A stretch of DNA of 64,000 bases from Octopus sinensis. Taxonomy: Eukaryota. The stretch is taken from the NCBI RefSeq assembly GCF_006345805.1, contig NW_021831850.1, positions 1 to 64,000 on the forward strand, written 5' to 3'. Positions 1 to 64,000 of the stretch are shown piece after piece (positions within the stretch are counted from its first letter, which is position 1; each line of letters starts with the position of its first letter). Made by a program: the position numbers and the translations under genes. The notes under the pieces are model-generated. The model was not told the origin of the DNA and ran no database searches. It saw only the letters and a list, made by a program, of their open reading frames with translations.

Positions 1-176
1 CTACTACTACTAATAATAATAATATTAAAAATAATAATAGTAATAGTAGTAGTAGTAGTAGTAGTACTATTACTATTACTATTAATATATCAATTAATAT
101 TATTATTACTGTTACTACTACTACTACTACTACTACTACTACGACGACGACGACGATGACTACTACTGCTATCGCG

Positions 177-225
<49 letters not shown>

Positions 226-258
226 TTATTATTATTATCATTCTTCTTCTTATTATTT

Positions 259-288
<30 letters not shown>
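1..288. repeat. Compound trinucleotide microsatellite (CTA/TTA/TAG/TAA)
   Basis: Directly visible runs of cta, tta, tag and taa triplets. Confidence 0.95.
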
Positions 289-289
<1 letters not shown>

Positions 290-829
290 AGAAATATTAA
301 AATTACTAAGTCTCTATAAAAGAGATTATGGCAGCGTTTACTGGAAATTAATTGTTATCGCCATATTAATATGGCATTCTTATAGATATAAGAATTATCG
401 CTGCCATGGTCAGCTCCATGAGGCCACCGCCATCAAGATAGCTATTGATACACGATCTGTATCCATTATAACCTGCGCTGCCATAATCTCTTTTATAGAG
501 ACTTAGTAATTTTAATATTTCTATTATTGAAAACAAGTGGATGTATTCCACTGAAACTAGGTAAATATAAGCCTTCGAACAGAGACGTCAGTGGCGACAC
601 CTGCGGGTCTGACTGCGCTACATTGACAAGGGGCAATACCCCGAAACGCGTCTGTAGCTGTCGGACTGGCAGTGTGAAGCGGCTGACCTCCCTTGTTCGA
701 AGGTTATAATGGATACAGATCGTGTATCAATAGCTATCTTGATGGCGGTGGCCTCATGGAGCTGACCATGGCAGCGATAATTCTTATATCTATAAGAATG
801 CCATATTAATATGGCGAAAACAATTAATT
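289..829. repeat. Nested inverted repeats around the hammerhead (PLE pLTR or retrozyme-like unit)
   Basis: 289-336 is the exact reverse complement of 476-523 (48/48). 346-474 is the reverse complement of 701-829 (129 bp, one mismatch seen). Confidence 0.9.
617..658 (+). ncRNA. Type I hammerhead ribozyme, minimal palindromic stem III, U3-A8 core variant
   Basis: GCTACA (stem I, 617-622) - TTGACAA (core, 623-629) - GGGG CAATA CCCC (stem II) - GAAA - CGCG TC (ACGCGT palindrome; GUC cleavage triplet ending at 652) - TGTAGC (stem I', 653-658). Stem I extends via gtctgac/gtcggac and acacctgc/gcagtgt. Confidence 0.85.
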
Positions 830-1080
830 ATTATTATTATTATTACTATTACAATTACTATTACTAATACTATTACTACTACTACTACTGCTACTACTAT
901 CATTATTATATTATTATTCTTATTATCAATATTTCTATTAATATTAATAATAAAAATATTAATAATAATAATAATAGAAGTAGTAATAGTAGTAGTATTA
1001 GTAATAGTAATAATAGTAGTAGTAGCAGAAGTAGCAGCAATAGTAGTAGTAGTAGTAGTATTAATAGAAGTAGCAGCAGC

Positions 1081-1142
<62 letters not shown>

Positions 1143-1369
1143 AAATAGTAATAATAATAATAATAATAATAATAGTAATAATACGAATAAGAATAATATT
1201 AATAATAAAAGTAGTAGTAGTAGAGGTAGTAGTCATAGTAGTAGTAGTAGTAGTTGTAGTAATAGTAGTAGAAGTAATAGTAATAGTAATAGTAATAATA
1301 ATAATAATAATAAAAATATTAATAATATTAATAATAATAATATGAATAGTAGTAGTAGTAGTAGTAGTA

Positions 1370-1402
<33 letters not shown>

Positions 1403-1483
1403 TTAATAATAATAATAATTATAATAGTAGTATTAGCAGTATTAGTAGTAGTAGTAAAAGTAATAGTAATATTAATAGTATTA

Positions 1484-1522
<39 letters not shown>

Positions 1523-1561
1523 GTAATATTAGTAGTAGTGGTAGTAGTAGTAGTAGTAGTG

Positions 1562-1604
<43 letters not shown>

Positions 1605-1668
1605 AAGAAGTAGTAGTTGTAGTAGCAATAGTAGTAATAATAATATAGTAGTAGTAGTGGTGGTGGTG

Positions 1669-1711
<43 letters not shown>

Positions 1712-1890
1712 AGTAGTAGTAATGATAATGATAATGATAATTATAAAAATAATAATGATAATAATAATAATAATTATTATTATTTTTATTATTATTATTA
1801 TTATCATTCTTATTATTACTACTACTACTACTACTACTGCTACTACTATTATTATTAATATTATTATTACACGACATAAATTATTATTAT
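830..1890. repeat. Compound TAA/TAG/TTA/CTA microsatellite with polarity switches
   Basis: Directly visible; strand polarity changes near 950 and 1770. Confidence 0.95.
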
Positions 1891-2134
1891 TTAGCACGAC
1901 ATAAATAAAGATTAACAGAGAAAATAAAGCAGCAAACATAAACCAGAAACCAAGCAGTCACGCACAATATAATAAAGTAATTAATGAGGACCGCATCACA
2001 TCAAACATCGCAATAACCGTTCTAAATAAACATAGACTCCAACGGCAAATGCTCCAGCGGTGAACAGGTCCTGCGGGTTGTACAAGGAAATTGCTGGGCA
2101 CGAGATACAATCGGAGGTACCCCACTTACATTCT

Positions 2135-2550
2135 CTTTTCTTTTTTACTAGTTTCAGTCAGTGGACTGCGGTCATGCTGGAGCAGTGCCTTGAAGAGTTT
2201 TTACTCGAACCAAACAAGTCGACCCCAGTGTTAATTCTCTTTTTTAAGCCTGGTACTTAATCTGTCGGTCTCTCGTTTTACCGAACTGCTAAGTTACAGA
2301 GACATACACAAACCAACACCGGTTGTCAAGTGGTGGTGGGAGACAAACACATACAAACATATGTGTTTGATGGTCTGTGTGTTTGTGTACGACGAGCTTC
2401 TTTGAGTTTCCGTCTACCAAATCCACTCGCAAGGCTTTGGTCGTCCTCGACTCTGGTAAAACACACTTACCCGACGTTCTATGCAGTTGGACCGAACCCG
2501 AAACCGTGTGGCTGGGAAGCAAGCTTCCTACCATTCAACCACACCTGCGC
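2135..2550 (-). mobile_element. tRNA-derived octopus-type SINE (family A: tRNA-like head, internal microsatellite, conserved tail)
   Basis: Tail motif (gtttcagtca...gcggtcatgctggagca...gtcgacccc) and head motif (gaacccgaaaccgtgtggctgggaagcaagcttcctacca) recur many times in the window. Confidence 0.75.
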
Positions 2551-3199
2551 ATACTAACACAATGGAAAAGAAAGAAATCTTTCGATTAAATATATCAGGA
2601 TAATTTAATTGATTTGATCTGATTGTTTATCGAATTCGTATAAATAAAAGAAAATTTCGACTCTGGTGGGAATTGAACTGGGAATATGTAGCTGCATGAG
2701 ACATTGGGGTGGGGGATAGTGTCCTTGACGGAAGAACATGTAGTGCTCTTTGGAGTGGTTCGTCAGCTTTGGTCCTCACCTGACACCCAACTCCTACATG
2801 TGGCTCTTCGAAACTGTTTGCATGTAACAGCAGCCACACCCGGGCAACAGCTTCCACAGGTCCGCTAAATCATGGCAAGGGCAATCGACAGTTTTCAACC
2901 GTCGGTGAGCTACGGTTTATCTACATACGTATGTGAAGACTGGACCCAGCGGACTCTGCAGAGAAAACCACTGGACTGGTTTAACGGGCAGGAAGGTGGA
3001 CCAACAAGTGCTGTAGAAGGCCAACAGAGAGCACTGAGACACAAAGGACACTGTGGCCATCCACCTCCTATCTTAACCCAAAGAAGACTATTTGACGGGA
3101 AATAACTTTTATCTATCTTTATTAGAGTTACTTCCCTTATGTCATTTATTGCTGTGTTTGAGGTGTCTTTCAAAAGCTGATAAGTTGGCCATAGGATTG

Positions 3200-3740
3200 T
3201 GAGCTGGCAGAAACGTTAGCACGCCGGGCTTAGCAGTAATTCGTCTGCCGTTACGTTCTGAGTTCAAATTCCGCCGAGGTCGACTTTGCCTTTCATCCTT
3301 TCGGGGTCGATTAAATAAATACCAGTTACGCACTGGGGTCAATGTAATCGACTGATCCGTTTGTCTGTCCTTGTTTGTCCTCTCTGTGTTTAGCCCCTTG
3401 TGGGTAGTAAAGAAATAGGTATTTCGTCTGTCTTTACGTTCTGAGTTCAAATTTCGCTGAGGTTAACTTTGCCTTTCATCCTTTCGGGACCGATAAAATA
3501 AGTACAGTTGAACACTGGGGTCGATATAATTGGCTCATCCCCTCCCCCCAAATTGCTACCATTGTGGAAAAATTTGAGGCCATTATTATTATTATTATTA
3601 TTATTAAGAAGGCGGCAAGCAGACAGAATCGTTAGCATTTTGGACGAAATGTTTAGTACCAGTGAAACACTGAGGTCGATGTGATCGACTAGTCCCTTCC
3701 CACCAAATTTCAGGCATCGTGCCTGAAGTAGAAAGGATTA
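3200..3740 (+). mobile_element. Cluster of SINE family B copies (one near complete, two partial)
   Basis: gagctggcagaaacgttagcacgccgggc...gttctgagttcaaattccgccgaggtcgactttgcctttcatcctttcggggtcgat repeated at ~3200, ~3420 and ~3610, and again at 9030-9330. Confidence 0.75.
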
Positions 3741-4784
3741 TTATTATTATTATGGTTGGATTCCCACCTGGGCCGTAGCAAGAAAGTCTACCCGCCACAC
3801 TTCTCGGTTCATCATCACTGCTTCGATGTCTGACACTGGCCACCTAAAGGCCGGCCATTAAGTGGCCGTAAGAGACTGTTAGGAAAAAGAGAGGAAAAAA
3901 GTATAAAGGAGAATGTTTCTGTTAAATCTGAGTGACTTCCATGAATCGGTTGATAATATTTATGGTTGTGAGGTCTTTGGAAATCCTGTTGTGCACTAAA
4001 AATTTGGAGGAGAGGAATGGGCAGAATATTCACATGGGTCAGTTTTGTTTCCTCATAACTTTCAGGAGAACGAGAAATTTTTAATGAAAATTTCGCCAAA
4101 TACCTTTCAGCGTGTGTAGACTATGATAATATCGGAATTTAATGTGAAAATAAAAATGGATGTGATAGGACGCATACATACTGATATTCGTCACATTTTG
4201 AGGGGTGGAGGCAACTATTTCTCGAAAATTCCCACAGTCTTTGACATTTTTGGAAATTTCAAGGTCAATCTAAATAAATGCCACGAGGCTTTTTATGCAA
4301 CCTGGAAAAATTCAGAGAAATTAACAGCAAATAATTTCAGATGGAAAAAGTCATTTTGTATGATGTCACGTACTTCACATTTTTGGGATTCGCTTCAAAA
4401 TATTCAACATAAATTCCAGGAAAGAAAAATGTAATATTTGCCCAAGTAGTCAAACTTTTCTGTGAAAAATAAATCAAAATAATTCTTGTAACTGTTAGAG
4501 CTTAGATATTTCATTTCTATCTGACTTTTAGTCACATCAGAATGCCCATTCTTGGATATTTACACAGAATGGTAAATAAGAAATGAGAGATGTGGAACCC
4601 TAAAACGGGAAGGCTACAAGTGTTTCTAAATAATCTGGCAATGAAGCGGCCAACGAGGGAAGCCGTGACATGCCAGAAATAGCAGTTAAATCTATCTCGG
4701 AAAACGTTACTGTCTTACGCATGAAACAATAAAGACTTCAACGTAGGGGACAGAAATGGTAGCCAAACCTTCCACTAAACATCC

Positions 4785-5075
4785 ATGACTGTCTGTCTGA
4801 CAGTCTATAAGCATGTACTTATGTATGCATGTGAGTATGCGTGTATGTATGTGCCTGTGTTTGTGTGTATGCGTGTATGCATGTTTGTGTGTACGTATGT
4901 GCGTTTGTGCGTGTGTGTTTATGTAGTATGTATGTATACATGTATGTATGTGTGTGTATGTATGTATGTATGTACGTATGTGTGTGTGTATGTATGTGTA
5001 TGTATGTATGTAAGTGTGTATGTGTATGTATGTGTGTGTATGTATGTATGCGTGTTTGTATGCATGCTATATGTG
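4785..5075. repeat. Degenerate (TATG)n/(TG)n microsatellite
   Basis: Directly visible. Confidence 0.9.
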
Positions 5076-5232
5076 GAACCTTCTGTAGTTGTATATGGAC
5101 AAAGGTTAGAAATTGTCACCAAATTCTTGTATCTGGGAAGTACTATGAGCACTTCTGGTCTTGATAATTAAATTCCATATAGAATTAGCAAATCTAGTGA
5201 TGCCTTTGATAGGCTTGACCAGTGTCTCTGGT
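5075..5232 (+). mobile_element. Small degraded LINE RT fragment (RTE-like)
   Basis: Translates as VYGQRLEIVTKFLYLGSTMS...*IPYRISKSSDAFDRL, matching the 'LEVV..F.YLGS...I..RI.KA..AF..L' region of RTE/CR1 RTs. Confidence 0.55.
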
Positions 5233-5825
5233 CCCCGTAACTTAGCGGCTCGGCAAAAGAGACCGATAGAATAAGTACTAGGCTTACAAAGAGTAAGTTC
5301 TGAGGTCGATTTATTCGACTAAAGGCGCTGCTCCAGCATGGCCAGTCAAATGACTGAAACAAGTAAAAGAATATATCTCCATTATAAATTGACAGACATA
5401 TACATACATATATACATACACACATACGTACGTATGCGTGTGTGTTGTATGTATGTCGTATATTCTTTTATTCTTTTACTTGTTTCAGTCATTTGACTGC
5501 GGCCATGCTGGAGCACCGCCTTTAGTGGAGCAAATCGACCCGGGACTTATTCTTTGTAAGCCCAGTACTTATTCTATCGGTCTCTTTTGCCGAACCGCGA
5601 AGTGACGGGGACGTAAACACACCAGCATCGGTTGTCAAGTAATGCACACACACACATATATACGACAGGCTTCTTTCAGTTTCCGTCTACCAAATCCACT
5701 CACAAGGCATTGGTCGGCCCGGGCCTATAGCAGAAGACACTTACCCAAGGTGCCATGCAGTGGGACTGAACCCGGGACCATGTGGTTGGTTAGCAAGCTA
5801 CTTACCACACAGCCACTCCTGCGCC
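5233..5825. mobile_element. Two SINE family A pieces in opposite orientation (tail + at 5233-5371; near-full copy - at 5462-5825)
   Basis: ccccgtaacttagcggctcggcaaaagagaccgatagaataagtact..., then its reverse complement followed by the tRNA-like head. Confidence 0.8.
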
Positions 5826-5919
5826 TATATGTACAGGAAGGTAAGTATACGTATGTTTGTGTGTGTTTAGCAAACAAAATTGTTGATTTCTTACAGATTT
5901 ATATTTGAAAAACTTACCC

Positions 5920-7975
5920 CAAGGAGAAATTACGATATAATATTTTTAACTAAATCTGTATCTTTAATAACACGATAATCATATCAGTAATTTCGTTCAT
6001 AGAAAGTATTTTTACGATATAAAAAGTCAGAAAATATATTATTGACATTTTTGTAAATCAAAAATTAGATTTTTCAATCGTTTCTCAAGAATTTTTTCTC
6101 TTTTTTCTTTTTGCTTCATCACTAAATAAATTTTTTTAAGGAAAGAACATCAAAGCAAACGTTCTAAACTCATTTAAAATGTCAACAAACATCAAAGATC
6201 AATTAATGTAATATAGTAGAATATTTTTCGATAAATTTAATAAATTAATTTACCTTGAAAGCCGAGTTTAGAAGGAGAATTGTGTGAGAAACGGCTGAAG
6301 CTGAGCGAAACTAGAGGAACCGATTCAATGGTCGTCTGCTGCTTGCAAAAGTTATCGTCTGCTCAGAAGGAAAAGACCGGCTCATTCCGGATAGTTTCGG
6401 TTCAACCAGTGTGTGTGCGTGTGAGTGTGTGTGCGTGTGTGTGTGTGTGTGTGTGCACGCGTGTGTGCATGTGTGAGCGCGTGCGTGCATGCATGTGCGT
6501 ATGAGAGAGAGAGAGAGTAAATATGTGTGCGCGCGTGCGTGTATGTGTGAGCGCGTGCGTACGTGTGAAAGAGTGTGCGCGCGTGCCTATATGTGTGAGC
6601 GCGTGCGTGCGTGTGTGAGAGAGAGAGTGTGTGTGTGTGCGTGAGTGTGCGCGCGTGTGTGTCATGGAGCACAGAGACGTATGAAACAAAGTAGGAGGAA
6701 ATGAGATGGTAAGAAAAGAACCGAGCCAATGGCCGTCTGTCTCCTGAGAAGGATATTATTTGTTTCGAAAGGGAAAACCGGGAAAGGTCCGGTTGTTTCT
6801 GGAAAGTTTTGATTTAACCATTGTATGTTTAATTCAGTGCGTATGTAACTGTGTCTATGTGTACGAGCGCGACGAGGCTACCTATCCGTCCATTGTAAAT
6901 AAATATAAGGCACAAAAAGAAAATGACTCCCCAGACACAACTAAATAAATGAAATCCTCTCAAAATTCAAAGGGTTGTGGGGTTTCAGAGAAGGGACCTC
7001 CAAATACTTACGGCTCTTCTTTTGACACTCCTGTCCCAGAGCCGATGCCCATTCACCAGAGCCGATGCCTTTTAGGCCCGGACAAAAAATGGTGAAAATA
7101 AAGTATCTACAAAATGACTGAAGTCAAAATATTAGACGACGACTTTTCATGTTAAACCTATGAAAGAAATCAAGAGTGAAATCAGAAAATCTGAGAACAG
7201 TGAATATATAAAAACTGTTTGTGGTCAGGTTTTCCTTTCCCACACACACATTTAGCTTCTTGTGTGCACAGGGACACTACATTTTTCCATATCTGTTAGC
7301 AATGCTTCCTTATTACAGTGTCTCTACCTTTCTATCTATCTTCCATTTTGTTTCCCTTCTACGTCTCAGCGCCATCACTCACATACACACATACATACTC
7401 ACACACACATAATGCATAAATATACACACTCACTCACGCATACATAGTCACACATATACACACATACATACTCACACATGCACACATACGTACTCACACA
7501 TACATACATATAAATACACACACATACATACTCACTCACACATACACACAGTGGTTGAACCGAAATTATCCGGAAACAGCCGAACTTTGCCCCTTTTTTC
7601 CCAAGAAGCAGACGACCGCTGAATCTGTTCTTCCAGTTTCGTTGAATTTCTGCTGCCAATTTTTAATTCTAAACTCGGCTTTCAAGGTAAACTAATTTAT
7701 TAAATTCATTGAAAATTATTCTACAATATTACATTAATTTCTCTTTGATATTTGTTGACATTTTAAATGATTTAGCAAGTTTCGTCTTCTCTTCTTCTTT
7801 CCTTAAAAATTTACTTTAAAAAGTGACTGAAAAATTAATTTTTCAAACAAAACTATCAAAGTTACAAAATAACTTCTTATATCGTATCATTATATGAATG
7901 AAATTACTTATATATATCGATCATAGTGTAAAAAAACAAATTTAATTTTAAAATATTGTTTTGTAATTTCTTTAA
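5920..7975. mobile_element. Foldback/long-TIR non-autonomous element (diverged inverted arms)
   Basis: 6161-6273 is the reverse complement of 7667-7775 (roughly 85% by eye); 6387-6416 pairs with 7545-7573. Outer arms (5920-6100 vs 7820-7975) are weakly similar. TG-rich (6410-6660) and CA-rich (7380-7550) tracts mirror each other. Confidence 0.6.
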
Positions 7976-7979
7976 AAGT

Positions 7980-8712
7980 TAGTTAGTTAGTTAGTTATTT
8001 AGTTAGTTAATTTGGCTCAAAAGCAAATAGCAAGGCCATGTAGGGGGACATGGAGTTAAGTACAGGGTGGTGTTCATGTAAAGAGTTCAGGCCACTTGAG
8101 GTCCAGGGAGGCTTTGAACAAAGCGGTCGTCGGCATCTTCACCATCTCGTCTGGCAGCTTGTTCCACGGATCCGCAACCCGGACGGAGAAAGCTCCTCTC
8201 CTTCGATTGAGATGAAATCGTCGCAGGTAGAGCTTTTCGGAATGACCCCGCAGCCGACGCTCTGGAGCAGGAGTGAAGAACAGCTCTTTCGAGAGGTTAC
8301 ACTTTCCGCTTATGATGTTGTGGGCGAGAATGAGATCACCACGGCGGCGGCGTTTTTCTAGAGAATAAAGGTCGAGCGTCCTCAGCCTTTCTTCGTAGGA
8401 CAAATTTTTGAGACCATGAACCATGCGGGTAGCCAGCCTCTGGACTCTTTCGAGATGCTGTATGTCTTTGAGGAGATAAGGAGAAGAGGCTTGAATCCCA
8501 TACTCCAATATGGGTCTCACCAGCGTGACATAGAGTGGTAGGAATATGGCTGCTGTGAGCATTCCGAATGACCGTCGAATCAAAAACAGAATTCCGCGCG
8601 CTTTGTTGGCAGCATGGACGCACTGGGCCGAAGGCGAAAAGGAGGAATCCACCAAGATACCCAGGTCCTTTACCTGATCGGTCCTCTCCAGCAGCAGACG
8701 ACCCGGAAGATT
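7980..8712 (-). mobile_element. 5'-truncated CR1-clade LINE 3' end with (TAAC)n tail
   Basis: Frame 8074-8712 reads ..VKDLGILVDSSFSPSAQC..AANKARGIL..IRRSF..LY.TLVRPILEY....SPY..KDI..LERVQR.ATRMV..L..LSYEERL..L.LYSLE.RR.RGDLI..RGHS.KL..F...FSVRV...WN.LP, the typical CR1 C-terminus. (ttag)n tail at 7980-8008 on the plus strand. Confidence 0.9.
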
Positions 8713-9029
8713 TTTACTTTCATCTCATTTCAAGATATAAAAGCTCCAAAACGAACAAAGATACACATTTTAGTCTGCTCTTCTATTTGTCCATGTCTGT
8801 TTATCCATCCAGTCCTCTCTTTTCCTCTATATCTACTTCTATACATTTATTTATCGACCTGTGTATCCCTTTACTTACAAATCGATTGATTGATGGAGAC
8901 AGAGAGTGAGAAAGTAGATAGAGACAAATAGACAGGCGAACCGGTTAGCAAAAGGGAATATCAGATGTGCCCAGTGGTTCTTGTGAGAAATGGCTAATGC
9001 AACGAGTGAAAGTCTGACGTTGTTATCAT

Positions 9030-9330
9030 AATTATCAAAAAGTAAAAACCAGTCAAGTGCTGAAGGTCGATATAATCGACTTGCCCCTCCCTTCAAAAAA
9101 CTGCTGGTCCTCTGCCAAAATCTGAAACCATTATATTTGTTATTAGAATCGTTAGCACACCAGACAAAAATGCTTCGTGGCATTTCGTCCGTCTTTATGT
9201 TCTGAGTTCAAATTCCGCCGAGATTGACTTTGCCTTTCATCCTTTTGGGAACGATAAAATAAGTGCCAGTGATAAACTGGGGTCGATGTAATCGACTAGC
9301 CCCTCCTCCCCTAAAATGTCAAACCGTATG
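9030..9330 (+). mobile_element. SINE family B fragments
   Basis: Same motifs as 3200-3740 (gttctgagttcaaattccgccgag...gcctttcatcc...ggggtcgatgtaatcgact). Confidence 0.7.
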
Positions 9331-9470
9331 CCTACAGTCGAAAGTATTATTTTGCAGAATCCTAATCTATGAAGCTAAAAACAGAGATTTGAAGAAACAA
9401 TGGGTTTTAGTGCTACGCGAAAATAATGGCCGCTCTAAGTGTTGTGTTTTCAAACACAATTTCATCCTAA

Positions 9471-9775
9471 GAACTAGAAGTATCGCTCGGCGTTGCTCGG
9501 GTTTGTTTTGACCCTTTAGAATTGGAATTTTTGAAAAGTAAAAACTTTGCATTATGTAGCTTGTTATTCTCTTTAAGTGAATATTTTTCTGGTTGAAATA
9601 TACCAAAAAATGGCGACACAGCAGTCAAAAAATCGTAAAAGATAGGGATTTTCATAGAAAAAAAGCACCTTTTTGATGTAAATAATTTTTGGTGTTAACA
9701 TGGTCCGATTTGAATTTTTCTTCTACGGAAGGAAGAGCAAGCCTTCTTCTATCATACAAATATATTTGTTAGTGT
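9471..9775 (+). mobile_element. Non-autonomous Helitron/Helentron-like fragment
   Basis: Starts aactagaagtatcgctcggcgttgctcgggtttg, resembling the ACTAG...CCCGGCGTTGCCCGG start of invertebrate Helentron-associated elements (recalled, not searched). Confidence 0.45.
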
Positions 9776-10487
9776 TAACACCATTGTAGGATAGAAAAAG
9801 AATATGTTTTAATTGATTATAGGTCCTAGATTAGCATTTAAGATGTTTTGGAAAGAAATTTTTGTCTGTATGAAAAATAACTTGTATTTCTTGTACAAAA
9901 AGTACTGTAGAATCAATCAGCTGAGTAGAGAAATGGCAGTTTATTAGCTGATAGTTTTATTTTTTTATTTTTACATTCTACTTTTTAAAAAACAAAAAGA
10001 CATCAAAGTCCAATACTTGGGTTTCTGTCGGATTCAAATTTACAAAAGTGTAGACATTGATGACGGGGCTGAAAATAGCAAATTTCAATTAATATGTCTG
10101 TGTAAATTTGGTATTGATTTGTGTATGTATGTATGTATGTGTGTGTGTGTGTGTGTGTGTGCATACATATAGTTTCCATATAAAAACATACACCTATATG
10201 CAGAAATATACAATCTTACATTTATAATGTTAAATAATGTCTGTGTGCGTGTGTGTGTGTGTGTATAATGTATGTATATACATTCAAATTCACATTTAAA
10301 AAAACACCTACATATACAATATAATCTAATGAATCTAAATCTGGATTGTTTAAAATCTTTAATAGTGTTTTGAAAATAAGTTTTAGATTCATTATCTGAA
10401 TGATATGCAGATGGCTGTAACCAGAATCTTCTGAGCACATCTGTATTATAAAGATGAATGTTAACCAGTGATTATGATGTGAATGGT

Positions 10488-10661
10488 TCAAGAAATAGTG
10501 ATGACTACTTTGTTGGGCCGTTTCAGCTGGCTTTCTCGTACCAATGCTGCTAACATGCTGTTTTCATTCATTAATAATTCAGAAGCTTTATCAAATTCCA
10601 CAATTCTACCTTGATCTAATACCATAACACGGTCATAATCATTTAGATGAGTCAGATGATG
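10488..10661 (-). CDS. ABCC8/9-like: ABCC/SUR-like transporter, last coding exon (H-loop, C-terminus)
   Basis: ctttccag|CAT CAT CTG; HHLTHLNDYDRVMVLDQGRIVEFDKASELLMNENSMLAALVRESQLKRPNKVVITIS*; 174 bp, phase 0. Confidence 0.9.
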   Translation of the reverse strand, partial: HHLTHLNDYDRVMVLDQGRIVEFDKASELLMNENSMLAALVRESQLKRPNKVVITIS

Positions 10662-10999
10662 CTGGAAAGTAAAGAAAACATCACATATAATGACAGAATT
10701 AAGAATCAAAAGGCATCTCCAATACCATAATACACCACACACACTTAGTGTTCCCACAATGCAATACTACACATCACCTTACGCAATATAACTCTATCCA
10801 CAATGTTGCCACAACATGTGTGCGTGCACACATATCACCTTTTATAATATATCTTAAAGGACCAAGATGCTTGACACCTCACTGTACTCAAGAGGGCCCA
10901 TACCCCACAGCAGAAGCAATAAGGCTGCTCCCTCTGGTTAAGATGATTTACCTGCAAGAGTCTTGTGCAGTACCACATAAAAACACCCAGCATATTCTG

Positions 11000-11150
11000 T
11001 AAAGTGGTTGGTGTTAGGAAGGTCATCCAGCTGTAGAAACCATAGCAAGTCAGACTGCAGTCTGGTGCAGTTCTCCAACTTGCCAGCTCTGGTCAAACCA
11101 TCCAATTCATGCCAGCAGGGAAAACAGACGTTAAATAACAATGATGATCT
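11000..11150 (+). mobile_element. RTE-type 3' tail fragment
   Basis: gtggttggtgttaggaaggtcatccagctgtagaaac...gacgttaaa...tgatgat is a diverged reverse complement of the RTE 3' end at 19020-19170. Confidence 0.7.
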
Positions 11151-11569
11151 TAACCCTACATAATACCCAGATTATTTGAAATTATCACGCTGTCCCTAAA
11201 CTTTGTGTCCCACCAGTAAATGATGGTCTCAGGTTAATGTTTCCATCTGTGAATCATTCCTTACCATTTTAGGAGCAACCTTCAGTTCTAAAGAGCTGCC
11301 TACACACAATTGAGTCTTTCAACTTGGAAGACAACATGGCTTCTGTTTGTTAACACTTAAGAATGAACAAGCTAATTTATCAACCAGGTACAGGAATTAC
11401 TATAATTAATGGGAGTGTGGAGAAGCAAAGGATAATTTAAGAATTGAATTAGAATTTAGTAACAATTGGTTAGTAAGAGGACTTAGTCTAAAATTCATTT
11501 GAAGGAGGAGAGATATAGTAAAATGTTTTTTTTATGAAGGAATAACATTTTTTCAAATCAATAGTGGAG

Positions 11570-11775
11570 GCATATGACTTAGTGGTTAGGGTGTTCGACT
11601 TATGATCTTGAGATTGTGGTTTCAGTTCCTGGTTTGGGGAACGTGTTGAGTTCTTGAACAAAGCACTTCACTTCACATTGCACTATTCCACTCAGCTAGA
11701 GAACGAGTAACCCTGCAATGGATTGGCATCCCATCCAGGGAGGAATGCATATGCCACAGAAACTGGGGAATCTGG
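11570..11775 (+). mobile_element. Old tRNA-headed SINE
   Basis: tagtggttagggtgttcgac...ggtttcagttcctgg (A/B-box-like head) followed by ttcttgaacaaagcacttcac...ccactcagct. Confidence 0.55.
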
Positions 11776-11795
11776 CCTCTTTAAAGAGTATTGTG

Positions 11796-11880
11796 GACTC
11801 ATCAATAAGGGATTGGATTCACAAATAAGGGGTTGGACTCACCAGTAAGGGGTTAGACGCACCAGTAGGGGGTTTGACTA
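11796..11880. repeat. Short ~20-bp minisatellite, about 4 copies
   Basis: ggactcatcaataagggatt / ggattcacaaataaggggtt / ggactcaccagtaaggggtt / agacgcaccagtagggggtt. Confidence 0.8.
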
Positions 11881-12215
11881 AAACTACAAGTCAATGGATT
11901 GGACACTTTTGCCAGCACAAATCCGTCTGCCCTGGATCAGCTGACATTCTGCATTTGAGAGCATTGTTGATTTACATTGCTGTGTTCAAATCTTACCTTT
12001 GCTGTGGTTTGAAGAAATACTTGTCAAGCTATACACAATGCCTCCAAATCTACACACACACACATACACATGCACAATGTAGGAGGCACTTACATATGCA
12101 CTAAGGAAATCTGAGTTATTTCAATGAATATATGTTTAAATAATTAGTTTTAAAATAAATTTAAGTTAATTCAATCCTTTAATATATTCAGGATTTGAAA
12201 ATAAAGTTCACTCAC

Positions 12216-12362
12216 CAAAGTCACAAGAACGGTGGAATCCCTGAACACAGTGCGGATGAGGTCCTGAATGGTTTCCTCCATCAAGGCATCATCGTTAGTG
12301 TGTTCCTGCTCCACAATAACTATTTTACTGTCTCTCATATAAGCTCGAGCAAAACAGAAAAG
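12216..12362 (-). CDS. ABCC8/9-like: ABCC/SUR-like transporter exon (Walker B/D-loop region)
   Basis: ttttacag|CTT...TTG|gtgagt; LFCFARAYMRDSKIVIVEQEHTNDDALMEETIQDLIRTVFRDSTVLVTL; 147 bp. Confidence 0.9.
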
Positions 12363-12556
12363 CTGTAAAAGAAACAAGGATTACATATATTTAAGTCACA
12401 CACATAATGAGGAAACTTTCCTAGGGAATCAAACACAATGACTGTACAAGGCTGGTTTTGAACATGCGATCTTGTGGTCAATTATTTAATCCAATACCTT
12501 CATGTAATAAACATCGGCTAAAGGAAATGAACAATTAAAACATTTGAAAATCTCAC

Positions 12557-12606
12557 CTGTCTTTGTCCAATAGTAAATTCCTTGCCTTCATGGAGGACAA
12601 CAGTTT
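12557..12606 (-). CDS. ABCC8/9-like: ABCC/SUR-like transporter exon (ABC signature)
   Basis: ctccacag|AA ACT...CAG|gtgaga; (E)TVVLHEGKEFTIGQRQ; 50 bp, phases fit both neighbours. Confidence 0.85.
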
Positions 12607-13389
12607 CTGTGGAGAGAAATATCACTGGTAAAAATAACCATATAAACGATAATTTCAACTGTTTGGGCACAAATTACAAGCTACATCTGACAGTGTTTAG
12701 GGTAACACAGATTAGAGGCTAGAGGTAAGTGTTTGAGATAACACAGATTATGGGTAATATAGCTTACAACATTTGGGGTAACACAGATTACAGAATTCAG
12801 ACAAAATAGTGTTCAATATTAAGGGCAACTTCGACTGTGTACTTCTGAGTGTCTCTTTGAAATGTTAAGCAGTTATACAGGAAATCCTAATTAACCACAT
12901 TGAAGGGGTCTCGTGGTTATAGCTGCTAAAGGAGAGTACCCAGATATAATATAAAGTGCTGACAGGGGCAGCCTTAACCTTGCAGAAACTGTGTGTGTCT
13001 GCATGCGCGCGCACACACACAATAAACACAGATAGGTTATTGTTTATTCTTCACCTAACTTGGAACCTTCCATGCATTTGGATCTGGAGTTTGTGCAGTG
13101 AGTGTACCCCCGTGTGACTTTGAATGCATACTGTGTATTCTGTAAGTACTTGTGTGTGTGTGCATAACTGGAAGGACAAATCCATATTTACTTTAGTAAG
13201 TATGTATATGTCAATATCCCCAACTCTACCTTGCTGCTTTTGCTATCTAAATACTCTGATTCCACCAAATCCTGAAAATTTTAATTCTATATAAATATAT
13301 ATATACAGATAGATGGGTGTGTTGTGATCGTGAGATAAATATTAGTATGGAATACCAAAAAAAGAAAAAAAAAAGTCTTTCTAATGACT

Positions 13390-13545
13390 ACAACTTGCAC
13401 TTGTTTTCGACACAATGATAGGTGCACCATGTACCCCATTCCATTATCCATTAGTGTTCTAAGTTCTTCATCAATCATAGCAGCATTGCATTTCATTAGT
13501 TTTGACCATGGTCTTGGAAGGACACTGCACAGTTCATCATGCCAT
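13390..13545 (-). mobile_element. Possible highly decayed Ty3/Gypsy RT N-terminal fragment
   Basis: PRPWSKL...AAMIDEELRTLMDNG, then (shifted frame) GAPIIVSK, resembling Gypsy 'RPVPYA...VDEEL.RL...G.I.....W.APIVVVKK'. Short and frameshifted. Confidence 0.3.
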
Positions 13546-14514
13546 GTGTCAATTTGGCTGGTGAGCAACCCTGGCTGCCTCAATCAATGCCTTTATTAAA
13601 CAGCAACTATTGTCTTATTTGTCAACTGAAATAAGGTTGCTACAGAGTTATTTACTGGTCATTTTCTGCAATTTGAGTGAGCTTCAAGAGATGCTAGGGA
13701 CTTAGTGAGGGTCCAGGTTTCTCATCCATAAAAAAAAGATTGCTGCAACTATGAAAATTCATTGGCTGTAAGTCCAGATAGGCTTCATTTCATTGGATTT
13801 ACTTTCTAGCTAAGGCCTCTGTGTATTTTGCTGTCCATTTATGTTCTTGCTACTAGTGAACTGTGGTCAGTTAATTATCAGGACACAAAAACCAATTGAA
13901 TGGTTTCAACAGAGAGAAAATTGACCTACATTCATAAGGCAACTATGTTCACCAAACCCATTTCTTCTCTATAAGTTGAACCAGTTACCAATGAGTTCTG
14001 CAATGGCTTTTTAAGACCAATGAGGGAATTCTACCTGCTAGAAATAACAGCCAAATCTCCCCTCCAATTACACCCTAACATGTGAACAAAAGAAAAGTAC
14101 ATTAATATTATAACAGACCTCTCTATGAAGATCGTGATTTGAACAACTAAGATAAAGGTTGACCTGGGGCTAAACAACAACACCAGATGTAAGCTTCCCT
14201 GTCTACCTTTGGTTTAATGTCCAAATTAATGAAATTCCTCTGAGTAACGAACTGCTGACTGAGAATAATAACAGGAAACCCTTCAGAATGTGTTACATTC
14301 AATCAACATATTTAAGTGTCAAAGTAGTTTAAAATGTCTTCTCAGAGATCTTAATCAGGTTAATCAGCTGTTGAAAGTATATGTAAGATCAGTTTGGAGT
14401 TTACCTATGAGGGTCAGTTTGACATTATATATAACAAAAGGAAGGTGTGTGTGTGTGATTATTGATGTGTCAAGCAATGGCAATCCTAAAAATACAACAT
14501 CTCTATCAACATAC

Positions 14515-14618
14515 CCAGTTTATGGGGAAGCTCTTGAACTGTGCTTTTCATTTGAACTGCATTCAAAGCTTCCCAAATCTCTGGATCTTTATATATGCCT
14601 TCTGGATCGAGATTGAAC
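14515..14618 (-). CDS. ABCC8/9-like: ABCC/SUR-like transporter exon (FNLDP region)
   Basis: ttttcag|G TTC...CTG G|gtatgt; (R)FNLDPEGIYKDPEIWEALNAVQMKSTVQELPHKL; 104 bp. Confidence 0.9.
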
Positions 14619-15220
14619 CTGAAAAACAAAACATTTCCGATATCGGCATTAACTGACTCTCTTTATGTTTGCTTGGTTTTAGTTTAATACAGGTTTACTT
14701 GATATACAAATTCATAGATTTACACAAGTTGTTCAAACTGTTATTTTAATAAAATTTGATAAAGCTTCATTTGAGTAGAAGCTTAACTGTGTCTTAAGTT
14801 TAAAGTGACAGGCTAGATGTATCTGGCATATTTGAGCTACGACATTTGGCCAGTTATTTCTGTATCTACTTCAACACAGTTTCAAATTCCAGAGTCTATT
14901 CATACCTCAACCCTGAACCTCAGTGGTTTTATACTCACCTCTGATAAAGTATGTATTTCTACAGCAACAAATCAATCGGTTAGTAATCTGCCACTCTATC
15001 CAATTTAGCAGTTCGTCTCTTTAGCTAATTTACTATTTACTCCTAAAGTATTACTCAAAGAAGATTAAAATTTTTGTGAAAAGCTGAACAACTGCAAATG
15101 TAAACACAGATTCCATTTGGTCCACATCACAGTTTTACAATGATAGATACAATTTATAGAGACAGACAACATGTTGAGTTTGGAATAATGTAGATTTGAA
15201 ATGATGAATGAGAAACTCAC

Positions 15221-15408
15221 CTGACTGTTCCGTCAAACATGATTGGGTCGTGGGGTACAATGGAAAGACGAGATCTCAGAACTTGGGACGGCACAACTGA
15301 TATGTCCTGATAGTTTATCAAGATCTTTCCTTCATGTACATGGATCATCTTGAATAAGGATAAGATGAGAGATGATCGCCCACTCCCAGCATGTCCACAG
15401 AAGGCCAC
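15221..15408 (-). CDS. ABCC8/9-like: ABCC/SUR-like transporter exon (NBD2 Walker A, Q-loop)
   Basis: ttcaag|GTG...GTC AG|gtgagt; VAFCGHAGSGRSSLILSLFKMIHVHEGKILINYQDISVVPSQVLRSRLSIVPHDPIMFDGTV(R); 188 bp. Confidence 0.92.
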
Positions 15409-16216
15409 CTTGAAATATAGAAAAACAACAAACTGCTGTGTAACTGGCAGCAATAGAAGGAACACACACAACCACTGCCACCATGACTAACCACCTCTAG
15501 ACTAGTCATCATCCCAGCACTAACATTACTAAATATAACCATCAACATCTTCAGCATCACTCCACCTTTGCATAACATACACAAACCAACAAAAGAGCTG
15601 ATGTGTGGTCACGTGACCAGCTAGATAGGGGTAATGTCACATGACCAGCTAGATAGGGTAATGTCACATGATCATGTGATTGACCAAATTACTGAATGTT
15701 ATACATCACTGGTCACAATGCACCTCGCATTGTTTTAGCTTTCGAATTATGATCGGAAGGCTCGTCCATCATGGGGTTATTCATTTACAATTGTATAGAC
15801 TAGAGCAATATGAAATGAAGTGTTCCTAATCTGGGAATTGAACCCACTACCTAGCAATTGTAAGTGCAACACCCTAACCACTAGCTCACATACCCTCACA
15901 GATATAGTAATATAATCTTCGTGAAATAACACACTACCATCAAGACATACATTATTTCTGAAAAAAAAAAATGACAGGTGGAACATCTTTGATCAAAAGT
16001 TTGTTTGATCAGGGTTATATATATATCGCATATCCCACAATATTACCAGACAAAGCTTTAAGCTATCCACCATCTTTACAGTAAGTCCTTCTCTACCAGT
16101 TCTTGCTAGATGTATGGAGAGGAATCACTCCCAAAGAAATGATCAGTTATTACCACAGCGTAAGTCTGTAATTAACCACCTCTACCATCACCATCACAAA
16201 CAACAAGATTTGTTAC

Positions 16217-16347
16217 CTTTTCCGCATCTTTTATAGTAAAAGTGGCATCCATAACAGTGGGGCTCTGTTCAGGATCATAGTTTAAGGCAATATGTTGAAA
16301 TTCAATGTCACCAACATCTGGCCAAGACTCAGGTACCTCAATGCAAT
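16217..16347 (-). CDS. ABCC8/9-like: ABCC/SUR-like transporter exon (start of NBD2)
   Basis: ttacag|AT TGC...AAG|gtaaca; CIEVPESWPDVGDIEFQHIALNYDPEQSPTVMDATFTIKDAEK, matching the ABCC 'P..WP..G.I.F......Y......L....F.I...EK' motif; 131 bp. Confidence 0.9.
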
Positions 16348-16559
16348 CTGTAATATAAAGACAAAAGCGAAATAACATTTTAGAATAAAGGCAAGTTAGA
16401 TACTAAACTCTAATTTAAAAAAATACATAATTAATCTATTTGACTAAAATAGCATTTCTACTTTGCAAACAATAATTTAGGGAAGGAGTTTTGTAGGAGT
16501 ATTGCTACATTCCATTGACAATATATAATCTGCTTCACAAATCCCTACAAATAACCGAC

Positions 16560-17860
16560 CTTCCCTAATTATCCAATTTATATTCGATTTAAAGAAATGG
16601 ACTGAAGAAAATCTATGTCCACCTGATGAAACTCTCCAAGTAGAAGAGTATCAATAGTTGGCTCTTCTGATACTATTAAATTCTCAAACAAAATCTCTTT
16701 TTAGAAGCTATTTAATCCTACCAACTTGCACAGCACATACAACTGTATTGCCTTCTGATGATAAGACAGTCAAATGTTTCAACTCAAATGTCTTAGTTTT
16801 GCTCTTACAAATAATGTTGCATGTTTCCAACATGGATAATCTTATTTATGTGATGTGAAATGTGGTGTCATCACATCAGCATCATTTTTTTTGTTTTTTT
16901 GTTTCCCATGTTGACATAAATTGCGCAAGATACCCAAACCCTACCAATTGTCAGTGGGTGATATATGGGGACTTTTAAGATGGTTAATTTTCTCTGGAGC
17001 AACAAAGTGGATACACCAAATATCCATGCTTTTTATGTAGGTGGAACGGCAGAGGGAAAAACATTGGCTGATCAAAGAATGACCACAGTGAAGATTAGTT
17101 CCAGGATCTTTTAATGTCGTTGAAAAGCCTTTTTAGTTCAACCGGGAAAAATCATCCTACCTCCACTCCATATCAAACTTGGCATTTGTTAGAATTCAGG
17201 ATAAAGATGGAACTTTCACTATTTATGCAGCAGATTTCCGAATCTGAGAAGTGAAAGATAAAAGCTGACATATTTTGATGGATCTCAAATCAGAAAATTA
17301 GTGAAAGATGGGAACTTTGTAAATTCAATGAATTGCACTGAAGCATCAATTTGGAATTCATTTGTAATAGCTGTAAAAGAATTTCTGGGCAACAAGTAAG
17401 CAGCCAACTGTACCGAAATAGTCAACAACAAGCTAGAGAACTTGCAAAAGTTAGGAGCAAAATATGATCATAAGGCTGCACTATCTCCACAGTGACTTTG
17501 ATGAATTCCCTGAAAATCTTGGTGACACAAATAGGGAAGATATTCCTATCAGGACATAAAAATCAATGGAATAATGGTGGATGGCACTTGCATATGATGG
17601 TGGACTATTGCTGGAACTTAGTTCAAGATCTCCCTCAAGTTCAGCACTCAAGAAAATCATCCAAACTACAAATTCATGGGTAATTAGACATAAACAATGA
17701 TGTAATTTGTCTATATGGATTTAAAGACTTTTACTAGATTTTCAACTGAATTTTAAGAAAGCATTCTGGTTTTGATGTGATGGTAATAAGTGGATATAAT
17801 TATCAGATTCCATATCTCAAAAAACCCCTAGTTCAGGTCCAAAATTTTTGACAAGAGATA
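16560..17860 (+). pseudogene. Decayed DNA transposase fossil (Chapaev3/CMC-like assignment tentative)
   Basis: Frameshifted motifs KMVNFL.EQQSGYTKYPCFLC (~16980-17035), PLHIKLG (17163-17183), DGSQIRKLVKD (~17277), EFLGNK, LHYLHS, FPENLG, MMVDYCW (~17594). Confidence 0.7.
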
Positions 17861-17889
17861 AAAATATTTTGTTGGCTTGTGTTATGTGT

Positions 17890-17899
17890 GTGTATACAT

Positions 17900-17950
<51 letters not shown>

Positions 17951-18113
17951 TTAAGTAGGTGAATGAATTATCCTAGAATGGATAATTCGGTTAATCAATA
18001 CCTGGGTAGCAAATTCACGTCAGAAAACACGGTTGAAACTACATGCCAAGGGCAAAACCTCATGTTCCTGTGTGGAAATTTGTGTGTGTGTGTATATATA
18101 TATATAATATATA

Positions 18114-18145
<32 letters not shown>

Positions 18146-18400
18146 GTACATACGTACGTACGTACGTACATACATACATACATACATACGTACGTACGTA
18201 CGTACATACATACATACATACATACATACATACATACATACATACATACATACATACATACATACATACATACATACGTACGTACGTACGTACATACATA
18301 CATACATACATACATACATACATACATACATACATACATACATACATACATACATACATACATGTATGTATGTGTGTGCATGTATGTATGCACACATATA
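17890..18400. repeat. (TA)n and long (TACA)n/(TACG)n microsatellites
   Basis: Directly visible. Confidence 0.95.
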
Positions 18401-18851
18401 TATTTTAAAAACTTTCCAACTGATTAGTATATATTCCAGTTGTTTACATTCTGAATTCATATCCTGTCTTGAGCCTTAACCTGTCATTCAGTTTAATGCC
18501 ACCACTTTAGGGGAGTCAACTCAGTTCAGGCTAGCCCGTCCCCCAGTTTGGAAACCCCGGCCCATGATTCTCAGAGGCCTTGTAAAAGATCATGGACACT
18601 GCTTTCCTCCTATTAAAGAAGTTAAAAAGAAACACACACACACACACACTTTTGAATTTACAATTAAATTTTTTTTCAAAAAGTACTCAAAACAAAATTA
18701 GAGTGTGTATATTTAAATCGTCCTTTCGTTGTTGCAGATTTTTAATGCACATAACTATCATGATACTGACAACAATGTTGTGATTGTTACATAATAAATA
18801 CTTTAAAAAAGAAATTTAATTTAGATTCGATGAAAAATATATTCTAAATGT

Positions 18852-18945
18852 AGGCACAGGAGTGGCTGTGTGGTAAGTATCTTGCTTACCAACCACATGG
18901 TTCCGGTTCAGACGGAAACTGAAAGAAACCCGTCGTATATATGCA
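18852..18945 (+). mobile_element. SINE family A head (internally deleted), 5' half of the SINE split by the RTE insertion
   Basis: ggagtggctgtgtggtaagtatcttgcttaccaaccacatggttccggttcag|acggaaactgaaagaaacccgtcgtatat. Confidence 0.75.
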
Positions 18946-19010
<65 letters not shown>

Positions 19011-19014
<4 letters not shown>

Positions 19015-20820
19015 TCATCATCATCGTTTAACGTCCGTTCTCCGTGCTAGCACGGGTTGGACGGTTCGACGGGGGTCTAGGAAGCCAGGGGCTGCACCAG
19101 GCTCCAGTCTGATCTGGCAGTGTTTCTACAGCTGGATGCCCTTCCTAACGCCAACCACTCCGCGAGTGTAGTGGGTGCTTTTTACGTGCCACCGGCACAG
19201 GTGCCAGGGGAGTCTGGCATCATCCACGATCGGTTGGTGCTTTTAACGTGCCACCGGCACGGAAGCCAGTCAAGGTGGCGCTGGCATCGGCCACGTTCGG
19301 ATGGTGCTTTTTATGTGCCACCGACACAGGTATCACAATTACTATTTCCATTGATATTTATTTCGATGTTCATGTACTTGAATCAATAGGTCTCCTCAAG
19401 CACAGCGGGATGTTCTGGTATCCAAGGTACTTTGAATGGGCAGGGGCTATGCGGGACTGGTGCAGGAAGCAGCCCGGGTCTTTGCAGTCACAGCATATCT
19501 CCAGAGATCTCGGTCCTTCGCCATTGCGTCAGTGAGGCCCAATGCTCTGAGGTCATGCTTGACTACCTCATCCCATGTCTTCCTGGGTCTTCCTCTCCCC
19601 CTAATACCTTCAACTGTTTGGGAGCGGCACTTCTTCACACATCTCTCCTCATCCATCTGCAGTACATGACCATACCATCACAAGCGTTGCTCTTGCACAC
19701 CACATTTGATGCTTCTTATGTCCAGCATTTCTCTCAGGGTGCTTACCCTCTGTCGTGCACGCACACTGACATTACACAACCAGCGGATCATGCTAGCTTC
19801 ATTCTTTTCAAGTCTACGCATGTCCTCTGCAGTCACAGCCCATGTTTCACTACCGTGAAACATGGCAGTTTGCACACATGCATCATACAATCTACCTTTC
19901 ACTCTGAGCGAGAGACCCTTTGTCGCCAGTAGGGGTAGGAGCTTTCTAAACTTTGCCCAGGCTATTCGTATTCTAGTGGTGACACTCTCTGAGCATCCAC
20001 CTCCACTACTAACTTGGTCACCCAGGTAGCGGAAACTATCAACTACTTCTAGTTTCTCCTCCTGGAGTGTGATGGAATCTGTTTTCTGAGTATCTGTGGT
20101 GTCTATTGTCCCTGTGCATCTGCCGCACATGAAAGCTATCTTATCAGTTAATTTCCCTTTGATGTTGCTGCACCTCTTATGCGTCCATAGCTTACACTGG
20201 GTACATCTTATGGAGTTTCTACCTACGACTTTCCTACAGATCGAGCAGGGCCACCTGCCCGAGGGGGTGTGTGCTGAGTTCGCCTTTCTGCTCACTATAA
20301 CTTTGGTCTTTGCTACATTTACTCTAAGGCCCTTTGATTCTAACCCTTGCTTCCACACCCGCAATTTCTTTTCTAGTTCCGGTAGTGATTCTGCTATGAG
20401 AGCCAGGTCATCAGCATAGAGGAGCTCCCAGGGGCAACCTGCTTTGAATTCCTCTGTTATTGCCTGGAGGACTATGATGAATAAAAGGGGACTGAGGGCT
20501 GAGCCTTGGTGTACACCTACTTCTACCCGGAATTTTTCACTATATTCGTTGCCAATTCTAACCTTGCTAACAGCCTCTCTATATAGGGCCTGTACAGCCC
20601 TTATTAGCCATTCATCAATCTCCAGTTTCCACATCGACCACCAGATAAGGGATCGGGGGACCCTGTCAAAGGCTTTCTCCAAGTCCACAAAAGCTACGTA
20701 GAGGGGTTTATCTTTAGCTAGGTATTTCTCCTGCAGTTGTCGGACCAGGAATATAGCATCAGTGGTGCTTCTACCTGGCACAAAACCGAACTGCATCTCA
20801 TCTAAGCAAATTCTCTCCCG
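19011..20820 (-). mobile_element. 5'-truncated RTE-clade LINE (RT with embedded PHD-like finger), one in-frame TGA
   Basis: QFGFVPGRSTTDAIF, FVDLEKAFDRVPR, GVHQGSALSPLLF, LLYADD, FRYLG, RGRGRPRKTW. TGA at 19678-19680 is in frame with the downstream ORF 19447-19656. (CAT)n tail on the plus strand at 19011-19025. Confidence 0.92.
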
Positions 20821-21055
20821 TGTGTGTGTATGTGTGTGTGTGTGTGTATGTGTGTCTGTGTTTGTCCCCCTAGCATTGCTTGACAACCGATGCTGGTGTG
20901 TTTATGTCCCCGTCACTTAGCGGTTTGGCAAAAGAGACCGATAGAATAGGTACTGGGCTTACAAAGAATGAGTCCCGGGGTCGAGTTACTCGATTAAAGG
21001 CGGTGCTCCAGCATGGCCGCAGTCAAATGACTGAAACAAGTAAAAGAGTAGAGAG
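20821..21055 (+). mobile_element. SINE family A internal (TG)n plus tail, 3' half of the split SINE
   Basis: tgtgtg...cttgacaaccgatgctggtgtgtttatgtccccg...cagtcaaatgactgaaacaagtaaaagag. Confidence 0.8.
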
Positions 21056-21544
21056 TATCATATTGTAGTTTTCTCGTCACTGTAGCAAAGAATGAATTGC
21101 TGACAGGTGGAAGGTCATCTCACGTTTTTACTAAATCACAGAAATTGGTTTATTATAATAAAAGAGTCGACAAAGACATGGGTGCATGCATAAAGGCATT
21201 CGTTATGCTTGCACAAAATACATGCAAACACAAGGAAACATTCACAGGTGATTGTGTTCATGCAAATACCGAAACTGGAATAAACATGCATGTAGTCCCA
21301 TACACACAGACACAGAACACATGTATATACAAACCTACATACAGCCATACAAACAAACATACAAGCATACATCTGAAATTGTCAAAAAAACACTTAGCGT
21401 TTCTACATCAGACTTAAAACATTAAACTGTTTTCTACAGAAAATACACAAAAATAAAATAAAATCATATTCTAAAAATATATAGTCCTTTGTCTCCATGA
21501 AGTATGTGTGAGGTGTATGGTAGTACCATATTTCTTCAAATAAG

Positions 21545-21845
21545 TAGCTTCCTTTGGTCATGAATGACCATGGGATGACACCTAGTAAGTTCTCCTCCGA
21601 GGCACAAGTCCAGGCAAGGTTGTTTATGGAAGACCAGCAGTCAAACATGTATACCAGCCTCCCCTCTCTACACCACCAATGTTATCCAAGGGAACGACAA
21701 AGGCCGATACAGCTTGGCACCAGTGACATTGCAATTCATATCTACAGCTGAATGAACTGGAGCAACGTGAAATAAAGTGTCCTGCTCAAGAACACAACAT
21801 GCAACCCGGTCTAGGAATTGAACTCACTACCTCATAATATAGAAC
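21545..21845 (-). mobile_element. SINE with tRNA-like head and LINE-like tail
   Basis: Head at ~21770-21840 (ctcaagaacacaac...ggaattgaactcactacc), tail ggtcatgaatgaccatggga...ggaagaccagcagtc. Confidence 0.55.
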
Positions 21846-22999
21846 AAACATTACAATTTTATTCACGTTAATGACAAAACTAAACCCACAATAAGGGATT
21901 TGTAAACTATGCATATTTAGTCCAAACAGCACTAACCAGGCAATGAGTCTATGATGTAATGTCAAATGATACAGTGGGGAGGGGGGTTCTCCAAAGGGAT
22001 TTAGTGTTGGTAGGGGTTGTGTGGGCGATGGAGCATTTTTTGGTCAATAGTAGGGCGATATTGCAATTTGGCACGAAAGGTTTAGGAAACACTGCTTTGG
22101 GGTCCGGAACTGTAAAATAATTAAAATTACATCTAGCACACACATATATTCAAGATGTTGTTAGTGTAGCTTGTTCCAGACAGAATTACTGGCTCTCTAT
22201 ACAGATGTGCCCCACAAAGAAACATCTATGTGGCCACTCAACTACCTGGAAGCAGGAGCTAAATCTCTCTCAGGTCACAGCCAACTATCTTGAAACACAT
22301 TAGATGTTGTAGTGCCAAGGTACATTGTGGCTGAATAAAAGACAAAATGGTGACAGCTAGATCACATTTCTGTATCGTTTGTTGGATTAAGGGGTGGGAT
22401 TAGTGGGGGCTGAACAGCACTCACATTATACTACATCCTACCATCATAACATCACAACCAGATATACACATGCATATAATTGCAACTTTAATGTTAGACA
22501 AGATACTTATCTTCTTCCAATCCATCATCCTCAAGACTATTTTCTGTCATTACAGACATCTATGATACCTGACGACTAATTGGTATCCCAAGGTTTGACT
22601 GAAACACAAATATATACCGGTAATATACAAGAGTTTAATCACACAACACACAAGAAATACGTGTGCGTGTGTATATGCATGTAGACATATATTGTAAACG
22701 CAGCTATGTTGAGGTATGTGTATATGTTTTTTTTGCATGTATATGTGTGTGTAGAGGTAGGGGTATGTGTGTGTCAACAGTTCAAATTTCATTTCAGATA
22801 TGGGGTTGTGCCTTTGACTAAGATACAGGAGTAAATTTTCCTAGACAGGCAAACTGAGCAAACAAGAAAATCCACGTTTCCCGTAGGTGCTTCTACACAG
22901 TTGCTCAATCTATCGGAAATGGCAGAAAAATCTGCCTCACATCACACTCTACTGTCTCACAGAATAATATAGTGGATAAAATAATACTTTGTTTAGTCA

Positions 23000-25900
23000 A
23001 ACATAGCCAACATGAACACACAGAATCACACCGACAAATGGGGCTAACACCAACACATGGATATAACACCGAAACGGATTAACACCAACACATGGGGATA
23101 ACACAAAAACAGGGACTAACACCAACACATGGGGCTGACACCAACACATGGAGCCAACACCAAAAGAGGGACTAACACAAACACATCGGGCTAACACCAA
23201 CACATCGGGCTAACACTAAAACAGGGACTAACACAAACACATGGGGGCAAAACAAACACATGGGGCTACCACTAACACATGAAGCTAACATCAAAACGGA
23301 ATAACACCAAAAGATGGGGCTAACACCAACACATAGGGCGCACACCAACACATGGGGCTAACACCAAAACAGGGAATAAAACCAAGGCATGGGGCTAACA
23401 CCAACACATAGGGCTAACACCAAAACAGGGACTAACACAAACACATGGGGCTAACACCAAAACAGGGACTAACACAAACACATAGGGCTAACACCAAAAC
23501 AGGGACTAACACAAACACATAGGGCTAACACCAAAACAGAGACTAACACAAACACATGGGGCTAACACCAAAACAGGGACTACCAACAACACATGCAGCT
23601 AACAACAAAACAGGGAATTACACCAAAACAGGGACTAACACAAACACATGGGGCTACCATCAACACATAGGGCTAACATCAAAACGGACTAACACCAACA
23701 CATGGGGCTAACACTAAAACAGGGACTAAGCCCAACACATGGGTCTAACACCAACACATGGGGCTAACACCAAAACAGGGATTAATACCAACACATAGGT
23801 CAAACACCAAAACAGGGACTAACACCAACACATGAGGCTAACATCAAAACGGACTAACATCAAAACGGACTAACATCAAAACGGACTAACACCAACACAT
23901 GGGGCTAACACTAAAACAGGGACTAAGCCCAACACATGGGGCTAACACCAACAAATGGGGCTAACACCTCAACAGGGACTAATATCAAAACATGGGCTAA
24001 CACCAAAACAAGGACTAACACCAACACATGGGTCTAACACCAAAACAGGGACTAAAACCAAGGCATGGGGATAACACCGACACATGGGGCTAACATAAAT
24101 ACATGGAGATAACACCAAAACATGAGGCTAAAACCAATACATAAGGATAACACCAAAACGGACTAACAGCAAAACAGGGACTAACACCAACACATGGGGT
24201 TAACACCAAAAAAAGGGACTAACAACAACACAAGGGGATAACACCAAAATATGGACTACCACCAACACAGGGGGCTAAAACCAAAACAGGGACTACCACC
24301 AACACATGGGGCTAACACCAAAACAGGGACTAACACCAACACATGGGGATAACACCAACACATTGAGATACCACCAAAACAGGGACAAACACCAACACAG
24401 GGACAAACACCAACACATAGGGCTAACACCAACACATGGGCTAACACCAAAACAGGGACTAACACAAAATAAATGGGGATAACACGAAAACAGGGACTAA
24501 CACCAACACATGGGGCTAACACTAAAACAGGGACTAACACCAACACATAGGGCTAACACCAACACATGGGGCTAACACTAAAACAGAGACTAACACCAAC
24601 ACATAAGGCTAACACTAAAACAGGGGCTAACACCAACACATGGGGATAACACAAAAACAGGGATTAACACCAAAACATGGACGAACACCAACACATGGCA
24701 CTAACACCGAAACAGGGACTACCACCGACACATGGGCTAACACCAAAACAGGAACTAACACCAAGATATGGGGCTAACACCAACACATGGGGCAAACACC
24801 GAAACGGACTAACACCAACACATGGGGATAAAACCAACACATGGGGAAAACACCAAAACTGGGACTAACACAAACACATGGGGATACAACCAAGACAGGG
24901 ACAAACACCAACACATCGGGCTAACGCAAAAACAGGGACTAACACCAACAATGGGGCTGACACCAACACATGGGGCCAACACCAAAAGAGGGACTAACAC
25001 CAACATATCGGGCTAACACAAACACATGGGACTAACACCAACACATGGGGCCAACACCAACACATGGGGATAACACCAACACATGGGGCTAACATCCAAA
25101 CGGACTAACACCAACACATGGGGCTAACACGAAAACAGGGACTAAGCCCAACACATGGGACTAACACCAACACATGGGGCTAACACCAAAACAGGGACTA
25201 ACACCAAAACATGGGGCTAACACCAACACATGGGGCTAACATAAAAACAGGGACGAAAACCAACACATGGGCTAACACCAAAACAGGGACTAACACCAAA
25301 AGGGGGAATAACACCAAAAGAAGGACTAACACCAACACATGGGGCTAACAGCAAAACAGGGACTAACACCAACACATGGGGTTAACACCAACACATGGGG
25401 ATAACACCAACACATGAGGCTAACACCAACACATGGTGATAACACCAAAACAGGGACTAACACCAACACATGGGCTAACATCAACACATGGGGATAACAC
25501 CAAGACATGTGGCTAAAACAAATACATAAGGATAACACCGAAACAGGGAATAACACCAAAACAGGGATAACACCAACACATGGGTATAGCACTAAACAGG
25601 GACTAACACCAACATATGGGGCTAACACCAGAACAGGGCTAACACCAACACATGGGGATAACACCGACACATGGGGATAACACCAACACATGGGACTAAC
25701 AACCAACACATTGGACTAACACCAACACATGGGGCTAACACCAACACATGGGCATAACATCAACACATGGGGATAACACCAACACATGAGGCTAACACCA
25801 ACACATGGTGATAATACCAAAACAGGGACTAACACCAACACATGGGGCTAACACCAAAAAAGGGACTAACACCAACACGGGCCTAACACTAAAACAGGAA

Positions 25901-28020
25901 CTAACACTAAAACATGGACTAACACCAACACATGGGGCTAACACCTACACATTGGGATAACTCCATCACATGGGGCTAACACCAATACATGCGGCTAACA
26001 CCAACACATGGGGCTAACACAAAATCAGGGACTTACACCAAAACGGACTATCACCAACACATGGGACTAACACCAACACATCAACAGATGGGGATAACAC
26101 TAAAACGGTGACTAATACCAGAACATGGGGCTAACACCAAGACATGGGACTAACACAAAAACAGGGACTAACAGCAAAACAGGGAGTAACACCAATACAT
26201 GGGGCTAACACCAAAACAGGGAGTAACACCGATACATGGGGATAACACCAACACATGGGGCTAACACCAAAACGGTCGAACTCCATCACATGGGGCTAAC
26301 ACCAATATATGGGGCTAACACCAACATATGGGGAAAAAAAACAGCACAAGGGGCTAAGCCCAAATCAGGGACTAACACCAAAATTGGGACTAACACCAAC
26401 ACACGGGGCTAACACAAACACATGGGGATAACAGAGATGATAACACCAAAACAGGGACTAACGCTAACATATGGGGCCAACACCAACACATGGGGCTAAC
26501 ACCAAAACAGGGAATCACACAAACACATGGGGCTAACACCAACATATGTAGCTAACACCAAAACAGAGACTAACACCAACACATGGGGATAACACCAAAA
26601 CAATGACTAACGCCAACACATGGGGCTAACACCAAAACAGGGAATCACACAACACATGGGGCTAACACCAACATATGTAGCTAACACCAAAACAGAGACT
26701 AACACAACACATGGGGATAACACCAAAACAATGACTAACGCCAACACATGGGGCTAACACCAAAACAGGGAATCACACAAACACATGGGGCTAACACCAA
26801 CATATGTAGCTAACACCAAAACAGAGACTAACACCAACACATGGGGATAACACCAAAACAATGACTAACGCCAACACATGGGGCTAACACCAAAACAGGG
26901 AATCACACAAACACATGGGGCTAACACCAACATATGTAGCTAACACCAAAACAGAGACTAACACAACACATGGGGATAACACCAAAACAATGACTAACGC
27001 CAACACATGGGGCTAACACCAAAACAGGGAATCACACAAACACATGGGGCTAACACCAACATATGTAGCTAACACCAAAACAGGGACTAACACAAACACA
27101 TGGGGATAACACCAAAACAGGGACTAATACAAACACATCGGGATAACAGAAAAACAGGGACTAACACCAACACGTGGGGATAACACCAAAACAGGGACTA
27201 ACACCAACACATGGGGATAACACCAAAACAGGGGCTAATACAAACACATCGGAATAACAGAAAAACAGGGACTAACACCAACACGTGGGGATAACACCAA
27301 AACAGGGACTAACACCATCACAGGGGCTAACATCAACACAAGGGGTTAAGGCCAACACATGAGGCTAATACCAACACATGGGGATAACACCAAAACAGGT
27401 ACTAACACCAACACATGGGGATAACACCAACACATGGGGATAACACCAACACATGGGGCAAACACCAAAACAGAGAATAACACCCATACAGGGACTAACA
27501 CCAACACATGGGGCAAACACCAACACATGGGGATAACACCAAAACAGGGACTAACACAACACATGGGCATAACACCAAAACAGGGACTAACACCAACACG
27601 TGGGGATAACACCAAAACAGGGACTAACACCATCACAGGGGCTAACATCAGCACAAGGGGTTAAGGCCAACACATGAGGCAAACACCAAAACAGAGAATA
27701 ACACCCATACAGGGACTAATACCAACACATGGGGCAAACACCAACACATGGGGATAACACCAAAACAGGGACTAACACCAACACATGGGCATAACACCAA
27801 AACAGGGACTAACACCAACACATGGGGATAACACCAAAACAGGGACTAATACCAACACGTGATGATAACACCAACACATGGGGCTAAAACCAACACATGA
27901 AGCTAACAGCAAAACAGGGACTAACACAAAACATGGAGGTAACACCAAAACATGGACTAACACCAACACATGGGGATAACACCAAAACAGGGACTAACAC
28001 CAACAAATGATGATAACGCC
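23000..28020. repeat. ~5 kb minisatellite of 18-19 bp units (TAACACCAACACATGGGG[C/A] and TAACACCAAAACAGGGAC) with higher-order repeats
   Basis: Directly visible. The marker ggaatcacac recurs at 26511, 26641, 26769, 26899 and 27028 (period 128-130). Confidence 0.95.
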
Positions 28021-28026
28021 AAATCT

Positions 28027-31000
28027 TTGCGGTTCGGGTAAAGAAGACCAACACAATAAATAATAGACTCTCATAGAGTAAGTCCTGGTGTCGATTTGCT
28101 ATAGAAGAGCATGGCATAGTGTAATGACTAAAAAAGGAAAAGAGTAAAATGTTGTCGTGTCTGTATATATTCTAGAGTTACTTCCCTGCATATTATAAGT
28201 TATTAATAGTAATAAAATAATTATAAGTAAGGGAAGTAACTCTGAAGGATTGTTTGCAGTTATCTACCTTTCTAGAGTTACCTCCCTTGCGCATTATAAT
28301 TTAAGAAAAGTAATAGTATAATTATATGTAAGGGAAGTAACTCTGAAAGATAGTTTGCAGTTATCTACTTTTCTATAGTTACTTTTTAGTTATCTCCCTT
28401 AAATATGTTGTTATCGTAATATGCACTTTTCTCTGTTACACTCTTTCAGTTATTTCACTGTGGCCATGGTGGAGTACCGCCTTTAGTCAAGCAAATCAAC
28501 CCCAGAAATTATTCTTTGTATGCATATTACTTAATTTATAGGTCTCTTCTGCAGAACCGATAAGTTACTGGGACGTAATGTTCGATGTACTGATTTAGTA
28601 GGTATGTATTTATTATTAGAAGGTATGTATTTATTATAATGAATTATGGGCTAGGAAAGATACTAGAAACATTTTTGATATACCTATGGGGGCTCCTTGT
28701 ATGTGTGTGAGTGTTTTTATTTATGTGTGTGTGTGAATATGTGTGTGGGTATTTTCATTTCAGTGATTTTGTGTGTTTGAATGTTTTTCTTTCTGTGTGT
28801 GAGCGACTGAGTGTTTTTATTTTTTTGTGTGTGCGCATGTATGTATTCATGTATATATTTATGTATATATCTATGTATGCATATATATATATTTATATAT
28901 ATATGCATACATATGTGTGTGTGTGCGACAATTACAACTACAACAAATACTTTGACCATTTCTAAGATACCCACATTTGAGATCACTAACTACTAAATCA
29001 CATTTATTGCCCCTTTAGTGACTTGAGATATTGCTCATATTTTTCTCATATGTCGACAATGTATTAATTTCACAAGTGGATAAAAGAAATTCTTATACTG
29101 GCGTGGAGCGGGCTGATATTCTAGCTTCAAGTGCAAAGCACACAATACCATGTTACATTCTGAACAAAATGTATGTGTGGGATAATTAGGGTTAGGGTTT
29201 TATGTGTGAGTGTGTAATTGTGTTTTCATTTCTGTGTGTGGGTGCGTATGTTTGCGTGAGACTATTTTCATTTCTGCGTGTGTTTGTGAGTGTGTTTGTG
29301 TTCGGATGTGTAACTGTGTATTTTTCATTTCTATATGTGTGTGTCTGTGTGTTTGTGCATGTGTCTGTGTGAGTGTTTTCTTTTCTGTGTGTTCGAGTGT
29401 GTGCGTTTGTAGGTATGTAACTGTTTTTGATTCTGTGTTTGTCCGCGTGTTTTATTGTGTGAATATGTAGCTGTGTATTTTCATTTCTGTGTGAGTGTGT
29501 GTGTGTGAGTATTTTTTTCAGTGTTTGTGTGCGTGGGACTGTTTTTTATTTATGTGTGTGTGAACGTGTATGTTGGTATTTTCATTTCAGTGTTTGTGTT
29601 TGTGTGAATGTTTTTATTTGTGTGTGTGAGCGACTGTGTGTTTTTATTCATTTGTGTGTGTGCGACAATTACAGCTACAACACGAGTTACGTCCTTTTAT
29701 TGAAAATAATGCAATTTAACATTAGGAAACGTAATTAGTGTTTCAATAATAATAGGTTATAAAGGATTTATGGAGAGTTCGCTCCCTTACAAGTATATAA
29801 TACTAAAAGTAGTTAAAGGAAAGGATTTTACTCTCGGAAATTGTAAGGGGTGGAATGGGAGTTCTTTCCCTTGTAAGAGAACTTGCATTTGTATGTATGA
29901 TGGTTCGTGCGTGTATGCTCATGTGCCCTTCGAGTGCGAACACCCACACACGCGCGCGCACACACAGACATACACATACACATATATTTAAACATATATA
30001 CGACGGGATTCTTTTAGTTTCCTTCCACCAAATTCAATCACAAGGATTTTTTCGGCCCGGGGCTACAGTAGAAGACAGTTGGACAAGATGTGAGGCAGTG
30101 GGAATGAAACTGAAACCATGTGGTTCGTAAATAATCTACTTACCACATATCCATTCCTGCGCCGATATTCATATATACGACGGGCTTCTTTCAGTTTCCC
30201 TCTGCCAACTCCACTGAGAATACTTTGGTCGACCCGGGGGTATAGTTGAATACACTTGCCGAAGGTGCCACGCTGTTGGATTGAACCCAGTACATTGTTG
30301 TTGGTGAGCAAAAATCCACAGACATGCGCGCGCGCAAACAGACATAGAAGTGAAAGCACACACACACACACACACACGCATATTGGCTGACCCACAGACT
30401 CATATAATTTCTTCAGAATGTCACGGTTTTAAGGTGAATATATTTGAAACATAAATAGCTACGAGTTTGCGTCTTTGCATGTATCTATGTGCGGGAGTGT
30501 GGGCATTTGTGCGTGTGTGAGCACAGACCACACATACTCAAGGTGGTCTCATCGGCTAATGTGACTGACCGCGAAAGTCTGTTTCACCCATATATGGAAA
30601 CAGAAAGAAGCTTGTCGTATATATGAAAATATATATATATACACACACACATACATATATATGTGTGTGTGTATTAATCTGTCTGCTTTTGTGTCCCCAA
30701 AATCGCTTGACAACCGATTCTGGTGTGTTTACGTCACCGTAAGTTTGCGGTTTGGCAAAAGGAGACCGATAAAATAAATAGTGGGCTTACGAAGAATAAG
30801 CCCTGGTGTCGATATGCTCTAGAAAAAGCTATGCTTCAGCAAAGGCACAGTCAAACGAGTAAAAAAGTGCGTCACGTCTGTATTTAATAATAGTATTAAT
30901 ATACTTTCAATGTAAGGAAAGTAACTGTAGAAGATATGTTGTAGTTATGTCCCGCTAACTACATATTTAAGGGATATAATTTCAAAATATCTTCTAGAGT

Positions 31001-32250
31001 TACTTTCCTTGCATATTAGTTTGTTATTGTTAAATTGTAATATGCAAGGGAAGTAACTATAGAGATATTTTGTAGTTATCTCCTTTGAAAATGTAGTTCT
31101 ACTATACACTTTGTCGCTCTGTTACATGCAAAGATGAACATTTGTAGCTATTTATGCTTTATGTATGTTGACCCTAAAACCGTTACATTCTGAAGAAATT
31201 ATATGTGTGTGCGAGTTAGGGTTAGGGTTTTATGTGTGAGTGTGTAACTGTTTTCATTTCTGCGTGTGGGCGTGTACGTTTGTGTGTGACTATTTTCATT
31301 TCTGTGTGTTCGAGTGTGTGCGTGTGTAGGTGTGTAACTGTTTTCATTTCTGTGTTTGTCCGCATGTGTGTGTGTGAATGTGTAGCTGTGTATTTTCATT
31401 TCTATGTGAGTGTGTGCGTGTGTGTATTTTTTTTCAGTGTTTGTGTGTCGAACTGTTTTTATTTATGTGTGTGTGAGTGTGTGTGAAAGTGTGTGTGGGT
31501 ATTTACATTTCAGTGTTTGTGTGTGTGAGTTTTTTATTTCTGTTTGTCGTGTGTTTGAGCGAGTGCGTGTTTTTTTTCCGTTTGTGTGTGTGCGACATTT
31601 ACAGCTACAGCAAACACTTTAAGCATCTCTAAGATACCAACATTTGCAGATCACTAACTACTAAATGAAAAGAAGTTCAATTTATTGCACCTTTAGCGAT
31701 GTCAGATATTGCTAATATTTTTATCATATGGCGACAATGTATTAATTTCAGAAGTGGATAAAAGAAATTCTCATACTGGCGTGGAGAGGGCTGATATTCT
31801 ATTTTTGAGTGTTAAGCACCCAATGCCCCACGTATCTACATTCCTGGATCGGCCATGATTGGTCTCATTCGTAGATCTCTCGGGTGTGGAATATTTATGA
31901 CTATAGAAGTTAACTTGATTATAAGGCTACGTTTCTGGCCTCACTTTTGTGGATTTTGGGAAGTCCACAGACGTTATTGGCTTTGCAGTCAAATCTAGTC
32001 AAGTAATTTGTCTCCTTTTTTTGTCAAATCTTGTTGCAAGTGGTGGATAAGAGTAGACAGTTTGGTCATTATCTTCGATTGACTGTAGTTGTTAGGGTTA
32101 GATTTTTCCACCGATGCTGGTGTGTTTTCCTCCCTGTATTTTAGCGGCTCGGCAAAAGAGAATAAATTAGAATAAATACTAGGCTTACAAAGAATAAATG
32201 CTGCGGACGATGTGCTCGAATAATGGTGGTGCTCCAGCATTTATGTATAC

Positions 32251-32298
<48 letters not shown>

Positions 32299-32908
32299 TT
32301 ACACATACAGATATACGTGTTTATACCCACACACATATATGTACTATCTAAAACAAAAAAGAAACTTAATTATGTCCGAATGGTAGGACTAGATAATATT
32401 ATTATTTTATATACTTGTGGGGTGTAAGGAAATGTAAATGATGAGGTAGTCAATGCTTATTCGTTAAAGGTTCCAGCAGATTACTTGCATGTATATGTAT
32501 GTCTGTTAGTGCGCGCATGCTCGTGTCCCCTTTCGCAAGCGAAAAACGAACGCACCTATTACAGAAATTGCATGAAACGTATTATATTATGTCAGGGAAG
32601 TAACTCTAGGAGATATTTTCAGCTATCTCCCTAGTGAACAGGTCATAGACTTTTGTCGCTATTTACTCTTTTACTGTCATTAACTTGTTTCAGTCATTTG
32701 ACTGTGGCCATGCTCAAGCACCACTTTCAGTCGAGCATATCGACCCCAAAACTTACTCTTTGTAGGCCTAATACTTATTCTATCAGTCTCTTTCGCTGAA
32801 CCTCTAAGTTACGGGGACGTAAACAGACTAGCATCAGTTGTGAAGCGATGTTTGGGGACAAACACAGACATACAAACACACACACATACATACACACACA
32901 CAATCACA

Positions 32909-32984
<76 letters not shown>

Positions 32985-34878
32985 TAAACATATGTACGAC
33001 TGGATTATTTTAGTTTCCTGCCACCAAATCCAATCACAAGGCTTTATTCGCCCCGGGTCTATAGTAGAAGACAATTGCACAAGATGTCAGGCAGTGAGGA
33101 AAAACTCGAAAATATGTATTTCGTAAGTAAACTACTTACCACACAGCCATTCCTACGCCTATATTCATATATGCGACGGAGTTCTTTCAGTTTGCGTCTA
33201 CGAATTCCACTTAGAAGTCTTTGGTCGGCTCGAGGCTATAGTTGAATACACTCGACGAAAGTGTCACGCAGTGGGAATTAACCTGGCACATTGCGGTTCC
33301 TAAGGAAAGTACTTATGACACGGCCACTCCTACGCCTATCAAAAAAAAAAAAATATATATATATATATACATGTACATAAAAGCACATAGTCGCACAAAC
33401 ACCCTCACATACAGAAATGGAAAGACACATAGAAATCAAAGCTCATATTTACATTTTCTTCTGGCAAAATTGTATTTAAATTTACAGAACTTAGATACAA
33501 AAATTAGCCTCTAATAAAGGAATGTAACTGCCGCTAAATCCTTACTGACAAGAGTTACGTCCCTGGATTGATACTTATACAATTTAATATTAGAAAATGG
33601 AAATAATGTGTGGAAAATATGTTCTAAGGATGTATGGAGAGATGCCTCGCTTACAAGTACATAAGCCCTTCGTATATGTATGTATATGCATATATGTATA
33701 TTTATATATATATACATACAGACACACACATGTATGTGTGTGTCTATGTTTCTGTCTGTGTTTGTGTCCTCAAAATCGCTTGACAACCGATTCTGGTGTG
33801 TTTATGTCACCGTAAGTTAGCGGTTTGGCAAAAGGAGACAGATAAAATAAATAGTGGGCTTACGAAGAATAAGTCCTGGTGTCGATATGCTCTAGAAAAG
33901 GCTGTGCTCCAGCATGGGCAAAGTCAAATGAATAAAACGAGTAAAAGTGTCACGTCTGAATTTAATAATAGTAATAATATAATTGTATGTAAGGAAAGTA
34001 ACTATAGAAGATATTTTGTAGTTATCTCCCTTAAAAATGTAGTTGTACTATACAGTTTGTCAATCTGTTACATGCAAAGATGCACACTTGTAGCTATTTA
34101 TGATTTAAATATGTTGACCATAAAACCGTTGTATTCTGAAGAAATTGTATGTCTGTCCTGGTTAGGGTTAGGGTTTTATGTGTGATTGTGTAACTGAGTT
34201 TTCATTTCTGTGTGTGAAAATTTTCATTTCTGTGTGTGTTTGTTTGTGCGTGTGTGAGTGTTAGGATGTGTAACTGTGTATTTTCATTTCTATATGTGTG
34301 TGTGTGAATGAGTGTTTTCATTTTTGTGTTTGTCCGCGCGTGTGAGGGTGTGAATATGTAGCTGTATATTTTCATTTCTCTGTGTGTGTGTGTGTGTAAG
34401 TATTTTTTTCAGTGTTTGTGTGCGTGGGACTGTTTTTATTTTTGTGAGTGAGTGTGTGTGTGGTTATTTACATTTCAGTGTTTGTGTCTTATTCGGAGAT
34501 CTCTCGGGTGTGGAATATTTATGACTATAGAAGTTAACTTGTTTATAAGGCTTCGTTTCTGGCCTCACTTTTGTAGATTTTGGGAAGTCCACAGACGTTA
34601 CTGGTTTTCAGTCAAATCTACTCAAGTAATTTGTCTCCTTTTTTGTTAAATCTTGTTGGAAGTGGTGGATAAGAGTGGGCTGTTTGGTCATTATCTTCGA
34701 TTGACTGTAGTTGTTAGCGTTAGGGTTAGATTTTTCAACCGATGCTGGTGTGTTTTCCTCCCAGTATTTTAGCGGTTCGGCAAAAGAGAATAAATTAGAA
34801 TAAATACTAGGCTTACAAAGAATAAATGTTGCGGATGATGTGCTCGAATAATGGTGGTGCTCCAGCATTTATGTATAC

Positions 34879-34909
<31 letters not shown>

Positions 34910-35487
34910 CACTTACACATACAGATATACGTGTTTATACCCACACATGTATATGTACTATCTAAAACAAAAAAGAAACTTGATTATGTCCGAAGGGTAG
35001 GACTAGATAATATTACTTTTTATATTTGTGGGGTGTAGTGAAATGTAAATGATGAGCTAATCAATGCTTATTTGTTAAAGGTACCAGCAAATTACTTGGA
35101 TGTGTATGTGTGTCTGTTAGTGCGCGCATGCTCGAGTCCCCTTTCGCAAGCGAAAAACGAACGCACCTAGTACAGAAATTACAACATGAAACGTATTATA
35201 TGATGTTAGGGAAGTAACTCTAGGAGATATTTTCAGCTATCTCCCTAGTGAACAGGTCATAGACTTTTGTCGCTATTTACTCTTTTACTGTCATTAACTT
35301 GTTTCAGTCATTTGACTGGCTATGCTCGAGCACCACTTTCAGTCGAGCATATCGACCCCAGGACTTACTCTTTGTAGGCCTAATACTTATTCTATCAGTC
35401 TCTTTCGCTGAACCTCTAAGTTACGGGGACGTAAACAGACTAGCATCAGTTGTGAAGCGATGTTTGGGGACAAACTCAGACATACAA

Positions 35488-35526
<39 letters not shown>

Positions 35527-37354
35527 CATAAGACTGGATTATTTTAGTTTACTTCCACGAAATCCAATCACAAGGCTTTATTCGGCCCGGGTCTATAGTA
35601 GAAGAGAATTACACAAGATGCCAGGCAGTGGGAAAAAACCAGAAAATATGTGTTTCGTAAGTAAACTACTTAGCACACAGTCATTCCTGCGCCTATTTTC
35701 ATATAAGCGACTGAGTTCTTTCAGTTTCCGTCTACGAACTCCACTTAGAAGTCTTTGGTCGGTTCGAATACACTCGACGAAGGTGTCACGCAGTGGGACT
35801 GAACCCAGCATATTGCGGTTTGTAAGGAAACTACTTATCACACGGCCACTCCTACGCCTATCAATATATATATATATATACACATGTATATAAAAGCACA
35901 TAGTAGCATACAGAACTGGAAACATACACATAGAAATCAAAACTCATACTTACATTTCCTTCTGGCAAAAATGTATTTAAATTTACAGAACTTAAATATA
36001 AAAATTAACCTCTAATCAAGGAATGTAACTCCCGCTACATCCCTTACTGACAAGAGTTACGTCCCTTGATTATTACTAATAGAATTTAATATTAGGAATT
36101 GTAAATAATGTGTGGAAAATAATATGCTCTAATGGATGTATGGAGAGTTTTTCTCCCTTACAAGTACGTAATATTAAAAGTGGTTAAAGGAAAGGATTTT
36201 CCTAATATCTCTCGGAAACTGTAAAGGATGGAACGGGAGTTCTTTCCGTTTTATTAAGAAAAATTGCATCTGTATGTGTGATAGTACGTGCTTCCATTCT
36301 CGTGTGCCCTTCGAGTGCGAACAAACTCACACACATACACATACACATATTTAAACATATATACGACGGGATTCTTTCAGTTTCCTTCCACCAAATTTAA
36401 TCACTAGAATTTGGTCGGTCCTTGGCTACAGTAGTGGACAATTGCAGAAGCTGACAGGCAGTGGGAATGAACCCGAAACCATGTGGTATGTAAGCAAACT
36501 ACTTACCACATAGCCATTCCTATGCCGATATTCATATATACGACGGGCTTCTTTCAGTTTCCGTTTACCAACTCCACTCAGAATACTTTGGTCGGCCCGA
36601 GGCTATAGTTGAATACACTTGCCGAAGGTGCCACGCTGTTGGATTGAACCCAGCACATTGTGGTTAGTGAGCAATCACTCTCACACACATGCACGCGCAA
36701 ACAGACATAGAAATGAAAGCACACACACATTAGCTGACCCAGTCACTCATACAATTTCTTCAGAATGTCACGGTTTTAAGGTCAACATATTTAAAACATA
36801 AATAGCTACATGTTTGCGTATATGCATGTATCTATGTGCATGAGTGCGGAAGTGTGGATGTTTGTGCGTGTGAGAACACAGTCCACCCATTCCCAAGGTG
36901 GTCGCATCGGCTAATGTGACCCATCCGCGAAAGTCTGTTTCGCCCACGAGATTTCAGGACCCCATTAATGAACATACAGCCAATCAGAGATAACCTTGAA
37001 TTTGTCAGATTAACAAAGATGAGTGTCTGTATGGGAAGTAGCTTGCTTACCAACCACATGGTTCCAGGTTCAGTCCCACTGCGTGGCACCTTGGGCATGT
37101 GTCTTCTACTATAGTATCGAGCCGACCAAAGCCTTGTGGGCTTGTAGAAGGAAACTGAAAGAAGACTGTATGCATATGTAAATACATAGTCGTAGGAGTG
37201 CTTTGCGGTAAGGATCTTGCTCACCAAAGATATGGTTTCTGGTTCAGTCCCACTACGTGGCACCAATGGCAAGTCTTCTGTTATAGCCTCGGACAGACCA
37301 AAGCTTTGTGAGTGGATTTGGTACACGGAAACAGAAAGAAGCCTTTCGTATGTA

Positions 37355-37408
<54 letters not shown>

Positions 37409-37996
37409 TATATGTGTGTGTGTCTATGTTTCTGTCTGCGTTGGTGTCCTCAAAATCGCTTGACAACCGACTCCGGTGTGTTTACGTCACCGTAAGTTAG
37501 CGCTTCGGCAAAAGAAGACCGATAGAATAAATAGTGGGCTTACAAAGAATAAGTCCTGGTGTAGATTTGCTCTAGAACAGGAGGTGCTCCAGCATAGTCA
37601 CAGTCAAATGAATAAAACAAGGAAAAGAGTAAAAGTCTATGTGTCACGTCTTTATTATAAATCCAAATATCTTCTAGAGCTAATTTCCATGCCTATTATA
37701 ATTTAATCATAATATTTATAATATGCAAGTAACCCTAACCCTATCTCTCGTTAACCACATATTTGTGTGAGATAACTACAAAATATCATATAGATATACT
37801 TACCTTGCATGTTATTATATTATTGTTATTAAATTGTGGTGTACCGCATTTAGTCGAGCAAATCGACCCCAGGACTTATTATTTGTATGCTTAGTACTTA
37901 ACGTATAGGTCTCTTGCAGAATCGCTATGTTACGGGGACGTAAACTCACAAACAACGAATTTCAAGTTATGTTCGGTGGATAAGAGACATATTAAC

Positions 37997-38061
<65 letters not shown>

Positions 38062-38118
38062 CTGTGTGTTTGCATGCGTGTGTGTGAGTGTGTTAAAATC
38101 TGAGTGCATGTTTGTACT

Positions 38119-38149
<31 letters not shown>

Positions 38150-38717
38150 ACAACTCAGAGAAAGGAACACACACACAGAAATTAAAACACAGTTACACAC
38201 TCACACACATGAGAACGCAGGTAAAGCAATGAATTGGAAACACTCTATTACACATGCGCACGCGCACACAGACAGAAATGAAAGCACAAACCCACACACA
38301 CATCGGCTGACCCACAAACTCATACAATGTTTTCAGAATGTCGCAGTTTTAAGGTCAACATATTTAAAACATAAATAGCTACGAGTTTGCGTTATTGCAT
38401 GTATCTATATGCCTGAGTGCGGACGTGTGGGGATTTATGCGTGTGTGAGCACAGTCGACTCATACCCAGCCGCAAAGATTCCGGACCCCATTTATGAACT
38501 CATTTGCTTACAAACAATTAGAGCTCACCTTAAACTTGTCCGGTTAACAAACAGGAGTGTCTGAATGGGAATTAGCTTGTTTACCAAACAAATGTTTCCG
38601 GGTTCAGTCCCACTGGGTGGCACGTTGGGCAAATGTCTTCTATAACCTCGGACAGATCAAAGTTTCTGAGTAGATTTGGTACACGGAAACAGAAAGTAGC
38701 CCGTTGTATATAGATTG

Positions 38718-38720
<3 letters not shown>
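28027..38720. repeat. Mosaic of diverged local tandem duplications rich in SINE family A copies and GT-rich tracts
   Basis: Matching blocks: 31840-33540 ~ 34480-36060; 29690-30460 ~ 36055-36810; 30690-31200 ~ 33770-34170 ~ 37440-37640; 29160-29680 ~ 31200-31600 ~ 34140-34480; 28920-29150 ~ 31590-31830. Confidence 0.85.
38555..38720 (+). mobile_element. SINE family A head ending in the (TA)n that precedes the Penelope-like element
   Basis: gggttcagtcccactgggtggcacgttgggcaaatgtcttc...gatttggtacacggaaacagaaag, then (TA)n. Confidence 0.7.
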
Positions 38721-38788
<68 letters not shown>

Positions 38789-39255
38789 TAGATATATATA
38801 TAGAGAGATATAGATTTATATATAAACATAGATCTATTTAGATATATATATATATTGAGGTATGTTTATACCTTCTTCTTCTTCTTCTTCTTCTTCTTCT
38901 TCTTCTTCTCCACCCCCTACCCCTTAAGTTCGTCACTAATGTTTTTTAGTATAACACCTACGCTAATTCTATAAAGAAGCCTGTCAATATAAATATTCTC
39001 CTGAATTGAACTGAGACTGCCAGCCGCCACTGACCATTCAAAATACGACCATCAGGGCACTCCCAGATTCTCCCACCCCCTTTCCTCACCAGCCTTCTCT
39101 CTACTACCCTACCAAGAGCTCACAACTACCTCGAACACACAAGTGCAAACAAGGGAGTCAGAGAAAGGCAGAATGCCACTTAAATCTGAACACTACTATA
39201 GAAATATTCTTTTAAAAAAACTTTTCTTCTAATTTTTCTAAATTTAATTATTTAT

Positions 39256-39303
39256 CGTTACAGTTGAAAAGGTCTCAAAATGACCGAAACCGGTACTGAA
39301 ATG
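39256..39303 (+). ncRNA. Minimal hammerhead ribozyme in the 5' pLTR (U3-A8)
   Basis: CGTTACAG - TTGAAAA - GGTC TCAAAAT GACC - GAAA - CCGG TA (ACCGGT palindrome, GUA cleavage triplet ending at 39295) - CTGAAATG. Confidence 0.8.
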
Positions 39304-39367
39304 TTCACTATAAAATTATTTTAGCATTTTCTATTTTTTACTTGTTTTTTCATATATATCAACTCGT

Positions 39368-40652
39368 GTGTTCCTTTTCACCCTTATACATATCATTAAC
39401 CCACACGAGATACAGAAAATGCCGACAAAAACAGACACAATCACCTCCATAAACGAAGAAATACTGAAAGAACTCAAGAAAATTAACACAAATTTGTCAA
39501 CTTTTTTGAACAAATTCGACTCGACACTTCAACCCAATCGAGAGAACAATGAAGAAACAGATACGAAAAATACAACCTCCGAAATTGTCGAAAACCTTGG
39601 AAACTTATGCGAAACAATTAGAACATTTTTCTCTAACAACGCTAACCAAGGACCTCCAAACGAGTCAATATATGGGATCAATACTCTAACAACATACCAA
39701 ATGAAACACCACATAATACCACAATGGAACAAATCACTCAGAGATAGAAAGTTCGCCTTTTGGAAGATGATCCAAAACAACAACAAAGCGGATATATACG
39801 AAAAATGGCTCAACCGGACCCCGTTAATCCTCCCACGTAAATTCCAGTTCAAAGCTATTACAGAAGAACCTGAAACACAAGACACCTCAGGGAGAGAATG
39901 GCACTGGAAAAAATGAAAATGGAAATAGAACTTCTGAAATTGAGAGCCCAAACGAATGAGGATAAAATAAAATCCACCGATGAAGATATCAACGAAGAAT
40001 TCGCAAAATGACCCAAGGCCCAGATCAAGAGAAGTTCTCAAAACTATGGAAAGAGGACTGTGAAAAAGAAGAACTAAAATCTCTCCAACGCTGGGAGAAA
40101 AGCGCCACTTGGTTCTCAGACTATGAAGCCGTCTTTCAAACAGAGCACGCCTCCAACAACCCGTTCCAGAAAATAAGAAAACCAAAACAACACCCAAACA
40201 CCGATACACACCTCTCTAAAAATCGGAACCTTCACTACTATCAAAAAAAGAATACAGGACCTAACCCTAACTCTGTAAGCAGCCAGCGATACAATATCAG
40301 GAATACCCCCACTTCAAGCAGAGAAAGGATAAATCAACACCCACAGCATAGACACTGCAACCTCATCCCCACCCAAAGGAGTTACCAACGAAATCTTCGT
40401 CCCATTAACCGGTTAAACAACCATGCACAACAAACCCACACCACTTGCAATGATTACCAAGGAAGGCCTCCTAGAACACCACACCCGAATATGGGATATC
40501 GGGATGCTCTCCTCAATACTGCTCCAAGAACACACACCATAAATCACAACAGGAGACCCCTAATCAACAAAGAACAACTATATACTAGCTACCGTCCCAA
40601 CCACCGCATTCATTTTTTAGACCCAATACGCAAACACAGAGACACAAGATAG
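39368..40652 (+). pseudogene. PLE N-terminal ORF/domain interrupted by two 1-nt frameshifts
   Basis: ORF 39368-39916 joins frame ..RHLRERMALEKMKMEIELLKLRAQTNEDKIKSTDEDINEEFAK after a shift near 39880, then ORF 40008-40652 after a shift in AAAA at 40005-40008. Confidence 0.65.
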
Positions 40653-40789
40653 CACCAAACAAGCAGGAGGAACCAAAAGTAATAAAAATTATTAATCTAA
40701 CTCACAAGGAACTAACAGCAAACCAAATAAACATACTTTCCAAAGGACTCAAGTTTACACCCACCCCACAACACCCCAACTACAATGAA

Positions 40790-42958
40790 ATGAAAGAAGA
40801 CATCGCAGAATTCTGCAGAAAATTAAGACTTACTGAGGAGCTATACGATAAATACAACGAGGACGAATCGTTAGCCAGAAATAGGAGTAACTACACCCCC
40901 TCGAAAGGTAAGAATAAAACACTTGATGATTTCTGTGACCACATATCAAATTACCCATATCAACATATGCACAAACAAAAACACAAACCAAACTTCAGCA
41001 AAAAAGAATGGGCTGAGTTGAACAAATTAAAACTAGATAAAACAATAACAATCAAAGAGGCCGATAAAGGGAGTGCTGTTGTCTTAATGGATACGACATT
41101 TTACATAACTTTGGTACTTTCTATGCTGGAAGACACAACATACTATGAAAAGGCACAAAACTACAGTCAACAAAAAATAATGAGGGAACTAAAATCCATA
41201 TTAAACCCATACAAAGCAGGGCTAACCGACAAAGAATATGATTATATGACCAATTTCACAAGTAAAACTAGCCAATTCTACGGTATACCTAAGATCCACA
41301 AAAGTGAAAAAATAAGCAACGCATGCAAGATAGCTACAGACAAAATAATTAAAGTCCCTAATCCTAATGACCTCAAATTGAGACCCATAATAGCAGGTCC
41401 CGCATGCGAAACCCACCGCCTCAGTAACTTTTTAGACACCCTGTTAAAACCACTCCTCAAACATGTCAAAAGCTATATAAGGGACGACTTAGATATGCTC
41501 AATCACCTACCGAATACTATAAACAAAAACACCATACTGGTATCCTTCGATGTAGTCAACCTCTACTCCAATATCCCCCACAACCTAGGACTAGAGGCAA
41601 TCCAATTCTGGCTAGAGAATCACGCCAACGAACTACCACACCGCATCAAAAAAGAATTTGTGATAGAAGGGGTTAAATTCATCCTGGAAAATAACTTCTT
41701 CGCCTTCAATGACAACTTCTACCGACAAAAATCGGGGACTGCGATGGGTACACGAATGGCCCCCTCCTTTGCCAACCTAGTCATAGGATACCTAGAGATC
41801 AGTCTGTATCGTAAGGTTCTAGAAAGATATGGCAGCCCTTTCTCCATCTACATAGAAAACAACTGGAAGAGATATCTAGATGACTGTTTCATCCTTTGGC
41901 ATAAAAATATAGAAAAACTCATAGAATTCCAGAAAATTTTAAACGGACTGGACGTAAACATCCAATTCACGATGGAATATAGCCAACAACAACTCCCCTT
42001 CCTCGATATCCTCATTAAGAAAGCTAATAATATAATAGAAACAGACATATACTATAAGCCTACAGACTCTAAGCAATATCTTCCATTCAATTCATGCCAC
42101 CCCAGACACACCAGGATGAATATCCCCTTCAATCTAGCAAAAAGGATATGCACTATAGTCTCTAACGCAAACACCAGAGACACACGACTACAAGAACTAA
42201 AAGATACCCTAATCACCAGGAACTATCCACCTTCACTTATTGACAAATGCATTCAACGTGCCCTTCAACTTAACATCAAGGAACTGAGACATCCCAAATC
42301 AAAGAAAAACTTACAACCAAAAGCCTTACCATACATCTCCACACACAACCCTCTCAATAACGAAGCCTTCGACACCATCCTCCACAACATACCCCTCCTA
42401 AAAAAAGACCACAGAATGAACACAATCCTCCAAACACACACGATCATAAAAAGCAAAAGACAGCCTAGATCCATGAAAAGTCTCCTTACACAAGCCCGAA
42501 TTCACTCTTCAACACAGAAGCCGACAGTAAAAAAATGTGGAAGACCCAATTGCGGGATATGCGACTATCTAATCGAGGGTTCTGAGTTCTCCTTCAAACA
42601 GGGACAACGTTTTACAGTGAAAAGCAACTTCACATGTGCTTCGGAGAACCTAATATACTCACTAACCTGCTCCGGGTGTCAAGAGCAGTACATAGGCCAA
42701 ACAAAAAATGGTTTGCGTAAACGAATGGCCCTGCACAGATCCCAGATAAAAATTCCCCAAAACAGAAAAATAGCTTTTAGCCAACACATAGATACTTGCG
42801 CCAACAAAAAAACACCAAACTTCAGAATTTTCCCCCTCTACCAATTTAGGGACGATACAACCTCGAGACAACGAATAAGTAAAGAAAATCTCTTTATTAC
42901 AAAATACAAGCCACTTCTTAACGGTCTACGACAAACAATTAATATACCTCAACCTTAG
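40790..42958 (+). CDS. PLE reverse transcriptase - GIY-YIG endonuclease (intact, 722 aa from Met; frame open from 40589)
   Basis: LSKGLKF upstream of the Met, LRPIIAG, SFDVVNLYSNIP, GTAMGTRMAPSFANL, RYLDDCF, LPFLDI, YYKPTD, linker CGRPNCGIC, NLIYSLTC..C.EQYIGQT, P.LN. Confidence 0.93.
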   Translation: MKEDIAEFCRKLRLTEELYDKYNEDESLARNRSNYTPSKGKNKTLDDFCDHISNYPYQHMHKQKHKPNFSKKEWAELNKLKLDKTITIKEADKGSAVVLMDTTFYITLVLSMLEDTTYYEKAQNYSQQKIMRELKSILNPYKAGLTDKEYDYMTNFTSKTSQFYGIPKIHKSEKISNACKIATDKIIKVPNPNDLKLRPIIAGPACETHRLSNFLDTLLKPLLKHVKSYIRDDLDMLNHLPNTINKNTILVSFDVVNLYSNIPHNLGLEAIQFWLENHANELPHRIKKEFVIEGVKFILENNFFAFNDNFYRQKSGTAMGTRMAPSFANLVIGYLEISLYRKVLERYGSPFSIYIENNWKRYLDDCFILWHKNIEKLIEFQKILNGLDVNIQFTMEYSQQQLPFLDILIKKANNIIETDIYYKPTDSKQYLPFNSCHPRHTRMNIPFNLAKRICTIVSNANTRDTRLQELKDTLITRNYPPSLIDKCIQRALQLNIKELRHPKSKKNLQPKALPYISTHNPLNNEAFDTILHNIPLLKKDHRMNTILQTHTIIKSKRQPRSMKSLLTQARIHSSTQKPTVKKCGRPNCGICDYLIEGSEFSFKQGQRFTVKSNFTCASENLIYSLTCSGCQEQYIGQTKNGLRKRMALHRSQIKIPQNRKIAFSQHIDTCANKKTPNFRIFPLYQFRDDTTSRQRISKENLFITKYKPLLNGLRQTINIPQP

Positions 42959-43049
42959 AATAAAAGAAAAAAATATATATACACACACAAATACTACACT
43001 CAATAGAATCCATTACTAATCAGCCCCTTCATAGCTATATTTACATTCA

Positions 43050-43313
43050 TATTCTCCCTTCTCTGTTTTTTCTTCTTCTTCTTCTTCCTCTTCTTCTTCA
43101 TCATCATCGTTATCATCATCATCGGCATCATCATCATCGCCACCATCATCACCACCATCTTCTCCTTCTCCTCCTTCTTCTTCTTCTTCTTCTTCATCAT
43201 CATCGTTATCATCATCATCGTCGTCATAATCATCACCACCATCACCATCATCGTCATCTTCTCCTTCTCCTTCTCCTTCTTCTTCTTCTTCTTCTTCTTC
43301 TTCTTCTTCTTCT
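43050..43313. repeat. (CTT)n/(CAT)n tract between the PLE ORF and the 3' pLTR, with an internal ~100-bp duplication
   Basis: Directly visible. A (CTT)n run also precedes the 5' pLTR (38872-38909). Confidence 0.85.
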
Positions 43314-43658
43314 CCACCCCCTACCCCTTAAGTTCGTCACTAATGTTTTTTAGTATAACACCTACGCTAATTCTATAAAGAAGCCTGTCAATATAAATAT
43401 TCTCCTGAATTGAACTGAGACTGCCAGCCGCCACTGACCATTCAAAATACGACCATCAGGGCACTCCCAGATTCTCCCACCCCCTTTCCTCACCAGCCTT
43501 CTCTCTACTACCCTACCAAGAGCTCACAACTACCTCGAACACACAAGTGCAAACAAGGGAGTCAGAGAAAGGCAGAATGCCACTTAAATCTGAACACTAC
43601 TATAGAATATTCTTTTAAAAAACTTTTCTTCTAATTTTTCTAAATTTAATTATTTAAT

Positions 43659-43706
43659 CGTTACAGTTGAAAAGGTCTCAAAATGACCGAAACCGGTACT
43701 GAAATG
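43659..43706 (+). ncRNA. Minimal hammerhead ribozyme in the 3' pLTR (identical to the 5' copy)
   Basis: cgttacagttgaaaaggtctcaaaatgaccgaaaccggtactgaaatg; predicted cleavage after 43698. Confidence 0.8.
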
Positions 43707-43754
43707 TTCACTATAAAATTATTTTAGCATTTTCTATTTTTTACTTGTTTTTTC

Positions 43755-43781
<27 letters not shown>

Positions 43782-43785
<4 letters not shown>

Positions 43786-46700
43786 CTCTTTCGGGACCTT
43801 CTTGGATCTCTTTCGGGTCTCCGCTTTGTTCTCTTTCGGGACTCTTCTTTGATCTCTTTCGGGACCCTCTTTGATCTCTTTCGGGACTCCTCTTTGTTCT
43901 CTTTCGGGACCCTCTTTGATCTCTGTCGGGTCTCCTCTTTGATCTCTTTCGGGTCTCCTCTTTGATCTCTTTCGGGACTCCTCTTTGTTCTCTTTCGGGA
44001 CACTCTTTGATCTCGTTCGGAACTCCTCTTTGTTCTCTTTCGGGTCTCCTCTTTGATCTCGTTCGGAACTCCTCTTTGTTCTCTTTCGGGACTCCTCTTT
44101 GACCTCTTCCGGGAACCTCTTTGTTCTCTTTCGGGACTCCTCTTTGATCTCTTTCGGGACTCCTTTTTGATCTCGTTCGGGACTCCTCTTTGTTCTCTTT
44201 CGGGACTCCTCTTTGTTCTCTTTCGGGACTCCTCTTTGTTCTCTTTCGGGACCCTCTTTGTTCTCTTTCGGGACACTCTTTGATCTCGTTCGGAACTCCT
44301 CTTTGTTCTCTTTCGGGACTCCTCTTTGATCTCTTTCGGGACTCCTCTTTGTTCTCTTTCGGGACACTCTTTGATCTCTTTCGGGTCTCCTCTTTGATCT
44401 CTTTCGGGACCCTCTTTGTTCTCTTTCGGGACACTCTTTGATCTCGTTCGGAACTCCTCTTTGTTCTCTTTCGGGACTCCTCTTTGTTCTCTTTCGGGTC
44501 TCCTCTTTGATCTCTTTCGGGACTCCTCTTTGTTCTCTTTCGGGACTCCTCTTTGTTCTCTTTCGGGACACTCTTTGATCTCTTTCGGAACTCCTCTTTG
44601 ATCTCTTTCGGGACCCTCTTTGATCTCTTTCGGGACTCCTCTTTGATCTCTTTCGGGACTCCTCTTTGTTCTCTTTCGGGACACTCTTTGATCTCTTTCG
44701 GGTCTCCTCTTTGATCTCTTTCGGGACCCTCTTTGTTCTCTTTCGGGACACTCTTTGATCTCGTTCGGAACTCCTCTTTGTTCTCTTTCGGGACTCCTCT
44801 TTGTTCTCTTTCGGGTCTCCTCTTTGATCTCTTTCGGGACTCCTCTTTGTTCTCTTTCGGGACTCCTCTTTGTTCTCTTTCGGGACACTCTTTGATCTCT
44901 TTCGGAACTCCTCTTTGATCTCTTTCGGGACCCTCTTTGATCTCTTTCGGGACTCCTCTTTGATCTCTTTCGGGAATCCTCTTTGATCTCTTTCGGGACC
45001 CTCTTTGTTCTCTTTCGGGACTCCTCTCTGTTCTCTTTCGGGACACTCTTTGTTCTCTTTCGGGACACACTTTGATCTCATTCGGAACTCCTCTTTGATC
45101 TCTTTCGGGACTCTCTTTGATCTCTTTCGGGACTCCTCTTTGATCTCTTTTGGGACTCCTCTTTGTTCTCTTTCGGGACACTCTTTGATCTCTTTCGGGT
45201 CTCCTCTTTGATCTCTTTCGGGCCCCTCTTTAATCTCTTTCGGGTCTCCTCTTTGATCTCTTTCGGGTCTCCTCTTTGATCTCTTTCGGGACTCCTCTTT
45301 GTTCTCTTTCGGGACTCCCCTTTGTTCTCTTTCGGGACTCCTCTTTGTTCTCTTTCGGGACACTCTTTGATCTCGTTCGGAACTCCTCTTTGATCCCTTT
45401 CGGGACCCTCTTTGTTCTCTTTCGGGACCCTCTTTGTTCTCTTTCGGGTCTCCTCTTTGATCTCTTTCAGGACCCTCTTTAATCTCTTTCGGGTCTCCTC
45501 TTTGATCTCTTTCGGGACTCCTCTTTGTTCTCTTTCGGGACACTCTTTGATCTCGTTCGGAACTCCTCTTTGTTCTCTTTCGGGACCCTCTTTAATCTCT
45601 TTCGGGTCTCCTCTTTGATCTCTTTCGGGACTCCTCTTTGTTCTCTTTCGGGACCCTCTTTGTTCTCTTTCGGGTCTCCTCTTTGATCTCTTTCGGGACC
45701 CTCTTTAATCTCTCTCGGGTCTCCTCTTTGATCTCTTTCGGGACTCCTCTTTGTTCTCTTTCGGGACCCTCTTTAATCTCTTTCGGGTCTCCTCTTTGAT
45801 CTCGTTCGGAACTCCTCTTTGTTCTCTTTCGGGACCCTCTTTAATCTCTTTCGGGACTCCTCTTGATCTCTTTCGGGACTCCTCTTTGTTCTCTTTCGGG
45901 ACACTCTTTGATCTCGTTCGGAACTCCTCTTTGTTCTCTTTCGGGTCTCCTCTTTAATCTTTTTCGGGACTCCTCTTTGATCTCTTCGGGACTCCTCTTT
46001 GTTCTCTTTCGGGAAACTCTTTGATCTCGTTCGGAACTCCTCTTTGTTCTCTTTCGGGACACCCTTTGATCTCTTTCGGGACCCTCTTTGATCTCTTTTG
46101 GGGCTCCTCTTTGATCTCATTCGGGACCCTCTTTAATCTCTTTCGGGACTCCTCTTTGATCTTTTTCGGGACTCCTCTTTGATCTCTTTCGGGACCCTCT
46201 TTGATCTCTGTCGGCAAATTCTTTGATCTATATCGGCAAATTCTTTGATCTCTGTCGGCACCCTCTTTGATCTCTGTCGGCAGCCACTTTGATCTCTGTC
46301 AACACTACACTTTGATCTCTTTCGGAACTCCTCTTTGATCTCTTTCGGGACTCTCTTTGATCTCTTTCGGGACTCCTCTTTGATCTCTTTTGGGACTCCT
46401 CTTTGTTCTCTTTCGGGACACTCTTGATCTCTTTCGGGTCTCCTCTTTGATCTCTTTCGGGCCCCTCTTTAATCTCTTTCGGGTCTCCTCTTTGATCTCT
46501 TTCGGGTCTCCTCTTTGATCTCTTTCGGGACTCCTCTTTGTTCTCTTTCGGGACTCCCCTTTGTTCTCTTTCGGGACTCCTCTTTGTTCTCTTCGGGACA
46601 CTCTTTGATCTCGTTCGGAACTCCTCTTTGATCCCTTTCGGGACCCTCTTTGTTCTCTTTCGGGACCCTCTTTGTTCTCTTTCGGGTCTCCTCTTTGATC

Positions 46701-49262
46701 TCTTTCAGGACCCTCTTTAATCTCTTTCGGGTCTCCTCTTTGATCTCTTTCGGGACTCCTCTTTGTTCTCTTTCGGGACACTCTTTGATCTCGTTCGGAA
46801 CTCCTCTTTGTTCTCTTTCGGGACCCTCTTTAATCTCTTTCGGGTCTCCTCTTTGATCTCTTTCGGGACTCCTCTTTGTTCTCTTTCGGGACCCTCTTTG
46901 TTCTCTTTCGGGTCTCCTCTTTGATCTCTTTCGGGACCCTCTTTAATCTCTCTCGGGTCTCCTCTTTGATCTCTTTCGGGACTCCTCTTTGTTCTCTTTC
47001 GGGACCCTCTTTAATCTCTTTCGGGTCTCCTCTTTGATCTCGTTCGGAACTCCTCTTTGTTCTCTTTCGGGACCCTCTTTAATCTCTTTCGGGACTCCTC
47101 TTTGATCTCTTTCGGGACTCCTCTTTGTTCTCTTTCGGGACACTCTTTGATCTCGTTCGGAACTCCTCTTTGTTCTCTTTCGGGTCTCCTCTTTAATCTT
47201 TTTCGGGACTCCTCTTTGATCTCTTTCGGGACTCCTCTTTGTTCTCTTTCGGGAAACTCTTTGATCTCGTTCGGAACTCCTCTTTGTTCTCTTTCGGGAC
47301 ACCCTTTGATCTCTTTCGGGACCCTCTTTGATCTCTTTTGGGGCTCCTCTTTGATCTCATTCGGGACCCTCTTTAATCTCTTTCGGGACTCCTCTTTGAT
47401 CTTTTTCGGGACTCCTCTTTGATCTCTTTCGGGACCCTCTTTGATCTCTGTCGGCAAATTCTTTGATCTATATCGGCAAATTCTTTGATCTCTGTCGGCA
47501 CCCTCTTTGATCTCTGTCGGCAGCCACTTTGATCTCTGTCAACACTACACTTTGATCTCTTTCGAGAACCTCTTTGATCTCAGTCGGCACCCTCTTCGAT
47601 CTTTTTCCGCACCCTCTTTGATCACTGTCGGCACCCTCTTTGATGTCTTTCGGCATGCTCTTTGATCTCTGTCGGCGAGAAGTTTGATATATGTTGGCAG
47701 TCTTTTTGACCTCTATCTGTGCCCTCTTTGATCTCTGTCAACACTCCTGTTTGATCTCTGTCGGCTCCGTCTTTGATCTATATCAACACTCCTCTTTGAT
47801 CTCTTTCGGGAACATCTTTAATCTCTGGCGGCAGGCTCTTTGATCTCTTTTGGCACCGCCTTTGATCTCTGTCGGCACCCTCTTTGATCCCTGCAATATC
47901 AGGTTGTCTGGAATATCAGGAATGCCTGGAATGTCTGGAATGACTGGAATATCTGTCGGCACTCTCTTTGATCTATGTCGGCACCATCTTTGATATCTTT
48001 CGCGACCCTCTTTGATCTCTTTCGGGACTCCTCTTTGATGTCTTTCGGCATGCTCTTTGAACTCTTTCGGCACCGTCTTTAATCTCTGTCGGCACCCTCT
48101 TAGATCTCTTTCGGTACCATCTTCGATCTCTGTCGGCACGCACTTTGATCTCTGTCGGCACCCTCTATGGTCCCTTTCAGGACCGTCTTTGACTTCTGTC
48201 GGCTTTTTGAACTATGTCGGGACCCTCTTTGATCTATGTTTGCACCATCTTTGATTTTTTCGCGACCCTCTTTCAACTCTTTCGGCATCGTCTTTGACAT
48301 CTTTCGGCGTCCTCTTTGATCTCTTTCAGCACCGTCTTTGATCTCTGTCGGTACGCTCTTTGATCTCTGTCAGCATGCTCTTTGATCTCTATCGACAGGT
48401 TTTTTTATCTATGTCGGCACTCTCTTTGATCTCTGCCGGCACGCTCTTTGATTTCTGTCGGAACCCTCTTTCGTCTCTGTCAGCACCCTTTTTGAACTCT
48501 GTCGGCAGCATCTTTTATCTCTGTCGAGGCTTTTTGATCTCTGTCGACACTCCTTTGTGATCTCTGTCAAAACTCCTGATTGATCACTTTCGGCACCCTC
48601 TATGATCTAATTCGGGACCGTCTTTGATCTCTGTCGGCAACCTTTTTGATCTATGTCGGCACCATCTTTGATCTCTTTCGGCACCGTCTTCATCTCTCTC
48701 GGCACGCTCTTTAATCTCTGTCGGCACCCTCTTTCAATATCTCGACAGGCTCTTTGATCTCTGTCGACACTCCTCTTTTATCTCCGTCAACACTCCTCCT
48801 TGATCTCTTTCGGTACACTCTATGATCTATTTCGGGAACGTCTTTGATCTCTGTCGGCACGCTCTTTGATCTCTGTCGGCAAGCTCTTTTATGTCTGTTG
48901 TCACGTTCTTTGATCTCTGTCGGCACGCTCTTAGATCTCTATCGGTAGGCTATTTGATCTCTGTCGGTGCCATCTTTGATCTCTGTCGGCACTGCTCTTT
49001 GATCTCTACCGGCACGCTGTTTGATCTCTGTCGGCACCCTCTTTGATCTCTGTCGGCAACCTGTTTGATCTCTGTCGACACGTTCTTTGATCTCTTAGAT
49101 CTCTTTCGTAATCCTCTTTGATCTCTGTCAACACTTCTCTTTAAATTTTTTCGGGACCTACTTTGATCTCTGTCGGCTCTCAGTTTTGATATCTGTCGGA
49201 AGACTCTTTGACCCCTGTCGGGCCACTCGTTGATCTCTGTTGGCACTCGTTTTTGAGCTTTG
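43782..49262. repeat. ~5.5 kb minisatellite of 21-23 bp units (CTCTTTGATCTCTTTCGGGA.. grading into CTCTTTGATCTCTGTCGGCAC) with 317-bp and 1240-bp higher-order duplications
   Basis: Identical ORF-track translations at 44416 and 44733 (offset 317). 45081-46320 is repeated at 46321-47560 (offset 1240). Confidence 0.95.
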
Positions 49263-49431
49263 TCGGCACGTTCTTTGATATCAAAGTAGTAGTAGTAATA
49301 GTAGAAGTCGTAGTAGTAGTAGAAGTAACAATAATAATAAAAATAATAAAAAGAAGAATAATGATGATAATATTTATAATAAAATTAATAATAATGATAG
49401 TAGTAGTAGAAGTAGTATTAGCAGTAATAGC

Positions 49432-49475
<44 letters not shown>

Positions 49476-49922
49476 CATTAATAGTACTAGTAATAGTAGC
49501 AGTAGTAGTAGTAGTAATAACAATAATAACTGTAATAGAAGTAGTAGTAGTAATAGTAGTAGTAGTAATAGTGATAGTAATAATATCAAAAATAATATAA
49601 TTAATAATATTAGAAGTAGTACTAGTAGTAGAAGTATTAGTATAAATAATAAAAGTAATAGGAATAATAATAATAATAATAATAAAAATAATGATAATAA
49701 AAATGATAATAATGATAGTAGTAGTACAACTAGTAGTAGTAGTAGTAATAGTAGTAGAAGTAGTAATAGTAGTAGTAGTAGTAATAGTAGTAGTAGTTGT
49801 AGTACTAGTAGCAGTAAATATCATAGTAATAGAAATATTAATAGTAATAGTAATAGTAATAATAATAATAATGATATTAATAATATTAATAATAATTATA
49901 ATATTAATGATAATAATAAGAA

Positions 49923-49953
<31 letters not shown>

Positions 49954-50123
49954 TGTTGTTGTAGTAGTAGCAGTAAAATTAATTGTAATAGAAATAGTAA
50001 TAGCAATAGTAATAGTAATAATATTAATAATAATAAACATAATAGTAGTAGTATAAGTAGTGGTATTAGTAGTAGTAGTAGTAGTAGCAGCAGTTGTAGT
50101 ATTAGTAGGATTAATAATAATAT

Positions 50124-50161
<38 letters not shown>

Positions 50162-50278
50162 TAATATTAATATTATTAATAATTGTAATAATAATAATAA
50201 TAATAATGATAATAATAATAATAATAAAAATAATAATAATAATAATATTAGAAGTAGTACTAGTAGTAGAAGTAGTAA

Positions 50279-50326
<48 letters not shown>

Positions 50327-50517
50327 CAGCATTAATAGTACTAGTAATAGTAGCAGTAGTAGTAGTAGTAATAACAATAATAACTGTAATAGAAGTAGTA
50401 GTAGTAATAGTAGTAGTAGTAGTAATAGTGATAGTAATAATATCAAAAATAATATAATAATAATATTAGAAGTAGTACTAGTAGTAGAAGTATTAGTATA
50501 AGTAATAAAAGTAATAG

Positions 50518-50556
<39 letters not shown>

Positions 50557-51027
50557 TAATGATAATAAAAATGATAATAATGATAGTAGTAGTACAACTA
50601 GTAGTAGTAGTAGTAATAGTAGTAGAAGTAGTAATAGTAGTAGTAGTAGTAATAGTAGTAGTAGTTGTAGTACTAGTAGCAGTAAATATCATAGTAATAG
50701 AAATATTAATAGTAATAGTAATAGTAATAATAATAATAATGATATTAATAATATTAATAATAATTATAATATTAATGATAATAATAAGAATAGTAGTAGT
50801 AGTAGTAGTAGTAGTTGTTGTTGTAGTAGTAGCAGTAAAATTAATTGTAATAGAAATAGTAATAGCAATAGTAATAGTAATAATATTAATAATAATAAAC
50901 ATAATAGTAGTAGTATAAGTAGTGGTATTAGTAGTAGTAGTAGTAGTAGTAGTAGCAGTTGTAGTATTAGTAGGATTAATAATAATATTAATGATAATGA
51001 TAATGATAATTAATAATAATAATAATG

Positions 51028-51086
<59 letters not shown>

Positions 51087-52051
51087 AAGAAGAATAGCAG
51101 TAGTAGTAGTAGTAGAAATAGTAATAGTAATAATAATAATAATAATAATAATATTAATATTATTAATAATGGTAGAAATAGTAGTAGTAGTATAAGTAGT
51201 AGTAGTAGTAATAGTAGTTGTAGTAGTAATAGTACTTGTAGTAATACTAATAATAATATTATTAATAATTGTAATAATAATAATAATTATTATTATTATA
51301 ATTATAATAATAATAATACTAGCAATCTTAGTAGTAGTAGTAGTAGTAGTAGTAGTAATAATAACAATAATAATAATAATATTAATAATATTAAAAATAA
51401 TAGTAGTAGTAGTAGTAATAGTGGTTGTATAAGTAGTAGTAGTAGTAGTAGTAATAGTAATAGTAATAATAATTATAATAATTATAATTATAGTAATAGT
51501 AGTAGCAATAGTAGTATATTATTAATAATAATAATAATATTAATAATAATAATTAATAATAATAATAATAGTAGTAGTATTAATAGTAGTTGTATAAGTA
51601 GTAGTAGTAGTAGTAGTATTGTAGTAGTAGTAGTAGTAATAATAGTAATAGTATAATAATAATATTAATAATAATAATTATGATAATAATTATAATAATA
51701 ATAATTATAGCAATAGTAGTATATATTAAAATAAGAATAAAATTAATAACAATAATAATAGTAGTAGTAGTAGTAGTACCAGTAGCAATACTAATAATAA
51801 TATTATTAATATTGTAATAATAATAATAATAATAATTATTATTATTATTATAATTATAATAATAATAATATTAGCAATCGTAGTAGTAGTAGTAGTAGTA
51901 GTAGTAATAATAATAATAGTAATAATATTAATAATAATAGTAGTAGTAGTAGTAGTAGTAGTAGTCGTAGTCGTAGTAGTAGTAGTAGTAGTAGTCGTCG
52001 TCGTAGTAGTAGTAGTTGTAGTAGTAATAGTAGTTAAAGTAATAATAATAA

Positions 52052-52083
<32 letters not shown>

Positions 52084-52137
52084 CCAGTAGCAATACTAAT
52101 AATAATATTATTAATAATTGTAATAATAATAATAATA

Positions 52138-52176
<39 letters not shown>

Positions 52177-52188
52177 ATATTAGCAATC

Positions 52189-52220
<32 letters not shown>

Positions 52221-53138
52221 TGTTGTTGTTGTTTTAGTCGTAGTAGTAGTAGTAGTAGTAGTCGTAGTAGTAGTAGTAGTAGTGTTTGCAATAGTAGTAG
52301 TTGTAGTAAAGGTAATAGTAATAATAATAATAATAATAATAATATTAATATTATTAATAATGGTAGAAATAGTAGTAGTAGTATAAGTAGTAGTAGTAGT
52401 AATAGTAGTTGTAGTAGTAATAGTACTTGTAGTAATACTAATAATAATATTATTAATAATTGTAATGATAATAATAATTATTATTATTATAATTATAATA
52501 ATAATAATACTAGCAATCTTAGTAGTAGTAGTAGTAGTAGTAGTAGTAATAATAACAATAATAATAATAATATTAATAATATTAAAAATAATAGTAGTAG
52601 TAGTAGTAATAGTGGTTGTATAAGTAGTAGTAGTAGTAGTAGTAGTAATAGTAATAGTAATAATAATTATAATAATTATAATTATAGTAATAGTAGTAGC
52701 AATAGTAGTATATTATTAATAATAATAATAATATTAATAATATTAATAATATTAAAAATAATAGTAGTAGTAGTATTAATAGTAGTTGTATAAGTAGTAG
52801 TAGTAGTAGTAGTAGTTGTAGTAGTAGTAGTAGTAATAATAGTAATAGTAATAATAATAATATTAATAATAATAATTATGATAATAATTATAATAATAAT
52901 AATTATAGCAATAGTAGTATATTATTAAAAATAAGAATAAAATTAATAACAATAATAATAGTAGTAGTAGTAGTAGTACCAGTAGCAATACTAATAATAA
53001 TATTATTAATAATTGTAATAATAATAATAATAATAATTATTATTATTATTATTATAATTATAATAATAATAATATTAGCAATCGTAGTAGTAGTAGTAGT
53101 AGTAGTAATAATAATAATAGTAATAATATTAATAATAA

Positions 53139-53169
<31 letters not shown>

Positions 53170-53344
53170 CGTAGTCGTAGTAGTAGTAGTAGTAGTAGTA
53201 GTCGTCGTCGTAGTAGTAGTAGTTGTAGTAGTAATAGTAGTTAAAGTAATAATAATAATAGTAGTAGTAGTAGTAGTAGTAGTACCAGTAGCAATACTAA
53301 TAATAATATTATTAATAATTGTAATAATAATAATAATAATAATA

Positions 53345-53379
<35 letters not shown>

Positions 53380-53394
53380 ATAATATTAGCAATC

Positions 53395-53429
<35 letters not shown>

Positions 53430-53603
53430 TGTTGTTGTTGTTTTAGTCGTAGTAGTAGTAGTAGTAGTAGTCGTAGTAGTAGTAGTAGTAGTGTTTGCAA
53501 TAGTAGTAGTTGTAGTAAAGGTAATAGTAATAATAATAATAATAATAATAATATTAGTAGTAGTAGTAGTAGTAGAAGTAATAGTAAAAGTAATAATAAT
53601 AAT

Positions 53604-53653
<50 letters not shown>

Positions 53654-53671
53654 TAATAGTAGTAGTAGTAA
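49263..53671. repeat. TAA/TAG compound microsatellite field with kb-scale internal duplications
   Basis: 49590-50130 ~ 50455-51000 (offset ~868); 51150-52340 ~ 52345-53540 (offset ~1190-1210). Confidence 0.95.
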
Positions 53672-54187
53672 TAGAGGGTGCCGACAGAGATTAAAGACGG
53701 TGCCGAAAGAGTTCAAAGAGGACGCCGAAAGCTGTCAAAGACGATGCCGAAAGTGTTGAAGGAGGGTCGCGAAAGAGATCAAAGAGCGTACCGACAGATA
53801 TCAAAGACGGTGCTGAAAGAGATCAAAGAGGACGCCGAAAGATTTCAAAGACGATGCCGAAAGAGTTGAAAGAGGGTCGCGAAAAAATCAAAGATGGTGC
53901 AAACATAGATCAAAGAGGGTCCCGACATAGTTCAAAAAGCCGACAGAAGTCAAAGACGGTCCTGAAAGAGACCATAGAGGGTGCCGACAGAGATCAAAGT
54001 GCGTGCCGACAGAGATCGAAGATGGTACCGAAAGAGATCTAAGAGGGTGCCGACAGAGATTAAAGACGGTGCCGAAAGAATTCAAAGATGGTGCAAACGT
54101 AAATCAATGAGGGTGCCGAAAGAGATCAAAGAGCGTGCCGACAGAGATTAAAGAGGAGTCCCGAAAGAAATTAAAGAGGGTCGCGAA
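53672..54187 (-). repeat. Inverted island of the 21-bp minisatellite
   Basis: 53775-54085 is a near-exact reverse complement of 48060-48365. Confidence 0.9.
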
Positions 54188-54288
54188 TGTACTAGTAGTA
54201 GCAGTAGTATTAGTAGCAGTAATATTAATTGTAATTGTAATATTAACAGTAATAGTAATTGTAATAATAATATTAATAATAATAATAA

Positions 54289-54319
<31 letters not shown>

Positions 54320-54704
54320 AATAATATTAATAATAATATTAATAATAATAATAATATTAATAATAAAATAATATTAATAATAATATTAATAATAATAATA
54401 ATAATAGTAGTATTAGTAGTAATAGTAACAGTAGTAGTAATAGTGATAGTAATAATAATAATGATAATAATATTAATAATAGTAGTAGTAGTTGAAGTAG
54501 TAGTATAAATATTAATAGTAATAAAAATAGTAATAATAATAATTATAATAATGATAATGATAGTAGTAGTAGTAATAGTTGTAGTAGTAGAAGTAGTAAT
54601 AGTAGTAGTTGTAGTAATGGAAAAAAAATAATAATGATAATAATAATAATACTAATAATAATATAAATAAAAGTAATGGTAATAATAATAATAATGATAT
54701 TAAT

Positions 54705-55133
54705 ATTAATGTTTCTTTATTAGCCACACAGGCCTGCACACAGATAGAACAAATTACAAGGTAGAGCTTTTCTTTTGAAGGTTTAAAAAAAAAAAAAGAA
54801 AAAAGAAAAGGAAGGGGGAGTTTCGATCAAAAGGGATCGTAAAAGGAGAGAAAGAGGACAAAAAAAAGGGGGGTTAAAAAAAAAGGGGGAGAGGAAAAAA
54901 AAATTGATCAATAGGGATCGTTATCACAGAAATGTCAATATGAAGTGTAAAGGGGAGGACAGGTGAGGTTTACCCGTGGAAAGAAAAGCCTACGGAAAAG
55001 ACCACGGTAACCTCGGACAATGAAGTCACATTTTATATTTCTTTTTTTTTGCAAATAAGCAACTCTCTGTTTTCGATTTCTGGGTTCATAGGACAATGCT
55101 CAAGGTGGCTTCGTCATTCATACGTGCCATTAT
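54705..55133 (-). mobile_element. Probable 3' end of an L1/Tx1-like LINE (last codons, 3' UTR, AATAAA)
   Basis: The minus strand reads MARMNDEATLSIVL*, then a pyrimidine-rich UTR and ...gtgtggctaataaagaaacatt. The assignment rests on recalled similarity only. Confidence 0.4.
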
Positions 55134-55136
55134 TAA

Positions 55137-55198
<62 letters not shown>

Positions 55199-55523
55199 TA
55201 GTAGTAGTAGTAGTAGTAGTAGTACTAGTAGTAGTAGTAGTAGTAGTAGTAGGTGTAGGAGTAGTATTAGTAGTAATATTAATAGTAATAATAATAATAA
55301 AAATAATAATATTAATGATAATGATAATGATAATGAAAATAATAATATTAACAATAATGATAAAATTAATAATAATAATAATGATAAAAACATTATTAGT
55401 AATAGTTGTAGTAGTAGTAGTAGTAATAGTAATAGTAATTGTAATAATAATATTAATAATAATTATAGTAGTAGTAGTTGTAGTTGTTGTAGTAGTAGTA
55501 ATATTAATAGTAATATTAGTAGT

Positions 55524-55554
<31 letters not shown>

Positions 55555-55580
55555 GTAGTAGTATTGTTGTAACAGAAGTA

Positions 55581-55617
<37 letters not shown>

Positions 55618-56000
55618 AATTAGTATTAGTATTAGTAATAATATTAATAATAATAATAATAGTAGTAATAATAATAAGAATTAGAATAATATTAATAATA
55701 ATAGTAGAAGTAGTAGTAATAGTAGTAGTTGTAATAGTAATAGTAGTATTAGTAGTAGTAGTAGTCGTAGTAATAATAATAATAATGATAATAAAAATAA
55801 TAATGATAAAAATAATAATAAGATTAATAATGGCAGTAGTAGTAGTTGTAGTAATTGTAGTAGAAGTAATAGTAATTGTAATAATACTAATAATAATAAT
55901 AATAAGAATAAGAATAAGAATGATATTAATAATAGTACTTGTATAGTATTAATAGTAGTAGTAGTAGCATTAGTAGTAGTAGTAATATTAATGATAATAT

Positions 56001-56032
<32 letters not shown>

Positions 56033-57318
56033 TAATAATAATGATAATAATAATAAGAATAGTAGTAGTAGTAGTAGTAGTAAAAATAATAATAATATTA
56101 ATAATAATAATAATAATGTTAATATTAATATTAATAATGATAATAATAATAGTAGTAGTAGTAGTAGGTGTAGTGGTAGTTGTAGTAGTAATAGTAATAT
56201 TAATGCTAATAGTAATAATAATAGTAATAGTAATTTTAATAATAATAATAATAATAATAATATTTGTAGTAGTAGTAGTAGTAGTAGAAATAATAGTAAT
56301 AAATATAATCATCATAATAATATTAATAATTATAATAATAATAATATTAATAATAATAATAATAGCAGTAGTAGTAGTAGTAGTAGTAGTTGTAGTTTTA
56401 TTGGTTGTAATAGAAATAATAATAATAATAATAATAATGATAATAGTAGTAGTAGTAGAAGAAGTAGTAGTAATAGTAGTAGTAGTAGTAGTCGTAGTAA
56501 CAGTAGTAGTAATAGTGGTAGTAGTAGTACTACTGCTAGTAGTAGTATTTAAGGTAATAGTTATATTAATAATAAAAATAATAATAACAATAATAATAAT
56601 ATCATGAATAATATTAGTTGTAGTAGTAGTAGTAGTAGTGTTATTATTATTATTATTATTATTATCATTATTATATTATCTATCATTATCATTTTCATTA
56701 TCTTTATCATTATTATTACTATTACTACTACTACTACTATTACTACCACTACTACTACTACTACCACTACTACTACTACTAATAATAATAATAATAATAA
56801 TAATGATAATAATAATAATAATAATATTAATAATAATAATAATAATAATAGTAGTAGGAGTAGTAGTAATAGTAATTGTAATAATAATAAGTATAGTAGT
56901 AGTAGTAGTAGTAGTTATAATAATAATAATATTAATAATAATATTAAGGATAATAATAATAACATTAAAAATGATTATAATAACATTAACCGGAGTAGTA
57001 GTAGTAGTAATAGTATTTTAATAGTATATTATTAATAACTATAATAATAATAGTGATAATAATAATGGTAGTAGTAGTATTAGTTGTTGTTGTAGTAGTA
57101 TTAATGGTAATGGTAATAATAATAGTAACAATAACAATACAAATAATAGTAGTAGTAGTTGTAGTAGAAGTAGTACTTTTATTATTACTATTAATATTTC
57201 AATTATTATTACGGGTACTATTACTACTACTATTATTATTAATATTATTAGTATTATTATTATTATTATTAATACTATTACAATTACTACTACTACTACT
57301 AATACTTCTACAAGTATA

Positions 57319-57351
<33 letters not shown>

Positions 57352-57584
57352 GTTATCATTATTATTATTACTATGACAAATACTATTACTATTATTATTA
57401 TTAATAATATTATTATTATTGTTATTATCATAATCATTATCAATATTATTATTATTATTATTATCATTATTGCTATTACCATTACTATAAAAATTATTAA
57501 TACCATTACAATTACTACTATTACTACTAATACTATTACTAATATTATTATTGTTATTATAAATATTGTTATTTCTATATTATT

Positions 57585-57621
<37 letters not shown>

Positions 57622-58007
57622 GTAGTAATAGCAGTAGAAGTATTAGATGTAACAGTAGTAGTAGTAGTCATAGTAGTAATATTATTATCATTAGTAGTAG
57701 TAGTCGTCCTAATAGTAGTGCTAGTAGTATTAGTAGGATTAGTAATGGTAATAATAGTAAAATTAATAGTAATAGTAATAGTAATAATAATAATAATAAT
57801 ACTAATGGTAATGATAATTATGGGAGTAGAAGTAGTAGTAGTACTGTTACTAATACTATTACTATTAATATTTCAACTACTACTCCTACTACTACTACTA
57901 CTACTACTACTAATATTATTCTTATTATTATCATTATTATTATTACTATTACTACGACAACTACTACTACTACAATTAAACTACTACTAGTACTGTTGTT
58001 ATTATTA

Positions 58008-58042
<35 letters not shown>

Positions 58043-58656
58043 ATCACTATTATTATTATTATTATTATTATCTTTATTACTATTACTGCTGCCACTAAAA
58101 CTACTAATGCTACTACTATTACTATAATTATTATTATTATAATTATTATCATAATAATAATAATTATTTTTATTATTACTACTATTACTATTACTATTAT
58201 TACTACTACTACTACTACTAACTACTACTACTACTACTACTTTTCCTTCTGCTAATACTACTACTGCTACTACTACTACTACTACTACTATTGATATCAT
58301 TATAATTATAATTATAATTATTATTATTAGTATTATTATTATCATTATCATTATTAGTATTATTAATATTATTATTATTACAATTAATATTACTATTACA
58401 ATTACTATTATTAATTCTACTATTATTACTATTACTACTACTAATACTACTACTACTACTATTATTATTATTATTATTATTATAATTATTAATATTTATA
58501 TTAATTATAATAATAATAATATTAATAATAATATGAAGAAGAAGAATAGGAGTAGTAGTAATTGTTGTAGTAGTTGTTGTAGCAGCAGTAGTAGTAGTTG
58601 TTGTAGTAGCCATAGTAGTAGTAGTAGTAGTAGTAGTAGTATTAATAGTAGAAATC

Positions 58657-58689
<33 letters not shown>

Positions 58690-59057
58690 ATAATAAAATA
58701 ATTCTAATAATAATAATGATGATATTAATTATAGGAATAATAATAATGATAGTAGTACTAGTTGTAGTAGTATAAGTAGTAGTAGTTTTAGGAGCATTAG
58801 CAGCAGTAGTAGTAGTAGTAGTCGTAGTAGTAGTAGTAGTAGTTGTAGTAGTAGTATTAGCAGCAATAGTAGTAGCAGCAGTCGTAGTAGTAGTAGTAAT
58901 AGTGGTAATAGTAGTAGTAGTAGTAATAGTAGTAGTAATAGTGTTAATATTATCCTTATTATTATCTTTGTTATTATAATCATTATTATTATTATTATTA
59001 GTATTTTTATTGTTGTTATTATTATTATAATTATCATCAATATCATTATTATTATTA

Positions 59058-59091
<34 letters not shown>
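55134..59091. repeat. TAA/TAG/TTA/CTA compound microsatellite field with repeated polarity switches
   Basis: Directly visible. Confidence 0.95.
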
Positions 59092-59093
<2 letters not shown>

Positions 59094-62000
59094 TATGTTT
59101 GACTTTTGCTTTATGTCTGTACAAGTTGGCTCCAAGTCTCACCCAGAGACCTCAAGAGACAACAGGTTGGAAGTTCTGTGCCATATATTTGGGGGGTTTT
59201 TTGTTGTTTTTTTGGTGTTGTACTAGTGAATGTCTTATACATACAAAAAAATAAATAAATAAATATAAAAATAAAAATAAAAATAAAAAAAGTTTGTTTT
59301 AAACCTTCGGATTACATAGAGAGTATTTTGCGTAGGATATGAGCAGTTCCCATGAGCACTATCTTTTGAATTTCTGCCATTTTGGGGTTTCCTGTTATCT
59401 GAGTTAGGTAGCAATCAGTCCCTTTCGCTATCATTCCCAGGGCACCTATGACAACAGGTATTGTTTTAGTCTTCAGCTTCCACATTTTGCTGATTTCTAT
59501 TTCAAGATCTTTATATTTGCTCAGTTTTTGGTAGGTCTTGACAGATACTTTTATATCGATTGGGACAGTCATATCAATGAGGAGGCATGTTCTTTTTCTG
59601 AAGTCTTTCAATATGATGTCAGGCCTATTTGCATCTATCTTCCTGTCAGTTTGAATGGTGAAGTTCCAGAGGAGTGAGATGTGGTAATTTTCAAGCACTG
59701 GAGGTGGATTGTGTTCCCACCAGTTTTTTTCATGGGGCAAATCCAGGTTTTTGCAAATTACCCAGTGAATATATTGTGCAGCTCTATCATGCCTATTGAG
59801 GTACTCTGTAGGCGCTAGAAGACTGCATTTGGAGACAACATGATCAATGGTTTCATTTTGTTGTCGGCATACACGACATGCTGGGCTACTGCCGTTCTTT
59901 AATATGTTGGCCTGGTAGTTTCTTGTTGGTAGGCATTGATCTTGAGCTGCTATGATAAACCCCTCTGTTTCAGATTTTAAGCCAGAGGCCATTAGCCATT
60001 GATGGGTCAGGGCTTTGTCGATATCTGCATTATTCGCTCTCTTTGGGTATTTGCCATACAGAGGTTTTTCTTGCCATTTATTATTCAGAATATCTAAGGC
60101 CGCAGTTTTGGCACGGGTTTTCATGCGCCTAGCTTTTTCTGTGCTTGTTTCTTGTATGTCTATCTCTAATTCCGAAATTGGTTGTATTCGGAATTCACTT
60201 AGATATTCCTTTGCCTGTTTTGTGACTGAGTATGATGCTTTATTGTTTTCATGTTTTGAGACAAGTTTTAACATCCAGTCCTCAGAGTTTTTCAGGTAGG
60301 TGTCTAGGTCAATTGTAGCAATCTTCATTGTTATTGCCAGTTGCAAAAGACCACGGCCTCCCTCTTTTCTTGGCAGATATAATCGTTCTGTATCTGCCTT
60401 AGGGTGGTGCATTCTATGCATTGTCAACAGTTTCCTTATTTTTCTGTCAAACTGACATATTTCAGTAATTGACCAGTTAACGATATTGAATCTGTAAGTC
60501 ACGACTGGTATGGCTAATGCATTGATCGCTTCGATCCTGTTTCTTGCATTCAGCTCTGTCTTGAGTATTGCTCTCACTCTTCGATAGCATTCTCTCCTGA
60601 TCCTTTCCTTCATCTCTGAATGCCTTATTCCGTTCCCCTCAATTACCCCTAAGTACTTGTAGCTCTCCGCTGGGTCTAGTTCTTTTATGACATTCTGCTG
60701 GTCAAGGTTAACGTTAGATGTTTCTGTCATTTTCCCTTTGATAAAGGTAGCTTTTGCACATTTATCGAAGCCGAATTGCATTCTGATGTCGTCACTGAAT
60801 TGTTTGACTATCGCTAGTAAGCCCTTGAGTTGTTGGTCCTTTTTTGCAAAAAGCTTTAAATCATCCATGTAAATGAGATGATTTATATTTTTATCAAACA
60901 TTTTATACCCGTACTGCGCATCATTGAGCAGCTTTGAGAGAGGTATTAAGAATAAACAAAAGAGGAGTGGTGACAGTGAGTCACCCTTGAAAATGCCACA
61001 CGAAATTTTTACATCACCAGCATTTAGGGATTCATTGTCACTGTTCAGAGTTAGTGTGGTTCTCCATGATCTCATACTTACAGTCAAAAAGTTTCGCAGA
61101 GTAGGTGCTATCTTATACATTTCCAGGCATTTCCTAATCCAGCTATGTGGTAGGCTATCAAAAGCCTTTTTATAGTCTACCCAGGCTATTGATACGTTTT
61201 TGTGTCGTTTGTGACAATCTTCTAAGATCATCTTATTGATGAGTAGTTGGTCTTTACAGCCGTAGGATCCACGTTTACATCCTTTCTATTCATTAGGGAA
61301 TATGCTGCTGTCTGTTAAAAAACTATAGGTATATTCCGTCAGGACATATGTTAGCGTTTTGTACATAGTTGTTAAGCAGGTTATGGGTCTATATTTTTTT
61401 GGTTCATTTGTTTCTTCACTTTTTGGAAGCAGGAATGTTAACCCATTAAGTAGCCAAGGAGGCATCCTACTAGGGTGTTGCAAAACATCATTGTACAGTT
61501 CTGTTAGCAGTTCATGGCTCTCTGGGAAGGCATTCAGCCAGAAGTTAGGAATTTTATCCTTTCCTGGAGACTTCCATTTGCTTGACCTCCTGAGAGCAGA
61601 TCTTATATCTTCTACCTTGACACCCTCCCACTTTTGCTCTTCTAAGGGGTCCAGTTCTGTAGATATTCTGTCAATCCAGGGGACCTTTTCGTTGTGTGTT
61701 TTTTCTTCTGCCCAGATTTTATTCCAAAATCCCTGCACTTCTTCTTTTGATGGTACAGACCTTGCAGTAAACGCTGTTTTTCTTATCTTCGTGTAAAAAT
61801 TCTTGGTGCTATTTTTGAACATGTTGTTGTCCTTGAAAGATCTAACACGTTTTTCATACCTCGCTATGCGGGCAGCTTTGGCAGATACCTTTTGTTTGAT
61901 GGTTTCTATGGTGGCATCAATATCAAGTGTAGTTTTCATATTGTATTTTTTCAATAATTTTTGGGATTTTGTAGGGTTGGTAGTCTTGTGAGCCTTAAGG

Positions 62001-63250
62001 TTTTTCAAATATTCAATGTCAGATCTAAATATTTTAATTTGTTGTTGCAGACGCTCTTGCCAAGAAGGCTTTTTGTGGGAATGTTGCCGTTTTCTAATCT
62101 TTACACCACATAGGATCGTTGAGATTTTCGCGGATGCATAGTATAGGTGGTTGGGGTTTGTGATATCAACATCATTAGCTGAAATTATATCCTTAAGTGC
62201 AAGCCGGATTTTACCAATTATTTTCATGTTTTGGTTAGAGTTGCGGATTTTAGGAAGTGTATCACGTTCATCCATGCTGGTTTCTTTAATTTTCAGCCAT
62301 TCAATCATGATTTGATTTTTTAGCTCATGTAGTTCTGTTGGGTCAATATTTGTATGACTTTCTTTATCTATTTGATGCTCATCTATCTTAGTGTTTATGA
62401 TTGGTTCAGGGAGTATTTCACTTTGCCTATCACTTATACTAACTCTTTCAATCCTCACTTCGTTTTTATCAGCCCTGGGCTGGTCTATAATTATTTCCTC
62501 TGTATTATCTTCTCTAGCCCTAGCTTCGTTCATTTTATCCGATATTGCTTGTCTAACTTGATCAATCTCTACTTCAGTCAATAATTTTTTTTATAATGTT
62601 TCTTCTGACGTTGGCAAGTTTGTTACTGTCTATGTAGGGTCTTACTTCAGGGTGTTTCTGTCTCCAGTTTAAGTATGCTTGTACAGTGTTAGATTTATCT
62701 GTGGGGAAATATATGGCATGGTAGAAGGCCTCAAGAACTTCTTTATTATCTTCCCTAGACCATTTCTCCTTCTTTTTCTTTTGATCATTTGGTGATGAGC
62801 ATGGATGGCCATCTGTTGGAATATTCCGGTTGTGGGGTACGTCCAGCTCCTGTGTGTTGGGAAGATTTGATCCAGTAGCTGATTTTTCAATCAGAATTTG
62901 GTTCAATTTTCGGGTACGTGGTCTTTTGTAATCCGCGCAACGACCAATGCGGTTTATTGTTTGATTTGTTGACCTTAAAGCATGACGAGCATCCATTCTT
63001 ATATTAGGAGATGGATCTGTCAGTTTAGGGTTCTCTACATGTAAGCATTGCTCATAGCGCAGCTTCTTAAGACTAGCAGATCTATATTCGTCTGTAATTT
63101 TTTTGTTGATAGTTATATCTCCGAACATTTTTTTTCCTCCTCTTCCTTTCTTCAAGGCGCACTCTACCTGTATTAGTTCGAAATAATGAGAATAAAATAC
63201 GGAGAAGGAAACGAAAAGAAAGGGAAAAAGACGGGATCTGTCAGTTATTA
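59092..63250 (-). mobile_element. R4/Dong-clade non-LTR retrotransposon (RLE endonuclease), near full length, (TAA)n tail
   Basis: N-terminal KWSREDNKEVLEAFY...WR...NKLANVRRNI; [37 protein letters not shown]; [18 protein letters not shown]; [21 protein letters not shown]. The 3' UTR ends in (taa)n. Confidence 0.92.
59312..63128 (-). pseudogene. Dong/R4 single ORF broken by one frameshift (A8 run, 62585-62592) and one nonsense codon (TAG at 61286-61288 in E-Q-K-G-C)
   Basis: ORFs 61286-62581 and 59312-61231 are in the same frame, separated by TAG plus 18 codons ([18 protein letters not shown]). Confidence 0.88.
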
Positions 63251-63552
63251 TTGTTATTACTATCACCTTCACCACCATCACCATCATCAGCAACATCATC
63301 AGCAACATCACCATCACCATCATCATCAACAATGACATTGTTTTATGTGTAGCCACAGCCACCATCAACACTCCATTGTGTTAGAGAATAGCTGGTTAAA
63401 GAATTCATGTTCTTTGGGTCTATAAATAGATTCGGCAGAGGGTGGAGGCAAAGGACGATCATTATTTTTATTATTTTTCTTCTTCTTATTATTATTATTA
63501 TTAATAATATTTTCATTATTATTATTATCATTATCATTATTATTATTATTCA

Positions 63553-64000
63553 GTAGTTTTATTTTTATTTTTATAGCGTGCTTTCACTTCACTACCGAGC
63601 GCAGCTCTGTGTGCCTTGGGTATGTGCTGTGATTTGTTGTGATGCTCTGATGGTTATTGTATGGAAAGTGTTCTGCGTAGGATGTGTGCAGTGCCTAGTA
63701 GTGCAATTTTCTGTATGTTATATGTGTTTGTAAGTCCTGGTGTTTTTGTTATGTATTTGTCTGAATATTTTTTTATCATGCCTAATGCACCTACTATGAT
63801 AGGAATTGTTTTGTTTTCAGATTCCACATTCTAGTTACCTCTATTTCCAGGTCTTTGTATTTTGAGAGTTTCTCCATTCTTTTAGAGACACGTTGTCATC
63901 TGCCGGTACTGATACATCAATTAGAAAGCATTTTTTTCTTCATGATCTCTGACAACTATATCTGGTCTGTTGGCCTTAATTTCTCTATCTGTGTGTATCG
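63553..64000 (-). mobile_element. 3' end of a second, distinct R4/Dong-clade element (continues beyond the window)
   Basis: IKANRPDIVVRDHEEKKCFLIDVSVPADDNVS../..[50 protein letters not shown] (stop at 63654-63656), a different 3' UTR, and a (TAA)n tail at 63488-63551. Confidence 0.88.

What the first reader, a model, noticed from the sequence alone, without database searches (positions are those of the whole stretch)
10488..16347. SUR-like ABCC protein whose NBD2 has lost essentially every catalytic motif yet keeps an intact spliced ORF
Seen: Walker A GHAGSGRSS (Lys->Arg, codon CGA), Q-loop IVPHDP (Gln->His), signature EFTIGQRQ (cf. NFSxGQRQ), Walker B/D-loop IVIVEQEHTNDD (cf. ILILDEATASVD). 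The H-loop His is retained. Six exons splice in frame with canonical GT-AG and no stops. Known: in ABCC proteins NBD1 is normally the degenerate site, and NBD2 supplies the Walker A Lys and catalytic Glu of the hydrolytic site. FNLDP, LFC.ARA and EFDK..LL resemble SUR (ABCC8/9), a channel regulator rather than a pump. A-to-I editing, common in cephalopods, changes only A to G and cannot restore K, D or E from CGA, GAG or CAG. Inference: a pseudo-ATPase SUR/ABCC paralogue kept as a scaffold or channel regulator.
Basis: partly seen in the sequence, partly recalled or inferred. Interest (0 to 1): 0.72.

Follow-up and report, generated by a model that had tools for sequence, protein, structure and literature searches.

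The report
Cephalopod SUR with a dead ATPase site
The six exons encode the last domain of the octopus sulfonylurea-receptor (SUR) gene, whose ATP-splitting site was rewritten once in the cephalopod ancestor and then kept unchanged, but the copy in this window is a broken, truncated duplicate of the real gene.

Summary
On the minus strand, six GT-AG exons (16347-10488) encode a 263-aa ABC domain. It has Walker A K->R, Q-loop Q->H, Walker B D->E, catalytic E->Q, and the H-loop His is kept.

Two corrections apply.

(1) The window is the start of Octopus sinensis unplaced contig VCDQ01006077.1. This copy lacks a 14.5-kb segment holding every TMD2 exon. Its one surviving upstream exon has a TAG stop and a GT->AT donor. 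The complete gene (1805 aa, "ABCC9-like") lies on scaffold CM016883.1.

(2) It is the cephalopod SUR orthologue, not an extra paralogue. The full-length protein scores 926 bits to SUR2 against 558 to MRP1. TMD0-L0 scores 214 against 25 bits. It nests within molluscan SURs (200/200 bootstraps).

The same substitutions, plus NBD1 signature LSGGQ->LTEGQ, occur in three Octopus species, Argonauta, cuttlefish and a second decapodiform. More than 30 non-cephalopod SURs are canonical, as are 148/148 nearest cluster representatives. Within cephalopods NBD2 is the slowest-evolving domain (dN/dS 0.02-0.08).

Most likely this is a hydrolysis-dead, probably still nucleotide-binding, regulatory SUR. I found no published report of it.

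The parts
16217..16347 (-). NBD2 exon 1 (phase-1 start). It holds the A-loop Tyr (16279-16277). Codon ACT (Thr) at 16258-16256 is the only coding difference from the chromosomal copy, which has GTT (Val).
15221..15408 (-). NBD2 exon 2. Walker A GHAGSGRSS at 15396-15370 (Lys->Arg, CGA at 15378-15376). Q-loop IVPHDP at 15261-15244 (Gln->His, CAC at 15252-15250).
14515..14618 (-). NBD2 exon 3 (FNLDPEG..., helical subdomain).
12557..12606 (-). NBD2 exon 4. Signature FTIGQRQ at 12577-12557, which is normal for SUR NBD2 and is part of degenerate site 1.
12216..12362 (-). NBD2 exon 5. Walker B IVIVEQ at 12323-12306 (Asp->Glu GAG, catalytic Glu->Gln CAG). D-loop HTNDD at 12302-12288.
10488..10661 (-). 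NBD2 exon 6. H-loop His (CAT at 10661-10659) is retained. Stop TGA at 10490-10488.
16722..16833 (-). Artificial first exon (MLETCNIICK...) of NCBI's 301-aa model XP_029654666.1. It lies just downstream (in the gene's direction) of the deletion junction and has no counterpart in any orthologue.
   Evidence: no orthologue match
16864..16866 (.). Junction of a 14.5-kb deletion relative to the chromosomal gene (L004 68538-83020, which holds all TMD2 exons). The join is clean, with one extra base and no long repeat.
22511..22598 (-). Remnant of the NBD1-TMD2 linker exon (SNLGIPISRQVS*MSVMTENSLEDDGLEED). It has CAG->TAG at 22562-22560, and its donor GT->AT at 22510-22509. It is intact in the chromosomal copy and in all orthologues.
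9754..28023 (-). Block collinear with the 3' part of the full-length gene on CM016883.1. Identity is 99.0% over the NBD2 block, then 97.7, 96.4 and 94.4% upstream. Homology ends inside a shared 19-bp satellite. The 3' flank (window 2600-9757) is also collinear at about 92-94%.

Best explanation
The exons encode NBD2 of the cephalopod orthologue of the sulfonylurea receptor (SUR, ABCC8/9). SUR is a long ABCC protein with the layout TMD0-L0-TMD1-NBD1-TMD2-NBD2.

On the cephalopod stem lineage the normally hydrolytic 'consensus' site 2 was remodelled on both of its halves:
- NBD2: Walker A K->R, Q-loop Q->H, Walker B D->E, catalytic E->Q.
- NBD1: signature LSGGQ->LTEGQ, D-loop SALD->S(K/T)(I/M)E, and H-loop His lost.

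Site 1 was already degenerate, as in all ABCCs. The protein therefore has no hydrolysis-competent site.

Shown: the new residues have since been frozen under strong purifying selection, and the P-loop scaffold, A-loop Tyr, D-loop Asp and H-loop His are intact.

Inferred: site 2 still binds nucleotide but cannot turn it over, as in the engineered E->Q trap mutants. The protein then works as a non-catalytic regulatory subunit that docks to a partner through its highly conserved TMD0-L0 module. By homology that partner is presumably an inward-rectifier K+ channel.

The copy in this window is not that working gene. It is a truncated second copy on an unplaced contig, either a degenerate segmental duplicate or a defective haplotig. 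It has lost all TMD2 exons and carries a stop codon and a dead splice donor in its only remaining upstream exon. Its NBD2 exons are intact simply because it diverged only about 0.7% from the chromosomal copy.
For: - Identity of the locus: P0261 (XP_029654666.1) maps to VCDQ01006077.1 at the window's own coordinates. The full gene P0256 lies on CM016883.1.
- Truncation: megablast shows a 14.5-kb gap covering all TMD2 exons with a clean junction. The linker exon has TAG and GT->AT.
- SUR family: 926/914 bits to SUR2/SUR1 against 558 to MRP1. TMD0-L0 aligns end to end with SUR2 residues 3-308 at 214 bits, against 25 for MRP1. In the NJ tree the SUR clade, all molluscs together, and the cephalopods each get 200/200.
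- Conserved remodelling: motif tables for 6 cephalopod and more than 30 other SUR-clade proteins. 148/148 nearest cluster representatives are canonical.
- Burst then stasis: 32 of 104 outgroup-invariant NBD2 columns are fixed-different in cephalopods, the highest share of any domain, and they cluster in the Walker A, Q-loop, Walker B/D-loop and H-loop motifs. The cephalopod stem is long, with root-to-tip 0.91-0.94 against about 0.5 for other molluscs. Yet NBD2 has the lowest dN of all domains in the cuttlefish/decapodiform-2 pair and in all four octopod-decapodiform pairs; in the two octopod pairs it is among the lowest.
- dN/dS: O. sinensis vs O. bimaculoides NBD2 0.079 (10 synonymous, 3 nonsynonymous). 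Cuttlefish vs the second decapodiform 0.019.
- Transcription: intronless 5.5-6.5-kb Logan contigs carry complete 1728/1735-aa ORFs.
- Fold: Pfam ABC_tran 63 bits. AF2 model pLDDT 92, TM 0.90, and 1.4 A rmsd to SUR2B NBD2.
- Established knowledge: ABCC hydrolysis occurs at NBS2, and NBS1 is degenerate throughout the family (PMC7756269). E->Q is the standard ATP-trapping mutation; many such PDB entries appear. SUR1 Walker A Lys and Walker B Asp mutations impair Mg-nucleotide activation, and hydrolysis may not be strictly required for SUR signalling (PMC4699857).
Against: - No biochemical data exist. Loss of hydrolysis and retention of nucleotide binding are both inferred from sequence.
- Walker A K->R and a Glu inserted into the NBD1 signature could instead abolish ATP binding or NBD dimerisation at site 2.
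- No Kir6-type partner was sought or found here.
- Absence of a second, canonical cephalopod SUR rests on a word-indexed search that clearly misses many relatives.
- Nautilus and other molluscan classes were not sampled, so 'cephalopod stem' really means 'before the octopod-decapodiform split'.
- dS is saturated between octopods and decapodiforms, so ratios exist only for the closer pairs.
- Whether the window copy is a true paralogue, a null allele or an assembly product is unresolved. Its flanks are about 3-6% diverged but the NBD2 block is only 0.7% diverged.
Confidence: 0.64

Rival explanations
1. NBD2 is a purely structural relic. Site 2 no longer binds nucleotide at all, and the domain is conserved only because it must fold, pack against the TMD2 coupling helices and contact NBD1. 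Any nucleotide sensing is left to site 1 (NBD1 Walker A Lys is intact) or to the partner channel.
For: [quoted passage not shown]
- The NBD1 signature gains an acidic Glu (LTEGQ) facing the gamma-phosphate position.
- The Q-loop Gln, which helps hold Mg2+, is replaced by His.
- NBD1 keeps a canonical GxxGxGK[ST] and Q-loop.
Against: - If the pocket were empty, its lining should drift. Instead the substituted residues themselves (R, H, E, Q) and their neighbours are identical in six sequences from both octopod and decapodiform lineages.
- Every substitution is the chemically nearest alternative.
- The P-loop Gly/Ser backbone, A-loop Tyr, D-loop Asp and H-loop His are invariant.
- NBD2 is among the slowest-evolving domains, and the slowest in five of seven species pairs.
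Confidence: 0.22
2. Site 2 is still catalytic, either slowly or by an altered mechanism. The Walker B Glu, Q-loop His and H-loop His might form a different catalytic or metal-binding arrangement, or the site might prefer a different nucleotide or metal.
For: - An acidic residue (Glu), two His and an Arg still line the site.
- The coordinated, conserved change of both halves of the site looks like re-engineering rather than decay.
- Degenerate ABC sites with Walker B changes can retain very slow hydrolysis (PMC7756269).
Against: - E->Q at the catalytic base by itself blocks turnover enough to trap ATP-bound states in the ABCC proteins where it has been used. Examples in the PDB list are Ycf1 E1435Q, MRP4 E1202Q, MRP2 E1462Q and plant ABCC2 E1404Q.
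- K->R and D->E each further reduce activity in ABC ATPases (my own knowledge).
- No natural precedent for such a catalytic set is known to me.
Confidence: 0.08
3. The motif changes are simply decay in a young pseudogene at this locus.
For: This particular copy is broken. It has a TAG stop and a lost donor in the linker exon, a 14.5-kb deletion of TMD2 exons, and a unique Val->Thr change.
Against: - The same motif residues are present in the intact chromosomal gene and in O. bimaculoides, O. vulgaris, Argonauta, cuttlefish and a second decapodiform.
- dN/dS is 0.02-0.08.
- Full-length transcripts exist.
- The window copy differs from the chromosomal NBD2 coding sequence by only two adjacent bases, so none of the motif changes arose in it.
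Confidence: 0.02
4. The truncated window copy is itself expressed and makes a free-standing soluble pseudo-NBD2 (NCBI's 301-aa model), which modulates the full-length protein or other ABC proteins.
For: - NCBI annotated a 301-aa product with an upstream ATG exon.
- The six NBD2 exons and their splice sites are intact.
- The NBD2 block is less diverged from the chromosomal copy (0.7%) than its flanks (about 3-6%).
Against: - The proposed first exon has no counterpart in any orthologue and sits at the deletion scar.
- The low divergence includes the introns, so it points to recent origin or gene conversion, not selection on the protein.
- Two exonic differences against about 6 expected from the non-exonic mismatch rate of the block is not significant (my Poisson estimate from the counts).
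- No transcript evidence was available.
Confidence: 0.04

Closest known systems
Vertebrate sulfonylurea receptors SUR1/ABCC8 and SUR2/ABCC9 (regulatory subunits of KATP channels)
   Same: - Same architecture, and the best match over the full length (926/914 bits).
- TMD0-L0, the Kir6-docking module, aligns end to end (214 bits).
- Degenerate site 1: NBD1 Walker B D-D and NBD2 signature FSxGQ.
- An acidic stretch in the NBD1-TMD2 linker.
- NBD2 fold within 1.4 A rmsd of SUR2B.
   Different: - Vertebrate NBD2 has canonical GRTGSGKSS / PQDP / (L/M)DEATA(S/A)(I/V)D and hydrolyses MgATP.
- Vertebrate NBD1 signature is LSGGQ.
- In cephalopods all of these are replaced: R, H, E-Q, LTEGQ.
- A partner channel is unknown for the cephalopod protein.
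Other molluscan and lophotrochozoan SUR orthologues (oyster, scallop, mussel, abalone, Aplysia, Owenia, Lingula 'ABCC9/ABCC8-like')
   Same: They belong to the same orthologous clade: all molluscs group at 200/200. They are 37% identical over the full length. TMD0-L0 is 49% identical to oyster.
   Different: All are canonical at every NBD1 and NBD2 motif. Cephalopod NBD2 is 41% identical to oyster, whereas oyster-Lingula is 54%. The cephalopod stem branch is about twice as long.
Engineered Walker-B Glu->Gln ABCC mutants (e.g. Ycf1 E1435Q, MRP4 E1202Q, MRP2 E1462Q, CFTR and MRP1 equivalents)
   Same: The same substitution at the same catalytic position in NBD2. These mutants bind ATP, close the NBD dimer and cannot turn over, which is why they are used to trap ATP-bound states (entries; PMC7756269).
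   Different: Those are single laboratory mutations in otherwise canonical sites. Here the change is natural and ancient, and it is accompanied by K->R, Q->H, D->E and a changed partner signature.
ABC proteins with naturally degenerate sites (ABCC NBS1, CFTR, TAP1/2, Pdr5, ABCG5/G8)
   Same: Non-catalytic ATP sites that are retained for regulation. According to PMC7756269, ABCG5/G8 replaces the Walker A Lys with Arg, and Pdr5 changes all motifs of one site.
   Different: In all of those one site stays catalytic. Here the site that is normally catalytic in ABCCs is the one changed, on top of the ancestral degenerate site, so neither site looks competent.
Arthropod SUR (Drosophila Sur, Tetranychus tetur11g05990)
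   Same: An invertebrate SUR homologue with TMD0 whose physiological role is unclear (PMC3724490).
   Different: The one arthropod sequence sampled here (krill) keeps the canonical NBD2 Lys, Gln and Asp-Glu.

Membership tests
ABC ATPase domain (Pfam PF00005 ABC_tran) | Significant match to the family profile | tested here: met
   The window's 263-aa product scores 63.4 bits against a cutoff of 25.
ABC ATPase domain (Pfam PF00005 ABC_tran) | RecA-like core plus helical subdomain fold | tested here: met
   AF2 with a 45-sequence alignment gives pLDDT 92.1. Foldseek gives TM 0.90 and rmsd 1.4 A to SUR2B NBD2.
ABC ATPase domain (Pfam PF00005 ABC_tran) | Catalytic residues: Walker A Lys, Q-loop Gln, Walker B Asp, catalytic Glu, H-loop His | tested here: not met
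   The residues are R, H, E, Q and H respectively; only the H-loop His is kept. The domain is therefore a member by fold and descent, but not a predicted ATPase.
Sulfonylurea receptor (ABCC8/9) family | Closer to SUR than to any other ABCC over the full length | tested here: met
   Orthologue P0256 scores SUR2 925.9 and SUR1 913.6 against MRP1 557.8 bits. NBD2 alone discriminates only weakly (248 against 234 bits).
Sulfonylurea receptor (ABCC8/9) family | SUR-type TMD0-L0 module (the part that contacts Kir6.x in KATP structures) | tested here: met
   Residues 29-330 align to SUR2 residues 3-308 at 214 bits (E 2e-62). MRP1 TMD0 scores only 25 bits.
Sulfonylurea receptor (ABCC8/9) family | Placement inside the SUR clade in a tree with other ABCCs | tested here: met
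   NJ tree on 1394 columns: the SUR clade against MRP outgroups gets 200/200, and all molluscs including cephalopods get 200/200. This is a distance method only.
Sulfonylurea receptor (ABCC8/9) family | Degenerate NBS1 together with a canonical, Mg-nucleotide-handling NBS2 | tested here: not met
   NBS1 is degenerate as expected. NBS2 is non-canonical on both halves.
Sulfonylurea receptor (ABCC8/9) family | Assembles with an inward-rectifier (Kir6.x) into a KATP channel | not testable with these tools
Co-expression is needed.
Sulfonylurea receptor (ABCC8/9) family | Binds sulfonylureas or K-channel openers | not tested
   Binding-site residues were not mapped.
Complete ABCC gene at this locus | All domains encoded in order with open exons | tested here: not met
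   In the window only the linker-exon remnant and the six NBD2 exons match the orthologues. The TMD2 exons are deleted. The linker exon has a stop and a dead donor. Homology to the gene ends in a satellite at 28023.
Unprocessed pseudogene / defective duplicate (window copy) | Disabling lesions relative to an intact parent copy in the same genome | tested here: met
   A nonsense codon at 22562-22560, donor GT->AT at 22510-22509, and a 14.5-kb exon-removing deletion at 16865. The parent copy is intact on CM016883.1.
Unprocessed pseudogene / defective duplicate (window copy) | A separate locus rather than an allele or an assembly artefact | tested here: inconclusive
   It is collinear with the chromosomal locus for about 28 kb, with mosaic identity (94% / 99% / 97.7% / 96.4% / 94.4%) and further indels. 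Read depth and long reads are needed.

The most novel reading that the evidence does not exclude
Coleoid cephalopods run their only SUR as a naturally hydrolysis-dead ABC protein in which neither nucleotide site can turn over ATP. Whatever channel or partner it regulates would be controlled by nucleotide occupancy alone, or by a re-specified ligand or metal at the rebuilt R/H/E/Q site. That would make it a natural experiment on the long-debated question of whether ATP hydrolysis at NBS2 is needed for SUR signalling.
Probability: 0.3. Interest if true: 0.75.

Novelty: new variant of a known kind. Interest (0 to 1): 0.6.

Why it matters
In every ABCC protein studied, NBD2 supplies the one working ATPase site. 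For SUR it is still debated whether channel activation needs hydrolysis or only Mg-nucleotide binding at that site (PMC4699857). A SUR that lost the catalytic Glu, the Walker A Lys, the Walker B Asp and the Q-loop Gln, changed the partner signature, and then kept that state under strong constraint throughout coleoid history is a ready-made natural test case. It also shows how a consensus ABC site can be converted into a second non-catalytic site.

There is a practical point as well. The window copy is a truncated duplicate or haplotig that NCBI annotated as a separate 301-aa 'ABCC8-like' protein, so it should not be counted as a gene in ABC inventories of Octopus sinensis.

Tried and rejected
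- I looked for upstream TMD exons in the window with six-frame ORF lists and distant metagenomic homologues and found nothing. The 14.5-kb deletion later explained this.
- A stretch at 17720-17484 (VVWMIFLSAELEGDL) looked by eye like the end of TMD2. No orthologue matches it, so it is chance.
- The first word-indexed protein search with NBD2 returned only hits of about 40% identity and missed the orthologues. The exhaustive representative search found them.
- P0181 (isoform X4) could not be looked up, so I used the longest isoform, P0256. L003 did not show up under its own file name, so I re-fetched the locus as L004.
- Single-sequence AF2 gave pLDDT 32.6 and was discarded. The run with an alignment was used instead.
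- dN/dS between octopods and decapodiforms is unusable because dS is saturated. I used the closer pairs.
- I tested whether the window copy's NBD2 exons are more conserved than its introns. There are 2 exonic differences against about 6 expected, which is not significant, so nothing follows about selection on this copy.
- The tRNA scan of the window found none.
- Five literature searches for cephalopod SUR/ABCC9 or a degenerate ABCC NBD2 found no report.

Full report
**1. What is in the window**

The finding lies on the minus strand. Six exons (16347-16217, 15408-15221, 14618-14515, 12606-12557, 12362-12216, 10661-10488) have AG acceptors, GT donors and consistent phases. They give a stop-free 263-aa product ending at TGA 10490-10488.

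- Walker A GHAGSGRSS, with Arg = CGA at 15378-15376.
- Q-loop IVPHDP, with His = CAC.
- Signature FTIGQRQ.
- Walker B IVIVEQ, with GAG then CAG.
- D-loop HTNDD.
- H-loop His retained.

The editing argument is correct by codon logic. The product is an ABC domain: Pfam ABC_tran scores 63 bits. With an alignment, AF2 gives pLDDT 92, and Foldseek gives TM 0.90 and 1.4 A rmsd to SUR2B NBD2.

**2. Where the window comes from, and the state of this copy**

An exhaustive HMMER search of 1.84 billion cluster representatives found one near-identical full-length protein, Argonauta hians 'ABCC9-like' (P0029, 1760 aa). A follow-up search gave four groups:
- O. sinensis, O. vulgaris and O. bimaculoides 'ABCC9-like' (about 1740-1810 aa).
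- A cuttlefish cluster.
- A second decapodiform cluster.
- A 301-aa O. sinensis 'ABCC8-like' protein (P0261, XP_029654666.1).

P0261 contains the window's unique Thr and maps to unplaced contig VCDQ01006077.1 at exactly the window's coordinates. The window is therefore the first 64 kb of that contig.

The complete gene (P0256, 1805 aa) lies on chromosome scaffold CM016883.1 and spans 86 kb.

Megablast of the window against that locus shows:
- Window 9754-16864 matches at 99.03%.
- The alignment then jumps over 14.5 kb of the chromosome (L004 68538-83020). That gap holds every TMD2 exon.
- Collinearity resumes at 97.7, 96.4 and 94.4% and ends inside a shared 19-bp satellite.
- The 3' flank is also collinear at about 92-94%, with a further 3.3-kb indel.

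The deletion junction at 16865 is clean, with one extra base and no long repeat.

The only upstream exon left is the NBD1-TMD2 linker exon at 22598-22511. It has CAG->TAG at 22562-22560, and its donor is GT->AT. Both are intact in the chromosomal copy and in all orthologues.

The NBD2 coding sequence differs from the chromosomal one by two adjacent bases only (GTT->ACT, Val->Thr). So this locus is a truncated, disabled second copy. Its intact NBD2 ORF reflects recent divergence (0.7% in that block), not selection. Whether it is a true segmental duplicate, a null haplotype or an assembly product cannot be settled here.

**3. What the gene is**

Over the full length the octopus protein scores 926 and 914 bits to SUR2 and SUR1, against 558 to MRP1. 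The oyster orthologue scores 1145 against 843.

The N-terminal 300 residues align end to end with SUR2 TMD0-L0 at 214 bits, against 25 bits for MRP1 TMD0. In KATP structures this is the module that contacts Kir6.x (established knowledge).

A neighbour-joining tree (1394 columns, 200 bootstraps) gives 200/200 support to each of three groupings: a SUR clade against MRP-type outgroups, all molluscs together, and the cephalopods as a group. The cephalopod stem is about twice as long as in other molluscs (root-to-tip 0.91-0.94 against about 0.5).

With oyster SUR as query, the only cephalopod hits were these same clusters. The protein is therefore best read as the cephalopod SUR orthologue, not an additional paralogue. 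The caveat is that this search tool clearly misses relatives.

**4. The remodelled ATP site**

All six cephalopod sequences share the following:
- NBD2: GHAGSGRSS, PHDP, IVIVEQEHTN(D/E)D and TLHHL.
- NBD1: signature LTEGQ (LSGGQ elsewhere), D-loop S(K/T)(I/M)E (SALD elsewhere), and loss of the H-loop His.

The six are O. sinensis, O. bimaculoides, O. vulgaris, Argonauta, the cuttlefish cluster and a second decapodiform.

In an ABC dimer each ATP is held between the Walker A/B of one NBD and the signature of the other. In ABCCs the non-canonical motifs cluster at NBS1 and hydrolysis occurs at NBS2 (PMC7756269). The cephalopod changes therefore hit both halves of NBS2, the normally catalytic site. 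NBS1 keeps its ancestral degeneracy: NBD1 Walker B D-D and NBD2 signature FS/TxGQ.

More than 30 SUR-clade proteins are canonical at all these positions. They come from bivalves, gastropods, an annelid, a brachiopod, a starfish, a shark and a krill. So are 148 of the 148 other nearest cluster representatives with data.

**5. Evolutionary pattern**

Of 104 NBD2 columns that are invariant in four outgroups, 32 are fixed to a different residue in all cephalopods. This is the highest share of any domain:

| Domain | Fixed-different / outgroup-invariant columns |
|---|---|
| TMD0-L0 | 5/51 |
| TMD1 | 13/69 |
| NBD1 | 15/86 |
| TMD2 | 18/66 |
| NBD2 | 32/104 |

The NBD2 changes cluster in Walker A, the Q-loop, Walker B/D-loop and the H-loop region.

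Within cephalopods, however, NBD2 is the slowest or among the slowest domains:
- 85% identity between Octopus and cuttlefish.
- Lowest dN in the cuttlefish/decapodiform-2 pair and in all four octopod-decapodiform pairs. In the two octopod pairs it is among the lowest.
- dN/dS 0.079 for O. sinensis vs O. bimaculoides (10 synonymous, 3 nonsynonymous; whole gene 0.065).
- dN/dS 0.019 for cuttlefish vs the second decapodiform (whole gene 0.046).

These values are. dS is saturated between octopods and decapodiforms.

The two decapodiform sequences come from intronless 5.5-6.5-kb contigs of sequencing runs SRR23936180 and SRR27666064. These contigs carry complete ORFs, so they are spliced transcripts.

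A burst of change followed by stasis is the signature of a shift in function, not of loss.

**6. Mechanism**

Shown:
- The residues needed for hydrolysis at NBS2 are absent.
- NBS1 is degenerate.
- The fold and the pocket scaffold are intact: P-loop Gly/Ser, A-loop Tyr, D-loop Asp and H-loop His.
- The replacement residues are themselves under constraint.

Inferred:
- The protein does not hydrolyse ATP. E->Q alone is the standard trap mutation, and many such PDB entries appear.
- It probably still binds nucleotide at the rebuilt site, and it acts as a non-catalytic regulatory subunit through TMD0-L0.

For vertebrate SUR1, mutating the NBS2 Walker A Lys or Walker B Asp impairs Mg-nucleotide activation. 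It remains open whether hydrolysis is required (PMC4699857; PMC3114383). The cephalopod protein therefore bears directly on that question.

The main rival is that site 2 no longer binds nucleotide at all. It is not excluded, because K->R and the signature Glu could both weaken binding or dimer closure.

**7. Novelty**

The gene is annotated in public databases as 'ABCC9-like'. Five full-text searches found no paper on cephalopod SUR or on an ABCC with a degenerate NBD2. I rate it a new variant of a known kind, and interesting mainly as a natural hydrolysis-dead SUR.

The specific locus handed to me is an ordinary broken duplicate.

Noticed in passing
window 22511-22598 (minus): A remnant of the NBD1-TMD2 linker exon of the same gene. 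It has an in-frame TAG (22562-22560) and a GT->AT splice donor (22510-22509). The chromosomal copy and all orthologues have CAG and GT.
   Followed up: yes
window 16864-16866: A clean junction of a 14.5-kb deletion that removes all TMD2 exons relative to CM016883.1. NCBI's 301-aa model XP_029654666.1 starts at an ATG (16833) just downstream (in the gene's direction) of this scar, in an exon with no counterpart in any orthologue.
   Followed up: yes
window 2600-28023 vs L003/L004: Identity to the chromosomal locus is mosaic: 3' flank about 92-94%, NBD2 block 99.0% (introns included), then 97.7, 96.4 and 94.4%. This suggests gene conversion or a recombinant haplotype rather than uniform divergence.
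   Followed up: partly
window 19678-20886 (minus): An open 402-aa ORF with a reverse transcriptase domain (95 bits) plus a weak PHD-finger match. It is a LINE-type element in the intron and is also present at the chromosomal locus.
   Followed up: partly
window 40790-42958 (plus): An open 722-aa ORF with reverse transcriptase (above the Pfam cutoff) and a sub-threshold GIY-YIG nuclease match (21.5 bits against a cutoff of 22.6). This is the domain pair of Penelope-like retroelements, and the ORF appears intact.
   Followed up: partly
window 59312-62581 (minus): Two adjacent long ORFs (639 aa with RT and a weak zf-RVT match; 431 aa with no Pfam match). Together they look like a nearly intact non-LTR retrotransposon.
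   Followed up: partly
window 23028-28009: A 19-bp-unit satellite (about 270 copies, also scored with 37/56-bp periods). It is shared with the chromosomal gene's intron (L004 54527-62580). Homology between the two copies ends inside it.
   Followed up: partly
window 43780-49238 and 53673-54181: A 22-bp-unit satellite (about 240 copies) whose translation gives spurious 450-600-aa Lys/Arg/Glu-rich ORFs on the minus strand. A short array of a similar 22-bp unit in reverse orientation lies 4.4 kb further on.
   Followed up: no
window 49326-58942 and 975-1721: Nearly 10 kb of imperfect TAA/TAG-type trinucleotide repeat, with GC about 18-24% and strong GC skew. It produces many long low-complexity ORFs in all frames.
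   Followed up: no
window 5661-5759, 30176-30273, 33172-33266, 36539-36636, 37080-37344, 38618-38704: A dispersed repeat of about 95 bp, in both orientations. It matches several sites in the Argonauta hians locus at 80-90% identity (L001 14990-15082, 41231-41330, 75853-75947). It is a SINE-like element shared across octopod genera. ARAGORN finds no tRNA in the window.
   Followed up: no
orthologue P0256 residues about 1160-1200 (not in window): The NBD1-TMD2 linker of the full-length protein is rich in Asp and Glu (…EDDGLEEDDLLPLDDY…EQDNEEEE…), which recalls the acidic 'ED domain' of vertebrate SUR2. It is alternatively spliced among the annotated isoforms.
   Followed up: no
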